Positions 1-63,711 of a DNA stretch of 63,711 nt are shown here, piece by piece. Made by a program: the position numbers and the translations under genes. Under the pieces are notes generated by a model. The model did no database searches, had not been told where the DNA came from, and saw only the letters and a program-made list of their open reading frames with translations. Positions within the stretch are counted from its first letter, which is position 1, and each line of letters starts with the position of its first letter. Origin of the DNA: a virus (lineage: Duplodnaviria > Caudoviricetes); IMG/VR virus record IMGVR_UViG_3300021976_000012, positions 1 to 63,711 of that record; one strand, 5' to 3'.

Positions 1-84
1 TAAAATTCATTGGCCACGTCACTCAGGCGTTGATGGTGCAGGAAACAGCTACTATGTATGTAAATACTGCAAGGTAGTAATGAT

Positions 85-273
85 ATGAATACGTACACAG
101 TAACATTCAGAGATACTGCACATGGATGGATTAAATTCCAGGCAGATAAGATTAACGTTGAAGAGTATTGGACTACGTTCTTAATTCTTGGCGAAAATAT
201 TCTTAAAAATAAAGTTGTTTATCGCGTGGCCAGTAATGAGATTTTGCATGTACAAACTACACATTCTGAATAA
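85..273 (+). CDS. hypothetical protein (62 aa)
   Basis: ORF with an AAGGT RBS-like element upstream; stops just before the first tRNA. Confidence 0.6.
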   Translation: MNTYTVTFRDTAHGWIKFQADKINVEEYWTTFLILGENILKNKVVYRVASNEILHVQTTHSE

Positions 274-282
274 TTTTATTAT

Positions 283-355
283 GCAGATATGGAGCAATTG
301 GCAGCTCACCTGATTCTCAATCAGGAGGTTACGGGTTCGATCCCCGTTATCTGTA
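283..355 (+). tRNA. trnE: tRNA-Glu(CTC)
   Basis: GCAGATA/TATCTGT acceptor, GAGC/GCTC D-stem, CCTGA-TTCTCAA-TCAGG, ACGGG-TTCGATC-CCCGT; no encoded CCA. Confidence 0.9.
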
Positions 356-356
356 C

Positions 357-558
357 GCACCACAGGTAGTGTACAATGCTTGTGGAAGGTAAGTCGGTAA
401 ACATATGAATAGAAACTATTGAAGGCACTGTAAGCTCGTCTTTGTCAGGATGACGCCAACTCTAGCACAATGTTCATATGGCTATATTAGTAGACAATAG
501 ACATGCTCGCACTGTGACGGGTGCCTCCGTATGTTGAGTTGAAAGTTAGCACCGACCA
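357..558 (+). ncRNA. putative structured ncRNA A between tRNA-Glu and tRNA-Ile
   Basis: nested helices 393-398/551-556, 400-407/528-535, 423-428/521-526; pseudoknot CAACTC 457-462 / GAGTTG 536-541; no annotated ORF. Confidence 0.5.
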
Positions 559-559
559 A

Positions 560-633
560 TGGTCATTAGCTCAATTGGTTAGAGCGCTGTGCTGATAACG
601 CAGAGGTACACAGTTCGAAACTGTGATGACCAA
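560..633 (+). tRNA. trnI: tRNA-Ile(GAT)
   Basis: TGGTCAT/ATGACCA, CTGTG-CTGATAA-CGCAG, CACAG-TTCGAAA-CTGTG. Confidence 0.92.
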
Positions 634-634
634 C

Positions 635-820
635 ATGGAACCTAGCTTAAATGATTTAGACAGATGTGAACATGGTAGACACAGTATTGATAACTGTTTC
701 AGTTGTCCTGATAGATGGTCTACAGGAAACTTATTTTTAGAAAATGGTCAACGAATTGGTACCACTTTATATGGTGAACCAATATTTGTAATAACAGTTA
801 GACATCGCAGAAAATTTTGA
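635..820 (+). CDS. small Cys/His protein starting at tRNA position 75
   Basis: ATG 635 lies 2 nt after the tRNA-Ile discriminator; CEHGRH and CFSC motifs. Confidence 0.65.
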   Translation: MEPSLNDLDRCEHGRHSIDNCFSCPDRWSTGNLFLENGQRIGTTLYGEPIFVITVRHRRKF

Positions 821-825
821 TTCAT

Positions 826-897
826 GGCCTCGTTGAGTATGGGTTAGCTTCTGAGTTTTTCACACTCAAGGACAGGGTTCGAGTCCCTGCGAGGCTA
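826..897 (+). tRNA. trnE: tRNA-Glu(TTC)
   Basis: GGCCTCG/CGAGGCT, TGAGT-TTTTCAC-ACTCA, CAGGG-TTCGAGT-CCCTG. Confidence 0.9.
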
Positions 898-898
898 C

Positions 899-1108
899 AT
901 GCCGAGAAGTATAGTAAGTAACATATCTATAACTGAACCAATGACACTAGAAGATTTACGTTGGTTAGTAAATCAAACTATTGGCTATCCTCCAGATAGT
1001 AAAGTAACAGTTGTAGCACATAAAGAATATAACCAAATGGATTGGGACGCAGCAAAAATTACTGTGAGCGCAGATCTTAAAAGCGCTGATACAGAAGCAG
1101 AAGAATAA
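899..1108 (+). CDS. hypothetical protein starting at tRNA position 75
   Basis: ATG 2 nt after the tRNA-Glu discriminator; 69-aa ORF. Confidence 0.7.
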   Translation: MPRSIVSNISITEPMTLEDLRWLVNQTIGYPPDSKVTVVAHKEYNQMDWDAAKITVSADLKSADTEAEE

Positions 1109-1118
1109 TTAAATACTA

Positions 1119-1226
1119 GCACATGAGGCCATGTAGCGAGGCAGCGGACTTTGGGTCCGGCTAGGTAGATGCAACATAACGGTCATAAATCCTAAGGTGA
1201 ATGTGGTGCGACTCCACACTTGTGCA
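1119..1226 (+). ncRNA. non-canonical tRNA-like RNA (TTG loop, about 40-nt variable region)
   Basis: GCACATG/CTTGTGC acceptor-like stem, GCC/GGC D-stem, CGGA-CTTTGGG-TCCG, T-like arm TGTGG-TGCGACT-CCACA. Confidence 0.5.
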
Positions 1227-1227
1227 C

Positions 1228-1287
1228 GGTAGTCTGACCGACTCTTAATCGGCATGATTGCAAGTGACTGTCAGGTCACGGCTGCCA
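1228..1287 (+). ncRNA. D-armless tRNA-Lys(CTT)-like RNA
   Basis: 7-bp GGTAGTC/GGCTGCC plus A, CCGA-CTCTTAA-TCGG anticodon-like arm, GTGAC/GTCAC T-like arm. Confidence 0.5.
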
Positions 1288-1330
1288 ACAGTACCTAGTC
1301 GCTGACACGGCGAAGTTGAGGCAGTTTTAA

Positions 1331-1402
1331 CGGGTTGTAGCTCATCGGTAGAGTGTCTGGCCTGGGACCAGAAAGTAGTAGGTTCAATTCCTACCTGCCC
1401 GA
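1331..1402 (+). tRNA. trnP: tRNA-Pro(TGG), C33 variant
   Basis: CGGGTTG/CTGCCCG, TCTGG-CCTGGGA-CCAGA, GTAGG-TTCAATT-CCTAC. Confidence 0.88.
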
Positions 1403-1403
1403 C

Positions 1404-1688
1404 GTGATTAAAAAGTTAATAGTTCCAATCATAGGATCACTGCTGTTAGTTACACTTGGTGCTGCTAATTGTGATTACAAAGATCCAGGTTTGCCCCCGC
1501 ATCCTGGTGTAAGCTATCCTCAAACACCTCTTACAGGTTCAGATGCTACTTATGATCCAGACATAAACTTTGGTAGTGCACCAGCACCATTAGAAGGTAC
1601 AAAGTGTACCAAATCGGGACAAGAAAAACGAGATCCTGGTACTGGTGAATTCGTTAGATGTGTCAATAAGATCTGGAAGCGTATATGA
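1404..1688 (+). CDS. putative lipoprotein (start GTG 1404)
   Basis: MIKKLIVPIIGSLLLVTLGAANC signal-like N-terminus begins at tRNA-Pro position 75. Confidence 0.7.
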   Translation: MIKKLIVPIIGSLLLVTLGAANCDYKDPGLPPHPGVSYPQTPLTGSDATYDPDINFGSAPAPLEGTKCTKSGQEKRDPGTGEFVRCVNKIWKRI

Positions 1689-2053
1689 AAAAGAAATACA
1701 ATCATGGTGAAGCTTTTTGCTTGATGAAGTATCAATCTGATGATGGTACTGAACAAGAGATCATCTGGAATAGCAGAGATGGCGTTACTCCAATGGTGAT
1801 CACAATGAAATCTGGTAAGACTGGAACACATGTCGATTGGTACAACGATAAGTGTGTTCCTGATCATGTACCAAGTCCAGGTGATAGAATCTTCATAGAT
1901 CTAACAGAAGAAAAAGCATTAGAAATTGCTATGAAGAATCTTAAGCGTTGGGAAGATGACGGCTTAGACATGCGTACTGCTCCTAATGCTATAGCACTAG
2001 CACAAGAATACATGGAACGAACAGGTTCACCAGATATTAAAGTTGTGGAATAG
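1685..2053 (+). CDS. hypothetical phage protein
   Basis: 122-aa ORF coupled to the previous stop (ATGA). Confidence 0.75.
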   Translation: MKKKYNHGEAFCLMKYQSDDGTEQEIIWNSRDGVTPMVITMKSGKTGTHVDWYNDKCVPDHVPSPGDRIFIDLTEEKALEIAMKNLKRWEDDGLDMRTAPNAIALAQEYMERTGSPDIKVVE

Positions 2054-2061
2054 CACAAAAT

Positions 2062-2142
2062 GGGTGTGTCCTAGCGGTCTAGGAATCGGTCTGTAAAACC
2101 GATGTGCATAGCACACTGTTGGTTCGACACCAACCATGCCCA
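2062..2142 (+). tRNA. trnY: tRNA-Tyr(GTA)
   Basis: GGGTGTG/CATGCCC, TCGGT-CTGTAAA-ACCGA, variable arm GTGC/GCAC, GTTGG-TTCGACA-CCAAC. Confidence 0.9.
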
Positions 2143-2143
2143 C

Positions 2144-2342
2144 GAAGTATCTGACATATGTACTCACCAAGCGTCATGTATTCCGTATGCGAATAGGAAT
2201 ATTTGATGGGACTGGTATGGGATCGCACCTAATATGTTGAAGAATTGATGACCGAACCAATACTGACAGTTCAAAACTGTCCTAGTGAAACGGTCTAGAG
2301 ATGCTATAAATACACATGTTGGTTGAAAGCATCTTTTCTTCA
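2144..2342 (+). ncRNA. putative structured ncRNA B after tRNA-Tyr
   Basis: long hairpin 2152-2239; junction 2238-2244/2336-2342, GACCG/CGGTC, GAGATGCT/AGCATCTT; T-arm-like GACAG-TTCAAAA-CTGTC; loop-loop pairing 2255-2262/2317-2324. Confidence 0.55.
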
Positions 2343-2374
2343 CTCACTACCATAATGAAAGGAGGTTGAAAAAT

Positions 2375-2503
2375 ATGTGGCACATTCCGTTTAAATGGAT
2401 TAGTGATTTACTAGACAAGAAGTACTGGGTGTGCAAGCACCGCTGGTGCTTTCGGGAGGCCACCTATGATTATAGATGTCCTCTTCATCAAAATGATCCG
2501 TGA
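2375..2503 (+). CDS. 42-aa Cys/His peptide absent from the ORF track
   Basis: strong AAGGAGGT RBS; MWHIPFKW...CKHRWC...CPLH. Confidence 0.6.
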   Translation: MWHIPFKWISDLLDKKYWVCKHRWCFREATYDYRCPLHQNDP

Positions 2504-2510
2504 AAAACTC

Positions 2511-2583
2511 GGGGTTTTAGCTCATCTGGTAGAGCGCTGCTTTTGCAAGGCAGAGGTGGTCGGTTCGAGTCCGACAAGCTCCA
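2511..2583 (+). tRNA. trnA: tRNA-Ala(TGC)
   Basis: GGGGTTT/AAGCTCC with G3.U70, CTGCT-TTTGCAA-GGCAG. Confidence 0.93.
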
Positions 2584-2584
2584 C

Positions 2585-2725
2585 ATGAAAAAAGTATTAA
2601 ATGTAACACATGAATTTCTCATAGATATCTGGGAAGGAATAGTAAACTTCGTAGAGCAAGAAGCGTTCTGGATTATAAATGTAATCAACACTATATTACT
2701 AATCATCCTCCTTATAATAAAATAA
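2585..2725 (+). CDS. small membrane protein starting at tRNA position 75
   Basis: ATG 2585; hydrophobic C-terminal helix. Confidence 0.6.
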   Translation: MKKVLNVTHEFLIDIWEGIVNFVEQEAFWIINVINTILLIILLIIK

Positions 2726-2765
2726 GTACTTGCAATCGTATCACAACGGTGAGAGGTGAAGTTGT

Positions 2766-3521
2766 ATGAGTGATGTTGCTGCGATACCTAATCCAGATAT
2801 CTCTACTATGTATTTTGATAATAATCCTATTCGATATTTCATGCATAATGAAGTTCTCTATGTTTGTGGTATAGATGTCACAAAAGCCTTCGGATATAAA
2901 GATGAATATGGACCACTCAGAACCGTTGAAGATGAAGACCGGGTAGTTTTACAGGTTCAGAATAGTCGTGTACAATTACGTCCGACTATTTTCATCAATG
3001 AGCCGGCTTTTTACGAATTAGCATTCAGATCAAACCTAGAAGCTGCTAGACGCTTTACCCGCAAAGTATCAGGAGAAATCTTACCAGCCATTCGTAGGAC
3101 TGGAAGATATGAAGGTGAAAGTTTAAACGCAATAGTCGGTAATACTGCTCGTCCTTGGGAACGTATGTATGATGAAGATTTTCGTGCATTAATTCCATCG
3201 ACTGGCATGTCTGCACCACAGTTCTATGAATTTCTTTATACCAGATTACATCCAGAGGGCACCTTAGATTCTATGAGATCGAGAATTGTAAAGAAATTCT
3301 CTGGTGGAAGAAAAGATAACTACGATATAGATACTGGTCTTCGAGTTCGCCTTCACCAATACTTCACAGATCTTGGAAGAAGTTCAAATAAATTCAAACA
3401 AGAGCAACTAGCACTTATTATTCAATACATGCTTAGTGGTAATTGTAATAAAAAAGAATTTCTAGTAGTATGCAATAAGGTCTTTAAACTAAGGGATCCA
3501 TTAGCTATCACAGCAAAATAA
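2766..3521 (+). CDS. Bro-N domain protein with a P63C-like C-terminus (antirepressor-like)
   Basis: INEPAFYELAFRS...ILPAIRRTGRY Bro-N signature; PWERMY...LY..L...RLHQYFT resembles P63C. Confidence 0.8.
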   Translation: MSDVAAIPNPDISTMYFDNNPIRYFMHNEVLYVCGIDVTKAFGYKDEYGPLRTVEDEDRVVLQVQNSRVQLRPTIFINEPAFYELAFRSNLEAARRFTRKVSGEILPAIRRTGRYEGESLNAIVGNTARPWERMYDEDFRALIPSTGMSAPQFYEFLYTRLHPEGTLDSMRSRIVKKFSGGRKDNYDIDTGLRVRLHQYFTDLGRSSNKFKQEQLALIIQYMLSGNCNKKEFLVVCNKVFKLRDPLAITAK

Positions 3522-3535
3522 TTCAAACAAAATAT

Positions 3536-3607
3536 GCCATAATAGTGTAGAGGTCTGCACACTAGATTGTCAATCTAGAAGTCGGGGATCGTTCCCCCGT
3601 TGTGGCG
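3536..3607 (+). tRNA. trnD: tRNA-Asp(GTC)
   Basis: GCCATAA/TTGTGGC, CTAGA-TTGTCAA-TCTAG, atypical T-loop ATCGTTC. Confidence 0.88.
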
Positions 3608-3608
3608 C

Positions 3609-3720
3609 GTAGGATATAGTGATGGAAGCGCGGCCACGCATATTGGTTGTATGAGGAGCCTCATTTGTGAGCTAGGTGTGCACACCGAATTCATGATAGT
3701 AGGAAGTAACTGTATCTTAC
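3609..3720 (+). ncRNA. putative structured ncRNA C
   Basis: 12-bp terminal stem GTAGGATATAGT/ACTGTATCTTAC enclosing several hairpins; begins at tRNA-Asp position 75. Confidence 0.55.
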
Positions 3721-3724
3721 TGTA

Positions 3725-3799
3725 GTTCCGTATAGCCCAAATGGAAGAGGCGGCTGGTCATTCGGCGTCAATGTGTAGGTTCGATTCCTACTGCGGAAC
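3725..3799 (+). ncRNA. tRNA-like RNA with a collapsed anticodon loop (isotype undetermined)
   Basis: GTTCCGTA/TGCGGAAC stem, Leu-type D-arm GCC..GGC, canonical T-arm, but GCTGG-TCAT-TCGGC in place of a 7-nt loop. Confidence 0.65.
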
Positions 3800-3813
3800 C
3801 TTAAGGAGGCATT

Positions 3814-4065
3814 ATGGCTATTGAAAGAAAGTACGGAAGAGTCACCACAGAACGTGGTACCATCGGTGAAGATGAGCCTGTGGTGGTTTTCCGAGCACAG
3901 GATGCTCTGCTTCCAGAATTACTAGCAATGTATTTGCACATATGTCATACGGCTGGATCTCCACAACACCATCTTGATGGAATCAAGAAGACAATAGTCG
4001 AAGTAGAAGCGTGGCAGGCAAAAAACTTCACTAAGATTCCAACCAGTGATAGTTGGAGACCGTGA
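3814..4065 (+). CDS. small phage protein (DEPVVVFRAQD motif)
   Basis: AAGGAGG RBS; 83 aa. Confidence 0.75.
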   Translation: MAIERKYGRVTTERGTIGEDEPVVVFRAQDALLPELLAMYLHICHTAGSPQHHLDGIKKTIVEVEAWQAKNFTKIPTSDSWRP

Positions 4066-4261
4066 AAATACATGTGATTAATGTGGAAACCATGGTCACT
4101 TATTGTAGCAAGGGTGTCTACGGTGACAAAGCTATAACATTAGAAGATGCTAGAGACATGACAAACAATCTATTCTTTGACTGCGAAGACTGCTACAAAA
4201 TACTATCAGATGACAATGAAGCAGTCAGTGAATAGTTTTCCCTAACAGATGGGAAATAGTC

Positions 4262-5272
4262 ATGCTCTATGGTGTTGATGTACATGATGGATACCAAAAG
4301 GGTCTATCATTTCCACTACTTGCACGACAGGGATATTCCTTTGCAGCAGTGAAGCTTACCCAAGGTGTTGATTATGCTCGTGATTTGGGCGATGATTGGG
4401 TTCGGGCATCACGTGACGCAGGTTTAATTCCTGGTGCTTATCATTGGATAACTCGGACTGATGGTGCTACACAGGCTCGCTGGTTCTATAAAAAGATATT
4501 AGAATCTGGTGGACCTACTGGTATGCTCATTCAGCTCGACTGTGAAGCCGACGCTACCTATCAAGATGTACTAAACTGGAAGGCAGAATGGAATAGGTTA
4601 TCAAACAACCACCCATTCTTGCTTTACACTGGTAAGTGGTGGTGGGATGCTAGAAACTGGAATGGACCAAACGTAACTCCGTACCTGTGGGACTCACATT
4701 ACATTAGTGCAGACACAGATACAATCCAAGATGATCCAGCAACATTCGCTGCTAAGATTCCTGCCTCATACTTTAATCCAGGATATGGTAGTTGGACTTC
4801 TAACTCAATACTTCAGTTTACAAGCAGAGGTGATGCTGGTTCGCTCGGCAACAACGTCGATCTAAATGTTACTCGTATGACACGTGAGCAATTAGTTGCA
4901 TTAACAGGCACGACAGTTGATGTAGGAGCGAAAGGAACAGACATCATGATAAGTAGAGTCGCAATGGTTCGGGTACGAGTTGATGGTGTGCTACCTCCAG
5001 CAGACAAGCCGAACTCTTTCTATGTTGGCGATGGAATCTTCTATACCAATGCTGTCACCTGGAATCAGGTTACTGATGCTCAGGCAGAGGGAGCAAAAAC
5101 TAAAACGTACACAGAAGATGATGATTGGAAAGGTTGGGTAGGACGTAATCTGGCAGGCGCAACAAGCGCACCAGTAACCGCGACTATCACTCAGGATCAG
5201 CTCAACGCGGCTGTCCTAGCGAACGTACCGGCCATCGCAGCGGCGCTAGCGTCCCACATCAAGGTCGTATAA
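4262..5272 (+). CDS. endolysin, GH25 muramidase
   Basis: GVDV..YQ, VKLTQG, GAYHW, LDCE, LLYTG, ILQFTS, VDLN GH25 motifs plus a C-terminal extension. Confidence 0.9.
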   Translation: MLYGVDVHDGYQKGLSFPLLARQGYSFAAVKLTQGVDYARDLGDDWVRASRDAGLIPGAYHWITRTDGATQARWFYKKILESGGPTGMLIQLDCEADATYQDVLNWKAEWNRLSNNHPFLLYTGKWWWDARNWNGPNVTPYLWDSHYISADTDTIQDDPATFAAKIPASYFNPGYGSWTSNSILQFTSRGDAGSLGNNVDLNVTRMTREQLVALTGTTVDVGAKGTDIMISRVAMVRVRVDGVLPPADKPNSFYVGDGIFYTNAVTWNQVTDAQAEGAKTKTYTEDDDWKGWVGRNLAGATSAPVTATITQDQLNAAVLANVPAIAAALASHIKVV

Positions 5273-5291
5273 AAAGTTTTTACGGTTTGTC

Positions 5292-5328
5292 GCTGGTGGC
5301 TATAGACACAAAGGTCGTAGCCACCAGT
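5292..5328 (+). terminator. stem-loop after the endolysin
   Basis: GCTGGTGGCTAT/GTAGCCACCAGT inverted repeat; no long U-tract. Confidence 0.5.
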
Positions 5329-5335
5329 AGACCTT

Positions 5336-5409
5336 TCTCTCATAGCACAATGGTAGTGCGGTCGGCTGTTAACCGATTGATCTTAGTTCGATTCTAGGTG
5401 AGAGAGCCA
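5336..5409 (+). tRNA. trnN: tRNA-Asn(GTT) with encoded CCA
   Basis: TCTCTCA/TGAGAGA, GTCGG-CTGTTAA-CCGAT; the A of CCA is the A of the next ATG. Confidence 0.92.
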
Positions 5410-5792
5410 TGAACCTACCTTGGGATGATCCCAACCATGATGTTTTAGCAGATATTAGAAAAGCATATCAAGATGGATGGAATAAACTAGGTATGAGCGT
5501 ACCAATGAAACCAAGCGATCCAGCATATTGGATGTTGTCTAGTCCACATACAAGCACACCTACAGTGTTCCGAAAAGGCTGTTACATTTGTGAAGATCCT
5601 GAGTTTGCACAAATGGGTATGCCACTATGTAAACCATGTAAACCATGTCAAGAAGCTGGACGTGGTGATGGGCACAGTGCTGCCGACAATCCTATTTGTG
5701 ATGATTGTGGTCATGAATGTCACCCAGAATGTGGATGCTACCCGGAGCTAATGAATAATGACAATAATAGTAATGACATCGGGGTCGTTTGA
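5409..5792 (+). CDS. Cys-rich zinc-binding protein
   Basis: several CxxC pairs; ATG overlaps the tRNA CCA. Confidence 0.7.
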   Translation: MNLPWDDPNHDVLADIRKAYQDGWNKLGMSVPMKPSDPAYWMLSSPHTSTPTVFRKGCYICEDPEFAQMGMPLCKPCKPCQEAGRGDGHSAADNPICDDCGHECHPECGCYPELMNNDNNSNDIGVV

Positions 5793-6186
5793 TCTCTTCC
5801 ACATCGGTCATGCTAGGTATTTAGAATCTGCTGCATCATATGGTACACTGTTAATTGTAGCAGTAGAAACTGATGAACTAGTTCGAATGCGGAAGGGTCC
5901 TGGACGTCCAGTAATCCCACAGGCTGAACGCTTAGAGATGGTTCGCTATCACCGTAGTGTTAGTGATGTAGTACTTAAAAAACCCGGTGAAAACATTGCT
6001 GAGAAGTACAGTCCTGACCTAATTATTGTTAGCGATGATAGACCTAGACCCAAGATTCCAAATGTAAATGTTATTGTTCTGCCAAGGATGGCACAAACTT
6101 CTACTAGCAATATTGTTCGTAACATTGAGATTCACAGAAGAGAAGATGCTACACGGTATGAAAAAGGCGATCGTCTGGTACCATAA
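5758..6186 (+). CDS. HIGH-motif cytidylyltransferase-like nucleotidyltransferase (TagD/RfaE-II family)
   Basis: GSFDLFHIGH, KGPGRPV..ERLEMV, STSNIV. Confidence 0.88.
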   Translation: MTIIVMTSGSFDLFHIGHARYLESAASYGTLLIVAVETDELVRMRKGPGRPVIPQAERLEMVRYHRSVSDVVLKKPGENIAEKYSPDLIIVSDDRPRPKIPNVNVIVLPRMAQTSTSNIVRNIEIHRREDATRYEKGDRLVP

Positions 6187-6525
6187 AGATGGAGATAGTC
6201 TTGCTTTAGTCACTGAGCCATGGTGGGTACCAACCTTTGAATTTTTAATTCATCGCATCGCACCATGCTGTGGTTTATTTGGCTGGTTGTCAAGCAAATC
6301 AGATAAATTTAGTGAATTACTTTTCGATATAAATGGAAATCTACAAAACTTTGCATACAAAAAGCAAAGAGAAATTTATACTACACCAATTGAATCAGGA
6401 TGCAAAGCATCTGTAGCTCTTTACGGTATCAAAGGTCATTCATGCTGGAAAGATGAATGCGAATATAAGGAGGAAGATATGCCTGACTTGTAAGTACCAG
6501 AAGTACTGGTACAGGAGAGGCATAT

Positions 6526-6882
6526 GTGTCCAACACGGACAAGACCAAACCATACTGGGTTCAGATCATGCAAAATCGTGAACTTCAAATTGAAGATCAT
6601 GACCATCGTAATGGTATTTGTGATCTAGACTTCAGAATCAAACCATGGCGTGATTACACTTCTTGCAACTATCATATTAGATACTACAGTAAGACTGGTA
6701 GAAGGATTTTCGGTCGTCCATCTAAGGCAGAACAATCTTATCGAGCAGAAGCAAATGGCAGTGCACGTACCAAGCTTCGTAACGCTGTTAGTGAACTACG
6801 TAAAATGGCTATTGAGGATGTCGAGGACTGGGATATAGTTATTCCTCGCCACCGTCACTCTGCTCTCTGGGATGTGGATTAA
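6526..6882 (+). CDS. hypothetical basic protein
   Basis: GGAGAGG RBS; 118 aa. Confidence 0.7.
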   Translation: MSNTDKTKPYWVQIMQNRELQIEDHDHRNGICDLDFRIKPWRDYTSCNYHIRYYSKTGRRIFGRPSKAEQSYRAEANGSARTKLRNAVSELRKMAIEDVEDWDIVIPRHRHSALWDVD

Positions 6883-7089
6883 GATGGTGTATCTTGATTG
6901 TCCAGATGCTTTGTATGGAAGACATGGACCTACAGATAGTTATGGTAAGTGTCCATGGTGTGGTAAAAAAGTTGAGAGTGTAGCATTAAAACCACGGGCA
7001 GATCGCAATGTAAAATCTGATGCTTTAGCATCTTACGATTACTATTATGATCCTGATTATGGCATTGATCCTTATGATCGCTACTAGGA

Positions 7090-7362
7090 GTGATGGTGAT
7101 ACGAGATCCTGTAAAATGGAGCGCGTACCAAAAACAAAGGTATAAAGAATCAAGACTAAGAGCATTAGCAATACTTGGAAACAAGTGCGACTCCTGTGGT
7201 GATGATGAATTAGATCATCTACAACTAACTTACAAAGATGGATCTATAAGTGGTAGTCCACCAAGTAGAATCCTTAATATATCCAAGGCTAGATTCGATG
7301 TAGAGATTAAGAAATGTAAAGCTGTATGTTTAAGGTGCTACAACATTAATAGATACCAATGA
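7090..7362 (+). CDS. degenerate HNH-like zinc-finger protein
   Basis: LGNKCDSCG...CLRCYN; the usual catalytic histidines appear replaced by Tyr. Confidence 0.6.
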   Translation: MMVIRDPVKWSAYQKQRYKESRLRALAILGNKCDSCGDDELDHLQLTYKDGSISGSPPSRILNISKARFDVEIKKCKAVCLRCYNINRYQ

Positions 7363-7373
7363 CAACTTAATAT

Positions 7374-7446
7374 GATCCGTTAGCTCAGATGGTAGAGCAG
7401 CGTCCCTTTAAGTCGCGTGTCCTCGGTTCGACCCCGAGACGGATCA
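7374..7446 (+). tRNA. trnK: tRNA-Lys(TTT), C33 and U-U stem variant
   Basis: GATCCGT/ACGGATC, GCGTC-CCTTTAA-GTCGC, CTCGG-TTCGACC-CCGAG. Confidence 0.9.
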
Positions 7447-7447
7447 C

Positions 7448-7672
7448 ATGAACAAAATTACGCTAGAAGAGCTAAGATATATAACACGATTGACCCAACT
7501 AGCTGTAGCAGATAAAATGGGAAACCAACAATCAACCGTATCAGATATGGAAAGGGCTTTCCCACTCAATTGTAGATTAAGTACACTTCGTAGATACATT
7601 GATGCTATTGGTGGTGAACTAACAATAAGCATTAAGTTAGATAAAGAAACTTATATTTTGACCCACGAATAA
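7448..7672 (+). CDS. XRE HTH protein, HigA-antitoxin-like
   Basis: LEELR..LTQ..VA..MG..QSTVS..ER...LSTLRRYI.A.GG.L. Confidence 0.8.
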   Translation: MNKITLEELRYITRLTQLAVADKMGNQQSTVSDMERAFPLNCRLSTLRRYIDAIGGELTISIKLDKETYILTHE

Positions 7673-7678
7673 AAACAG

Positions 7679-7749
7679 TCAGGTATTGTGTAATGGTAGC
7701 ACGTCGCACTTTGGATGCGAAAGTCCTAGTTCGAACCTAGGTATCTGAG
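7679..7749 (+). tRNA. trnQ: tRNA-Gln(TTG)
   Basis: TCAGGTA/TATCTGA, TCGCA-CTTTGGA-TGCGA. Confidence 0.92.
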
Positions 7750-7791
7750 CGTAGCAATTGCTACAAAATTACAAACTAGCTGGGAATTAAA

Positions 7792-8733
7792 TTGACATTT
7801 ACATTTGGAGTATTCCTATTCGTCGCATTACCACTAGCAGTGATATTCTTCTTCGTGATGCGTCATTATCAGAAGAAGCTACATGTACTCACAGTAGAAG
7901 GTGGTCGTCACTCAAGCATTGATTCTGCTGATTTTGCTGCTACTGGTAATAAATGGGGATTTGGGATCGCTACTGCGCTTGCCATTCTCATGTTGGTACT
8001 GTCCAGTGTATGGTTCGTACCAGTACGCAACGTAGGTATTGTTACTGCGTTCAATAACCCTACTGGGACCACCACAGGTAGTGGCCTTAAGGTTACCTGG
8101 CCCTGGGAAGAAGTTGTTGATTTTGACGCTTCGATTCAGGTTTCAGACCATACTGGTGACAAGAATTGTTCTACAGTTCGTATTGGTTCACTAGCTACGG
8201 CGTGTGCTGAGAACCGTATTCAGTGGCAGGTATTGGATTCAGCAGCTCCTAAGTTGTACAAGGATTACAAAGGTAACTTTGAGAATCTGAAGAATAACTT
8301 GGTAGAAACGAAAATCCAAAATGCCCTAAATACGGTATTTGCCACATATAACCCTTTGGCACAGGTAAACATTCAGACTGGACAGACCAGCTTTGATGGT
8401 GCTAAGCTTGGCAAAGACGTTGAGGACGAACTAAACAGAACTATCGGATCTGATATTAAGATTGTATCTGTATCAATTCCGCTCGTTCACCACGACGCCA
8501 AGACTGAAAACAACATCAAGTCATTCCAAGATGTTATCGCCAATGCCCGTATTCTTGACCAGCTATCTTCTAATGCTGACAAGGAAAAGGCAATTGCAGA
8601 TAAGCAAAGAGTCTTCCTTACCCCAGAGTACATCCAAAACAAGTGTGTTGACGAGTCAGTCAAAATGGGCGTTCCGCCTGGCTTGTGTCTCGTTGGCGGA
8701 GGAGCAATCGTAAATGCGCAAACCACAAAGTAA
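7792..8733 (+). CDS. SPFH/band-7 membrane protein
   Basis: two N-terminal TM helices, VPVRNVGIVTAF..P.G...GL....PW, C-terminal coiled coil. Confidence 0.85.
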   Translation: MTFTFGVFLFVALPLAVIFFFVMRHYQKKLHVLTVEGGRHSSIDSADFAATGNKWGFGIATALAILMLVLSSVWFVPVRNVGIVTAFNNPTGTTTGSGLKVTWPWEEVVDFDASIQVSDHTGDKNCSTVRIGSLATACAENRIQWQVLDSAAPKLYKDYKGNFENLKNNLVETKIQNALNTVFATYNPLAQVNIQTGQTSFDGAKLGKDVEDELNRTIGSDIKIVSVSIPLVHHDAKTENNIKSFQDVIANARILDQLSSNADKEKAIADKQRVFLTPEYIQNKCVDESVKMGVPPGLCLVGGGAIVNAQTTK

Positions 8734-9013
8734 ATTCTGGACTGTTTGGCTAGCAGTTGTTGGCATTGCCATTGCAGGTATCTTTTCACTCAGTGCCTGT
8801 GGTATTGGTAAGGCAGTAGAACCATTTAAGGATGCGCCTGTCGGTGTTCAAAATAATGGTTCAGCCGACGGTGTTAGTATGCCAGATGGTTTCTCGAACG
8901 TGTCTACCAAGTGTGATCACGGCAATAGAATTTATGTTGCTTACCATGGTGACAATACATATGCTGCAATTGCTGTAGTAGCAGGCGACCCAACCTGTGG
9001 TACTGGTCAATGA
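8714..9013 (+). CDS. putative lipoprotein
   Basis: signal peptide with LSAC lipobox. Confidence 0.75.
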   Translation: MRKPQSKFWTVWLAVVGIAIAGIFSLSACGIGKAVEPFKDAPVGVQNNGSADGVSMPDGFSNVSTKCDHGNRIYVAYHGDNTYAAIAVVAGDPTCGTGQ

Positions 9014-9192
9014 ACAAAGCGACTTTTGAGCGTGCATTAAAAGCAGTAGCTGCTGGTAAGGCACTCAAGGAAGTTAAAGTTAGAAATGTAGAAACTGATG
9101 TTGTTCTCTCTATTAAGAGCATTAGATTTGATGGAGTAGACGACACAATTTACATTGAAGTAGAATAGATAAGAGGGCTCGCAAGAGCCTGC

Positions 9193-9266
9193 GCGAGCGT
9201 ACGCTAATGGTTAGTGCGGCCAATCTTATAAATTGGTGGTTATGGGTTCAAGTCCCATCGCTCGTA
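9193..9266 (+). tRNA. trnI: tRNA-Ile(TAT)
   Basis: GCGAGCG/CGCTCGT, CCAAT-CTTATAA-ATTGG, ATGGG-TTCAAGT-CCCAT. Confidence 0.88.
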
Positions 9267-9267
9267 C

Positions 9268-9612
9268 GTGCGTATACACGTACTAGATTCTAAACTAGTA
9301 CCACACTTTGATTTGCGACGTGATGGCAATGAATGGTATTGGACACCCAAGGAGAAATACAAAGTGGAACAAGATACGCCACCGCTATACAAAATAACAT
9401 CATTACCAGAAGAACTTAAGACACATTATAAGTGTGGTATATGCGATTCAGAAATTTCCATGGATGATGCTGCAATGCTACAGTTAGCAATGGAAAAGCA
9501 CGAATGTATAAATGATTCTGTTGGTCCATGGTACTCGTACATCTTTACATTCTGGTCTGCATTCATAGTGCTTGTTGTCTGTGTCACATTGGTTAAAATT
9601 TTTGCAAAATAG
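9268..9612 (+). CDS. membrane-anchored zinc-finger protein starting at tRNA position 75
   Basis: GTG 9268; CGIC..HEC; C-terminal TM helix. Confidence 0.65.
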   Translation: MRIHVLDSKLVPHFDLRRDGNEWYWTPKEKYKVEQDTPPLYKITSLPEELKTHYKCGICDSEISMDDAAMLQLAMEKHECINDSVGPWYSYIFTFWSAFIVLVVCVTLVKIFAK

Positions 9613-9618
9613 AAATAT

Positions 9619-9689
9619 GCCTCCATTGCATAATGGTAATGCCATGCTCTTGTAAAGCATTGATCGGTGTTCGATTCACCGTGGAGGCT
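9619..9689 (+). tRNA. trnT: tRNA-Thr(TGT)
   Basis: GCCTCCA/TGGAGGC, ATGCT-CTTGTAA-AGCAT. Confidence 0.92.
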
Positions 9690-9690
9690 C

Positions 9691-9837
9691 GTGACAAATA
9701 AAATTCAGCAAGTTAAATTGACAGGAGGTAGTACCACTGTACGTACGGTATTTCTGGTACTAATTCCTTTCACCTGCGGGTTAAGTATTATTCCTTGGAT
9801 TGCCTACGAGATTATTCATTGGGCAGGTAAACATTAA
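9691..9837 (+). CDS. 48-aa membrane peptide starting at tRNA position 75 (absent from the ORF track)
   Basis: GTG ACA AAT...; hydrophobic core; stop overlaps the next ATG (TAATG). Confidence 0.6.
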   Translation: MTNKIQQVKLTGGSTTVRTVFLVLIPFTCGLSIIPWIAYEIIHWAGKH

Positions 9838-10643
9838 TGGACTTTCTGACTTATGTACTTCTCACTTTACCTATTGCGATATTCATTGCCGGTTTGGTGA
9901 TGATGTATGCATATGGATATAAGCATGGCAAGCGTGACACAATAAGAAACATGACAGAGACACTAGAAATGGGGAAACTTCCAAACTATGAGTCAGGCAA
10001 ACATGTTAGATGACGCCACACCAATATTCAGTTATGAAGAAATTCGACTCAACTATCTGAGTACAGCAGATTCCTATGTAATAACAACTCCACTTGGAAG
10101 ATGGATTGCATTACCATCTGAGAATTTAGAAGACATGCTTGTGATTCTCACAGCAGCTAAGAATCATCGTGATTTCGGATTTGCTGTCTGCAACGATGAG
10201 ATCTACTAATGACTACTCCCAAAAAGATATACGACAATGGAGCAATATCAGTTAAGCATGACGGTGACTTTAACACTTACTTGATTTCTAATGTCTATGG
10301 CAATGGTCATGTTAGAATTCCAGCAGGTGACTTAGAGAAATTTGCAAGTGCAATTCAGATAGCACAATTACATCGTGATCATGGTGAGATTAATGGCTAG
10401 TAACGCAGCAAGATTCGAAGAAATTTCACCTGGAGTATTTCGTACATTCAAGCTTCAGAGTGATGGGGGTGGCAAATCATTCAAGACATACAAAGAAGCA
10501 GTTGATCATGTTGCTGTTCAAGAAGAATTGTGGAATTCTAGTATTCATGGTAGAATGGAATATAGAATTGACATGATTGATACCACCATAATTAGTCTTG
10601 ATGGTGAAATAATGAACGAACCACCAAAATGATTAAGCACCAT

Positions 10644-10716
10644 TCTACCGTAGTGTAATTGGTAGCACACCTGACTCTGAATCAGGAGATTTCAAGTTCG
10701 AGTCTTGACGGTAGAA
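10644..10716 (+). tRNA. trnQ: tRNA-Gln(CTG)
   Basis: TCTACCG/CGGTAGA, CCTGA-CTCTGAA-TCAGG. Confidence 0.92.
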
Positions 10717-10719
10717 CCT

Positions 10720-10846
10720 TGGGCGCCCAGGTTGGGATAACTTAGCTGTGTCATAGGCTGTCTAGCACTCCTTATAGTTCGCGCGAATAAGTGATCTAGG
10801 CTGAGCAGCATAAAGAAGGATAGGGGTTCAAATCCTCCCCGCTCAC
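10720..10846 (+). ncRNA. mini tmRNA-like / tRNA-like RNA
   Basis: TGGGCG/CGCTCA acceptor-like stem with G3.U70, T-arm GGGG-TTCAAAT-CCTC, long hairpin CTTAGCT/GGCTGAG in place of an anticodon arm. Confidence 0.55.
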
Positions 10847-10877
10847 TCATAATAAAACTTAATGAATGTAGGTAGCA

Positions 10878-11216
10878 ATGGCTGGGAGAACTAATATAAA
10901 GCTTAGTGATGAGCTTAGAGATAGACTGTCAGAATTAAGAAAAAATGCTGGTAATCCTTCATTAACTCATATGGGATTAGTTGTTGGGGTTAGTCCATCT
11001 ACAATTCGTACTGCTATGTCTGGTTATTCAGTAAGATGGAAGACATATCAGGCAATACTAGAAGCATTAAATGCTACTGAAGAACAGATATTAGAGTTCC
11101 GTAATGCTTGGATTAGATCTAAGACATCAGTAATGCCAGAGGTTCAAGGCCCACTGTGGGCACAGGAACTTCATAGGAAGTTTGATCTGATTATCGAAAT
11201 GTTGGAGAAGAAGTAA
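10878..11216 (+). CDS. XRE-type HTH DNA-binding protein
   Basis: LSELRKNAGNPSL..MG...GVSPSTI.......W. Confidence 0.75.
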   Translation: MAGRTNIKLSDELRDRLSELRKNAGNPSLTHMGLVVGVSPSTIRTAMSGYSVRWKTYQAILEALNATEEQILEFRNAWIRSKTSVMPEVQGPLWAQELHRKFDLIIEMLEKK

Positions 11217-11222
11217 AGGTTT

Positions 11223-11295
11223 GCCCGCGTAGCTCAATGGACAGAGCAAAACCCTTCTAAGGTTGATGTTGCTGGTTCGAATCCAGTCGCGGGCA
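11223..11295 (+). tRNA. trnR: tRNA-Arg(TCT)
   Basis: GCCCGCG/CGCGGGC, AACC-CTTCTAA-GGTT, GCTGG-TTCGAAT-CCAGT. Confidence 0.92.
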
Positions 11296-11603
11296 CGAAC
11301 AAAATGGAATCCCCCACCATAAAAAGGACACCCCACCAGTGATAGAACTAAATACTAAACCTTGGTGTAACTGTCACACCACAGGTAAATGGCTAAGACA
11401 GGACGGGTATACGCTCGACCGTGCATCTGGTATATGGGTTCACAGTCGCTGTAGTAAGCCTAGTCGGATGAACTATGACCGTAATGTGCTTGGTCTGCCA
11501 CAGATCCCACAACAGCGTAAGTCTGATGATATTTACGAAGACGAACGCAAATATGATCTGCGGAAAATGGCTATGGCAGAAATTAATTCTGAATTAGATT
11601 GGG

Positions 11604-12098
11604 ATGATGACGACGACGATGACTATTAATATGCGTGAACATTTTGTACAATCAAACTTGATCGAAGACATTAAAGATATTCATGAATTGCCAAAATCTG
11701 AAAAAGCTTGGGATTATATTAACAAGATTAATACACTAACTAAAAACGATATACTAAACGTTCATGCCATAATCATGGAAGATCTACTATGGGATGATCG
11801 ATATGTTGGTAATTATCGTGATGTCAATGTAACCGTAGGTGGACGTACATGTCCACCACATTACATTGTACCACAATTAATGGATGTATGGATTGGCAAC
11901 ATGAGATTTTGGCAAGACATTGATCCAATGAATTGTCATGTTCAGTTTGAACACATTCATCCATTCGTTGATGGCAATGGTCGAACTGGCCGTATGTTAA
12001 TGTGGTGGCATGAAGTCAAACAAGATAAGGAACCGACTCTTATTACATATAATAAGCGCTGGGACTACTATGCTCTGTTTGACAAGAGAGCTATATAG
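11604..12098 (+). CDS. Fic-domain protein (start may be 11619 or 11631)
   Basis: intact HPFVDGNGRTGR motif; SNLIE; GNYRDVNV. Confidence 0.92.
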   Translation: MMTTTMTINMREHFVQSNLIEDIKDIHELPKSEKAWDYINKINTLTKNDILNVHAIIMEDLLWDDRYVGNYRDVNVTVGGRTCPPHYIVPQLMDVWIGNMRFWQDIDPMNCHVQFEHIHPFVDGNGRTGRMLMWWHEVKQDKEPTLITYNKRWDYYALFDKRAI

Positions 12099-12122
12099 AT
12101 AAAGATCAATGTAGTCAGAAGC

Positions 12123-12151
12123 TTGACACCCATCGCACGACGTGATAGGCT
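12123..12151 (+). promoter_or_regulatory. sigma70/HrdB-type promoter inside an inverted repeat
   Basis: TTGACA-N17-TAGGCT flanked by GTCAGAAGCT/GGCTTCTGAC (12114-12157). Confidence 0.7.
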
Positions 12152-12161
12152 TCTGACGCCA

Positions 12162-12234
12162 GGTTCGGTACCATAGTGGCCAATGGGACAGACTCTTAAT
12201 CTGTTTGCCGTGGGTTCGAATCCCACCCGAACCA
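12162..12234 (+). tRNA. trnK: tRNA-Lys(CTT)
   Basis: GGTTCGG/CCGAACC, ACAGA-CTCTTAA-TCTGT. Confidence 0.92.
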
Positions 12235-12259
12235 CAATATCTAACGAAAGGAGGAGAAT

Positions 12260-12382
12260 ATGGATATTGGAGAAGAAAGAAAATCTGTAACTTTTGAACC
12301 AGTAGAAGAACCATCTATAGAAGAAGTTCCAACTGAACAACCTCCTATAGAAATCCCGCAGGAGGAACCAATTGCGGTCTGA
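12260..12382 (+). CDS. 40-aa acidic Pro/Glu-rich peptide (absent from the ORF track)
   Basis: AAGGAGG RBS; MDIGEERKSVTFEPVEEP... Confidence 0.65.
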   Translation: MDIGEERKSVTFEPVEEPSIEEVPTEQPPIEIPQEEPIAV

Positions 12383-13085
12383 TCACTCAGGAATTAACCG
12401 AGCATTAATTCCAGGTACTATATATGCGTACCGATGGTGGGTGGTTAATCCAATAACATTAACCATGCACGCATTAAATGGAGAACTCTGGAGTTCAGAG
12501 ACAACTGCCCAATGTATCAAATATACTTATGCATTTGATATAGCATGGCCTGGATCTGGTGGCGGTCGTCATAATGCACCAGATCCAGGTTGTACGTGTG
12601 GTATCTATGCTAGATATCTGCCAACGGATCTAGACGGAATAGTTGAATCAAGGTACAATACCACGTTTGTTCCAGGCGTTGTTGAAATCAAAGGTAATGT
12701 CGAATTAGGTACTCTTGGCCTTCGTGCAGAGAAAGCTAAAATTTTAGCCTTCTCGGATAATGGTCATCCTAGTCAACAGTATTGTTGTAGTGAAATAGCT
12801 GAAAAATATCACGTTGAGTTATATCATGATTTCAAACTACTGGTCAAGGATTATCCTCCTTCAGATCTTGGAGATCTAATCTTTGGTGATGACCATAGTA
12901 ATCGTCAATCTTACAATCGTGCGTTCCATGAAGCAATGGATTGGATTAATAAATCAAATCCACGTTCAGAGTATTTCTACGGCAGAGAACAACGTATATT
13001 ATCAGAGCAAATAAAAGAACTAGCAACATTAACAGTAACAAAACCAGAAGATATTAAAAAAATGCTAATAGATTTCGGGATGTGA
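12372..13085 (+). CDS. hypothetical protein with an H.AP...C.CG.YA metal motif
   Basis: 237-aa ORF overlapping the upstream peptide. Confidence 0.75.
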   Translation: MRSDHSGINRALIPGTIYAYRWWVVNPITLTMHALNGELWSSETTAQCIKYTYAFDIAWPGSGGGRHNAPDPGCTCGIYARYLPTDLDGIVESRYNTTFVPGVVEIKGNVELGTLGLRAEKAKILAFSDNGHPSQQYCCSEIAEKYHVELYHDFKLLVKDYPPSDLGDLIFGDDHSNRQSYNRAFHEAMDWINKSNPRSEYFYGREQRILSEQIKELATLTVTKPEDIKKMLIDFGM

Positions 13086-13289
13086 TTGTTATGTCTAGCA
13101 ATCACGAGTTAATGGAGGCTGTCAACAGATATAACGAACTCGAAAAGGAATTCTACGAAGTAAGAATCAGGGTAGCATCTCTACTAAAACAGGCATCAGA
13201 AACTCAACAAGTAACACAACTATCTCGACTAACTAAAATAAACAGAACCACCATTTATTGGTTAATTAATACTTGGAGCGAAATAAATA

Positions 13290-14153
13290 ATGGGAACGGT
13301 AATTCAAGAAGTTACAGTAGCAAAGGCTAGACTCCATCTGGAGAAGAATCAAGCCTTTGAGCGTGGCACCGAAGGCACTAACCGCCCGATTAGTCTAAGA
13401 AAAGTTAATGACTACGCAGTGGAAATGCTTAAGGGCAACTGGCGATTCACGCACCAGGGTATTGGATTCAGCAAAAAGGGTTTTCTCATAGATGGTCAGC
13501 ACCGACTTCTGGCAATTCTGCAAGCTGCCGAGGTAGGAGCTACTGAAGGTGAAGTTGAATACGCTCCAAACCCGAAGATCAGAATTAGAATGCTGGTCAC
13601 AGAGGGGCTTGATGATGACGTATTCGACAAGCTAGACACTGGTCTGCAACGGCGATCAGATCAAATCCTTGCTATTGCTGGTTATTACAACCAGAATAGA
13701 CTAGCAGCAGCAGCTCGACTTCTTTACTTGTACGACAACCACGACTACAAGTTCTGGAATCGTGTCAAGGTTACCAATCAGGAAATCTTGACTATAGTTA
13801 AAACCACTGACATCAATGAGTATCTGTCAATCGCTGGTCTGCTGAGTCCTGTCGGATTCATGGCGTCATCAGTGATTGTTGGTTCATTCCTTTGTGAACG
13901 TTCCTACCCTACTGGTGCTCACCTGGATTTCGTAGAATCATTGAAAAGTGGTGCTGATCTCACAGCAGATCATCCTGCGCTGGCACTTCGGAACTATGTG
14001 ATCCGTTCAAAGCGTTCTGGTCGAATCCGTCGTGATGCATTCGTGCATTTAGCTTTGTACATAAAGGCTTGGAACGACACTTGCAACGGTATGCTTCGTC
14101 AGGTAGTAGCTTTCCGTTCTGGAGAAGACTTTCCTAAGCCTGTGGAGCGTTAA
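13290..14153 (+). CDS. ParB/Srx-like (DGQHR) protein
   Basis: LIDGQHRLLAI motif; M..G.W..THQGI.F. Confidence 0.75.
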   Translation: MGTVIQEVTVAKARLHLEKNQAFERGTEGTNRPISLRKVNDYAVEMLKGNWRFTHQGIGFSKKGFLIDGQHRLLAILQAAEVGATEGEVEYAPNPKIRIRMLVTEGLDDDVFDKLDTGLQRRSDQILAIAGYYNQNRLAAAARLLYLYDNHDYKFWNRVKVTNQEILTIVKTTDINEYLSIAGLLSPVGFMASSVIVGSFLCERSYPTGAHLDFVESLKSGADLTADHPALALRNYVIRSKRSGRIRRDAFVHLALYIKAWNDTCNGMLRQVVAFRSGEDFPKPVER

Positions 14154-14156
14154 TCA

Positions 14157-14615
14157 ATGGCAGCCAGAGGATCTGCATATCGTTATGCAACTATGATATA
14201 TGACAAGCTAATTGAACTATCAAAAATGGAACCATCATCTGCAATTGCAGAATTTGGATATCCAATAGATGATCCAGAAAATGTTAGAGTTTTCCGAGGC
14301 TATATTTATCAGCAAGTTTCGGCCACTCTAGGTCTAAGTCGATCTTCACATGGTAGTGCCATGGCAGTACTAAATGCTATGCGCTGTGTTACCAATTTGA
14401 AAATGGGAGGACCAGGAGTTGAAAGCGTATATCTTCTAAACTATAAGCTATCAGAAGAACAATATCGTGAATATGTGAATGCAAAAAGTGCAACTTCAAG
14501 GAATATATCTCCAACACGATATGATACTCTAATTGATGAAATAATGCGTTTGAAGACCACGCTCAAAGATCTTGAGCAACGTGTAAAATCTCTTGAAGGA
14601 AATGATGGCCGATAG
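14157..14615 (+). CDS. hypothetical protein, possible winged helix plus coiled coil
   Basis: 152-aa ORF with a C-terminal coiled coil. Confidence 0.55.
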   Translation: MAARGSAYRYATMIYDKLIELSKMEPSSAIAEFGYPIDDPENVRVFRGYIYQQVSATLGLSRSSHGSAMAVLNAMRCVTNLKMGGPGVESVYLLNYKLSEEQYREYVNAKSATSRNISPTRYDTLIDEIMRLKTTLKDLEQRVKSLEGNDGR

Positions 14616-14919
14616 TACATATGAAGAGGCACGCCGTTGCCCCAGATGTCAACAACCAGGGGTAGAAATTGGCAGTAGAGGCGGTCCTCATGGTAGTAGG
14701 CTTCACACTATTCAATGTAGGACTCCTCGTTGTAGATGGTTTAATACCGACTACGTAGTTCAAGTAAACTCTGATGGATCTATTCCAGATCCAACACTAG
14801 AGCGACCAAAGCATTTCCCGAAGCTGCCTAACCGCAGCGATGAAGAAGTAAATGCAATGCTTGACAGACTCTACAATGATACAGTAACCAAGGGGAGGTG
14901 AACTCGATAAGGGAGAACC

Positions 14920-15399
14920 ATGCAACAGATCATACTATCACAAGGAAAATTTGCACTAATTGATAATGAGGATTATGAGTTAGTTTCTAAATACAAGTGG
15001 TGTGCCTCTAAAAAGAGAAACACCTTTTATGCATTACGTGCAATAAAACTACCTACTGGTAGATATTCTACAATACACATGCATACGTTCATAACTGAAT
15101 GGTCACGTGTTGATCACATAAATGGTAATGGACTCGATAACCAAAGATCAAATCTTAGACAATTAAATAATAGTCTCAATATAAGAAATCAACATGTTAA
15201 TTGGGGATCATCTAAATACAAGGGAGTATCCTGGTACAACCGTGAAGGTAAATGGATAGCAAAAATAAACGGTATACACGTAAGAAAATATGTCGGATCA
15301 TTTCACGATGAAATCGAAGCTGCCAAAGCATATGACGAAGCAATATATAAAATCTTTGGTGATATAACAATGCTCAACTTTCCGCTGGAAGGGATATAA
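14920..15399 (+). CDS. HNH-AP2 homing endonuclease
   Basis: VDHINGNGLDNQRSNLR; SKYKGVSW..W.A.I..EAAKAYD. Confidence 0.92.
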   Translation: MQQIILSQGKFALIDNEDYELVSKYKWCASKKRNTFYALRAIKLPTGRYSTIHMHTFITEWSRVDHINGNGLDNQRSNLRQLNNSLNIRNQHVNWGSSKYKGVSWYNREGKWIAKINGIHVRKYVGSFHDEIEAAKAYDEAIYKIFGDITMLNFPLEGI

Positions 15400-15402
15400 G
15401 TT

Positions 15403-16818
15403 ATGCAATTATTTCCTTTCCAAAAGGAAGCTGTCGATAAGCTTTTTAATGTGAAATCGGCTTTAATTGGCGATGACATGGGTCTTGGAAAAACTCATGA
15501 GGCAATCGCCCTAGACATAAATCGACGAGCACAATTTCCTGATCTGAAACTAAAGACGTTGATCATTTGCCCACTGGCTATGGTGTCCACATGGACAAAG
15601 GCATGGTTCCAGTGGGCACCTGATCTTAGAATACTACCAATCAATAATAAAGACAGAAAATTTTTTGTCGACCAGTTGACAGATGACTACCACGACGTGT
15701 ACATTTGTCACTGGCCAGCTCTACGATTAATTCCAGAACTAGTAGATGTGAAATGGTTTCATGTAATTGCAGATGAAGCACATGCAATGCAAAATAGAAA
15801 GTCTAAGCAGTCAGTTGCTATTAAGCAAATCCCCACAGGGTACAAAACTGCCCTAACAGGGACGCCAGCATATGACAAGCCCGACGATCTTTGGAGCATT
15901 CTGAATTGGCTGTACCCGCGTTACTGGACTAGTTATTGGCAGTACTTCAACGAACATGTAATGTATGCCAATTTCAATGGGTACAAATCAATCATTGGTG
16001 TCAACAATCCTGAGAAGCTACAAAACGAAATGGCAGCTTTCTATATACGTCGTAAGAAGGAAGACGTACTAACAGATCTGCCAGAGAAATACTACACACA
16101 AATAGATGTTGACCTGACACCACAACAACGTCGAGCATACAACTCAATGAAGAATGATATGCTCGCTTGGATTGGTAGTCAAGAAGCACTACCAGTTGTT
16201 GCTCCTGTGGTGATTGCTCAGCTAACTCGACTTCAACAATTCGCCTGTGCGTTTGCAGAGTGGAATGAAGTCAAGCAAAAAATGATGCTTTCAGAACCAT
16301 CTAGCAAAATAGATGCTGTTATGGAAGTCATCAAAGAAGCTGGATCAGCACAGATCGTAATATTCAGTCAGTTCGCTCAGGTTATTAAGTTACTAGCTAA
16401 GAGGCTGGAAGCAAATGGGATCACCTGTGGTAAGTTTATTGGGGAAACCCCAGCCGATGAGCGTTCTAGAATCATCTCTGATTTTCAAGATGGAAAAATA
16501 CAAATTTTTGCTGGTACAATAGCTGCTGGTGGTGTTGGCATTACGCTAACTGCCGCCAGTATTGTTATTTTCACAGATAGATCTTGGTCCAACGCTCTGA
16601 ATTTACAGGCAGAGGACAGACTCCATCGCATAGGTCAACAATCTGCCGTACAAGTCATCGACATCATTGCCAAGGATACCATCGATGCTAAGCGTATTAG
16701 AGGTATTCAACTAAAATGGACTTGGATACAGAGATTGATTGGCGATATAAAGTTTGATCCAGAAAATGATGACACCATTGACTTGGGTGAAGATGACTAT
16801 GAGGTATTTGATGAGTGA
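15403..16818 (+). CDS. SNF2-family DNA helicase
   Basis: DDMGLGKT, DEAH, LTGTP, QAEDRLHRIGQ. Confidence 0.95.
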   Translation: MQLFPFQKEAVDKLFNVKSALIGDDMGLGKTHEAIALDINRRAQFPDLKLKTLIICPLAMVSTWTKAWFQWAPDLRILPINNKDRKFFVDQLTDDYHDVYICHWPALRLIPELVDVKWFHVIADEAHAMQNRKSKQSVAIKQIPTGYKTALTGTPAYDKPDDLWSILNWLYPRYWTSYWQYFNEHVMYANFNGYKSIIGVNNPEKLQNEMAAFYIRRKKEDVLTDLPEKYYTQIDVDLTPQQRRAYNSMKNDMLAWIGSQEALPVVAPVVIAQLTRLQQFACAFAEWNEVKQKMMLSEPSSKIDAVMEVIKEAGSAQIVIFSQFAQVIKLLAKRLEANGITCGKFIGETPADERSRIISDFQDGKIQIFAGTIAAGGVGITLTAASIVIFTDRSWSNALNLQAEDRLHRIGQQSAVQVIDIIAKDTIDAKRIRGIQLKWTWIQRLIGDIKFDPENDDTIDLGEDDYEVFDE

Positions 16819-17266
16819 AGACCAATATCTTGTATCAATAGAGGATCGTCACGAAGCTAGAAATTTAGCTCGTATGATGTTCATAGTAATAATGAGCTTA
16901 CCTGGAGGTAGTCACCTATTACTTAGACATCTAGATGGCGAGGAGTTACCAAAGTGGGTAACGGAGGGGCCAAAACGTGCCAGAACTAGATGAAATAATT
17001 AATAAGAAGTGGTACGTGCATCCAAACCATCATTCACCAGGTGGTTGGAATATCAGTACGAATAAAGAAGATCTACCAAGCGAAATTCCAGCCGCTGTAG
17101 TGAATATGATCATTAATAAAGAAGTTGCTGAGCACATAGTTGAAATTCATAACTCGTGGTTCGCAATGAAATTTATTGGTGAAGGAATAAAAAACTTCTT
17201 CGAAGATGTCAATAAATCACTTACTAGTTTTAATGACAAAATGAAAACTGAGGGTATACACAAAAT

Positions 17267-18001
17267 ATGATTACTGAAGAGAACTGGGTTAACTTTATAC
17301 AAACATTTTTTGGTGCCAGTAATGCTCCAGCAGAATGGATTCATCATGTAGCTGCTGGTTGGAATCATAATAAAAATGAAGCAGGTTGTCACTGCTCATA
17401 TACATGGTACTCAGGTCCAGTAGAATGTGATGTATATACTGGAATCAGAGATGCCAAAGAACAATTCGAGTTGGCAAACACTTCAGATATTCCAATCTAT
17501 GAAGATGATATCAAGCCAGTTGATCTAGCAGGTGTTGAAAACTATATTGAACGTGGACATGATGGTGACTTCTACGAAGTAGATGAACCTGTAAAGGATG
17601 TGGTTGCAGCTTTTGAAGGTGGAGAGCATGGCACCACAGGTAGGTCGCTTCCAACTGAAGATTATCTCGATGCTCTAAAGCCTAATGATACTCAAATTCT
17701 TTCATCATTGATCGAAACAGGTGCACATCCTAAACTCAAGGATCTTGTTGCTGAGTATAAGGCTACAACAAAGTCTGGAACGTCCGGTGGAGTCGAACTT
17801 ACAGATGATGTTGTTAATCAATTAGCTGATGAAGCTGAAGATGGATATGATCCTAAAACTCTTCGCCCATATACAGAAACTGATATTAAAGCTATAACCG
17901 AATATATGGAGGCGTTCGGGCCTTCAGATGAAGCACAAGCTGTAGAAGACTTCGAAGAGGATGGGCCAGGACATGGATACTGGGAAAAAGGGGACCACTG
18001 A
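17267..18001 (+). CDS. acidic hypothetical protein
   Basis: 244 aa, D/E-rich. Confidence 0.7.
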   Translation: MITEENWVNFIQTFFGASNAPAEWIHHVAAGWNHNKNEAGCHCSYTWYSGPVECDVYTGIRDAKEQFELANTSDIPIYEDDIKPVDLAGVENYIERGHDGDFYEVDEPVKDVVAAFEGGEHGTTGRSLPTEDYLDALKPNDTQILSSLIETGAHPKLKDLVAEYKATTKSGTSGGVELTDDVVNQLADEAEDGYDPKTLRPYTETDIKAITEYMEAFGPSDEAQAVEDFEEDGPGHGYWEKGDH

Positions 18002-18449
18002 GTTCTTCGATCTATGCGCTATCTGCGGTCATGACATAAACAGTAGAGTAGACATCGCTGAAGTTAAATATGCCGCTTGTGAATTTAGTTTGTCATATCC
18101 AGGTAATTATTCCACTATGCTTACAAAATATCATTCTATTTGCACATATGGTGGATGTATGCCTGACATGGACTACCGTAACAAAACAGGTCAATACCAA
18201 GAGTAATAGATTTTTGAGCACGTACGTGCACATCAAGATCAATGTGAACGTACGTGCACATGGATTTATTAATCAACTAACAGAAAGAATAACAATGAAA
18301 CCAGATAAGCCCGCTAACATCATCAACCACATTGGTCGTGTAAAGCCAGACTTCAATCCAGACTACGCAGTTTACGTACAATCGACTTCTGTTAATCGTA
18401 AGCTAAAGGCTGGCACTAAGTACCTTTATCTCGTTAGTTAGGAAGTCAA

Positions 18450-18695
18450 ATGCCTGCTCGTCAACAAATTGGTGGATACTACTTCGCAATATCTATCAAT
18501 CGAATTTTTAATTCTATTACTATCGGTAATAACATAGTAATAGATGTTGATAAAGATGGTAAGATTATAGGAATAGAAACGATTGGTAGAGAGTTTGACG
18601 AAGAAGTAATGATGGAGATTATTAGATCATTTGTTTATCCAGAGGCTATTATACTTCCAACTGGTAGACCTTTAGTTTTAGAGTTTAGGAAGTAA
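18450..18695 (+). CDS. DUF2283-like protein
   Basis: IVIDVDKDGKIIGIE motif. Confidence 0.55.
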   Translation: MPARQQIGGYYFAISINRIFNSITIGNNIVIDVDKDGKIIGIETIGREFDEEVMMEIIRSFVYPEAIILPTGRPLVLEFRK

Positions 18696-18696
18696 C

Positions 18697-19950
18697 ATGC
18701 CTTTAGTAGTTGACCCTGATATTCAACGGTTGTATCTAGATAATCACCTATCTCACCAATTGCACACTTCTGAGCGTAAAGCTTTCAGAGCTTGTCGTAG
18801 ACGCTGGAATTGGGTGTACAATGATATGTACGCTCCACTGGTTACTGCTGAACCATTAGAGTTTGGTGTAGCTTTCCACGCTGCTATGGAAGTTTTTTAT
18901 GAGCCACGTACTTGGACAGCCGATCTGGAAATTCGGGTCGACCTGGCGCTCGTAGCGTTCCGTAGGAAGTGCGAGGAGCACCTAAAGTCATACAAAAAGC
19001 TCAACGCAGATCCTGACGTGACAGTTCTTGAATCTTACAAAACTCGGGTTGACCTTGGTCTAAAAATGATTCGCTACTACTGCGAGAGAATGACTCCACA
19101 CTATGACAAGCGGTGGACTCCTGTAGAAGTAGAAGTATCATTCGAGGTACCGCTAAAGCACCCTGATACTGGTGAACAACTGTGGTGCAAGTGTAAACGA
19201 TGCTGGAAGCGTTATGTCAAATGGAATGATGCTCTAGACGAAAAAGATTCGCTTAAGATTAAAGATCGAGCTAATGCTTTTAGTATCTGGCAAGGTCTTC
19301 CTGTAACATATGGTGGACGTCTTGACGCATTGTTCCAAGATGAACAAGGACGATACTGGATTGTTGACTGGAAGACTACATCTAGAATGTTGGACGAAGA
19401 TGCCGAAGCATCATTCCTACAACTAGATGACCAGATTGTGTCCTACCTGTGGGCTCTATCTCAGTATGGAATTGAATGCTCTGGGTTCGTCTATGTTGAA
19501 ATCAAGAAAGCATTCCCGGCACCGCCAGAACTATTAACTCGTAAATACAAAGGTAAGATGTACTCAACCAACGTACAGAATCTTACTACATACGAAATGG
19601 CATTGAGGACATTCCGAGAACTAGATAGTGATGCTTGGCAGATGGGACTGTATGATGACTACCTCCGGTGGCTTCAGCTTGATGGTCCTAAGTTTACTCA
19701 ACGGCATCAAATTCATAAGAATCAATCAGAAATCACCAACGCTGGAATTGCAATTGCAAATGAAGCTTTGGATATGATTGGTGAACCTCGGGTATACCCT
19801 CAACCTGGTCGCTGGAGTTGTAACTGGTGTCTTTTCAAGCAGCCGTGTTTGGGAATGAATATGGGTGAAGATTTCCAATACACCTTGGATACAATGTTTG
19901 AAAAGCAAACTCAGCTCTATTGGGAAATCAAGGCGGCGAGTACAGACTAA
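18697..19950 (+). CDS. PD-(D/E)XK (Cas4/RecB-like) exonuclease
   Basis: FRACRRRW, FGVAFH, GRLD..IVDWKT, C-terminal CNWCLFKQPC. Confidence 0.9.
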   Translation: MPLVVDPDIQRLYLDNHLSHQLHTSERKAFRACRRRWNWVYNDMYAPLVTAEPLEFGVAFHAAMEVFYEPRTWTADLEIRVDLALVAFRRKCEEHLKSYKKLNADPDVTVLESYKTRVDLGLKMIRYYCERMTPHYDKRWTPVEVEVSFEVPLKHPDTGEQLWCKCKRCWKRYVKWNDALDEKDSLKIKDRANAFSIWQGLPVTYGGRLDALFQDEQGRYWIVDWKTTSRMLDEDAEASFLQLDDQIVSYLWALSQYGIECSGFVYVEIKKAFPAPPELLTRKYKGKMYSTNVQNLTTYEMALRTFRELDSDAWQMGLYDDYLRWLQLDGPKFTQRHQIHKNQSEITNAGIAIANEALDMIGEPRVYPQPGRWSCNWCLFKQPCLGMNMGEDFQYTLDTMFEKQTQLYWEIKAASTD

Positions 19951-20178
19951 TGCACCTTCTTGGCAAGGTGATGCTGTTTATCTCAGCCGTAGTCATAATT
20001 GAACTGATAATTATTGCGATTATTATAATCGTAAAGGTGATCACTTAATGAAACGATGGATTCGACAGTATATCTATTCGGTTGCGTTTCTGCATATCTG
20101 TGGCGAGAGTGCATGGCCTGGGAATGTGCGATTTGTTTGGAAATATGTTGGATCAGAACTAATGAGGGACAATAAATA

Positions 20179-20688
20179 ATGGGTAACGTTTATTATGATA
20201 CTGAATTCCTTGAAGACGGCAAGACTATCGAGTTGATTTCCATTGGAATGGTTAACGCGCTTGGTGAAACGTATTATGCCATCAGTGAGCAAATGCCAAT
20301 GGAACGTATTCTAGATCACCCATGGCTTATGGAAAATGTAATGCCGCATTTGCCTAAGTTAGACAGTGGAGATCCTGCTATTAAGAGCAGGGCAACCATT
20401 GCTGACGAGGTAAAGGAATTTATTACTCGTCACCCTAATCCTAAGCTATGGGCCTGGTACGGTGCGTACGATCACGTAGTGCTATGTCAATTGTTTGGAA
20501 CTATGGTTGGACTTCATGATACTGGAATTCCAATGTTTACAAATGATCTACGCCAAGCGGTGGATGGTTTTTCTTTTAGACTTCCTAAGCAAGTTAGTAC
20601 TGAACACAATGCTCTTGATGATGCTATGTGGGTAAAAGATTCATACGAATGGTTTGTAGCCAAAAAAGCAAAACTAATCACAGGATGA
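20179..20688 (+). CDS. DEDD 3'-5' exoribonuclease (Rv2179c/RNase AS-like)
   Basis: YDTEFLEDG..IELISIG, LWAWYGAYDHVVLCQLFG, HNALDDA. Confidence 0.9.
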   Translation: MGNVYYDTEFLEDGKTIELISIGMVNALGETYYAISEQMPMERILDHPWLMENVMPHLPKLDSGDPAIKSRATIADEVKEFITRHPNPKLWAWYGAYDHVVLCQLFGTMVGLHDTGIPMFTNDLRQAVDGFSFRLPKQVSTEHNALDDAMWVKDSYEWFVAKKAKLITG

Positions 20689-21807
20689 ACAATGACACCC
20701 AAACAACGTCGAGAATTTCTAGAATCACTGCCATACGTAAAGCGTCTAGAATTTTCATTTGAGTGTGATGGATACAAGCCTATGTCTATGAAGGCTATGT
20801 TCGATCCAGTTCTCAAAGAGCGCTATGCTTGTAAACTACCAGCATACTGGCAATTCAAAGCTATAAAGAACAGCAGATATAGTAAAAGCGGAATCTACTG
20901 TATGCATCATCTGATTAGCGATGGTACTAGTTGTGGTGATGATGAACAAGCACGTACTCACAAACATTGGAATAAATTTAAGGAAGAAGTATTAAAAATT
21001 GATATTCAAACTCAAATATAGAAAAGATCAACTCAGTTTTGATCGTCGCATTCATGTTCAAATGTTTGTAGGTAGTAATCTGGATGCCTTACAACTAAGT
21101 GGCAGTCTTGTTTTTGATGAAGAAGAGTGGGCTATCTTCTTCGATGTTATTACTGCTGCAACTCGTGAGGACATTCTTGATTCAGAGTTTGTACAAGTTC
21201 TTGTTGAAGAAGCAGGTGATAGCTATTAAGCTTTATGCTCATGATCTACGTGGTATTGCTGATGCCCTAGACAATCTAGGAACAGCTCATGGCATTAAGA
21301 TTACCACTTTTAAATATGGCAGCTTAACAGTTACTGTTGATGAGATATCTGATCAGAAAGATGGAAGGAGTTTATTCGTAACAAGCATCAGTGATAGTAT
21401 TCAGTCAACTCCACCACCATGGCAACAACATCATAGAAGCGATAAGTAATGTGGGAAGAGAAAAAGATAGAGCAAATACACAAGTGCAACTTCCCAGAAG
21501 AACGATTGAGTGCCGCCAATCTTGGAGATGTTTGGCTCTGTGATGGTTCTAGTTGTAACAAAAGATACATAGTTGTAAATAGGGAAGTGGCCAATATGGT
21601 TGCATTCCCAACTCTTGTACCATTAAGACCTTGGCATTTAGAATTTTGGAAATCGATTTCTTGGTGAGGTATTTATATGGTCTGCGAATACTGTCGTGGT
21701 GTGCTTCACAGTAAGCAACCTAAGAAATGCAAGGGTGGCACATGGTGTGATTGTGCCCATAGACTTCCAACCGAAATTATAAGGCAACTAAAGGAAGAAG
21801 TAAAGTA

Positions 21808-22104
21808 ATGAATGAGCAAGACCCGAACAAGCAGATGAATGAAGAACCTACTCTAGTACTTGATGATGCCACCAATAAGGAAATAGCTGACTTTCTAGCT
21901 GACCCATCCACAGGTACAGTGTGGACTGGGCGTGAGAATCGCCGTCTTGGACTTTCTCCAGAAGAGGAAGTCGAAGGTGAGAACTTCGAAGCTGACGGTA
22001 ATGACGAAGACAGCGATCTAGAAGACGAAGACGATTTCGAAGATGACGATGAAGAAGACGAAGACGATGATGATGACGAAGAAGAGACTATTGTTGTCAA
22101 CTGA
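21808..22104 (+). CDS. very acidic small protein
   Basis: C-terminal half is almost entirely D/E. Confidence 0.7.
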   Translation: MNEQDPNKQMNEEPTLVLDDATNKEIADFLADPSTGTVWTGRENRRLGLSPEEEVEGENFEADGNDEDSDLEDEDDFEDDDEEDEDDDDDEEETIVVN

Positions 22105-22129
22105 TTGACAGGTTTGATGGTCTAGTCTC

Positions 22130-22159
22130 TTGCGCGACGCTGACCTGCGATGGTAGACT
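22130..22159 (+). promoter_or_regulatory. putative promoter for the recombination genes
   Basis: TTGCGC-N18-TAGACT with an extended TG. Confidence 0.45.
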
Positions 22160-22226
22160 GAAGCACTAAAGAAAACAGAAACGAATCGCCTCAATTCGGA
22201 CAAATGGGTTATTAAGGATTCGTTAA

Positions 22227-22985
22227 ATGTCGCTAAATACCATCGCAGGTCTAGCAATTTCAAAAGTATCCATCCAAGAGCCTTCCGCAAACATCCTAAT
22301 TTTTGGGGAGTCAGGAGCAGGAAAGACTACGCTCGCAGGTTCTGCTGATGCTGTTCCTGAAATGCGTAAGGTTCTTATATTGGACATTGAGGGTGGACTA
22401 CTCTCTTTGAAGGACAGATACCCAAACGTAGATAGCGTCAGAATCAAAACTTGGTCTGACCTACAATCAGTTTATGACGAGCTATATGCTGGTGCTCATG
22501 GTTATAAGACCATCATCCTAGACAGTCTTACTGAGGCTCAGAAGATGTCTATGGATACAGTGATGCGCAAGCTCGTTGAAATGCATGAAGAACGTGATGC
22601 GGATGTTCCAGGAATCCGTGAGTGGAATATTAACATTGAACAAACGCGGAAGTTTGTTCGTGCATTACGTGACCTACCTGTAACTACGATTTTCACAGCG
22701 CTTGCCAAACAGGACAAGAATCAAAAAACCGGCGTGACTAAAACTAAACCTTCACTTTCAGGCAAAGTAGCAGATGAAGTCGCCGGCTTTCTTGATATAG
22801 TAGCTTACCTATATACCAAGGAGGTTGACGGAGAACAAAAACGTGTGCTACTAAGCCATGCGACCCAGGATACCATCGCCAAAGATCGTACCGGTAAATT
22901 GGAACAGACCATATTAGACCCCACCATGTTTACAATATGGAATGCGATTAAGGGATCAAGCAATGACGCAACCGTTGAAGGTTAA
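22227..22985 (+). CDS. Sak4-like AAA ATPase / ssDNA-annealing protein
   Basis: GESGAGKT, LDIEGG, IILDSLTE, AKDR. Confidence 0.88.
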   Translation: MSLNTIAGLAISKVSIQEPSANILIFGESGAGKTTLAGSADAVPEMRKVLILDIEGGLLSLKDRYPNVDSVRIKTWSDLQSVYDELYAGAHGYKTIILDSLTEAQKMSMDTVMRKLVEMHEERDADVPGIREWNINIEQTRKFVRALRDLPVTTIFTALAKQDKNQKTGVTKTKPSLSGKVADEVAGFLDIVAYLYTKEVDGEQKRVLLSHATQDTIAKDRTGKLEQTILDPTMFTIWNAIKGSSNDATVEG

Positions 22986-23424
22986 TTTTTCATCTAACGA
23001 AGCCAGTTCTGAGGCTCGCGTTATTCCCCCGTCGGGCGAATACACCGTTAATATTACTGACGGTAACATTAAAGAAGTCAAGCCAGGTAAGAAGAACACA
23101 GGCAAGCCGTTCTGGCAGCTAACGTACATCATCCAAGAGGGTCCTTATGATGGCGTTAGTCTCATGTCTTCAGTTATGCTTTTCGATGGCGCGCTATACT
23201 CATTCGCGCAGCTAATGAAGGCTCTAGGATATGATGTTAATGCTGGAGACTTCGTGGTACCTGAACTACAAAGTGTCATTGGTAAGACGATCAATGTTAA
23301 GGGTCTAAAGAAGCCAGCCGAAACTAAGGATGGCACTGAACTTAACGAGCGCTTTGAAATTCGTAGTTACAAGGCAGCGGCTAAGCCTGCTCCTAACGCA
23401 GCAAGCAACAGCCTACTTCCGTAG
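22963..23424 (+). CDS. ssDNA-binding protein (DUF669-like)
   Basis: PPSGEY.V.I motif; position after Sak4. Confidence 0.7.
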   Translation: MTQPLKVNFSSNEASSEARVIPPSGEYTVNITDGNIKEVKPGKKNTGKPFWQLTYIIQEGPYDGVSLMSSVMLFDGALYSFAQLMKALGYDVNAGDFVVPELQSVIGKTINVKGLKKPAETKDGTELNERFEIRSYKAAAKPAPNAASNSLLP

Positions 23425-23451
23425 GATTAGTTTTGTTATAACAATGTGACG

Positions 23452-23496
23452 AAGGCCAGTCCATATCTACTGGAATTAGATATGGGCTGGTCTTTT
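23452..23496 (+). terminator. intrinsic terminator
   Basis: AAGGCCAGTCCATATCTA/TAGATATGGGCTGGTCTTTT. Confidence 0.75.
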
Positions 23497-23514
23497 ACAT
23501 CCTAAGGGGTAAGT

Positions 23515-25746
23515 ATGACAGCATACTCCACCTTCCGGGATGCAGTAGATGACACACAGGTACAACGATACAATTTCTTTAGACTAATCTTCGGTGAGCG
23601 TGAAACAGGATACGTATGTATAGCGTATAAGAGCCATCTTAGTAAGCAGATGGAAGAGAAGTTCTTTCACTATCCAACTCAGTTGGAAGAAATGTGCAAG
23701 GACATCGACAAGAGAGCAATCACGCTTACACACGTATATTTCTGCCCGCAGTTGCTAGACGGCAACAAAAGAAGACGTAAAGAAAATGTAGTTAAGTGTC
23801 CTGTACTGTGGGCCGATCTAGACACTTGTAATCCACAACACTTACAAGTACCGGCTTCTATTGTAGTTCAGTCTAGTCAAGGAAGATGGCAAGCCTTTTG
23901 GCGCATGGAGGACGCGCTTCCGCCTCAGGAAGCCGAAACTCTATGTATGAAGATAGCATACTTCCATAAAGAACAGGGTGCAGATAGTAGCGGGTGGGAT
24001 TTAACGCAGCTACTAAGAGTACCATACACGCCGAACTATAAGTATGGCGATCTAACAACTGCTCCAATTGTAGTGGTAACAACAATTGCTGAGAGTCTAT
24101 ATCGTGTATCCGATTTCGATGTATACCCAGCATATGACGCATTAAAGTTCATCGATGACCCGATACCTATTCAGGCGGATCTCCCACAGGAAACCCCGCT
24201 AGAAATTATGCAACGGTATCGTCGATCAATGAATCCTATTGCATTTCAACTGTTTGATGAAGACCCTGGCGAAGGTGACGATTGGAGTAAAATCCAATGG
24301 AAGCTAGCTAAGATCTGCAACGAAGCCGGGATGAAATCGGAAGAAACATTTGTAATCGTTAAGGGTTCACGTTGCAATAAGTATGCAAGAGATGGTCGAC
24401 CAGATACAGCTCTGTGGACCGAAATCAAAAAGGTATATGTCAAAGAAATTGAATATCACGATCTAGTACCAACACCTACAGCAGTTATTCCTGAGATCAT
24501 TTCGGACGATGAAGTTAAGCTAGCACAGTCTCGGGAAACTTTCATTGAGCGATACATAAAATGGGCCTCAGATTTGACCGATGCTGCTCCTCAGTACCAT
24601 CAAGCTGGTGCTTTTGTAATACTTTCTGGAATATTATCCGGGGCAATCAGACTAGATACATCATTCGGAATCATCATTCCTAATCTATGGTTTATGATAT
24701 TAGCAGATACAACACTAACTCGTAAATCGACTGCCATGGATATCTCAATGGAATTGCTTTCAGACGTAAGTCCAGATGCAATTATGGCAACGGATGGTAC
24801 TCCAGAGGGTATTCTAACAGCACTAAAAGATAGACCAAAGCAACCATCTATCTACTTCCGTGATGAGTTCACAGGCTTGCTTGATGCCATGGTTAATAAG
24901 GACTACATGGCTGGCATGGCTGAGCAGTTCACCAAGTTGTATGATGGTAAACAAATCAAGAGACTTCTTAGAAAAGAAGAGATTAGGATTGACAATCCAC
25001 GATTCATCATGTTCACTGGTGGAGTCAAGACTAAGACACAGAACCTACTAACTGAAGAACACATCAATAGCGGATTCATTCCTAGGTTCATCTTCATTAC
25101 TGCTGTAGCAGATAGGTCTAGAGTCCGACCTGTGGGTCCTCCAATAAATATAAACATGGAAGCGAAAGGTAAAATTAGAGATGAACTAAATGACATTAAC
25201 TTCAAGTTCAACAGTCCACGTATGATTGTTATGCCAGATGGTAAGACATCTGCACATCTAAAGCCAGACTTTGAAGCAGTATTAACTGAGGAAGCCTGGA
25301 CTAGATATAATGAACTTGAAGAAACATTAACAAATGCAGCATTAGATACTGGGTTGCCACACCTTACTCCTGTGTATGACCGACTAGCAAAGTCAACTTT
25401 AAAGGCGGCTATTCTGATTGCAGCATCGGAGGCTGATGGAGAGCATGACAGTATTACAGTAGGAATACAACACATCATACATGCAATTTATTACTGTAGA
25501 CACTGGCACACATACGCTAGTGAGATCGTCAATGGAATTGGCAAGAGTCAAGATGAACGTACTATTGATCAGATTGTTAAATTCGTAGAGGATGCTGGAG
25601 CTTTGGGCATGGGTCGTTCTGACATCATGCGCAAGTTCCGTTTGGACTCTCGTCGTGCTGAACTTCTACTTACCACAATCCATCAGCGTCGTCTCTTGTT
25701 CATAAATCAGTTCCAAGGACAACCGAGATACGTTGGGAATCGCTGA
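23515..25746 (+). CDS. RepB-like DNA primase fused to a DUF3987-like helicase domain
   Basis: VYFCP, LWADLD, SSQGRWQAFW, LLRVPYTPNYKY; RKST, RDEF, GFIPRF. Confidence 0.88.
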   Translation: MTAYSTFRDAVDDTQVQRYNFFRLIFGERETGYVCIAYKSHLSKQMEEKFFHYPTQLEEMCKDIDKRAITLTHVYFCPQLLDGNKRRRKENVVKCPVLWADLDTCNPQHLQVPASIVVQSSQGRWQAFWRMEDALPPQEAETLCMKIAYFHKEQGADSSGWDLTQLLRVPYTPNYKYGDLTTAPIVVVTTIAESLYRVSDFDVYPAYDALKFIDDPIPIQADLPQETPLEIMQRYRRSMNPIAFQLFDEDPGEGDDWSKIQWKLAKICNEAGMKSEETFVIVKGSRCNKYARDGRPDTALWTEIKKVYVKEIEYHDLVPTPTAVIPEIISDDEVKLAQSRETFIERYIKWASDLTDAAPQYHQAGAFVILSGILSGAIRLDTSFGIIIPNLWFMILADTTLTRKSTAMDISMELLSDVSPDAIMATDGTPEGILTALKDRPKQPSIYFRDEFTGLLDAMVNKDYMAGMAEQFTKLYDGKQIKRLLRKEEIRIDNPRFIMFTGGVKTKTQNLLTEEHINSGFIPRFIFITAVADRSRVRPVGPPININMEAKGKIRDELNDINFKFNSPRMIVMPDGKTSAHLKPDFEAVLTEEAWTRYNELEETLTNAALDTGLPHLTPVYDRLAKSTLKAAILIAASEADGEHDSITVGIQHIIHAIYYCRHWHTYASEIVNGIGKSQDERTIDQIVKFVEDAGALGMGRSDIMRKFRLDSRRAELLLTTIHQRRLLFINQFQGQPRYVGNR

Positions 25747-26355
25747 CATGCCTTATATGGGCGTTGGTATATTTGATGGCAATAACAAAATAATTATAAA
25801 GCTTCATGGTCCGCTAGAACTATCGATTAGTCCAAGAGAGATACGTGAATCTGCGGAAGCTATTTGGGACAACCATACTACAAAGGCGAACAATATTATT
25901 CCAATAAGAGTGCAAGAATTAGCTGATCATCTTAGAGATATCTTTTGTGACGGTAAAGATATTCTATGGGTTAATGTAGAATACCAGTCGCCATCTAATG
26001 GAAATATCTTCGGTGCAAGTGCTGAGAAGGTGCTCGTAGAATATGTCACAACATAATTATGAGAATACATTAGGAACTTCCTACCTAGAAGGTGGTAGAT
26101 ATAGAGATCGTATTAAGTACCAGGATAGACACAGTAAAGGTAAGAGCAGTGGTGTAATATTTTTCATGTGGCTATTATTTGTTGAACTTTGTTTGATGAG
26201 AAGTTTTGGAGAACTAACATTGTTCGTTAGCAATATCAAGAATAAGTTTGCTGCTAGAGTTAATGCTCCTAAGTGGATTCTTGCTGGTGGATCTTACGTT
26301 ATTTTAGCCATGATGGCAACAACTATATTTAGTAATTGACTCCTAAAAGGAGCTT

Positions 26356-28671
26356 GTGTTGGGACACAAACACCCCTTAGCTAATTGTGAAAAATGCCCG
26401 TTCGAAAAAGCTCCTTTTGTACCAACACAAAATCCATATCCTCGTGCTAAGCTTGCTGTTGTTGGTGAAGCACCAGGAGCATATGAAGCTGGCCGTGGTA
26501 TCCCATTTACAGGTCCATCTGGTAAGCTTCTAGATCAAGTTTTACATCACCATGGTTACGAACGCTCCGAAGTAATGGTAACCAACATTTGTTTGTGTAG
26601 ACCAGCAAATAACGATGATCCACCCAAGGCAGCGATCGCGGCTTGCAAGCCTAGGCTTGACGCAGAGCTAGCTCACAGCGGCATAGAAAAGATTTTAGCC
26701 GTGGGTGGTACGGCAGCCAGTGCACTAATTGATCCGAAAAAGAAAATCTCATCATTACGCATCGGTCCACCAAAACCATATATTGAGAATCCTGAAATAA
26801 AAGTAGTAGCATCATGGCATCCAGCATACTGCCTAAGATCTCCAGATGCGTTTCCATCCCTTGTTTCCGACGCAGGAAAATTAAGAGGAAAATCAAATGC
26901 AACTTGGATTGACCCTGACTACAGAGTTTTTGAGTCTGGAACTAACATACGACAAGCGGTATCACGATTGGCAGAAATCAAGGGGCCTCTCGTTATCGAC
27001 ATTGAGTGCGGCGTTGAAAAAGACTTTTCTTTCGCCCACCCAAATCACTACAATCTACTCTGCTTGGGGATCGCATACGGTCCAAGGAAAGCAGTGGTAT
27101 TCGGTGGAAGTGGACTTAGCGAGCCGGCAGTACAGGCTGATGTCCTCTCCCTCCTTAGAAGCAAACGTCTTATCGGACATAACATCAAGTTCGACCTGGC
27201 TGGATTATTCCCAATCTTCGGGGAGCTAGAAGCTTATGCCGACACAATGTTACAATCTTACACCCTCGATGAACGTCCTGGTCAGCATGGACTCAAGAAG
27301 CTCGCTATCGAGTTATTGGGAGCACCTGATTGGGAAGCAGCGATTAAGAAATTTATTCCTAGGGGGAAAGATTATAGTCACATACCAAGACCAATACTAT
27401 ACAAGTACAACGCCTTCGATGTTGCTGCAACATGGGACCTGTGGGAATTATTCACTTCCCGCATGGGAGAACGAGAACATCAGCAACATGAATTCTTGAT
27501 TCAGGCATCTAATGCATTAATGGGTCTTGAACGTGCTGGCATGACGTTTGATATGGACTACAGTCTAGAACTTCAAGAGATGTTTGAGAAAGAACTTGAG
27601 GCACTAGAAGTTGAAATATCGAGCACCACAGGTAGGAACCTAAACCCGCGATCTCCGATGCAGATTACGAATTGGTTCGCGGAACAAGGCATGGTGTTAA
27701 GCACAACCAATGCCGACATGATGGAATTGATTCTAGGAAAAACGAACAATGAGAAAGTTAAAACATTTATCAACCAACTCTTATTACACCGTCGTAGAAG
27801 CAAACTTAATGGAACGTATATTAAAGGATTCCACAAACGTTTATATGAAGGTAAGATCTTCACAACATACACTCTTCACGGTACAACATCTGGCCGTCTC
27901 GCCTCCAAAAATCCGAACATGCAAAACATCGTACGCGACAAGAGGATTAAGAATCAGTTTACAGTTGAAACCGAAGGTAACGTACTTATTCAGGCAGACT
28001 ATAAACAAGCCGAGGGTCGTGTCATTACGACGCTGGCACAAGACGAATATCTAGCAAACATCTTCCGTGATCCTACTCGTGATATCTTCGATGAACTCTG
28101 CAATGATATCTATGGTGCTGGAAATTGGATAAAAGAAAATCGCGTAAGCATGAAGTCCATTTTTTATGGCAATGCTTATGGTAGAGGTGTCGCTGCTATT
28201 GCACTAGAGCTTCAACAGCAAGGCTCAAGTATTACTTTAGAAGAAACAAAAGATTTGATGCGTGAATTCAATGCACGCATTGCTAGTGTCATAGCATGGC
28301 AGGCTTCAATCAGACATAAGGTTCTCCATGGTGAAGATCTCACGACGCCGTTCGGCCGCAAACGATCCTTCTGGCTCATTACCGAACAAAACAAATCCGA
28401 CGTTGTTAATGAAGCCCTTAGCTTCTTACCACAATCCATTGCCTCTGATATCTGCGTCTCCGCTCTTATCAAACTACAGCCGAAACTACGCGGGCTGGCC
28501 ACGACGAGACTTACCATCCACGACGCTCTTATCGTTGAATGTAGAGACTCAGATTCTAGAGACGTAATAGATCTATTAAAGACTGAGATGACATTAGCAG
28601 GAGAAACATTCACTACATATGTGCCATTCGTAGTTGATGTTTCAACAGGTACTCGGTGGAGTGAATTGTGA
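26356..28671 (+). CDS. polA: family A DNA polymerase with an N-terminal family-4 uracil-DNA glycosylase and a 3'-5' exonuclease
   Basis: CEKCP, VGEAPG, CRP, HPAY (UDG); DIE, HNIKFD; TTSGRLAS, ADYKQAE, K..FYG..YG, TIHDA. Confidence 0.95.
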   Translation: MLGHKHPLANCEKCPFEKAPFVPTQNPYPRAKLAVVGEAPGAYEAGRGIPFTGPSGKLLDQVLHHHGYERSEVMVTNICLCRPANNDDPPKAAIAACKPRLDAELAHSGIEKILAVGGTAASALIDPKKKISSLRIGPPKPYIENPEIKVVASWHPAYCLRSPDAFPSLVSDAGKLRGKSNATWIDPDYRVFESGTNIRQAVSRLAEIKGPLVIDIECGVEKDFSFAHPNHYNLLCLGIAYGPRKAVVFGGSGLSEPAVQADVLSLLRSKRLIGHNIKFDLAGLFPIFGELEAYADTMLQSYTLDERPGQHGLKKLAIELLGAPDWEAAIKKFIPRGKDYSHIPRPILYKYNAFDVAATWDLWELFTSRMGEREHQQHEFLIQASNALMGLERAGMTFDMDYSLELQEMFEKELEALEVEISSTTGRNLNPRSPMQITNWFAEQGMVLSTTNADMMELILGKTNNEKVKTFINQLLLHRRRSKLNGTYIKGFHKRLYEGKIFTTYTLHGTTSGRLASKNPNMQNIVRDKRIKNQFTVETEGNVLIQADYKQAEGRVITTLAQDEYLANIFRDPTRDIFDELCNDIYGAGNWIKENRVSMKSIFYGNAYGRGVAAIALELQQQGSSITLEETKDLMREFNARIASVIAWQASIRHKVLHGEDLTTPFGRKRSFWLITEQNKSDVVNEALSFLPQSIASDICVSALIKLQPKLRGLATTRLTIHDALIVECRDSDSRDVIDLLKTEMTLAGETFTTYVPFVVDVSTGTRWSEL

Positions 28672-29186
28672 GTTTACTAATTCCTTTAACTCAAGGTAAA
28701 AGCTCTATAATAGATGATGAGATGTTCGACTTAGTATCTCAATTCAAGTGGTCATTTCATGAAAACCAGTATAGAGATGGTATAGCATATGCTGGTCGTA
28801 GCATTCGAGTGAACGGCAAACAGGTTACTCAATATATACACACATTAATTACTGACTACGATATGGTTAATCACATAAATGGTGATGGCCTTGATAATAG
28901 ATTGGAAAATCTTAGACCATCTAATAGAAGTCTTAATAGAAGTACTGCATTAAAAACAAGAACTTCAAAATCACACTACAAAGGTGCTTACTATCGTAGA
29001 TCTTCCAGAAAATGGAATGCACAGATTAGAATAAATGGTGTAACAGTAAGTTTAGGTTACTTTCAAAAAGAATCTGATGCGGCACGAGCATATGATGATG
29101 CAGCACGAATCCACTTTGGAGGATTTGCTACACTGAACTTTCCTCTAGATGGAGAAAGAGGTTGCCTACGTGGAAGACTTCACTGA
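28668..29186 (+). CDS. HNH-AP2 homing endonuclease
   Basis: HINGDGLDNRLENLR; YKG..W.AQI..LGYF..AARAYD. Confidence 0.92.
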   Translation: MSLLIPLTQGKSSIIDDEMFDLVSQFKWSFHENQYRDGIAYAGRSIRVNGKQVTQYIHTLITDYDMVNHINGDGLDNRLENLRPSNRSLNRSTALKTRTSKSHYKGAYYRRSSRKWNAQIRINGVTVSLGYFQKESDAARAYDDAARIHFGGFATLNFPLDGERGCLRGRLH

Positions 29187-30648
29187 AAGAAATATTGTAC
29201 ACAATGGAAAATGTATCAATGTAATTTGGGATGGCATAAACGTAAGTGTTGAAGTTCAAGATAATAGAGCGGCGTTTGTTACAAGTGTTAATGATTCCGA
29301 CATGTCAGTACGGGGAAACTTCAGCGTAAAATTTTTGGATAGCGTTGCCTTACAAAAAGGTTTTGGGAAATGATTAATTGGGATGAAATTAAAGAGATCC
29401 GTAAGAATGGCTGTCCACGCTGTGGAGCACAACTCGGTGGTCGAGATGGTGTGCATTACCACGGGTTATCAATTTGGTGCTTAAGTTGTAGTTGGGGAAA
29501 GAACTGGGAAAAAGATGGCGTTCTAGAGAAGAAGTAAACCACCACAGGTAGTGCAGCAGACTGAGCGATTTTATGATGAAATAACACACGAAACATATTT
29601 CAAAGAACCATGTCCTAAATGCGGTGGAAAAGTATGGTATGATCTATCATGCCATACTTATGGTGGCAATCCTGATGGTACCGGTTGGAAAGCTTGCCTT
29701 CCGTGCGACTCTGCTGCATACTTGTACTGTAAGACCAAGGACTGCCCATGGTCGTACACATGGGGACATAACAAAAATAATCCTAGATTCAAAGATGAAG
29801 AATCACGGCGTCCGTCATGGTTAGTTGGAGATTGGCCGTACTAACATGCCTAGAGCACGTAAGCCTTGTCGTTGGTGTGAAAAGGAAGTAGTTTGGAATG
29901 TAAAAGGATACTGGCAAGACAACGATGCACCATTCAGTATACAACGTACTTGTGACTTGAATCCACATCCACGAAAAAATGGGCATGAACCAAGAACAAC
30001 CTATCAGACAAGGGTACAGCCTAAGATTAGAGGTGTTAAAAAATGAGCATGAGTATGAACCAAGCAATGGCGGAAGTCAGAGCTACTGGTTGTGACGCTG
30101 AAAATCCTAGTATGTATTATAATGGCAATGGTAAATATATTTGTCGATGCATAGTATGTGCTAGATGTGACCACCATACTGGAAATAGTACTCAAGGTCA
30201 CTACTGGAAATATTGTAGAGTACAAGCAAAGTTCCATGAAAACCATAAAAGATCAGTTCTATACTGTAATCAATGTGAACCTGAGTATCACCTATGTTGT
30301 CCCGGCAATTGCGAAATCTATAATGAGGATGGTTCTAAGAAATAATGTACGAAGACGATGAAGAGTTAGAACAACAACCAAAGACTATAGAACAATATGA
30401 AGCAGATAGGAAATTATTCGACGCTATCGAAGAATGTATGAGAGCATATCTCGGTGATAAAGTTTCACAATTTACATTGACAGACTTCATAGCCTTGACA
30501 GCAATTCAGAAGATTTCTGAAGATGGAATCATAGTTACAAGATACCCAATGTGGGTTCGTGATGGTGATATTCCATGGTACAAGATTCAAGGTCTGATGA
30601 AAGTACATCAATTGCGAATGGACAAAGAAAGCATGAGTGAGAAGGATA

Positions 30649-31047
30649 ATGGATGACACTCTTGCAGTTGTAGGATCAATACATTTTGCTAAGGATCTCC
30701 ATAGCTTTCGCGTAGCTAGCGATTTTCTAGAAGAGTATATTTTACAAAATAAGCCTGATGCAATTGTATCTGGTGGGGCCTTTGGTATAGACGAACTTGC
30801 AATCGTTTGGGCTGAAGTATTACATATTCCATATGAAGAATTTCTTCCAACCAATAATCGTTGGGAGCCAGATGGATTCAAAGAACGCAATATTCAAATC
30901 GTAGAAGCGTGTACTAGACTAGTATGTATCCGCCATTATCTAGCTAAGACTTATGGTTCTGGTTGGACTGCTGATCATGCTGAAAGAAATCGCATCCCTG
31001 TGGAACGATATCTCTACAATGGTCGATATGAGATTGAGAAGTTATAA
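30649..31047 (+). CDS. SLOG-superfamily (DUF2493/YspA-like) protein
   Basis: AVVGS, IVSGGA.GID, RN..IV, SG.T. Confidence 0.75.
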   Translation: MDDTLAVVGSIHFAKDLHSFRVASDFLEEYILQNKPDAIVSGGAFGIDELAIVWAEVLHIPYEEFLPTNNRWEPDGFKERNIQIVEACTRLVCIRHYLAKTYGSGWTADHAERNRIPVERYLYNGRYEIEKL

Positions 31048-31523
31048 TGATTATATGCAACTTGTGTGGTCATGATGCTGATTATCATCACTTTGAAAAC
31101 AATAAGATATACTGTTCTAAGTGTCCAAATCGTAAATGCCAAGATGGACTAGATGGTCAACGTCATAGGGAAGAATTAAATGCTTGACTTCATATGTTGG
31201 TTTAGTAAAAGATTCTTTGACATTCATGATTACACCATTAGTCGTGGTGGCGATGGAGTTCCTAATCACTTCTATAAATACACATGCTGGAACTGTGGAA
31301 AGGAATTCCAAATATGAGATATAAAATCATAATTCAAGAAGAAAAAGAGTATTCAGAACAAGCACCACATGCTAGTCAAACCTTTCTTGATACAGTGTTA
31401 GAACTCACTTCTTCTGATCCTGATGTAGTAGCTGCTACTTTACATTCGTTCGCAAACAAAGTAGCTCCTACCAAACCTGTAACACGCATAAGAAGAGAAG
31501 AAAGTTTTGAGTGAGAGGGTGTC

Positions 31524-31862
31524 ATGTCAAATAATACTGAACCGAATGACAGTATTTGGTGGAGACTTGTACATCTAGAGCCAACATTACTACGTGGTCT
31601 TTTCACTGGTGCATTTGGTCTAGCAGGTACTCTTGGTATCTTTATTATACCTGGATTGCCTGATCAACTTCTTGGTTTCTGGGTTCCACTAATGGCTATA
31701 CTACAAATTATAATTACTCGTCCGGCTGTTACTGCCAATGCACGAGTACTAGCTTTAGTGCCTGATCCAGTAAACGCACCACAGGTAGTCGCGGCTGGAG
31801 AAGCAACAACTACAGCATCTCTAAAGGATATTACAAGAGCTGTTCAAGAATCGGGATCATAA
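31524..31862 (+). CDS. holin-like two-TM protein
   Basis: EP.LLRG.., two TM helices, R..VT motif. Confidence 0.55.
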   Translation: MSNNTEPNDSIWWRLVHLEPTLLRGLFTGAFGLAGTLGIFIIPGLPDQLLGFWVPLMAILQIIITRPAVTANARVLALVPDPVNAPQVVAAGEATTTASLKDITRAVQESGS

Positions 31863-32774
31863 TATGGCAACTAAAGTTAAGACTAGAAAAGTCGATGGCG
31901 AAATACTAGTTTCTCTGTGCATTAGATGTAAGTGCTGTTTAGCTGGTACTGGACACTGCTACACTTGTCACACTTCAACTTCTATTGCCAACATGTGTGG
32001 CTGTGGTGAGTGTGATGGAAAGGCAGATTCTTTCGTTGAACTAGAAGCAATGAGAGTTCAGCGGAGAAAAGTTAGATATGAGTACCGTTCAAGGGCGAGG
32101 ATTACACGCAATGGCAACGATGCCGCATTGTGATTCACGAGTACTTCATGCTCCTAGTGAATGTAAATACTGTGACGCATGGCCAAGTTGGCAAGAAGCT
32201 CGTAAGATGTGGGGTATTGCTTTTACTGGGCACGAACCACAGGATGGAGAAATCTGGTGCCCATCGGAACTTCATCGATCAGTTGAGACCATTAACTTGT
32301 GGCCAGGTAATAGACCGAAGGCAGAATCATGAGTAGAATTGTAAAAGTACAAAATAGGGTAGCATCAAAAACTGCAATTCAATGGACCGAAGAGAGTGTG
32401 GTTGAGACTTTAAAGTTCCTTGAAGATAACGATGTCGGCTACACATTCCATGAAATTAATAGTGGTGGCCAACTAGTAATCTACACTGGTGTTGGGCCAA
32501 TCCAAATTCCATTTGGACATTGGATCATTTTCGATCACCTAAACCAAGTTGGTAATTGTGAATCTAACGAGACATTTACTAGATCGTATGAAATTCTGGA
32601 AGAAACCAAAGACGACGATTCAACTGGATGAGATTAGAAACCATATGGTAATTATTAGCGGAGGAGATACCTTCTCCGGTAGATTAGTAAGCTTTTATTA
32701 TAGTAGTGACACATCTGGTGTTAGAAAATTAACGCTTGAGTTCATAGATGATAAATCTTTCATGGAGAGATACA

Positions 32775-33224
32775 GTGTCAATCGAGATCGTCTCCTTTGA
32801 TCCAGGTACTACAACTGGAGTTGCTACTCTTAATAACAATGACTATCGCACTTTTCAGATTAGACCTGACTTATATCCTCACCCGCACGAGACGCTATAC
32901 GATATGCTATCTGAGTTAAAGCCGAAGGTAGTTGCTTATGAAGCATTCCATTTTCGTCAGAATAAAACTGGTGCAATATTTACTGGTGTAGAATACATCG
33001 GTGTTATTGAACTATGGGCTCAGATGAATTATGCAGAGATAGTAAAGATTTCTCCAGGTGATGGCAAAGGCTTTTGGAATGATAATAAAATAAAGGCCAT
33101 TGATCTGTATAAGCCTGCTCATCCTCATGCTATGGATGCACTAAGAATTTTGCTTAGATATCAGATGAAGACTGATAAGGCTTTCATGGATCGAGTACTG
33201 CCCATTTTAAAAGAACGACTTTAG
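32775..33224 (+). CDS. RuvC-like Holliday junction resolvase
   Basis: SFDPGTTTGVA, VAYEAF, HAMDALR. Confidence 0.8.
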   Translation: MSIEIVSFDPGTTTGVATLNNNDYRTFQIRPDLYPHPHETLYDMLSELKPKVVAYEAFHFRQNKTGAIFTGVEYIGVIELWAQMNYAEIVKISPGDGKGFWNDNKIKAIDLYKPAHPHAMDALRILLRYQMKTDKAFMDRVLPILKERL

Positions 33225-33230
33225 GAGTAG

Positions 33231-33635
33231 TTGATGCTCAAGCGTTTCATCGTAGTATTACTTACTTGTATCGCAGCGATTACTGTTGTTGCTAGTCCAG
33301 CAATGGCTCGTACTCGTCCTGTTACTCTAACGATCACATCTAGTACGTGTGTAGATGCCAGATGGGTACTAACCCTTGCAGCTACTTCCACTACTACACG
33401 AACAGTTGATTACTCAGACGATACTGACTACGGTGTTAGAATTATTGAGCGCTCCATTGTACTACAACCAAACACTACTTACACAATTCAGTACGAGCCT
33501 GGTGGATCAGTTCAGAACCTGCATGGTGGATTATTCCAAGCAGGTTCTGGTGGTTGGGATGGCGAGTCTGATCCACTAGCCACAATCTTTACTTACGCCC
33601 CACACATTGCAAACCCTGGTGTTTATAGATGTTAG
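33231..33635 (+). CDS. secreted protein
   Basis: signal peptide ending ASPAMA. Confidence 0.65.
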   Translation: MMLKRFIVVLLTCIAAITVVASPAMARTRPVTLTITSSTCVDARWVLTLAATSTTTRTVDYSDDTDYGVRIIERSIVLQPNTTYTIQYEPGGSVQNLHGGLFQAGSGGWDGESDPLATIFTYAPHIANPGVYRC

Positions 33636-33910
33636 GAAAGCCTTTGAGGAAATTACCATTATCGCCATTAACACTAGATGCAGTTCAAGCTGAAGCAATT
33701 CGAGCACATCTCAAGCATGGCGATAATTCACTTCTTAATCCAAACTTGCACTGGTCACTGAAGCTTTCATCATTAATGGAAGAAGTTGGCGAGGTTGCAC
33801 ACGAGCTAACGTATGATGTTGAAGACAACAAAAATGATCTAGTTAAAGAGCTATTACAGGTTGCTTCGGTTGCATTGTGCTGGGTTGAATCATTGGAAGG
33901 TAACAAATGA
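33629..33910 (+). CDS. MazG-like nucleotide pyrophosphohydrolase
   Basis: LMEEVGEVA..L......ELLQVASVA. Confidence 0.8.
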   Translation: MLGKPLRKLPLSPLTLDAVQAEAIRAHLKHGDNSLLNPNLHWSLKLSSLMEEVGEVAHELTYDVEDNKNDLVKELLQVASVALCWVESLEGNK

Positions 33911-34260
33911 TTCTTAATCTAACTCCACATACAGTTACCATATTCAAGCCTGAAACTCCAGATAGAATTGGTGTCACTTTCGGATTAAAATCATACATTG
34001 TTGCCACTATAAAGTCATCGGAACCACTAAGACTAACTGAACTTGTAGCTAGTGCAGCCTATATCGATGGTATACTTGTAAATTGGGTTCGCTACGGAAA
34101 CCTCTCATATAACCCACCACAGGAGCAAGATACATACTACATAGTATCGCTAGCAACAGCACTAGCTGTCCGACGTGAAGATTTCCTAGTACCTCACCGT
34201 GAGGTACGCAACATGGATGGTGTCATCATAGGATGTAGAGCATTAGCAAAGCCATCTTAA
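33907..34260 (+). CDS. hypothetical phage protein
   Basis: NLTPH, YYIVS, R.D...P, VR..DG.IIGC. Confidence 0.7.
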   Translation: MILNLTPHTVTIFKPETPDRIGVTFGLKSYIVATIKSSEPLRLTELVASAAYIDGILVNWVRYGNLSYNPPQEQDTYYIVSLATALAVRREDFLVPHREVRNMDGVIIGCRALAKPS

Positions 34261-34281
34261 AATTTTATATCAAGACACACT

Positions 34282-34312
34282 AAAGGGGACCTACTTATTG
34301 TAGGTCCCCTTT
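34282..34312. terminator. bidirectional terminator between the convergent arms
   Basis: AAAGGGGACCTAC-TTATT-GTAGGTCCCCTTT. Confidence 0.9.
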
Positions 34313-36817
34313 TTAGTCTGTTTCGACTGTGATATCCTCCGGCATGGTAAACACTTCATCTTCTGGCATGAAGAATGCTTCATCTTCTGGAGTAACAACA
34401 GCTATAATATCTTTAGGCATAGTGAATACTAAATCAGCAGGCATTCTCATTGTTACATCTATTGTGACTTGCTTACCAATATGAGGATATCCAACAGTAG
34501 CCTGAGTTGTGATACCACCAGCAAATACATTTTTCGCTAGTATGCCAAGACTTACAATACTACTGCCGAAACGTACCTCACTGGTAATACCATGCGCCGC
34601 GACAGTTACCGATCCTGTGGTGACTGTAGGGCTTCCCAGACGCTCTGTGCTCGTTATACCGGTTGCATTTAAAGTGGTCGCTGTCCCAGTTACTGCCTGA
34701 CCAAAAGTTTCTGAAGATTTTATGCCATTTGCATTAATAGTATAAGTTGTAGTGACACTTGCGCTTCCTATGCGCTCAGATGTCGTTATGCTACTGGCAA
34801 CAATAGTAGCTGGACCCACAGTAACCGTAGGTGAACCAAGTGTTTCTGATGTGTATATTCCATTGGCAAGTATAGTGGAGGCACCAGCGGATACATTTGC
34901 ATTACCAACTGCATCACTAGATGCAATACTGTAAGCATTAACAGTGACTGCACTAGTAGTAATAGTTGGAGAACCAAGAACTTCTTGTCCTGGAATTCCT
35001 TGTGCTAATACTGTGCTTACACCAACAGAAACAGCAGCAAATCCAACAGCTTCTCCAGAGGTTATGCTGTTGGCAGATACTGTAACTGGACCTGTTGTAA
35101 TTGTTGTAGATCCAACGCCTTCTGAACTTTGAATACTTTGTGCTAATATTGAAGTTGCAGTTATAGCATTTATATTACCAAGAACTTCACTGCTTGGAAT
35201 ACCATTAGCATTAACTGTTATTGTGGTAGTTATTGTTGGAGAACCAAGCTTATCTGAACTTACAATTCCATTGGCATTAATGCTGCTAATGGTTGATACA
35301 GTTGGACTGCCAACAGCTTGGCTGCTAGTGATTCCGTTGGCAACAACACCCACTGTGGTGGTTACTGCTGAAGCACCAATGCGCTCGCTTGATGTAATTC
35401 CATTTGCGTTTATAGTTGTTGTGGTTGTTATAGTTGGTTGTCCAAGAATTTCAGATGATGGAATACCTTGAGCTAATGTTGAAGTAGCTGTTATAGTGTT
35501 CGGATTACCAAGTTGTTCAGAACTTGATATGCTATTTGCGTTTACAGTTACAGTGGTAGTTATTGATGGTTGTCCAACTCGTTCTGAAGTTGGAATACCT
35601 TGTGCGTTGATTGTAGTGATAATTGTAACAGATGGATTACTAACTGTTTCACTACTTGATATACCTTGAGCTTGAATGTTAATGGCTATCGAAGGGTTAC
35701 CTAGACGTTCTGAGCTTGTGATACCTTGTGCAGATATGGTTGCAGTCGACGTTATGACTGGTTGACCAAGAGTTTCTGAACTAGGAATACCTTGAGCTTG
35801 TACATTCGTTACACTAGCTATGTTTGCATTGCCCAATGTTTCAGAGCTTGAGATACCTTGTGCGGATATAGTTGCCGTTGTAGTTATAGTTGGTTGGCCT
35901 AAGACTTCAGAACTTGTGATGCCTTGTGCATTAGCTGTGTATGTACTCGTTACTGCTGATTGACCAAATATTTCAGATGAAGTAATACTATTGTTAACTA
36001 TATTCTGGTCTGCTGCACTAGTCTGAGCATAAGATGCATAGCGACTGTTGTGTGCGATGATCAGTTCAAGCAGAAGGTGTGGTGGGATGACTAGGTTGTA
36101 TGTACTACCCACAGTAGGAGCAGCACCAGGCTCTTCAAGAACTTCTGCATAAACCCAGCTTGTATTGAAACTAGATAAAGGTAGATTGACATTTAAAGTG
36201 TTACTGTTGCCATTAACGTCATCTGCTGATGTCCTACGGAAGAATCCGTAAGTGAATGTTGGTCCTGTTGCAGAGCCGCCATTGGCTATGGTACAGCCAG
36301 TGCCGGCTGTCTCTGCGCCTACATCATCCCAGTCACATACTACAATGAAACCTTGCCCGTTTGTACCTTGTGCAGTGTAGCTTTGTGAAATAGTTGTTGT
36401 TGAACTAGATCCCAATTTACCGTGAGCACCAATTGGTCCACTAAGCTTTTGACCTGTCAGTACTGTGATATGCAAAGCTGATTGACGATTGGTATTGGTT
36501 CCTGCTGATCCACTGGTAACAGTTACAGTCATAGCGGCTGACGTGCCGACTACCGCCCACCATTGTGCAGCCTGACCATCGACGGTAGGAGCATTGGTAT
36601 GAGATTGCCAATCCAATAGGGTATAAGTTAGTGGTGTACCAAGATTATCAGTGATTGTTGGTGTGGCTGGATTGATACCGCTTGGAGAGTTACCAGACCA
36701 TCTTATTAGTAAAAGTGAATTAGTAGGTGGTGTAAAGCTTGCTGATGTAACTGTTGCAACTGTGCCAACCGAATTAACTGCAATGACCGGGGTTGATGCA
36801 TCAATAGCAAGTGCCAT
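34313..36817 (-). CDS. virion/fibre protein with about 23 tandem 22-23-aa repeats
   Basis: repeat I.A[QN]GI.SSE.[LV]G.P.IT; end of the tail module. Confidence 0.75.
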   Translation of the reverse strand: MALAIDASTPVIAVNSVGTVATVTSASFTPPTNSLLLIRWSGNSPSGINPATPTITDNLGTPLTYTLLDWQSHTNAPTVDGQAAQWWAVVGTSAAMTVTVTSGSAGTNTNRQSALHITVLTGQKLSGPIGAHGKLGSSSTTTISQSYTAQGTNGQGFIVVCDWDDVGAETAGTGCTIANGGSATGPTFTYGFFRRTSADDVNGNSNTLNVNLPLSSFNTSWVYAEVLEEPGAAPTVGSTYNLVIPPHLLLELIIAHNSRYASYAQTSAADQNIVNNSITSSEIFGQSAVTSTYTANAQGITSSEVLGQPTITTTATISAQGISSSETLGNANIASVTNVQAQGIPSSETLGQPVITSTATISAQGITSSERLGNPSIAINIQAQGISSSETVSNPSVTIITTINAQGIPTSERVGQPSITTTVTVNANSISSSEQLGNPNTITATSTLAQGIPSSEILGQPTITTTTTINANGITSSERIGASAVTTTVGVVANGITSSQAVGSPTVSTISSINANGIVSSDKLGSPTITTTITVNANGIPSSEVLGNINAITATSILAQSIQSSEGVGSTTITTGPVTVSANSITSGEAVGFAAVSVGVSTVLAQGIPGQEVLGSPTITTSAVTVNAYSIASSDAVGNANVSAGASTILANGIYTSETLGSPTVTVGPATIVASSITTSERIGSASVTTTYTINANGIKSSETFGQAVTGTATTLNATGITSTERLGSPTVTTGSVTVAAHGITSEVRFGSSIVSLGILAKNVFAGGITTQATVGYPHIGKQVTIDVTMRMPADLVFTMPKDIIAVVTPEDEAFFMPEDEVFTMPEDITVETD

Positions 36818-36837
36818 GCCTCAACCTCCCGGTTGTA

Positions 36838-37140
36838 TTAGACGTTCAGACCAATGAGCTTTTTAGCATCAAAGTAAAAATCATTCGTCGATGCCTGCGT
36901 GCCAGTACCCTTAGCAATGCCTGAAAGATTCTTCATTGCTGTAAAAGCTGCACGAATTGTTGTGATTTCACCAGCCGTGTAACCCATAGCAGTAAGAACA
37001 GCATCAGTGCCCAATGCAGCATCATCTAGATATCCGTCTTTAAACTGAACACACGCTAGTAGTGATTCTCGGACGTTGACAATCATTGCGCCTATGCGAT
37101 TGTCAATGTCTACCTTTGTTACTGGATAACCAGTAGACAT
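36838..37140 (-). CDS. hypothetical protein in the tail module
   Basis: AGGAG RBS; operon context. Confidence 0.7.
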   Translation of the reverse strand: MSTGYPVTKVDIDNRIGAMIVNVRESLLACVQFKDGYLDDAALGTDAVLTAMGYTAGEITTIRAAFTAMKNLSGIAKGTGTQASTNDFYFDAKKLIGLNV

Positions 37141-37153
37141 TTGGACTCCTTAT

Positions 37154-37729
37154 TTAGTTGAGACGCATACAGGTGATGTTGTACGTGGTGATTGAATTGG
37201 ATGCTGACGAAGCACTCCAAGTAGCAGATACACCAACACGGTTGTCGATCGTCGTGTTGAGAGGTGAGACTGTGCGTAGTGCGGCAGTGATTGGAATCGG
37301 AACGCCGGTAAATGCCGTTAGTGATGTACCAAACTCCAAATCACCTTCACCAATCATTGTTCCAGTAGCACCAGTCTTGGTGACCTTACCTCGCCACTCC
37401 ATTCTCCATGGCATAGCTGTTAGTGCAGATGCTCCTGGAGCCATAGCTGATGATAATGCAATGTCAGTTACAACAGTTGGAGTTACACCATCATCAAGAT
37501 AAGTACCAAGATGCAGACCGAAGATAATAGTTGGAGATCCTGTTGTACAGCTATATTCGCCTTCGGCTTCAATCTTGATTACATCACCAACGAAGAGTGT
37601 TCCAGCCGGAATCCTTGGAATCGGAAGAGGACTAACATCTCTCTTTGTCGTGAATGTGTTGGCTGCTGTACCACTTACAGTTGCAAATGGTCCAAAACAT
37701 TCAACTATTGATGCGCCACCTAGTTTCAT
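37154..37729 (-). CDS. minor tail or structural beta protein
   Basis: G/T/S-rich; operon context. Confidence 0.65.
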   Translation of the reverse strand: MKLGGASIVECFGPFATVSGTAANTFTTKRDVSPLPIPRIPAGTLFVGDVIKIEAEGEYSCTTGSPTIIFGLHLGTYLDDGVTPTVVTDIALSSAMAPGASALTAMPWRMEWRGKVTKTGATGTMIGEGDLEFGTSLTAFTGVPIPITAALRTVSPLNTTIDNRVGVSATWSASSASNSITTYNITCMRLN

Positions 37730-37738
37730 ATTTTATCC

Positions 37739-38602
37739 TTACAGCTTGAAGATCTTATTAGCTCCTGAATCCCAGGTTACTACAATGTTTCCACCGTTAG
37801 GTGTAACAGGTAACCCAGATCCAGTAGCAAGAGCCAAACCGCGAGCACCAGCATTAACAGTAGTAGAGGTTACCGTAATGGAACGATCACCAGCATTAGC
37901 TAATGATGTTAAAGTTGCTGACTGTCCAGTAGAGAATGCAATAGTTGTTGTGCTTGGAATACCATACTTCAGAGGTTCAACTGGGATTACTGTACCAGTC
38001 GTTGTAGTGTTACAAATAACAATCTGTTTACCAGTAATAAGTGCAGTCATACGTGATGTTGCTGGAGTACCAGTATCCTGCAAAATAGCCACTGCTTCCA
38101 CAGAAGCACCAGTAACCGCACTAAATGTTACATCATCAGCATCGGCAACACCATTAACAACAGTTTTAGTGGTAAGGTTACCAGAAAGGCTTCCAACTAG
38201 TCCACCATCGAAAGCATCCCAGAATCTAGTTCCAACAGTATTACGACCGAGGTTAACTGCATAGCCAGTAGCAACGCCTGTACCGTTGCCAGTCGCGTTA
38301 CCTCCAGTTACAGGATCAGTAAGTGAAAAAACTGAAGCAGAAGCAGCAGTAATTGCCCAAAGACCATTAGCAGAAGTGTTAACTAAGTGACCATCAATAT
38401 ACACTATGTCACCGTTTGTGAAACCATGTGCAACTGCTGTAGTTATAACAATTGGTGGTCCAACAACTGAACTAGCAATCTGTCGAACGCCAACTTCGGC
38501 AGTACTGAGGTCTAGTAGTGCTGCCTTGAAGTTCTGAGTATCCCAGTCCAATGAGCCATCGAGAAATCCTTCTCGACCAAACTCAAATAATGAATTAGCC
38601 AT
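37739..38602 (-). CDS. minor tail protein with an inserted beta domain
   Basis: DADDVTF...GLPVTPNGGNI.VTW..IFKL family with an ITT..AHG...GD.V.I insert. Confidence 0.7.
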   Translation of the reverse strand: MANSLFEFGREGFLDGSLDWDTQNFKAALLDLSTAEVGVRQIASSVVGPPIVITTAVAHGFTNGDIVYIDGHLVNTSANGLWAITAASASVFSLTDPVTGGNATGNGTGVATGYAVNLGRNTVGTRFWDAFDGGLVGSLSGNLTTKTVVNGVADADDVTFSAVTGASVEAVAILQDTGTPATSRMTALITGKQIVICNTTTTGTVIPVEPLKYGIPSTTTIAFSTGQSATLTSLANAGDRSITVTSTTVNAGARGLALATGSGLPVTPNGGNIVVTWDSGANKIFKL

Positions 38603-38614
38603 TAGTTTATCTCC

Positions 38615-39181
38615 TTAAGATGTTTGCTGATAGGCAAATATAGTAACTGCAATTCCGTAGTCCGCTAGGTTGTTAGTCGGAACAAGGAAATAAACTTGGA
38701 ACTGGTAACTAGCCTGTTGTATTCCAACAACGGGATACATCACACCTGTCCCTGTGGAGTCTTGACAAAAATATGTTACTGGAACAATTAATTGTTCCCC
38801 CTCATATGGACTAAATCTGGTTACCGTAAGAATGTATTGATTACCAGAAGCACTGAAATGAGGTGCATTTTCTGGGTTTGGGTCCTGTGTCACGAACACG
38901 CGATTATAAGGAACTCCACTTAGTGTTGGTCCGGCAGGACCAGTAGGACCAGTAGGACCAGTAGGACCAGTAGAACCTTGTGGTCCAGTTTGATTCCAAT
39001 TCAATGCTGTCCAACCAGATGGACATGTTGCAGCAGAATCAATTACTCGCATTGATCCATCAGTGTTCTTTCTGCAACCATTAATAACACCACCTGGTCC
39101 AGGAATTGATGCATATGCAACACCACCAACTAGTAGTATGCTAAATGCAATTCCAATAATAAGTGTTAATCTACGCTTCAT
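38615..39181 (-). CDS. signal-peptide collagen-like protein
   Basis: signal peptide, GVINGC..WNQTGPQG, short G-P-T repeat. Confidence 0.75.
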   Translation of the reverse strand: MKRRLTLIIGIAFSILLVGGVAYASIPGPGGVINGCRKNTDGSMRVIDSAATCPSGWTALNWNQTGPQGSTGPTGPTGPTGPAGPTLSGVPYNRVFVTQDPNPENAPHFSASGNQYILTVTRFSPYEGEQLIVPVTYFCQDSTGTGVMYPVVGIQQASYQFQVYFLVPTNNLADYGIAVTIFAYQQTS

Positions 39182-39528
39182 CGAGTCACTTCCAAACTTA
39201 ATGAGGCACTACCCTTTAGAATTCTTATTACGTTTGTAGTACTACTAAATATCTCTACGTCATAATAAGCAGTCGTAAAGGCTAGTGGAGTTGTAATATC
39301 GGCACCCACAGTTATCGTGACGATGCCTCCTGGACTGTTAATAGTAATCATACCATTTGCAGTATTAGCATCTAGCAATACTGTGGCTGATGTTTCGGTG
39401 GGACGAATCTGCATCCTACCTGAATAACCAGTTAGATCCTTGACAGTACCATCTTTGTTCCGAACTTGAACGTTACGTTCAAATTTGATTCCTTGCTCAA
39501 TTAGAATATCTAACTGAGTAGCTGGCAT
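39178..39528 (-). CDS. baseplate/fibre adaptor beta-sandwich protein
   Basis: IEQG..F, DLTGYSGRMQIR, YYDVE, RILKG...EVTR. Confidence 0.75.
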   Translation of the reverse strand: MPATQLDILIEQGIKFERNVQVRNKDGTVKDLTGYSGRMQIRPTETSATVLLDANTANGMITINSPGGIVTITVGADITTPLAFTTAYYDVEIFSSTTNVIRILKGSASLSLEVTR

Positions 39529-39544
39529 GTTATCACTTCATTCT

Positions 39545-40312
39545 CTATGATCCACTGCCAATGCCAATTGCCGACATTACACATACACCAACAGATCCAG
39601 CACCAGATGCGACTCTGGCCTCAATGTCAATCTCGAACTCGTCTAGGTGGTTTCCAGGCAAAATGAATGGTCCATATGTGAAGTGTCCTATACCGGTAGG
39701 TATGGTAAACGGAACTCCACCGAGAAGAGTATCGGTATCGGTTCCAGTGACTATTCGGAATCGAACTTCAGCAGTAGTGGATGTAACGTTGATTCTTACT
39801 CTGAACTGTACACGGGGATGCTGTTTACGCCATACTGCTCGTTGCAAACCAACGAATGTGCCACCTGATGTGGTGTCTAATGGTACACCGGTTATAGATA
39901 CGAACTGCCCAGCGAGATACGGTTTGTCCAAGCCCATGCCAGTGGTGCCGTCGTCAAGGAAGACGTAGTTGCCCTTGGCGTCCTGGATCGCGACGAACTC
40001 GAAGCCGAATAAGTTGCTGGCAACCTGAAAGGAGATAGTACCATCACGTCGCTTGAATACTGCTCGCTCTACTGGGCCAAACCCAGTTTCAATTTTGCCA
40101 ATCTCCAACAATGGAACGCCATTGTCGTGCAGTACCTTCAATCCACCAATTGCATCGAAGGTGACAGCGCCAGTACTAACACTAGAATTGGATAGCTGTG
40201 GAGTGCGTTCAAGTGCTGAGATACGTTTTTGTAGTGCAATAATCATATCGAGTAGATCTTGGTCTGATCTGTACCTGCCTTGTGTATTACTACCCATTTT
40301 CGTCTCCTGCAA
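39545..40312 (-). CDS. minor tail protein
   Basis: N-terminal coiled coil RISALERTPQL; synteny. Confidence 0.7.
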   Translation of the reverse strand: MQETKMGSNTQGRYRSDQDLLDMIIALQKRISALERTPQLSNSSVSTGAVTFDAIGGLKVLHDNGVPLLEIGKIETGFGPVERAVFKRRDGTISFQVASNLFGFEFVAIQDAKGNYVFLDDGTTGMGLDKPYLAGQFVSITGVPLDTTSGGTFVGLQRAVWRKQHPRVQFRVRINVTSTTAEVRFRIVTGTDTDTLLGGVPFTIPTGIGHFTYGPFILPGNHLDEFEIDIEARVASGAGSVGVCVMSAIGIGSGS

Positions 40313-41378
40313 ATATTATGGAAAACTCTTCTGTATTTTCAGAAGATTGTGGCTGTAAAGTCCACTTTGTAATACGAGCCGAGAAAGTAAAGCCTGAAGG
40401 AAAACGTGAATCCGTAATGACTAGGTTACATGCATCACCAAGTCCAAAGCTACCAAACTCTGGTACAACGTTTGCCTTCAAAGAAGGCTTTACGACTAGC
40501 ATAGGTGGACGACGAATAGTTCCCTCTTGAATACCAAAGCTATCAACTTGAGCTTGATTATCAATATCTTTACGTGAAGAAGTGATATCCCATCTTGGTG
40601 ATCCAGAGTCGAGTAAGTCTTGGTGCACATATTCGGTATAAATCATCGAAGTGCCTTCGCCAGATCCTAGTGTGAAGACATTTGTACCTGCATCCGTCAT
40701 CGACTCAGTGGCATAGTAGTTCAGAATGTTACCTGGATATTCAAATGTTAGCTGTCTAGGATCTGTAGTACCAATTGTTGGATGGCCAGCACGAAGGGTT
40801 TTAATGTAGTTACTACCAGACTTACCAATGTCAATGGTCCAGTCAAAGCCATCAGCCGAGTCTGCGAGGCTGGATATGATCTCATCATAGTATTTAAAGT
40901 CCGATGCTGCCACTACAACTGATTTAGGTATTACTGTTGGTGGTATCCCAGATGGAAGGTTAATGTTTAGGTTACGACTAGCAGTGGAATTCATCATGTC
41001 TGTCCACAGACTATTGAATATTATTAGCTGCTCTGTATTTGTAGATACGAAATCATTTCTAATCAATTGATGTGTAGGATAGTACTCGAAACTCTGCGCG
41101 TATAATTGTATTGTCTTGGCTTGGCTTTGGTACGTCCGACTCCAAACATAACCACCCCATACAGGTTGACCTTCTCGTTCACAAACAACAAAACACCGAC
41201 CTGGAATGGTTGCATCCATTAATGTCTGATTATCAAAACCAGTCATATCTAGATTGAATGAACCATCGAATCTCCCACCAACATTAAGCTCATTGTCCAT
41301 GTATGTTCCGAATAGAGGAATCTCTGCGATGATCGATTCTGTACGGAGTGATCCAAAAATGTATCTATATTCAGTCAT
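40290..41378 (-). CDS. minor tail protein (Tal/hub-like)
   Basis: PVWGGYVWSR, GFDW, FEYPGNI, GLGD; synteny. Confidence 0.8.
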   Translation of the reverse strand: MTEYRYIFGSLRTESIIAEIPLFGTYMDNELNVGGRFDGSFNLDMTGFDNQTLMDATIPGRCFVVCEREGQPVWGGYVWSRTYQSQAKTIQLYAQSFEYYPTHQLIRNDFVSTNTEQLIIFNSLWTDMMNSTASRNLNINLPSGIPPTVIPKSVVVAASDFKYYDEIISSLADSADGFDWTIDIGKSGSNYIKTLRAGHPTIGTTDPRQLTFEYPGNILNYYATESMTDAGTNVFTLGSGEGTSMIYTEYVHQDLLDSGSPRWDITSSRKDIDNQAQVDSFGIQEGTIRRPPMLVVKPSLKANVVPEFGSFGLGDACNLVITDSRFPSGFTFSARITKWTLQPQSSENTEEFSIIFAGDENG

Positions 41379-41712
41379 CGTATTGTCCTCTTATAGTCTC
41401 TGCAACTAAATCCTTTTTGCTTAATGTAAGTTTGCGTGCCCTAGTTAGTAGTCGTAGAGGCCACCAGGCAAAGATCACAAAGGCCATAAACAAGCTCAAA
41501 GTTACTATTCTACGCCCAGGCCAGTCACCCAAAATTAGATTTGCTAAAACTGAGCTGAACAGTGCTCCCATGTTAGCATATACAATCATCATGAAGCGAC
41601 CGGCTTCAGTGTGTCGCCAAGCTCCACCACTGAGAATGGCGTAACGTATCACGAAGGTAATGCATCCAAGAAGCCCTGTGGCAGTAATACTTCCTAGAAA
41701 CCATTGATACAT
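41371..41712 (-). CDS. holin-like membrane protein
   Basis: three TM helices, W..T.AGR motif. Confidence 0.65.
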   Translation of the reverse strand: MYQWFLGSITATGLLGCITFVIRYAILSGGAWRHTEAGRFMMIVYANMGALFSSVLANLILGDWPGRRIVTLSLFMAFVIFAWWPLRLLTRARKLTLSKKDLVAETIRGQYDD

Positions 41713-41891
41713 TAGTTGCGCACCCCCAATGCCTTCATTATGTCACTAGCTAACCCGTTTTCGCGAACTATTTTACTCGTACGGCGAGAAAGGTCATTCA
41801 CCCTCTTATCATCGTTAAGCACCTTTTCGAGCCGTTCTTGAGCTTGCACCACCGCTTTAGATGGTTTTGGCTTGCTCCACGGCCATCTCAC
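41712..41891 (-). CDS. 59-aa lysis-cassette protein (absent from the ORF track)
   Basis: GTG start MRWPWSKPK...RENG.A..I; coupled to both neighbours. Confidence 0.6.
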   Translation of the reverse strand: MRWPWSKPKPSKAVVQAQERLEKVLNDDKRVNDLSRRTSKIVRENGLASDIMKALGVRN

Positions 41892-42157
41892 GATATGGGC
41901 CTCGATTCTTTGCCTGTCTTCTTTATATCCTCCAACATATGAACGATAACTTCATTCTGATTAATGAGCTTATCGAATTGTTCATCACGTTTTGCTAGTG
42001 TAGCCTTAAGATAATCGTTCTCTTCCCTCTTGTCCTTGATTCGTTGGTTGTGAGTCCATCTTGGAATTAATCCGCCAAGGAAAACCAGCATAAAGCAGGC
42101 ACTCGCCAACCCCCAAGGACCTAAGGTACCTAATACCGATTCCGTTGGCAATGTCAT
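41888..42157 (-). CDS. membrane protein of the lysis cassette
   Basis: TM helix, G.LIPR motif, coiled coil. Confidence 0.65.
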   Translation of the reverse strand: MTLPTESVLGTLGPWGLASACFMLVFLGGLIPRWTHNQRIKDKREENDYLKATLAKRDEQFDKLINQNEVIVHMLEDIKKTGKESRPIS

Positions 42158-42163
42158 CCTCTC

Positions 42164-43258
42164 TTATACTGGAATTGCCTCAGTAACAGCTATACGGTAC
42201 TGTGCGTTACCATTAGCAGATATGGTTACTGTTCCAGATCCACTAAAAAAGTTGATGTACAATCCAACAGAGTAGGTTCCACTAGCTGAGGCAACAAACT
42301 CACTAATAAAGGTGAAGTTGTCTGACGTCGAGGTGTCACTTGGGACTGCATATGTTATTGCATTTGTTGTGGTAGCACTACCTGCAACAGGTGGTCCAGA
42401 ACCGGCTACATGTTTCCCTTGAAGAATGGCCTGACTACCAGCAACTGATCCCTTAATTCTAGAAGTAACCGTCAGAATGTATGTATTACCAACTTCGGCA
42501 GTGAATGTCATTGGGCCTATGACTCCAGAAACGCCAGCATTGGTGACTGCATCGCCTCCAGTATAGTAAGCTACACCAGCGAGGTACTTACGCTTGGAAA
42601 GCTCGACCCACGACGTACCACCATCGTAGGTTACATACGTTCTGTTGTTGTCCCACTGAGTAATGATCTGCCCAAAGGCAACAGTACCAGCTGCGGGTCG
42701 CGTTGTAGAGGTACAAAGGATCGAGCCCTGATCTATCCATATACGCTTGTCAGTAATATTCGCAGTGGTAATCGTTGAGACAGCAGCACCAACTGCAATC
42801 TGTGCAAGAGTTAGTGAGTTGTCAGGGGCAGTAGGAACTACCGGTGATCCAGATGGAGTACCAGCAACAACTACTATTGAACATGTATTAACTGCTCCTG
42901 AATATTGACTATCTTGAACTTTAATACAAACTATGTCGATGCGAGCTAGTGTTGCATGTGCCGCAGTTACCGATACAGTAACGTCAGCATCATTCAAAAC
43001 GCCATAGGCACCTTGCGAAGCATTTTCACTACCTGGTACCCATGCAACACCAGATCTGACAATAACTGCCATTGATGGTGAACCAGTTTGTATTACTACA
43101 AGCTTATTACCTAGTGCATGATGACATCCACCGCGACTCACTAGAGAACCGGAAACCCTAGTACCAGCAGCAAGTCCTGAGATGTAATTGCGCATCTGAA
43201 CTGCCGTGTTAGTAGCACCAGAGTTCTGCAACCATCCAGGAGGAACGAACAATGACAT
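42164..43258 (-). CDS. minor tail protein
   Basis: A.ATLARID, GTP...P..P..P, LAQI.V, ITDKR. Confidence 0.8.
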   Translation of the reverse strand: MSLFVPPGWLQNSGATNTAVQMRNYISGLAAGTRVSGSLVSRGGCHHALGNKLVVIQTGSPSMAVIVRSGVAWVPGSENASQGAYGVLNDADVTVSVTAAHATLARIDIVCIKVQDSQYSGAVNTCSIVVVAGTPSGSPVVPTAPDNSLTLAQIAVGAAVSTITTANITDKRIWIDQGSILCTSTTRPAAGTVAFGQIITQWDNNRTYVTYDGGTSWVELSKRKYLAGVAYYTGGDAVTNAGVSGVIGPMTFTAEVGNTYILTVTSRIKGSVAGSQAILQGKHVAGSGPPVAGSATTTNAITYAVPSDTSTSDNFTFISEFVASASGTYSVGLYINFFSGSGTVTISANGNAQYRIAVTEAIPV

Positions 43259-43261
43259 TCT

Positions 43262-45229
43262 TTACCTCCATGCATTTCTGTAACTAATAGTGAGTGAACC
43301 CACAGGTGTAGCGGCACCAGCAAATATTACATCATCAATCCATACAGACTGACCTGTTGGAGTTCCAGATATTGTCGGACCAAATCTAGCAAAAGCTGCA
43401 CCAATAGGAGCGGTTCCAACTATCGATCTAGAAGACCAAGTAGCTGCTGGGAGAGCAGTGTTGGCACCATCACTATTTGTACTTATATAAACATCTAGAG
43501 CATCATACCAGTCAATAGCACAACCAAAATTCGCCCAACCAGCAGTAGAACGTCCCCACAGGGTTAGGCTACATGATTGCCCAGTTGTAACTGGCAATTT
43601 GCGTCTGACAATAGCTTGACTAGGTGATCCGATAACAGTCATAAATCCTGAAAGTGTTCCTCCGTGTGCTTGCACAGCAGAGGACACAAACGTTGCACTA
43701 CCAAAAGCGTCCCAGTCACTTACGTCACCATCTTCAAAATCATCTGTGACAGTCATAATGCCGGAACCTGAAGCACCACCAAATCTGATGAAAGTACTAC
43801 CAGTGTCTAACAGGAACCAATCCGCATTAGTCATAGCTCCACGAACGTTAGTAACACCATTAAGAATTGCCGTCCTGTTATCCAGGTCCAGAACAATTGA
43901 GTCACCAACAGCCAGATCATAGTCAAATCTTATGATCTTGCCGTTAGTATCATTAACAATAATAGGATCAGATACTGGTCCGTTAATAGTCATCAGTGCT
44001 GGAGTAGGTCTGTTACCTGAGACCGTAACACTGCTACCATTTGGCAAGACCACTGCACCGAAGTTTATTGGGAATGCAAATCCTGAATCATCATTTATAG
44101 ATAGGTTATCCCATACGAAGGACTGCGGTAGGCTATTCGTATTACCTGTAGTCAAGAAGGACGAAACACGAAGATTGCCAGCAGCGGTAATACTAGAATC
44201 AACTGCACTAACCAACCATGATGTAGGTTCTACTTGACCAAAAAGCCATGCTTTAGCCCAAATCTGAGTACCTATTGCTTGAAATCTAATATTAATCTTA
44301 TTTGCAGGAACAACACCAGGAGCTACTGTAGCTGCGGCTATGGTTGTAGTCACACCAGCAACTACCTTAACTAGTTCAAGGGTGACAGTATTAGCGACTT
44401 TTCTTGCAACATTTAGTCGATAGTGATTGCTAGCATCCACAAACCTTATGTCGTAAAAATCTACAAAGTCCTGAGTCAGTGGTGCTGCTGCCAAAGTACT
44501 GTCATCGCTAGTTCTTAGATCTTGATCAACGAGCGCAATTGAACCCAATACTATTGAGTGAGTAGCATTAACCGCAGTATGAGCTATACGAGCGTCTGTT
44601 CCTGTTGCAGAGAAATCAGCCGCTGTACCAGCAGTTATAGTCCAGACTTGTAATGTATCCGACGTACCCCAGTTGCTTGATACAGTACGTGTAAAGGTAT
44701 CTAAGACAACTGGAGTGAAAGTTGGAGTGAAACTAAAACCTGTCGTAACGAGTCCACCGAATGTAACGGTTGAACTCTGTAACAAATTATCATATATACG
44801 AGGATCTTCAGCGTACATTAAAAATTGAATTGCAGTCATACCAAGACGACGAGCAGTATCCCAGTCGAATCTAACTCCGCGAGGTTTAACAAAAATTACT
44901 CGCTCTGCAACTCCAGTAGATTTAAAGTAAAATGGAATTGGACTAGTTACTGGACCAAAATTTGCTTTTAGTGAATCCAAGTATGGTTCAACATTATTGA
45001 TGGTGCCAAAAGCAGTACCTTCTAAAGCTATCTCTCTACCCTGCTCGAATTCAGCATCAATGAATCCACCATCTTGACCCTCATGGTCACGAACTGTTTC
45101 ACGATATGGTGCGGAATCCAAACCAGATACTTTTTCTATATCTACATATGGAGTAGCAATATCTGACCCGTTTAATCTGACTCCAGTATTATTCAACTGG
45201 AATTCGTAGTCAGAAAGCCCAATAGTCAT
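43262..45229 (-). CDS. distal tail protein (evolved Dit with carbohydrate-binding-like inserts)
   Basis: follows the tape measure; AEDPRIY, G..PTP...I.GP..P, YRNAWR. Confidence 0.8.
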   Translation of the reverse strand: MTIGLSDYEFQLNNTGVRLNGSDIATPYVDIEKVSGLDSAPYRETVRDHEGQDGGFIDAEFEQGREIALEGTAFGTINNVEPYLDSLKANFGPVTSPIPFYFKSTGVAERVIFVKPRGVRFDWDTARRLGMTAIQFLMYAEDPRIYDNLLQSSTVTFGGLVTTGFSFTPTFTPVVLDTFTRTVSSNWGTSDTLQVWTITAGTAADFSATGTDARIAHTAVNATHSIVLGSIALVDQDLRTSDDSTLAAAPLTQDFVDFYDIRFVDASNHYRLNVARKVANTVTLELVKVVAGVTTTIAAATVAPGVVPANKINIRFQAIGTQIWAKAWLFGQVEPTSWLVSAVDSSITAAGNLRVSSFLTTGNTNSLPQSFVWDNLSINDDSGFAFPINFGAVVLPNGSSVTVSGNRPTPALMTINGPVSDPIIVNDTNGKIIRFDYDLAVGDSIVLDLDNRTAILNGVTNVRGAMTNADWFLLDTGSTFIRFGGASGSGIMTVTDDFEDGDVSDWDAFGSATFVSSAVQAHGGTLSGFMTVIGSPSQAIVRRKLPVTTGQSCSLTLWGRSTAGWANFGCAIDWYDALDVYISTNSDGANTALPAATWSSRSIVGTAPIGAAFARFGPTISGTPTGQSVWIDDVIFAGAATPVGSLTISYRNAWR

Positions 45230-48200
45230 TAAGACCTTCCTCCCAGGAGCCAGCCTAGCTCTGATGCATGACGACGTGGATTAATTTCTTGTGTATTGAT
45301 AATGATTTGCTGATTGATATTCTTACCTGTGGATACTCCAGCAGTCAAACTTGGTGTCGCAATACCTGAGGCAGTAGATGCAAGATTAGATACATTAGCA
45401 ATTAAACTAATCTTGCTATTAATACCTTGTTCCAACTGCTTCACTAAGTTTTGACCAGCATAGTACATGCCACCCTTACCCGATAACGGACCAATCTTGG
45501 CAGGTGAGTGTGGGAAGTGGTCTTTGATGAATCCAGTAACCTTATCAATAGCGCCACCAAGATTCTTAATACCACTTGTAATACCATCAATCAATCCTTG
45601 GATAAGATTTTTACCAGCATTGAACAGCCAACTACCAATACCAGAGAAGAAGTTTCTAATCGTATTCCAAGTATTGACAACTGCACCCCACACTGCAAGA
45701 AGCCGTTCTCCGATAACATTTGATAATGTCATCCAGATGGCTCTAGCATTAGCAACAATGCCGTTCCAAACACCACTCAGGTAGCTAGTAATAGCCGCCC
45801 AGGTACCTGTAGCAGCACTCTTAATTGTATTCCACGCACCAGTGAAGAATGCAACCAAACCATTCCATACCACAGCAGCTACTGTAACTATCGCAGCCCA
45901 GATCGCTTTTAGATATGGGAATATAGCATCCCAAATTGCATGTACTATATTGCTAACAAAATTCCAAGCATTATTCCATGCTGTCTTAATTAGTTCTAGA
46001 CCCCATAGGACCACGAACATAATAGAAGCAATAGCCAGCTTGATTATAGATACAATCAAGTTCCATATTGCAATAACTAGTTGACCAATTGGACCATTCC
46101 AGTATGAACTCCACATTGAACTAAACCAAGCTGAGAAGGAATTCCATACACCTACAATGGTATTCCAAACACCGGTGAAGAAGCTAACAATTCCATTCCA
46201 AATAGTCACGAAGAAGTCAGATATCGCTTGCCAAGTAGTCTTAGCAACTCCTACTAACCAACCCCATGCCTTTGGTACTTCAGTGCCAAACCACTTTACT
46301 ATTGCTTTAACAGCTTCGACTAGTAGAATTATTGCCCCAATAACTATAGCAATAACTGCGGCGACTGCTAAGAACGCAACCACCACAGGACCGGCTAGAA
46401 TCAGGGCGAGGATTCCTCCTGCAATCAATCCTATCTTTAATAGCCACTTGGTAAACCACGCCAGTGCAGAAATAACACCCTTAATAGTATCTTCATGGTC
46501 GTGGTAGAACTTAGTTAGTTTTTCAATGGCTGGAATAACAACACTTTTTATTAAGCTGGCTAGAATCTTGAATGCAAGAACTACTCCATCTTTAATGTTG
46601 TTTCCAAGTTCCATTGCTGCTTTGAACATTTGACCTTGAATGAAGCTTTCTAGATCTCTTAATACTGGCATTACTTTGTCTCGAACTATATCTGATAGAG
46701 ATGTGAAAGCCGGCTGCATGTACTTTTCCCATGCATCCCTTATTGCTTGTCCAGTTGGTATTATGTAGTTCTTCCAAAAGTCTTGTAGTCTAGCGCCGGT
46801 ATCACTAATTATGCCACGGAAAGTAGCACTCTTAGCCCACGCTATACCAATCGCAGTAGCAAAGATTGCAAATGCTGCTGTTACTGCTGCTAGAATACCG
46901 ACAGTAATGAATAGAGCCGATCCTGCTACTACTACAGCAGCAACAAATGCAGTTATTGTTCCTAGTATTAGTAGTGCGATACCACCAAAGATAGATAGTC
47001 CTACTGCTAGCGCCATAATTGTAGCAATAACTTTTTGAACCTTTGGATCAAGCTTGTTGAACCAATCGAACAATCCACCCAAGACAGCAACAACTTTGAT
47101 GAAGACTGGAATTAAAGCTTCTCCGGCCTTGATCTTTAATGTTTGCCACTTGTTCGCAAGTAGTTCCGATTTAGCCGCAGCAGTATCTGCCATAATAGAA
47201 TAGGCTTGTTCGAATGATCCAGATTCTGTTGACATAGTTTGGAAAATGCTCTTGAATAGTTCCAAGTTTCCGGGTGTAAGCAACATGTTCTGTAGGAATC
47301 TTCGAGCCTCAATGGTTCCACCAGCACCCTTGAACACATCAAGGATTGTTGCAATCTTATCTGCTGGTGGTACCTTTTCTAGTGCTGTACGGAACTCTAA
47401 TAGAACATCAATCATTGGTCTGAAGTGACCTGTAGCATCTAGAGCATTAACACCAAGTGCTTTCATGGCTGTAACGGCTTTTGGATTAGACATAGCATCC
47501 ATAGCACGAGACACAGCAGTACCAGATCGAGCCGCAGAAATACCCATACGAGTAGTAACAGCTAGAGCAGCAGTCATCATTTCAACAGACTGACCAGCAC
47601 GTACTGCCGATGGAGACACTAGACCAATTCTCTGGGTCCATTCCTCATATGTACCAACACCTTCCTTAACCAACTGGAACTGCAAATCCATAAGGTGGTT
47701 AACAGAAGTTATTGGTAGTTGGAATGCGTTCATGATACCAATGGTAGCTCTAGATGCATTGCTAATATCAGTCTGACCAGCAACAGCAGCTTTAGCGAAT
47801 GTTCTTAGTAGACTTTCCGCATCCTTAGCTCCAACTTCCATGGATGAGAAGATGTCGAACAATGCCGGCTGAATTTGATCAAATGACACACCAATACTAT
47901 TTGCTACTCTAAAACCAATATCCTCAATGTCCTTTAATGACGTTGCGAATTTATCAACCTGAGTACGAGTTAGTGATGATTGCTTTTGGTAATCAATAGC
48001 ACTATTCACAAGACTCTTCAGTCCCATTGTGCCAATGACACCAGCAGCAAGCATACCGGTACCTGCTGCAATCATTGTTGCAGAAGCACCACCGAGAGCA
48101 GTACTCAGTTTCTGAGCACTAACTCTACTCTCCTCAAGGGAAGCTCTGTGGATTCTTGACTGAGAGATCTCTTTATCAATAGCAGAAATGCGATTCATTG

Positions 48201-48405
48201 TTGCAATTTGATCTGCTTTAGAAGCACCAGTCATACGTTGCATGGCTAGTTGGTTTCTTAAAGCTGATCTAGCACCCTGCAAGTTCGCCTGTTGAACACT
48301 ATCGCCAACCATACGAATGTCTCTAGAGAACGAACGCATGGCCCGTGTACCTTCATCACGGGCCTTGAGAACGAGCCATAGATCGCGTGTCGCACTGAAT
48401 GGCAT
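45229..48405 (-). CDS. tape measure protein (TP901-type)
   Basis: about 1058 aa, Ala-rich, Trp-periodic repeats, PHSPAK.GP. Confidence 0.93.
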   Translation of the reverse strand: MPFSATRDLWLVLKARDEGTRAMRSFSRDIRMVGDSVQQANLQGARSALRNQLAMQRMTGASKADQIATMNRISAIDKEISQSRIHRASLEESRVSAQKLSTALGGASATMIAAGTGMLAAGVIGTMGLKSLVNSAIDYQKQSSLTRTQVDKFATSLKDIEDIGFRVANSIGVSFDQIQPALFDIFSSMEVGAKDAESLLRTFAKAAVAGQTDISNASRATIGIMNAFQLPITSVNHLMDLQFQLVKEGVGTYEEWTQRIGLVSPSAVRAGQSVEMMTAALAVTTRMGISAARSGTAVSRAMDAMSNPKAVTAMKALGVNALDATGHFRPMIDVLLEFRTALEKVPPADKIATILDVFKGAGGTIEARRFLQNMLLTPGNLELFKSIFQTMSTESGSFEQAYSIMADTAAAKSELLANKWQTLKIKAGEALIPVFIKVVAVLGGLFDWFNKLDPKVQKVIATIMALAVGLSIFGGIALLILGTITAFVAAVVVAGSALFITVGILAAVTAAFAIFATAIGIAWAKSATFRGIISDTGARLQDFWKNYIIPTGQAIRDAWEKYMQPAFTSLSDIVRDKVMPVLRDLESFIQGQMFKAAMELGNNIKDGVVLAFKILASLIKSVVIPAIEKLTKFYHDHEDTIKGVISALAWFTKWLLKIGLIAGGILALILAGPVVVAFLAVAAVIAIVIGAIILLVEAVKAIVKWFGTEVPKAWGWLVGVAKTTWQAISDFFVTIWNGIVSFFTGVWNTIVGVWNSFSAWFSSMWSSYWNGPIGQLVIAIWNLIVSIIKLAIASIMFVVLWGLELIKTAWNNAWNFVSNIVHAIWDAIFPYLKAIWAAIVTVAAVVWNGLVAFFTGAWNTIKSAATGTWAAITSYLSGVWNGIVANARAIWMTLSNVIGERLLAVWGAVVNTWNTIRNFFSGIGSWLFNAGKNLIQGLIDGITSGIKNLGGAIDKVTGFIKDHFPHSPAKIGPLSGKGGMYYAGQNLVKQLEQGINSKISLIANVSNLASTASGIATPSLTAGVSTGKNINQQIIINTQEINPRRHASELGWLLGGRS

Positions 48406-48414
48406 TCTATCCAA

Positions 48415-48651
48415 CTATCTCTTAGCAGCATTGGCCTTCGCTTGGTCAAGCTCCGCTCGCTCATTCTGGCACATTGTGGTATATTGTAGTACATACATGA
48501 ATAGTTTATCTTGATCTAATAATCCACCAGCTCTTGGCAAGGTACTATATTTTTCACACATGTTTACTATGTTTAATATAGTTATTACTTCTGGAGAAGC
48601 TTCTTTCTTCTTTGCTACTACCACCTTTCTTATTTCAGTTAGGAGTTTTTT
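48415..48651 (-). CDS. tail assembly chaperone, -1 frameshift extension
   Basis: A AAA AAC slip continues LLTEIRKVVVAKK...LPRAGGLLDQD. Confidence 0.75.
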   Translation of the reverse strand, partial: KKLLTEIRKVVVAKKKEASPEVITILNIVNMCEKYSTLPRAGGLLDQDKLFMYVLQYTTMCQNERAELDQAKANAAKR

Positions 48652-49037
48652 ACTTCTTCTGTTTCCTCTACCGCATTGAAGTCGTCGATGATTTTACCAA
48701 TTTCTTGTCCTATATTTTTGTCTAACTTCTTAACATCGGCAACGCTTTTGAAGTTTAGTACACGACCATCTACATCTTCACAGTTGTGTTCTACAATGAG
48801 ATTTGCAAAGTCCCACAGGGCAAGGGCTTCAGTCTGGATGTCAATCTCACCCTGGAAGTTATCCTTGCTCTGTTTACCATTTGCGTCTGGTGAACCCATT
48901 AAAATTTTGGTAGCTTTAGCGCTACGAGCTAAATCCTCACCATAGGTCATTCTACGTACAATGACATAACCATCTGGTGGGAGTGTTATCAGTGGAATTT
49001 TATCACTGAGGCTATTGATAACTACTGCTCTTGGCAT
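48639..49037 (-). CDS. tail assembly chaperone
   Basis: between tail tube and tape measure; ends EVKNS; start MPRAVV with an RBS. Confidence 0.8.
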   Translation of the reverse strand: MPRAVVINSLSDKIPLITLPPDGYVIVRRMTYGEDLARSAKATKILMGSPDANGKQSKDNFQGEIDIQTEALALWDFANLIVEHNCEDVDGRVLNFKSVADVKKLDKNIGQEIGKIIDDFNAVEETEEVKNS

Positions 49038-49177
49038 TTTGCCTGATCTCCCTGTTTTGGGTTTAAACTCAAACACTTCAAACAATAAAAACAAAGTCAC
49101 GGAAAACAAAAGTGGAAATATGGATAATTTTGCTAATTCGTTTAGTGCGTGCCAATCAATTGCTGCCATTTGTCACC

Positions 49178-50446
49178 TTATGGGAAGATGTCCTCTTGTG
49201 TCTTAATAGTAATCTGCCAAGACTTTCCAGTAGCATCTGCAATGTTCTGGTAGGCAATCTGTGCACGCACAAGGTCACCCTGTGAGCCATTGCTGACTTC
49301 ATAAGTATCCTTGATTGCTACAGGAGCTAATATACTAATTGAGTTGTTGACACCCTTTGATGCTGTAACTGTAATGGCCTGAGCAGTAACTGCCTTGAAT
49401 GCATCGTAGTCTACACGATCCTGGAAGTCACGTTCCATTGTCATTGTTGAGTTACGCTCACCATAACGAGTGAACTGTGCTCCACGACCAGTAGACTTCA
49501 AACGGAACTGAGTTTCGGCATTGTCTTCTACAGAGAATTCAAAAGTATCTGTGTCAAGTACTGGAGTAGCAGTAGGAATTTCGATTGAATATGTACCAGC
49601 ACCGAACGGAACGGAAGTTGGCCAGGTTGGTGTTGGCAGTGTCTGGACCGCTTCGTCACTACCCATGAGGCTTGTACTAAAGTTTAGCAAACCAGCATCA
49701 ACGCCAAACTTAAAGCTGGATACAACAATGCCAGTATAACCAAAGACAATACCATTACGAACTAGCGTAAGTGATACAGTCTTTCTGGCCTGACCGGCAG
49801 ATGTAGGAGTAACAACATAAGTGAAGTTTGGAGATGTCCCAGTTTTAACAATTGAAGTACGAGAAGCAATCATGAAGTAAATTAATACATCTTCTAGTGC
49901 TTCAATATTGAATTCACCCTCTGGGTGATAGTTGCCCGGCACTGCACCAATGATGTCAGCACTCTGCCGAACTGGTCGACGGAATACTGTTTCGTTAGTG
50001 GAGTTAATGCTTTCACTTAGGAATGGAATGAACTTGGTAGGAGGTGCATATGTGTTAGGAGTAAGTGCAGTATTTGCAGCAGGAAGAACACCAGCAGGAG
50101 CACCTGGAGTAGTATCAATGTCAGTTAGAACTAGACCAACTGTCTTGTACAACAGTTCACTGTTTGTAATACCACCAGCAGCAGTTTTGTAAAGCTTGTA
50201 GCCAGTAGCACCAGGTACAGTAAGCCACGTTACTGTTACTGTTGAAACAGCACCAGTAGTAACAATTGTTTGCTCGTTACTTTGACTAGTTTCACCATTA
50301 GCATTAATAGCAGTAACAATATATTTGTAGGTACCAGCAGTAATTGTACCACCAGTAGCTGCTGTTGCTAGTGCTGATTGCACTGGAGGTGCTAGCTGCT
50401 CGAACGCAATGCCTGCTATACCGGCAGCACCAATTCCAATAGCCAT
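49178..50446 (-). CDS. major tail tube protein with an Ig/FN3-like insert
   Basis: P.KFIPFLSES, G..VSSFKF; synteny. Confidence 0.85.
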   Translation of the reverse strand: MAIGIGAAGIAGIAFEQLAPPVQSALATAATGGTITAGTYKYIVTAINANGETSQSNEQTIVTTGAVSTVTVTWLTVPGATGYKLYKTAAGGITNSELLYKTVGLVLTDIDTTPGAPAGVLPAANTALTPNTYAPPTKFIPFLSESINSTNETVFRRPVRQSADIIGAVPGNYHPEGEFNIEALEDVLIYFMIASRTSIVKTGTSPNFTYVVTPTSAGQARKTVSLTLVRNGIVFGYTGIVVSSFKFGVDAGLLNFSTSLMGSDEAVQTLPTPTWPTSVPFGAGTYSIEIPTATPVLDTDTFEFSVEDNAETQFRLKSTGRGAQFTRYGERNSTMTMERDFQDRVDYDAFKAVTAQAITVTASKGVNNSISILAPVAIKDTYEVSNGSQGDLVRAQIAYQNIADATGKSWQITIKTQEDIFP

Positions 50447-50650
50447 TTACTTCACCTCCTTCTTATCTTCTACTTCAAGAACAGCAGTAACTTTCACAAA
50501 AGACGGAAAGTTTGACTTAGCAAGAGATACACCATGCACAACTTTAAAGTGCACTAGGCTCTCTTCCGAAACCACCACAGGAACGCCAGCTTCTAGAAGC
50601 CCAATAGCGTCAACAGTGACATCCCTGTCTGATTCGACTTCGAAATGCAT
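50447..50650 (-). CDS. small hypothetical protein in the morphogenesis operon
   Basis: AGGAG RBS; operon context. Confidence 0.6.
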   Translation of the reverse strand: MHFEVESDRDVTVDAIGLLEAGVPVVVSEESLVHFKVVHGVSLAKSNFPSFVKVTAVLEVEDKKEVK

Positions 50651-50658
50651 GACAACTC

Positions 50659-51123
50659 CTAAGCAGTCGGAGCAGAAAGATATGTTTTAGTCTGTCCTTC
50701 AAATAGCATACGAACAGTTCTGAACATACCATTACCAGAAGTGTTAGTTTCACCACGATCAACTTGATTTACAAAACCATGAATTATTATTCCACCAATA
50801 GTTGTGTCACTATGTAATAGTAATTCAATATTAGTAGCACAGTTATCTGTAGCTATTCTTTGTTCTTCTTCACTGCCAACTTTACTTCTATTCAGTTCTA
50901 TTACTACTGATAATGTATTTAATGTTCTACCACCTGGACTAGCAACACCAGCTAGTTGTCTACGCTTACCTGGTGCAGAAACAATAACACTATTTCCACT
51001 TGGGATCAGTACGTGATTCCCATATAGCACATCGTCTAACTCAAGATCTATTTTATTAGCAACGATTAAATCTCTAATTGCTAATGCTAAAACTTCATCT
51101 CTATCTGTATGCGGATTAGCCAT
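50659..51123 (-). CDS. tail terminator-like protein
   Basis: synteny; D.TIGG motif. Confidence 0.65.
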   Translation of the reverse strand: MANPHTDRDEVLALAIRDLIVANKIDLELDDVLYGNHVLIPSGNSVIVSAPGKRRQLAGVASPGGRTLNTLSVVIELNRSKVGSEEEQRIATDNCATNIELLLHSDTTIGGIIIHGFVNQVDRGETNTSGNGMFRTVRMLFEGQTKTYLSAPTA

Positions 51124-51125
51124 TT

Positions 51126-51824
51126 TTATCCTAATCCTTCAGAACCAGTACCCCAATATTGATCCACTTTTTCTGTCATGAACGTAGTGAATATATTGTA
51201 GATCTCTACTTCTTCATCTACTGTTAGCTGAATGAATGGTCTAGCAGGTATCAAACCATACTTACCAGATTCTCCACGTTCACGACTTCCAGTTGATACT
51301 CTATAAGCACCAATTTGGAAGACGCCCTTCTTTCCTACTGTGGCACCTAGTGATCCAGTCATTCTAGTAGCTGGAATCTGGGCACCCATTTGGTGGAATT
51401 GTGCATATGGAACTTTTTGATCAAAGTAAACAGTTCTAAGCTTTAGAATATCTAAGTTTATTTCCCATATATTCTTTCTAGTTGCTTCTCTTTTTAGTCT
51501 ACCAGTACGTTCTAGTATTGGTCCTCTTGGAAATCCAAGGGCATATCTAGAAGCTATGGTACTCTTTGCTAATGGTCTCCATTTGGGACGACCTTCAGCC
51601 TCAAAGTTCTTAATAATAGAAGGTATAATTACCATATTAAGTGATTTAGTTAATGGATCTTTAAAGCTCTTAAATTGCATAGAAAGTTTATCTATCATTC
51701 CTGCATACAAATATGCACCACGAACGAATTGGTGTCGTGGGTCTATTTCTACCCCAGGAATACTGAGTCCGCTTGTAACTGCTTGTGTAATTATAAATGG
51801 TGATGGTCTTGGAAAGTTAGGCAT
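51126..51824 (-). CDS. virion morphogenesis / tail completion protein
   Basis: NF..EGRP.W.PL, L.RTGRL, YA.FHQ.G, IPARPF. Confidence 0.85.
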   Translation of the reverse strand: MPNFPRPSPFIITQAVTSGLSIPGVEIDPRHQFVRGAYLYAGMIDKLSMQFKSFKDPLTKSLNMVIIPSIIKNFEAEGRPKWRPLAKSTIASRYALGFPRGPILERTGRLKREATRKNIWEINLDILKLRTVYFDQKVPYAQFHQMGAQIPATRMTGSLGATVGKKGVFQIGAYRVSTGSRERGESGKYGLIPARPFIQLTVDEEVEIYNIFTTFMTEKVDQYWGTGSEGLG

Positions 51825-52276
51825 TAGAATACCTTACCCATACTGAACTTTGCTGGTCCTAATGATCCATCAAGAGAAGTGGGTTCTAGTGCAGAAGATG
51901 CGTCATTTGGATAGAAACTAGCACCAGTACCGGCTCCAGTTACTGGAACTCCAGGTATGTCTATAGTTCCATCAATTAGACCAGAGATAAGCAATTCGGC
52001 ATTTTGTCTAAGCATTGCCGCATAATCGTTACCCTGTTCTTGGTTCTCGCTGTATTGACGGTCGTAGAACCAAGCAACATAGGTCTTGGCTATTATTACT
52101 TTAACCAAAACCGGGGTTGAATCTGGAGTTAGCCACGCTGTAGTAGTATAAATACTACTCAGACGTGCCAACACTTCTGTTTCTATTTGTCCCAATAATG
52201 ATGCATCAAGGGCGGACAGGTTCAACTTAGTTGACTCTGCCCACCCTTGAGCATCACTTGGAGTAATAAGTGGCAT
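51824..52276 (-). CDS. head-tail adaptor (Mu gp36-like)
   Basis: P.LV..I.A motif; synteny. Confidence 0.7.
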   Translation of the reverse strand: MPLITPSDAQGWAESTKLNLSALDASLLGQIETEVLARLSSIYTTTAWLTPDSTPVLVKVIIAKTYVAWFYDRQYSENQEQGNDYAAMLRQNAELLISGLIDGTIDIPGVPVTGAGTGASFYPNDASSALEPTSLDGSLGPAKFSMGKVF

Positions 52277-52533
52277 TACTCCTCGGTTTCTTTAGTCTCC
52301 TCATTTACAGAAGGAACTAATGTCTCGCCTGATTCGTCTACTTCTGCCTCAACAACAGGAGCATCATCACGAATTTCGACTGCACCAGCAGCGTGTAGTT
52401 CTAGTAGCTGCGCCTTAGATAGTCCAAGTTCTGACGGCTTAACTTCTTCGCCAGCAGCAAGAGTCTGTCCAGGACCACTACCAAGCTTAACACCTGTTAC
52501 TGCATAGATTTTCTTAGCCATTACCCTCTCCAA
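52276..52533 (-). CDS. small head-associated protein
   Basis: directly follows the capsid gene; L..AGAV motif. Confidence 0.6.
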   Translation of the reverse strand: MERVMAKKIYAVTGVKLGSGPGQTLAAGEEVKPSELGLSKAQLLELHAAGAVEIRDDAPVVEAEVDESGETLVPSVNEETKETEE

Positions 52534-53499
52534 TTAGGCGATTGCAGCCTTGATTAGGTAACCAGCAATGGCAAGGTTAGCAGCATCCAGAGCAGTTAGC
52601 TTAAGGTCATACCGACGAGAAGCGCGGATTAGATCCGACTTCCGTGGCTCCTCACGCCAACGGTCTACATACTGAGAACCCCAGGTGAATTCATATCCGA
52701 ATGCTGGAATCTTCAGACCTGGACGTGCTGGCACCCATGCCATAATAACGTCCTTACCCCACAGGTAACCTAGGGTAGGAGTTGCACCAGGGTTAGCAGA
52801 GTTGAAACCAACACCTGGAACAACCACACTCTGGAATCCTAGAACCGACGCAAGTAGCTCAGGAGAGAAGATTGCCCGCTCAGAGTACTTGATACGCTCT
52901 AGGAAATCAGGGTGGTCTTCTAGAGCTGTCATTACCTGATAAGGAATGACCGCAACGTTTGGCTCCATGAAGATTCTTGAGTGTACAGTGGCCTTACCAG
53001 TACGCAGGTCCGAAATCGGGTCTGACGTAGCATAGTTAGCGGAGTTCCACTGTGCGCCACCGGCAAGAGTTACAGTGTTACCAGCGTTGTAGTTAGCAGC
53101 GGTAGTAACCAGTGTCTTGATAGCAACTTCACGTCCAAGCATAATCTTGGAAGTGACCATCTCAGTAGCATCACGATCTGGTGCAAGCGGAGAATCAACG
53201 TTCTCACGCTCTTCATCAGTCACCGGAATTTGAAGAGAGTGCTCTTTTGCATAGTACGTGTCGGTAGAAACTGCAAGTCCTGCAACTTCGTTAGCGACAG
53301 TACCAGGAGCACGAAAATCGTCTTCCGGTAGCCAACCTTCACGGCCGAAGATGTAGTACTTGTCAGACTGCTTTAGAACACCCACACTTGGCATGAGGCG
53401 TTCTCCGACTAAACCGTTGTTTGGGTAACCAATACTGATTGCCGTAAGGGCCTTATCAATATGTACGTTACCGGAACCAGACGGATTATAGGCTGCCAT
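52534..53499 (-). CDS. major capsid protein
   Basis: HID..LT.ISIGY.N, RAPG, SDP..D, HP, FGY.F. Confidence 0.9.
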   Translation of the reverse strand: MAAYNPSGSGNVHIDKALTAISIGYPNNGLVGERLMPSVGVLKQSDKYYIFGREGWLPEDDFRAPGTVANEVAGLAVSTDTYYAKEHSLQIPVTDEERENVDSPLAPDRDATEMVTSKIMLGREVAIKTLVTTAANYNAGNTVTLAGGAQWNSANYATSDPISDLRTGKATVHSRIFMEPNVAVIPYQVMTALEDHPDFLERIKYSERAIFSPELLASVLGFQSVVVPGVGFNSANPGATPTLGYLWGKDVIMAWVPARPGLKIPAFGYEFTWGSQYVDRWREEPRKSDLIRASRRYDLKLTALDAANLAIAGYLIKAAIA

Positions 53500-53522
53500 T
53501 TATCTTTCCCTCCCTTCAAAAA

Positions 53523-53945
53523 TTAGGCGACGATGCCAGGAGTAAGAAGCACCTGGATGAGGTTACCGTCAGCAAGAGTACCTGTAATACCAACAACGAT
53601 ACCTAGAACTAGATCTGAAGTCACTGCTAGCTTAACTCCACCAGAAGTAGTAGCAGAAACCTTTGAACCTAGCACTACTGTAGCCGCTGTGGTGCACAGG
53701 ACTGTGGTAATGCCCATAACGCGGACATCAACGTATGCGCCCTTTGCTACCTTAGTCTGATCCACGTTTTCCTGTACCACACCAACATTTAGTGTAGTAG
53801 CAGAAGCATTTAGATCAATAGTACCAGCAGTAGCACCGAATTTAACACAACGGTATGCAAGAACACCAGCAGCCGCTGATGAGTTGTATGTGATAATAGC
53901 CTGGAACGCCTTGTCCAGGACCATATTTGCGCCAGCGCCGGGCAT
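53523..53945 (-). CDS. capsid decoration/cement protein
   Basis: A/G/V/T-rich 140-aa protein between protease and capsid. Confidence 0.75.
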   Translation of the reverse strand: MPGAGANMVLDKAFQAIITYNSSAAAGVLAYRCVKFGATAGTIDLNASATTLNVGVVQENVDQTKVAKGAYVDVRVMGITTVLCTTAATVVLGSKVSATTSGGVKLAVTSDLVLGIVVGITGTLADGNLIQVLLTPGIVA

Positions 53946-55063
53946 TATGCAGCCACCCCTTCATTTTGCTCGGTACGGTACCGAGTGTAAAGAGCAGGGT
54001 TTTCCTTGACTGCTTCCTCGAAGGCGTCAGTCTGTGAGATGTCCTTGTGCTCACTACGAATACGTGCAGCAGCCTCGTTTAGCTGTACTAGTGCAGACTT
54101 GTGTGAACCATAGTTCACAGTCGCTCCGGCACGCTCACCAAGTTCAACAAGGAACGAAGAACCCTTCTTCATCTCAGTAAGAAGCTCCCAGAATGATTCA
54201 GTTAACTGAACCGGCATACTCTCAGCAAGAGTAGCTGCAAGACCCTTCGCACGTGGCGTTAGGATAATCTTGGAGCGGTCGAAGTCGGATAGCTTGCGAT
54301 TAATTTCAGCAAGCTTTAGCTCCTGCTCTTTAGTCTTAATGCCAACGTTCTGGCTTTCGACTGTCTTGATAAGGAGTGCAACAAGAGGGTTCTCTTCTGC
54401 CAGAGCCTTAAGTTCCGGGATCTCTGTTAGCTTGGTAACAGTAGGATCTTCGGTCTTCTTCTCTGTCATCTTAAGAGCAACACCTTCGATGATCTTAGTA
54501 ATCTGGTCATCGCTTAATTCCATGCCTTTACCCCCCTTCAAGGAGTCGAGATCCATTCCCTTAACAATAGATACAAGTTCGAACGCAGTATCTAAAGTCT
54601 GTTCACTGAGATTGATCGGCACCAGGTTCTTCATGAATGGACGGTTTGTAAGTGCACCGCCAAACATAACATCCTTGTGCTTCACACCCTGTGGGTCTTC
54701 CCACTCATCCTCAAACTCAGATGAGAAGTAGCGCCACTCTTTGTTCTTAACCTTGGATTGTGCATCTGGTGTAAACTCTACAAAGAGCCACACACCGTCA
54801 GAACGAGCTTCTGACTTCTTAACCCAACCAGCAGCTATGTTGTTATTGTCGTGAACATAGTTAATGCTTAGGTCAATTCCACGAATCTTACTGTTGACAC
54901 CATCCGCAAAATTCTTGGCACGCTCAGACGTAATGTCGATTGTACCATAGATTGGGTGCTTGTAAGATCCGATCGGAAGTGCGTGAACCCAGGTTGAGTT
55001 TCCACCGTTTTGCTCGTCAAAAACCAATCCGGCTACGTCTACTAAGTAACTAGCTAGCGTCAT
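53945..55063 (-). CDS. Mu-like prohead protease/scaffold
   Basis: INYVH..AAGW, RYFSSEF, GGALTNRPF, coiled C-terminus. Confidence 0.9.
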   Translation of the reverse strand: MTLASYLVDVAGLVFDEQNGGNSTWVHALPIGSYKHPIYGTIDITSERAKNFADGVNSKIRGIDLSINYVHDNNNIAAGWVKKSEARSDGVWLFVEFTPDAQSKVKNKEWRYFSSEFEDEWEDPQGVKHKDVMFGGALTNRPFMKNLVPINLSEQTLDTAFELVSIVKGMDLDSLKGGKGMELSDDQITKIIEGVALKMTEKKTEDPTVTKLTEIPELKALAEENPLVALLIKTVESQNVGIKTKEQELKLAEINRKLSDFDRSKIILTPRAKGLAATLAESMPVQLTESFWELLTEMKKGSSFLVELGERAGATVNYGSHKSALVQLNEAAARIRSEHKDISQTDAFEEAVKENPALYTRYRTEQNEGVAA

Positions 55064-55069
55064 TTATCA

Positions 55070-55336
55070 TCACCCTTTTCCCTTCACCTTATTTAGGTTG
55101 GGATTTTTGCGTCGAGCCGCCGCTGACGCCCGACGAGTAGACGCAGCTAGTATCGCGGCAGCCTTATCGTAAGGTACATCCGAGCGTTTGGCAATCCTCT
55201 GAGCGTTCTGTTTAAATCCTCTAACCATACGATCTGACAGCTCTATGACAGCTTTCTGACGAACTGTCTGATCAGGTGTCTTCGACTGCTCCTGAAGCCT
55301 GCGTTGGCGAGCTGACACTGGAGGATCAGGTCTCAT
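55070..55336 (-). CDS. small basic protein
   Basis: R/K/A-rich, 88 aa. Confidence 0.65.
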   Translation of the reverse strand: MRPDPPVSARQRRLQEQSKTPDQTVRQKAVIELSDRMVRGFKQNAQRIAKRSDVPYDKAAAILAASTRRASAAARRKNPNLNKVKGKG

Positions 55337-55358
55337 TTATTTCTCCTTCCTGAAATCA

Positions 55359-56921
55359 TTATCCACCAGACCGATCCGTTCCTGCATTACCTTTTGGAGT
55401 ACCCTTAGGTGGAAGTGCTTTCTGTCTTGGTAATCCTACTCTTGGCGGCTTTATACTTTTAGATGGGTTAGTTGTATTTCCTGGAGTACTAGCTGTTTGA
55501 GTTGGTTGAGTAACTGGAACACTTTCAATGTCGTTAGCCTGATTAGCAACAAGCTTTTCAGTTGCTCGTGGTGCCATTGCTGGCCGAGCAGTAGCAGTAT
55601 CTGCTGGTGGTAGGTCTAGTTCCTGTCTTAGGAATGCTTCTAGTGGGTCATCAGGAATAATGGCATTGGTACCAACTAGGTTACGGAAGGCAAACGACCA
55701 GGTACGCAGATCCTCATTCTCACCAATACGACGAGCACGAAGAATAGGGTACTTACCTCTGCTGAAGTTGAAGTCTACTAGTTGCTTAATGACGTAACGA
55801 TTGAATGTTCCAGCTATAGTCGACGCAATGTATCGTGTAGCTTTGTAGAACATTGTCATGGAATCTTCTTTGGCACTCGGATCGTTGTAGAATGGCGCTA
55901 GAATGTTGCCCATGATCTGGTCATTGTGGTGCTTAATAGATGGTAAACAGTCGACTGGATTACCATTTAGTTCAGCAAATCCAACTTCCCAGTTAGCTGG
56001 TATAGTAATGTGGGCTCGTTCGTTGGTTCGTAGGTTGCGACCGAGATCTTCAGCGAGTGCTTTATCCGCAGCAGTATAACCCATAGGCAATTTGATGATG
56101 GGCACACCGATACCGTGACGTTCTTTCTGGATAGCATCGATTTTATAAAGGGTGTCTTTATAGAAGTAGTGCTTATATGCACTTCTGAGAAGAGAGATGC
56201 CACGAATATCGCCAGCTTCTTGCTCTAGTGTGAAAACTACCATCTTTTCAATTGGGATGAATACTTCGTCGAAGCCATTCATTTGTGTGCCAGCCATAAT
56301 GATTCCATTGGGTCCACCTTGTACATCGAACATCCATTCCTGAATATCCAATGGGTGACGCGGAGCCAATTTCGTCAGTACAATCTTGCCATTTATTTCA
56401 TCGAATACCTTCTCTAATGGCATATAGCCATACTCACACATGAGTAATGCATCTTCGAGTACTCGCTCAAATGGCATATTAAGTCCATTGAACAAGTTAT
56501 CTTCGACGAACTTAGCAATGTTTTTATCAATAATACTATCACTAGCGGGTTCAATAAACCATCTAGCAGCCATAACTGGTGTCTTCACAAGTCTTAACGC
56601 GCCACGAACAGTACCATCTGCTCGCTTCATGTCATAATACTTGCGAATACCAAGCTGATCTCTTAATTCACCAACACGCTCATCACGTGTCCATGACGTG
56701 AATGGTGATAATGAAGCATAGCCCATCTCAGTAAAAGCCGAAGTTAATGCTAGCTTCGGGTCACGCTCAGCTAACACTACAAATGAACCATTAATGGGAT
56801 CATAAACTGTGTTTACCATCTCATATCTAGGGTCATGTAGTGCTTCACTAAGAGACAGAGCAGTTGCCTTATCTGCCTGCTGTTGTTCTATCGAAGCAAT
56901 GATCTCATCCGGTGATGTCAT
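55359..56921 (-). CDS. portal protein (DUF935 / Mu gp29-like)
   Basis: YGY..LEKV, LAPR, G.SLLR.AY, ER.G.G.P. Confidence 0.9.
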   Translation of the reverse strand: MTSPDEIIASIEQQQADKATALSLSEALHDPRYEMVNTVYDPINGSFVVLAERDPKLALTSAFTEMGYASLSPFTSWTRDERVGELRDQLGIRKYYDMKRADGTVRGALRLVKTPVMAARWFIEPASDSIIDKNIAKFVEDNLFNGLNMPFERVLEDALLMCEYGYMPLEKVFDEINGKIVLTKLAPRHPLDIQEWMFDVQGGPNGIIMAGTQMNGFDEVFIPIEKMVVFTLEQEAGDIRGISLLRSAYKHYFYKDTLYKIDAIQKERHGIGVPIIKLPMGYTAADKALAEDLGRNLRTNERAHITIPANWEVGFAELNGNPVDCLPSIKHHNDQIMGNILAPFYNDPSAKEDSMTMFYKATRYIASTIAGTFNRYVIKQLVDFNFSRGKYPILRARRIGENEDLRTWSFAFRNLVGTNAIIPDDPLEAFLRQELDLPPADTATARPAMAPRATEKLVANQANDIESVPVTQPTQTASTPGNTTNPSKSIKPPRVGLPRQKALPPKGTPKGNAGTDRSGG

Positions 56922-57285
56922 CGTTACCTCCCTTCTTAGGTTTGCAGAAGTACGGAAGGACATAAAAATAACCGGGGTAATCTATTTTGAACTTTGGTTC
57001 ATTAGGGTATTCACCATTAACTATATTAATGAATTCATCCATTTGCGGTTTATCAAAGTGTTGGAAGTAGAACTTACTACTAACGAATCCATGACTCACA
57101 TACACTTTGTAGTTTTTATCTGTTGGTCCTAATGAGCAACCTTCATGCATGAACTGTAATACTTCAACAGGATCCATAGAGCCACAATAAGAGCAGTGGC
57201 TAACCTCACCACGTCTTTCCCAAGTATCTTCCGATGGGTACATAACCTGAGGAAACATGTTCTCAGCACGTCTAGGACACTGCAT
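56905..57285 (-). CDS. hypothetical Cys-motif protein
   Basis: CSYCGS, TDKNYKVY, KFYFQH. Confidence 0.7.
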   Translation of the reverse strand: MQCPRRAENMFPQVMYPSEDTWERRGEVSHCSYCGSMDPVEVLQFMHEGCSLGPTDKNYKVYVSHGFVSSKFYFQHFDKPQMDEFINIVNGEYPNEPKFKIDYPGYFYVLPYFCKPKKGGNDDITG

Positions 57286-57614
57286 CAGTCTGCCAATCTA
57301 GTTCCGACATACCAAAGTCGCTCTGGTGCCATAACATTTCTAACATTAACTTCCTGAACTACATCGCCAAATTCTGGTCTTATTCTCACGCTGTCTGTAT
57401 CATTAAGTCTAACCTGCCATAAGTCCCATGATTCACACTCATGCCAACCAGTCATAGCACTTAATGACCAGGCTCCACTAGGAGTAGGACTAAGACAAAC
57501 ATAGGCTAGGCTTCCACTGGCAATTGTATTTTTACTGTTTGGTACTAATCCTTTTAGTAAAATGCTATCTCTATTTTCAGTTGGAGACCAATGGTACATT
57601 GCTGGTAGAATCAT
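57285..57614 (-). CDS. ADP-ribosyltransferase/Tpt1-like fold protein
   Basis: MYHWSP..NRDSIL..GL.P, YVCLS, distal E. Confidence 0.55.
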   Translation of the reverse strand: MILPAMYHWSPTENRDSILLKGLVPNSKNTIASGSLAYVCLSPTPSGAWSLSAMTGWHECESWDLWQVRLNDTDSVRIRPEFGDVVQEVNVRNVMAPERLWYVGTRLAD

Positions 57615-57714
57615 TTGAACGACCTGAACGTATCCTTGAATGCCCAAATGAAAGCACCAAGACATACTAACATGGTAGCAATTACACCGAGTGCAAATCC
57701 AAATGCTATCTGTA

Positions 57715-59124
57715 TCATGAGAAGTTCATATTCTGTGTGAAGTAACCTGTGGATGGCATATCAGTCATATCAGTAACGCCAGACATAGCTTCTGACAAAC
57801 TCATGGTGGCACCAAGTTTGAAGATGTGCATGAGTCCATACCGCAAAGCATCTAATGCATGGTCATCATACTTTTGTGCATCTTCTCTGGGACTTCGATT
57901 ATTCTTGCCAGAACTTGGTGCGGCAGCACGGTAATTGTTGAATTCTCGGATTAGGTCACCACAGGATGGGTCTACAAACAGCCAGGGCTCATCTAGTGGG
58001 GTTTCATATTCATCGGCGAACCCAATCGTCCGGGTCGACAAAAAACCTTTGACTAAATCAATGCCTTCTCGCCAGTTAGACTTAGACAACGGGTCAGATA
58101 TGCAAGGACCAAACTTAGCACAAACAGTAGCGGTAGCCTCAGGGTCGGCAGCATCACCGAAACATAGATTAATGTGGTAGCCTGGAGGTTGTACTCGTGC
58201 CTGCATCTCTTGTAAGAAGGTCTCAAGCCGAGTATGTGTCCTATAATGTAGACGCCAGACATGAATCCGATCCATAGGATCAACCTGGAACTCTACTGCT
58301 GCCATAGGGTTAACGAATCCCCAGTCAAATGCTATGTAGTTTCGCCACAATGGGTTGAATACATGCGGTTTAACGTGAGTAACTTCATCCCATTCAGAGT
58401 AAATCTTACCCATGAATGATGTGAAGTCAGCAGCAATTTCCTGTAGGAACCATTCTGCTGGCATTGTGCGCTCAAGTAGTAGAATTTCACTATCAGTTCT
58501 ACCACCAGGGTACACATGACTATTTTCCCAAGATGGAAAACGCCAAGATGCATAATCCTCAAACAGAGGGTTTCTACCTAGCTGCCATAAGTCGTGAATC
58601 CAGTTTTGTCCCTCGGGAGTGGTACTGAATGTGGCACTACCCCTCCGGTCTGCCAATGCTGGTCGAATGTATCTGTCCCAGGTTTCTTTGGTGTGCTTCG
58701 CAGCTTCGGCCATAATGACGTAATCAAGCGCGTCACCAACCAGAGTTTCAGGTCTGTCAGCACTTCGCACTTCCAGCCGTGTATTCCATGGAAATTCAAT
58801 GTACATGTCGCCGGCACGTTTGTTATATGCCTTTTTAATCGTCTTTTCTCGACCAAGTTTTAAGCCGACAACCATATCCTGCCAAATAACTCGGAACTCT
58901 TTCTCTCCCAAGTCATAGGTGGCACCACAAATCCAAACTCTTTTGTTTGGAACCATTAACAGAGGCTCAACTTCACGAGCACCCATGAATGTCTTGCCGA
59001 ATCGTCGACCACACACAGGAATCTTAAACCGTGCCCGAGATTCATGGAATAATAGCTGTCGAGAGTGAGGCTTATAACCTATCTTCTCAAAGTATTTGTA
59101 TTTGTCGACAGCTAAAGTGCTCAT
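57715..59124 (-). CDS. terL: terminase large subunit
   Basis: CGRRFGKT, VIMAEAA, STTPEG.NW, FDWGF, DDHALDALRY. Confidence 0.95.
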   Translation of the reverse strand: MSTLAVDKYKYFEKIGYKPHSRQLLFHESRARFKIPVCGRRFGKTFMGAREVEPLLMVPNKRVWICGATYDLGEKEFRVIWQDMVVGLKLGREKTIKKAYNKRAGDMYIEFPWNTRLEVRSADRPETLVGDALDYVIMAEAAKHTKETWDRYIRPALADRRGSATFSTTPEGQNWIHDLWQLGRNPLFEDYASWRFPSWENSHVYPGGRTDSEILLLERTMPAEWFLQEIAADFTSFMGKIYSEWDEVTHVKPHVFNPLWRNYIAFDWGFVNPMAAVEFQVDPMDRIHVWRLHYRTHTRLETFLQEMQARVQPPGYHINLCFGDAADPEATATVCAKFGPCISDPLSKSNWREGIDLVKGFLSTRTIGFADEYETPLDEPWLFVDPSCGDLIREFNNYRAAAPSSGKNNRSPREDAQKYDDHALDALRYGLMHIFKLGATMSLSEAMSGVTDMTDMPSTGYFTQNMNFS

Positions 59125-59333
59125 ATCACACCAAGAATGTTATTGCAATGAACATGAACCCTAATAACATTAAGTTAACTCGACTGATAACAGTTGGTGA
59201 ACCATCCTGCCGTGTAGAACCACCAAAAAGTGCACCAATGCCGAAGCAAATCGCTGCAAAAAGCCATAATACCCAGTCAATATTAACAGTCATCGCGGGC
59301 CTCCTCTAAGTTAAACCACCACAGGGTGCGCTT

Positions 59334-59606
59334 TTAGTTAATAATGTACCAATCTTCTGCTAGTAAATCTCCCATAGATGGTACCCATGGAACGAAAACG
59401 CCTTCTGCATTCAGCAGCATAAGGTAAGGGCTGAATCTACATGTTGTACCTTCAGACATACCAGTTGCTTCAGCAGTGTTTTTGTTAATCGCAATACCAT
59501 TGGGGTAACCCTTTTGGTACATAACGAATTGTCCAGTTGCATTCCAATTTATGCGACTTAGTTGTTTTCCATTCTTCAATTCAGTTAATGCAAAACTAAA
59601 ATCCAT
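59334..59606 (-). CDS. tad2: DUF2829 / Tad2-like anti-defence sponge
   Basis: F..AL..LK.G....R..WN, PYL, FVPW.PS..DLLAEDW. Confidence 0.8.
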   Translation of the reverse strand: MDFSFALTELKNGKQLSRINWNATGQFVMYQKGYPNGIAINKNTAEATGMSEGTTCRFSPYLMLLNAEGVFVPWVPSMGDLLAEDWYIIN

Positions 59607-59910
59607 CAGTCAATCCTAGTTCTTTCGCTCGGTTCCAAATAACACAGTTGTACTCGGGGTCACCTTCACGCCAAATGCGACCTAAACTACCATCACAGGC
59701 ATAGCATCTGACAATGTACTGGTCAGCACTCATTGCGAATACGTCTTTTTCTTTAGCTGTTTTATGTTGTCGCACTAAAGCTTTGAGAAAATTCGCAACG
59801 TCATCATCTAAAACATGCACTTCAAATGCTCCCATCGCGGCCCCGGCATCCGGTATCAGCATTTGGTCAATGGTAATTTTCCGTCTTTCCTTCCAACTCA
59901 CCGTCTTCAT
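59596..59910 (-). CDS. hypothetical protein
   Basis: 104-aa ORF with CYAC. Confidence 0.6.
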   Translation of the reverse strand: MKTVSWKERRKITIDQMLIPDAGAAMGAFEVHVLDDDVANFLKALVRQHKTAKEKDVFAMSADQYIVRCYACDGSLGRIWREGDPEYNCVIWNRAKELGLTDGF

Positions 59911-59928
59911 CTGGACGCCGAGTCGAGT

Positions 59929-60066
59929 TTACTTGCCTTTTTTAGGTGGTGCTGCCTTTTTAGCAGGAGCACTCTTTTTCCCAGCCTTAGTATCAATGTC
60001 GGGAGGAGCACTTACTGGTGCATTAGCCGGCTTTCCTTTGCCAGCTTTCTTTGGTGGAAATACCAT
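59929..60066 (-). CDS. 45-aa Lys/Ala/Pro-rich peptide
   Basis: MVFPPKKAGKGK...PAKKAAPPKKGK; RBS present. Confidence 0.65.
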   Translation of the reverse strand: MVFPPKKAGKGKPANAPVSAPPDIDTKAGKKSAPAKKAAPPKKGK

Positions 60067-60079
60067 TTCCCTTCACTCC

Positions 60080-60289
60080 CTACATAGGAACATAACATGG
60101 GTAAGTTTTTACTGCTGGGTCTAAACGCCGTACCAGTGCAGCAAAAGTCTGGGCACCAGCATGTCCAACTCGAACATTAACTGTCTGCCCAGATACTATT
60201 CCAGTTACCACACCAGGACGGACTTTAATTTTACTACCAGAAACATACATAACTTGAACGTGGTTATTAACCACTGCTGTCCAGGCCAT
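60080..60289 (-). CDS. small beta protein
   Basis: coupled to the upstream ORF. Confidence 0.6.
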   Translation of the reverse strand: MAWTAVVNNHVQVMYVSGSKIKVRPGVVTGIVSGQTVNVRVGHAGAQTFAALVRRLDPAVKTYPCYVPM

Positions 60290-60405
60290 TATTTTGCCTT
60301 CTTTTTCACCACTTTGGCTGGCGTAGCCTTTTTAACAGGCGCTTTCTTTCCAGATATACTCTTATCAATATGAGTTTCACCAGACCCATTTCCAGAGTAT
60401 GCCAT
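60289..60405 (-). CDS. 38-aa Lys-rich peptide
   Basis: MAYSG...KKAPVKKATPAKVVKKKAK. Confidence 0.6.
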   Translation of the reverse strand: MAYSGNGSGETHIDKSISGKKAPVKKATPAKVVKKKAK

Positions 60406-60406
60406 A

Positions 60407-60919
60407 TTAAATCCTCTGGTATTGTCCGGCACCAAGACCTGGCAGAACACCAGTTACCTGTGGGTGTCCAGCATATGGGCTTCTAAAAGTCACGTTGAAG
60501 TCCGTATTCGGAGCTGCACCAGCAGCAGCATCAGCACCAGTGTCAGTATATATAACCGTTGGCGCCGTAAGGGTATTGAGCAGTAGAAACGTACCACCAG
60601 TACGACCATAAATCTTATACGACGTCGCACCAACAACAGTAGCAACAGTCAGCACCACGCTGCTAGTTCCACCAGATGCCACATAAGCATTCGACGCAGC
60701 GCTCAGTGCACTCTCCACACCATTTTTGACATAAGTGTTCTTGTAAGTATAAGTTGCTGCTGCTAAAGTACCACCCGTTCCGCTACCAACAGCTACAGGA
60801 GCGGCAGGTGCATCTCCCTGGCCACCACTTACAATGACCGCCATACTTTCCATATTAGCCCGACGGTAAATAACATTATCTCCGGCTAAAGCTCTCTTTA
60901 CAGCCATTTTCCCTCCCAT
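60407..60919 (-). CDS. Ig/FN3-like virion protein
   Basis: GGTL.A.TY.Y...GA.SYKIY resembles the tail tube insert. Confidence 0.7.
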   Translation of the reverse strand: MGGKMAVKRALAGDNVIYRRANMESMAVIVSGGQGDAPAAPVAVGSGTGGTLAAATYTYKNTYVKNGVESALSAASNAYVASGGTSSVVLTVATVVGATSYKIYGRTGGTFLLLNTLTAPTVIYTDTGADAAAGAAPNTDFNVTFRSPYAGHPQVTGVLPGLGAGQYQRI

Positions 60920-61021
60920 CGATACATTTAAATATGGCCCCCTATAAACCTAGGGCACCACAGGGGTCAGCTTCTATTACAACAATCAAACATAAGCAGC
61001 CTTTCGACTGCCTATGTTCAA

Positions 61022-61369
61022 TTACTGACGCTTGATGAAGCCTTCGGCCTCTACCACGACATCATCATAGATGTCATCCCAAGCATGTTTGCCATCTACT
61101 GCCATTGCACGCTCGGCAGGTCCCATTGTACGTTCAACAATGAACTTTGCAGCGTTAAGTCTTATAACTTCGGTCTCGGAGTAAGTTGCTAAGTGTGAAA
61201 TAGCCATGACCGCAACTGGTAGGTTTTCCTCAAAAAGTCTCTTAGCAATCATTTGCGGAGTATCAGTTCCTGCTAGTGCTCGCTCCATAGTCAGGTTCCG
61301 CAGTGCACTTATCGGGTCCCAACTAGGGTCAACAGGAGGGGGAGCATCAGGGTTACTCTGATCGGACAT
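61022..61369 (-). CDS. terminase small subunit candidate
   Basis: first gene of the late operon; helical, E..RL.AA..I.ER; GGAGG RBS. Confidence 0.55.
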   Translation of the reverse strand: MSDQSNPDAPPPVDPSWDPISALRNLTMERALAGTDTPQMIAKRLFEENLPVAVMAISHLATYSETEVIRLNAAKFIVERTMGPAERAMAVDGKHAWDDIYDDVVVEAEGFIKRQ

Positions 61370-61509
61370 GGATTCACCTCCTAAGAGTCCTCAACATCAG
61401 AGTACTACCGGGGGAGTATATGGTCAAGACCTTCCAACCTGTCGACATCTTGACGGTTTTCTATACTTATGCATATCTCCACTTGTTGTATGCTTTCTAA
61501 TTTTAGTAC

Positions 61510-61538
61510 TTGACAGTTCACTAACGATGTGATACACT
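61510..61538 (+). promoter_or_regulatory. promoter giving a leaderless transcript
   Basis: TTGACA-N17-TACACT; 7-nt gap to ATG 61546. Confidence 0.75.
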
Positions 61539-61545
61539 TGGATGT

Positions 61546-62172
61546 ATGGACATTCCAATATATGATAAGAGTTTCCAGCAAACAATTTTTTGTAAAATCG
61601 ATGATGCAGATTATAATATGATTAAGGACGGTGAGTTATATGCCATTACTAATAGTTTTGGATATCAGGTTGTGATGATTAAATTGAATGGTTTAAAAGG
61701 TGTTCTGGCTAGGTATCTATTAGATGCTACCAAAGGACAACTGGTTGATCACAAGAATTTGGACACCTTAGATAATCGTAGAGAAAATATCAGAATAGCA
61801 ACTGTGGGACAGAATTCTGCCAATAGATCAATCTCAAGAGCAAATAAAACAGGTTTTAAAGGTATAGTCGGTGTGAGTGGAAAATGGTATGCACAAATTA
61901 CTGTTAATTATAGAAAAATACGTATTGGTGGGTGGATAGATCCAGAAGATGCTGCTAAGGCATATGATGTCCTTGCCATTAAATATTTTGGGGAGTTCGC
62001 CAGAACTAATTTTCCGCTTGAGTCTCTAGTAGATGTCGTTATCCCTACTGTTGAACATCATGAACGGTTACACTTATGCAAAATATGCACTGAAATTTTC
62101 TTATATAATGGGAGGGGGAGACCAAGGTACTGTGACAGGTGCAGAAAGATTCCTGTTCATAGTGACATATAA
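61546..62172 (+). CDS. HNH-AP2 homing endonuclease with a C-terminal zinc ribbon
   Basis: VDHKNLDTLDNRRENIR, GFKG, W.AQI, AAKAYD, CKIC..YCDRC. Confidence 0.9.
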   Translation: MDIPIYDKSFQQTIFCKIDDADYNMIKDGELYAITNSFGYQVVMIKLNGLKGVLARYLLDATKGQLVDHKNLDTLDNRRENIRIATVGQNSANRSISRANKTGFKGIVGVSGKWYAQITVNYRKIRIGGWIDPEDAAKAYDVLAIKYFGEFARTNFPLESLVDVVIPTVEHHERLHLCKICTEIFLYNGRGRPRYCDRCRKIPVHSDI

Positions 62173-62750
62173 TTTTTCTATTACTATGTAAATTTACTAA
62201 CACTCATTTTACTTCAAGATGTTCCTGAGAGGTACCACCATATCATACTTTGTCCTATTTTGTCTAATATAGTTGATTTTTCGTGATAAATGACTTTTTG
62301 TCCGATTTATACCATATGTCGCCCATGTCCGATATATCGTGATATAGTGGGTGACCCATATGTCCGGATATGTCCGATATATCGTGATATATCCTTACAA
62401 TAGCCACTGTGATCTACGTCACAGTCCGGTTTGTACGGATATATCATGATATATCCGATTTGTCGGCACGTCGCGTGTCATGATATGTCCGATATGTCCG
62501 ATATATCGTGATATAGTGGGTGTGACAAATGTCACAGTGGCTTTTGTACGGAAATGTCCGGATATAGTACGATATGACATATCGTATATATCGGACATGT
62601 CCGACATGCCCCAAATGTCGCCCCTTTTGCCCTAGAGTATCCACATATGTCCGATTTATCAGCATATAGCACCATTTAGTAGGGCAAAAGGGCACCCTGA
62701 TATAGTACGATATGTCCGGATATATCCGACATATCAGCCTAACCGCGACA

Positions 62751-62759
62751 TGGTATAAT
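62751..62759 (+). promoter_or_regulatory. extended -10 promoter element
   Basis: TGGTATAAT near the point where repeat orientation shifts. Confidence 0.5.
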
Positions 62760-62957
62760 TAGGGTGTACCAGGGCAATACGGACATAGAGGGCGAGACGG
62801 AAATGTCGGAAATTTCCGATAAACCGGAGAAATCCCCTCAAATCGTAACTTAATAACTCAAAAGTGGAAATACCGGACAAAGCCCCTTATGTCGCTCCTA
62901 TCCGACATGTCCGAAATGTACGATAAATCGGATAAATCGGACAAAGTAGGAGAAGTC

Positions 62958-63077
62958 ATGAAAAATCTCACGATAGTACGCCTTAGCACGGTAAATCGGC
63001 TTAAAGCGTGGCCTTTCGCGATTTTCACCGGTAAAAAGTACTATGCGGGTGGAAATTACCGTAAAAGCGGTATTTAG
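62958..63077 (+). CDS. 39-aa basic peptide in a repeat-flanked cassette
   Basis: AGGAG RBS then ATG 62958. Confidence 0.5.
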   Translation: MKNLTIVRLSTVNRLKAWPFAIFTGKKYYAGGNYRKSGI

Positions 63078-63187
63078 TACTAAAGCGTGATAAATCGGAC
63101 ATGTCGGACAGAAGCGACATAAGCGGCAAATCGGAAATATACCCCTTATCCGGCATGTCCGACAAATCGGACAAAAGAGGACATGCC

Positions 63188-63403
63188 ATGACAAAAGATG
63201 AGAAATACGTCGATATCATGCTATTGCTGGTAATATCAGGCGAAAGCGTGAACAGTCATACTAAAGACTGCGATATCTGCCTAAACTACGAAGTATCCGG
63301 ACAAAGTGACCTATATACGCTTAAATGCGGCGATGGTTGGCTATTGCGGCATGATCTAGGACTTATCGTAGAAAAAGCGGACAAAGTACTCGGTATCATC
63401 TAA
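63188..63403 (+). CDS. 71-aa H/C metal-motif protein in a repeat-flanked cassette
   Basis: AGAGG RBS; H...CDIC...C. Confidence 0.6.
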   Translation: MTKDEKYVDIMLLLVISGESVNSHTKDCDICLNYEVSGQSDLYTLKCGDGWLLRHDLGLIVEKADKVLGII

Positions 63404-63711
63404 TACCATGACAAATCGGACATGTCGGACAAAGGGTATATTTCCGAACAAAACCGTCCAAATTAGGACAAATCCGGACATGTCATGACATTTCATGACA
63501 TAACTGGAGGAGCGTGAGCGTGTCCTAAATAATTGGAAATAACCCAAAAAGTCGGTGACTTTCCAATTTGCCCGAATTTTTCCCAAAAAATCCCTTTTAT
63601 GGGGAGGGGGAGGGGTATGGGGGGTTTTGAGGGGTTTGTATGGCTCTCAGAGGGTATGTCCGACAAATCGGACATAGGGAGATATCATGGCTACAAAGGA
63701 CAACACGCCCA

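Follow-up and report, generated by a model that had tools for sequence, protein, structure and literature searches.

A tRNA array with interleaved small genes

The window, by which we mean the complete 63,711-nucleotide stretch of viral DNA analysed here, represents a ~64-kb siphophage, probably one that infects a soil actinobacterium. The genome is densely packed, with numerous ATGA and GTGA overlaps. ARAGORN called 16 tRNA genes in the window, all on the plus strand and spanning positions 283 to 12235, where they form an array with small ORFs interleaved (ARAGORN, Rfam). All 16 carry C74 and only tRNA-Asn encodes CCA, as had been read from the sequence alone for 15 tRNAs. In seven of the 16 the start codon of an ORF, ATG or GTG, occupies tRNA positions 75 to 77, directly after the discriminator and C74, and Rfam places the seven discriminators at the same nucleotides as the sequence-only reading. 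The junctions, all on the plus strand, are tRNA-Ile(GAT) (560-634; discriminator A633, C634) with ORF635 (635-820; ATG, 61 codons), tRNA-Glu(TTC) (826-898; A897, C898) with ORF899 (899-1108; 69 codons), tRNA-Pro(TGG) (1331-1403; A1402, C1403) with ORF1404 (1404-1688; GTG, 94 codons), tRNA-Ala(TGC) (2511-2584; A2583, C2584) with ORF2585 (2585-2725; 46 codons), tRNA-Lys(TTT) (7374-7447; A7446, C7447) with ORF7448 (7448-7672; 74 codons), tRNA-Ile(TAT) (9193-9267; A9266, C9267) with ORF9268 (9268-9612; GTG, 114 codons) and tRNA-Thr(TGT) (9619-9690; T9689, C9690) with ORF9691 (9691-9837; GTG, 48 codons). The eighth junction differs by one nucleotide: tRNA-Asn(GTT) (5336-5409; ARAGORN) has discriminator G5406 followed by CCA, the A of which is also the A of ATG 5409, so that CCATG opens the 127 codons of ORF5409 (5409-5792). 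The remaining tRNAs called by ARAGORN are Glu-CTC (283-356), Tyr (2062-2143), Asp (3536-3608), an odd tRNA (3726-3800), Gln-TTG (7679-7750), Gln-CTG (10644-10718), Arg-TCT (11223-11296) and Lys-CTT (12162-12235).

All eight junction ORFs have a positive codon-usage score in frame and a negative one out of frame, and six have homologues or family matches. ORF635 falls in a conserved family of Cys-rich proteins (LDRCEHGRH...CP...GN...RIGT) with 44 homologous clusters; in a 33-row alignment nine homologues begin at the same position or one residue earlier. P0006 reads MTN-V-TDPS, where MTN matches the in-frame reading of the window's tRNA 3' end. ORF899 (score +0.31) has a homologue of equal length (P0004; 69 aa, 52% identity, on a 70.9-kb contig) whose first residue is V (a GTG start), in register with the window's ORF. 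The ORF1404 product opens at residue 1 with a signal peptide of the lipoprotein type (VIKKLIVPIIGSLLLVTLGAANC), and its homologue P0002 (69% identity, or 71% in an alignment) begins MKKLII, at most one residue away. ORF5409 is a Cys-rich protein matching phrog_4694 (PHROG, E=3.9e-23). The helix-turn-helix protein of ORF7448 matches Pfam HTH_37/HTH_3 from residues 5-15 onwards as well as PHROG regulator families; ATG 7448 is the first start of its frame, and the gene takes up exactly the space from tRNA-Lys to tRNA-Gln. ORF9268 has a C-terminal hydrophobic helix, and ORF9691 is a small membrane protein. ORF2585, with a hydrophobic C-terminus, has the least support of the eight (score +0.08; a single database match, a 46-aa protein 96% identical). 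The lipoprotein signal of ORF1404 and the HTH domain of ORF7448, both beginning at residue 1, had already made the N-termini look genuine, and this view is strengthened by a search for further in-frame starts downstream, which found no ATG, GTG or TTG in ORF635 and no other start in ORF2585, and by homologues including P0002, P0004, P0007 and P0010 that begin within one residue of the junction starts. For most junction ORFs these sequences rule out a downstream start or make one unlikely.

Start codons at tRNA position 75

On the plus strand of positions 1-12600, 117 of 12596 positions are an ATG or GTG opening at least 40 codons, and against this background at least seven position-75 starts in 16 trials have a probability of 6.3e-11 (2.7e-6 when any ATG or GTG is counted). 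The profile of offsets from tRNA end to start codon peaks at +2 (seven cases), followed by +3 (one). Spacing is bimodal, being either zero or at least 14 nt, and three of the four members of the spacer class have a Shine-Dalgarno (SD) sequence: AAGGAGG before 3814, AAGGAGGAG before 12260 and AAGGA before 11339. The junction of tRNA 3' end and ORF is exact while the gap between a stop codon and the 5' end of the next tRNA varies from 5 to 63 nt, which argues against plain compaction.

The junction starts lack SD and promoter-like elements. The few SD-like bases to which the sequence-only reading had drawn attention, GAGG 4 nt before ATG 899 and GGAGG 3 nt before GTG 9691, indeed lie within acceptor stems. 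The missing SD does not set these ORFs apart, since an early start with an SD-like motif nearby is present in just 64 of the 116 putative genes of the phage. No TANNNT -10 hexamer occurs in the 20 nt upstream of any of the eight starts, and two occur within 40 nt, at -25 and -39. Across the array, promoter-like (sigma-70-like) sites number 27, below the 36.2 expected from shuffled sequence, and terminator-like sites number eight against 8.1. Over their first 36 nt the eight junction ORFs fold less stably than 31 other genes do (-2.6 versus -4.2 kcal/mol; one-sided P=0.029), with ORF9268 (-9.6 kcal/mol) and ORF5409 (-6.3 kcal/mol) as exceptions. TTG starts are absent from the eight ORFs and from three counterparts in a relative, and in mycobacteria an ATG or GTG is described as enough for leaderless initiation (PMC6448022).

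Conservation in a relative, other actinophages and cellular genomes

One relative, L004, is comparable at the DNA level, with ~25-30% nucleotide divergence. Where an ORF follows a tRNA in L004, as it does for Asn, Ile-TAT and Thr, the start is at position 75 in all three cases, as the proposed fixed spacing predicts. After tRNA-Ile(TAT) the GTG is kept, and codons 1-25 show seven synonymous and three non-synonymous differences, one of the changes being CGT>AGA, which retains Arg; in this comparison no part of ORF9268 is better conserved than the N-terminus. After tRNA-Thr the relative has ATG where the window has GTG, with residues 2-20 nearly identical and synonymous changes present. Start codons thus interchange between the two phages, and the substitution pattern indicates constraint at the protein level from codon 2 in two ORFs. 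The tRNA-Asn of L004 has C+ATG in place of CCA, before a different ORF of 63 codons, and we therefore regard the CCA in the window as probably incidental. ORF7448 is missing from L004, in which tRNA-Gln follows tRNA-Lys after 9 nt.

The host is very probably an actinobacterium, judging from the company these sequences keep: 366 phage records contain Band-7 homologues and 104 contain homologues of ORF5409, actinophages in every case. Other actinophages show a weak peak, with a +2 start after 7 of 159 tRNAs against a mean of ~2.3 per offset. In some of their arrays the next tRNA follows directly after C74 or CC (Met-Met and His-Cys pairs in Byblos and Blueeyedbeauty), so position 75 is the point at which a new RNA unit begins. 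The same junction is found in cellular genomes, for example in Microbacterium, where tRNA-Gln precedes a GlmU-like gene; other genes with conserved N-termini at such junctions encode an ANTAR response regulator, an aldo/keto reductase, FBPase and an RlmL-like protein. Among cellular junctions, an ATG at +2 leads into 100 codons or more in 19 of 69 cases, compared with 7 of 88 for an ATG at +6 (P=0.002).

tRNA excision as a probable source of leaderless messages

We put at roughly 0.6 the probability that cleavage at tRNA 3' ends frees leaderless or 1-nt-leader mRNAs in this phage. Since eight small genes begin right at tRNA ends, tRNA excision probably also yields leader-free messages. The first 12 kb would be transcribed into long RNAs whose small accessory genes are punctuated by tRNAs, and each tRNA must be excised to function. 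An endonuclease, perhaps host RNase Z or another nuclease cutting 5' of C, would cut at the tRNA 3' end, on the 3' side of either the discriminator or the invariant C74, and release the downstream RNA with a 5' phosphate and with AUG or GUG beginning at nucleotide 1 or 2. Were the cut to fall directly behind the discriminator, the message would keep a leader of 1 nt (2 nt for Asn) and bear a 5' monophosphate. The CCA encoded by tRNA-Asn counts against this reading, as CCA blocks RNase Z in some bacteria. Translation of the freed RNA would then follow the leaderless mode that is routine for actinobacterial ribosomes. The predictions of the sequence-only reading that could be addressed at this level (spacing in L004, start codons, missing -10 elements and an actinobacterial host) all came out in its favour, whereas two parts of it fared less well, namely the role of the Asn CCA noted above and its claim that structured RNAs follow Glu-CTC, Tyr, Asp and the 1119-1226 element. 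The stretches in question are non-coding by codon-usage score, but their folding is not clearly below that of shuffled sequences (z=-1.2 for 357-559, -1.8 for 2144-2365, -1.4 for 3609-3725 and -2.4 for 1227-1330), two elements give positive values (1119-1226, +0.5; 10719-10850, +0.6), and Rfam gives no family match for any of these regions.

The rival that survives best, although we consider it unlikely, is that ribosomes initiate internally on unprocessed or partly processed precursor, just 3' of a folded tRNA and with no SD, in which case excision would be dispensable and might compete with translation. The 30S subunit requires ~15 nt of single strand upstream of a start, and here those nucleotides belong to a stable tRNA, in its acceptor and T stems. 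Internal initiation also leaves unexplained the exact +2 placement, as opposed to anywhere in the first 10-20 nt, and the strong SDs of the spacer class. It is favoured by the A-rich, weakly structured sequence directly after the start codons, by the 52 of 116 putative phage genes without an SD-like motif and by a report that 53% of leadered Mycolicibacterium smegmatis genes have no SD (PMC6448022). Slightly less likely again is pure genome compaction, whereby ORFs were pushed to the first unconstrained nucleotide after C74, with low or incidental expression and no functional coupling. The dense packing of the genome fits this, as does the ORF635 family: 25 of 26 other viral contigs carry it in ordinary surroundings free of tRNAs, and the remaining one has it 64 nt past a tRNA. 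However, the gaps on the tRNA 5' side are not minimised, L004 keeps arrangement and start codon despite its divergence, conserved cellular genes such as the GlmU-like one use the same junction, and any version still needs translation without a leader. Promoters inside the tRNA genes, with transcription beginning at the A or G of the start codon to give primary leaderless transcripts, are described as the usual origin of actinobacterial leaderless mRNAs (PMC6448022, PMC4681348), but seem very improbable here given the scarcity of -10 hexamers and sigma-70-like sites reported above and the scant space that tRNA sequence constraints leave for a -10 in eight different tRNAs. That the ORFs or their starts are artefacts, with true starts downstream or frames open by chance, is largely refuted by coding scores, homologues, conservation in L004 from codon 2 and the improbability of the pattern (P=6e-11), despite the weakness of ORF2585 and an alternative start in ORF9268 (GTG 9364, with an AAGGAG SD).

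Release of messages by tRNA excision would resemble mitochondrial tRNA punctuation, in which, as described, tRNAs adjoin coding sequence on a polycistronic strand and their excision sets mRNA ends at or next to the start codon (PMC8601606, PMC6924987). Unlike mitochondria, the present case concerns a bacterial phage in which only roughly one tRNA in two directly adjoins an ORF, gaps of 5-63 nt persist ahead of the tRNAs, the rest of the array's genes rely on SDs or translational coupling, and the nucleases would be host RNase P and RNase Z or E. A tRNA 3' cut is also described as freeing a functional downstream RNA in RNase Z-released co-transcripts (Tko-sR44/tRNA-Arg, Nanoarchaeum and plants; PMC4247193), although in archaea and plants this is a small non-coding RNA and in the phage it would be an mRNA with its start codon first. 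Leaderless mRNAs, reported to make up about a quarter of transcripts in the host clade (PMC6448022), likewise have ATG or GTG at the 5' end and no SD. The known actinobacterial examples arise as primary transcripts, carrying a 5' triphosphate and preceded at ~7 nt by a -10 element, whereas the phage starts have no such -10 and their 5' ends would come from cleavage and bear a monophosphate. Leaderless mRNAs are translated poorly in Escherichia coli. In the tRNA cluster of phage T4, host RNase BN/Z matures the CCA-less tRNAs, and the transcript also includes stable RNAs; RNase BN is reportedly the subject of a 2010 study by Dutta and Deutscher. T4 shares with our phage an array in which some tRNAs have no encoded CCA and, if the present array is indeed co-transcribed, maturation from a common transcript by host nucleases, but we know of no T4 ORFs that start at tRNA 3' ends, and a literature search for gene starts of this kind in phages found no published description. 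Any tie to the RNase E motif RN|CNU of mycobacteria is weak and counts against the proposed reading: U76 is frequent in the phage tRNAs (11/16) but rare in CCA-less chromosomal tRNA genes (1/14 in an Arthrobacter, 1/16 in a Streptomyces).

tRNA-ORF junctions in the phage array

The window, a 63,711-base contig of 41% G+C, encodes a capsid-E-like protein, a Mu-type portal, a large terminase, a UDG-PolA fusion, a primase/DUF3987 protein and an SNF2 helicase, a gene set indicative of a tailed phage. Its host is probably an actinobacterium. Two genes of its tRNA array have phage-record homologues from actinophages only: the Band-7 protein (7792-8733) matches 366 records (Mycobacterium 256, Streptomyces 89, Gordonia 15, Rhodococcus 5, Mycolicibacterium 1), and ORF5409 (ORFs being named by their first window position) matches 104, all from phages of Mycobacterium, Streptomyces, Rhodococcus or Mycolicibacterium. 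The window also encodes a protein with an Rv2179c-like 3'-5' exoribonuclease domain (20179-20688), whose homologues belong almost exclusively to Actinomycetota among the best 80 genomic loci. The low G+C content is no argument against such a host, since the tRNA region of Rhodococcus phage Grayson also has 41% G+C.

ARAGORN identified 16 tRNAs between 283 and 12235, all on the plus strand, 15 of which score at or above the Rfam gathering score. The sequence-only reading had described C at position 74 of every tRNA, directly after the discriminator (N73), an encoded CCA in tRNA-Asn only, and ORFs starting at tRNA position 75. All of this was borne out: its discriminator positions are those placed by Rfam, the base after the discriminator is C in 16/16 tRNAs of what is now the ARAGORN set, with CA next only in Asn, and ATG or GTG occupies positions 75-77 (offset +2) in 7/16, namely Ile-GAT (635), Glu-TTC (899), Pro (1404), Ala (2585), Lys-TTT (7448), Ile-TAT (9268) and Thr (9691), opening 61, 69, 94, 46, 74, 114 and 48 codons. 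The Asn junction reads CCATG, as had been noted, and opens 127 codons from 5409. The 3' spacer is the single base C74 at 7/16 tRNAs and CC at 1/16. Within the same 12.6 kb, 117 of 12,596 positions are an ATG or GTG opening at least 40 codons, and against this baseline the chance probability of seven hits in 16 junctions is P=6.3e-11. The offset profile has seven starts at +2, one at +3 and then none until +15.

tRNAs must be excised to function. An endonucleolytic 3' cut at N73 or C74 would unavoidably leave an RNA beginning (C)AUG or (C)GUG with a 5' phosphate. Where an ATG or GTG at the 5' end is enough for initiation, as passages of one source state for the host clade (PMC6448022), selection could place ORFs flush against tRNAs. 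Judging from sequence, we put at about 60% the probability that tRNA 3' cleavage releases leaderless or 1-nt-leader mRNAs from the array. The exact abutment argues for an endonucleolytic route, because exonucleolytic 3' maturation would destroy the start of the message.

The eight flush starts (5 ATG, 3 GTG, no TTG) resemble those of leaderless mRNAs, with no usably spaced Shine-Dalgarno (SD) motif in the upstream 20 nt; the only SD-like bases are GAGG (spacing 4) and GGAGG (spacing 3), both within acceptor stems. Ribosomes might also use such starts by internal, SD-less initiation on the uncut precursor, which we consider unlikely. The absence of an SD was dropped as a discriminating argument, as an SD-like motif is missing in 52/116 putative genes and present in 64/116. 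Where no ORF abuts a tRNA, 14 nt or more separate it from the next gene, which has a clear SD in 3/4 cases (AAGGAGG before 3814, AAGGAGGAG before 12260 and AAGGA before 11339; none for TTG 7792). Over their first 36 nt, the eight ORFs are predicted to fold more weakly than 31 other genes (-2.6 vs -4.2 kcal/mol, P=0.029), with ORF9268 and ORF5409 as exceptions.

Compaction of the array without coupling of translation to tRNA processing is a distinctly unlikely explanation for genes packed this closely. The gaps between stop codons and the 5' ends of the next tRNAs range from 5 to 63 nt, so the exactness is specific to the 3' junction, and direct flanking by coding sequence, as in tRNA punctuation, is found on the tRNA 3' side only. 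Promoters embedded in the tRNA genes, which would set the 5' ends by transcription initiation, are very improbable. None of the eight starts is preceded by a TANNNT (-10) motif in its upstream 20 nt, a stretch that includes the distance of about 7-12 nt characteristic of leaderless primary transcripts; therefore, if the mRNAs are leaderless, processing rather than transcription initiation would have made them so. Neither promoter-like sites (27 vs 36.2 +/- 5.5 expected) nor terminator-like sites (8 vs 8.1) are enriched, and all array features lie on one strand, which gives indirect support to a putative long polycistronic precursor covering both tRNAs and mRNAs.

Start codons of the flush ORFs

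That the ORFs are artefacts is scarcely credible: the codon-usage score, based on the phage's own usage, is positive in frame and negative out of frame for 8/8 ORFs, weakly for ORF635 (+0.04) and ORF2585 (+0.08), and evidence for ORF2585 as a real gene is weak. The N-termini had been judged genuine at first sight, a view that the lack of other starts, a signal peptide, a helix-turn-helix (HTH) domain, homologue starts and codon usage support. ORF635 and ORF2585 contain no further in-frame ATG, GTG or TTG. At the N-terminus of ORF1404, a basic n-region is followed by a hydrophobic core and a Cys (VIKKLIVPIIGSLLLVTLGAANC), and the single alternative start of this ORF, at codon 30, would delete this lipoprotein-type signal. 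For the HTH protein ORF7448, ATG 7448 is the first start past the upstream stop in its frame, and its matches to Pfam and PHROG start at residues 1-15.

Homologues from large protein collections begin at corresponding positions. P0002 (69% identity to ORF1404) starts MKKLII, within one residue of the ORF1404 start, and P0004 (69 aa, 52% identity to ORF899, from a 70.9-kb contig) keeps the same register with V as its first residue. ORF635 is a member of a conserved 44-cluster family; in an alignment of the window ORF with 32 of these, P0012, P0020, P0021, P0035 and P0038 begin in the same column and P0007-P0010 one residue earlier. Another member, P0006, reads MTN-V-TDPSL, and the 3' end of the window tRNA-Ile, read in frame, also gives MTN (MTNMEPSL in P0005), so the relative encoding P0006 probably has GTG at tRNA position 75. 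For P0002, P0004, P0006, P0007 and P0010, the tRNA junctions are those that the protein N-termini alone would imply. P0005, the collection's call of window ORF635, starts 3 codons upstream, inside the tRNA, and gp135 of Streptomyces phage Blueeyedbeauty (L018, 23411-23685) is annotated from a GTG 2 codons inside tRNA-Leu(GAG), with an ATG at position 75. These two cases suggest a systematic mis-annotation of tRNA-abutting genes, whose starts gene callers and annotators now misplace.

No close relative was found in the phage collection, where megablast of window 1-12000 returned a tRNA-Ala match only, and viral contigs scanned with the Band-7 protein, the GH25 lysin, ORF1685, Bro-N, P0004 and an ORF1404 alignment gave no match. 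Among sequencing runs, phage DNA was found in 5 from soil metagenomes (3 studies), and no RNA run was found to contain the phage; the reads of 4 of these soil runs yielded short contig pieces of variants only, with no junction change among the differences listed. The DNA-level comparison of junctions rests on one relative, a 14.6-kb metagenomic contig of 42% G+C (L004/L017, hereafter L004) that a metagenome scan also returned. It shares synteny with window 5.3-12.6 kb, and the two Band-7 proteins have 70% identity. The tRNA-Thr junction is C+ATG in L004 vs C+GTG in the window, and the next 19 residues are nearly identical, with synonymous changes present. At tRNA-Ile(TAT) both have C+GTG, and conservation of the ORF9268 protein is highest at its N-terminus; the first 25 codons differ by 7 synonymous and 3 non-synonymous codon changes, including CGT>AGA and CGA>AGA (Arg to Arg). 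This constraint indicates that translation begins at or before codon 2, and no start codon intervenes between the upstream stop (9229) and 9268. The C+ATG after tRNA-Asn in L004 opens a different 63-codon ORF that overlaps the ORF5409 homologue; given a start at an unchanged position despite altered sequence behind it, the encoded CCA of the window tRNA-Asn is probably incidental. Behind tRNA-Lys(TTT), L004 has no HTH gene and tRNA-Gln(TTG) follows 9 nt later (L004 2476-2484 vs window 7448-7672). The tRNA spacers gain and lose genes, and any gene present sits flush with C74. In a metagenomic variant (run X4) the HTH gene is retained, and tRNA-Gln is replaced by 70 nt of other sequence.

Position 74 and the junction in other genomes

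C74 is present in all CCA-less tRNAs of the window (15/15), L004 (6/6) and the phages Byblos (27/27), Ankus (26/26), LinStu (27/27), Blueeyedbeauty (28/28) and Grayson (11/11), in 24/24 further tRNAs across 26 IMG/VR contigs, and in the CCA-less chromosomal tRNA genes of an Arthrobacter (14/14) and a Streptomyces (16/16). Outside actinophages, a Yersinia jumbo phage has C74 in 11/11 tRNAs (as C-N-A) and Bacillus phage PBC6 in only 3/9. CCA is absent from 15/16 window tRNA genes, and part of one report gives 30/45 tRNA genes (two-thirds) without CCA in M. tuberculosis (PMC10435456). In several actinophage arrays, the next tRNA begins right after C74 or CC. An RNase P cut at the start of that tRNA would leave the upstream tRNA ending in C74, which suggests that the tRNA retains C74 and that whatever unit follows, tRNA or ORF, would begin at position 75, giving an exact leaderless mRNA. 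Alternatively, RNase Z would cut after N73 and leave a one-base leader. A Pfam scan of 38 window ORFs detected neither RNase Z nor a CCA-adding enzyme, only the Rv2179c-like exoribonuclease domain; action of the latter on tRNA or mRNA 3' ends is conceivable.

Passages of two sources give RN|CNU as the preference of mycobacterial RNase E (PMC10641625, PMC6448022), and the window tRNAs have C74 in 16/16 and U76 in 11/16. We gave this match little weight because U76 is rare in the CCA-less chromosomal tRNA genes of the Arthrobacter (1/14) and the Streptomyces (1/16). As such host-type genes have C74 without U76, and C74 is invariant in the Yersinia phage too, N73|C74-N75-U76 was down-weighted as a mycobacterial RNase E site.

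The +2 peak that had been expected in other phages is weak: +2 is the commonest offset of an ATG or GTG opening at least 40 codons, at 7/159 tRNAs vs a mean of ~2.3 per offset, the 159 distinct tRNAs coming from five other actinophages and four viral contigs and including those of related phages. None of the 43 tRNAs from a Bacillus phage, a Yersinia phage, a cyanophage and a CCA-type viral contig has such a start nearer than +9. For cellular genomes, we scanned prokaryotes (one genome per species) with the pattern T-loop-N11-CATG, obtaining at least 120 loci and 69 usable tRNA junctions. Among the matches listed, 19/69 junctions have an ORF of at least 100 codons from the ATG at +2, vs 7/88 at +6 (odds ratio 4.4, P=0.002), a statistic that ignores kinship, with Planktophila-like and Microbacterium loci recurring. 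Conserved cellular genes occupy position 75 of a CCA-less tRNA at loci L215, L219, L177, L228, L275, L225 and L218. They include a GlmU-like protein (NTP_transferase and Hexapep domains) after tRNA-Gln in Microbacterium, a Response_reg and ANTAR protein after tRNA-Leu in 'Ca. Planktophila', an aldo/keto reductase after tRNA-Arg in an Actinomycetota, an RlmL-like protein (L275) and the FBPase of a Bacteroidota MAG (L225), each after tRNA-Ser, and a glycosyltransferase (GT2) after tRNA-Thr in Kaiserbacteria. The Pfam domains of the cellular junction enzymes begin at profile positions 1-2 within residues 5-15. In the Microbacterium family, the tRNA-Gln 3' end (at most 2 mismatches) was found in 19/151 genomes, followed by ATG in 11, GTG in 1, TTG in 1 and other codons in 6, a count that the mismatch limit biases towards ATG.

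Cleavage between C74 and N75 could, as a tentative extension that we hold possible, be a general and overlooked route to leaderless mRNAs in SD-independent bacteria (Actinomycetota, Bacteroidota, Patescibacteria) and their phages. The present lineage would then have taken it furthest, with a 12-kb mitochondrion-like punctuated polycistron in which each matured tRNA switches on the gene behind it. The components are already known: tRNA punctuation with leaderless mRNAs in mitochondria (PMC8601606, PMC6924987), RNase Z cleavage that frees downstream RNAs (in part of PMC4247193) and actinobacterial leaderless translation. A full-text search of mainly open-access literature turned up no account, for phages or bacteria, of leaderless mRNAs that abut tRNAs or derive from tRNA processing. 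If true, upstream tRNA excision would be a third route to a translatable 5' end for bacterial and phage mRNAs, beside the promoter-defined leaderless start and the SD-led start. It would tie phage accessory-gene output stoichiometrically to tRNA maturation and explain the packing of genes against tRNAs without a ribosome binding site. With the cellular cases (GlmU-like, ANTAR response regulator, FBPase and others), the idea could be put to a direct test in bacteria that can be cultured.

Other elements of the array

The sequence-only reading had also taken the stretches after four other elements for structured RNAs. These stretches are non-coding by codon usage, but their folding z-scores are only -1.2 to -2.4, with two positive, and they match no Rfam family; the release of structured ncRNAs is consequently not supported. 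In its predicted fold, the 108-nt element at 1119-1226 shows a T-arm-like hairpin and an acceptor-like stem (GCACA.../...UGUGC); A and C come next, as they do behind the tRNA stems. It is called a tRNA by neither ARAGORN nor Rfam. A second tRNA-like element (10720-10846; L004 about 5391-5517) directly follows tRNA-Gln(CTG) and is conserved in sequence in L004. ARAGORN reports it as tRNA-Arg(CCT) with a 48-nt anticodon-loop insert only with introns allowed and a lowered threshold, and it has no Rfam match. The tRNA at 3726-3800 is odd in having a two-base 'anticodon' (ca) in a short anticodon loop (ARAGORN label SeC|Met) and an Rfam tRNA score of 29.6 vs a gathering score of 29; a strong SD and ATG 3814 follow. 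The L004 counterpart of window tRNA-Arg(TCT), at L004 5890-5970, keeps the T arm and seemingly has extra bases, with no ARAGORN tRNA call.

Two perfect 7-bp inverted repeats lie at 9264-9301, the first (GTACGTG...CACGTAC) spanning the tRNA 3' end and the ORF9268 start codon and the second (GTACTAG...CTAGTAC) codons 5-12. Pairing in both is kept in L004 via a C-to-T change that is also synonymous. Directly upstream of tRNA-Ile(TAT) is a hairpin (window 9170-9192, L004 4201-4222) whose pairing is kept through different sequence, GGCTC-GCAA-GAGCC in the window vs GTCCC-GAAA-GGGAC in L004, and which may be a 3'-end stabiliser of the upstream mRNA or a processing signal. The array further contains a cytidylyltransferase-like gene (5758-6186) and a Fic/DOC-domain gene (11604-12098), and a Band-7 gene within the tRNA array is common to the window, Streptomyces phage Blueeyedbeauty and Rhodococcus phage Grayson.
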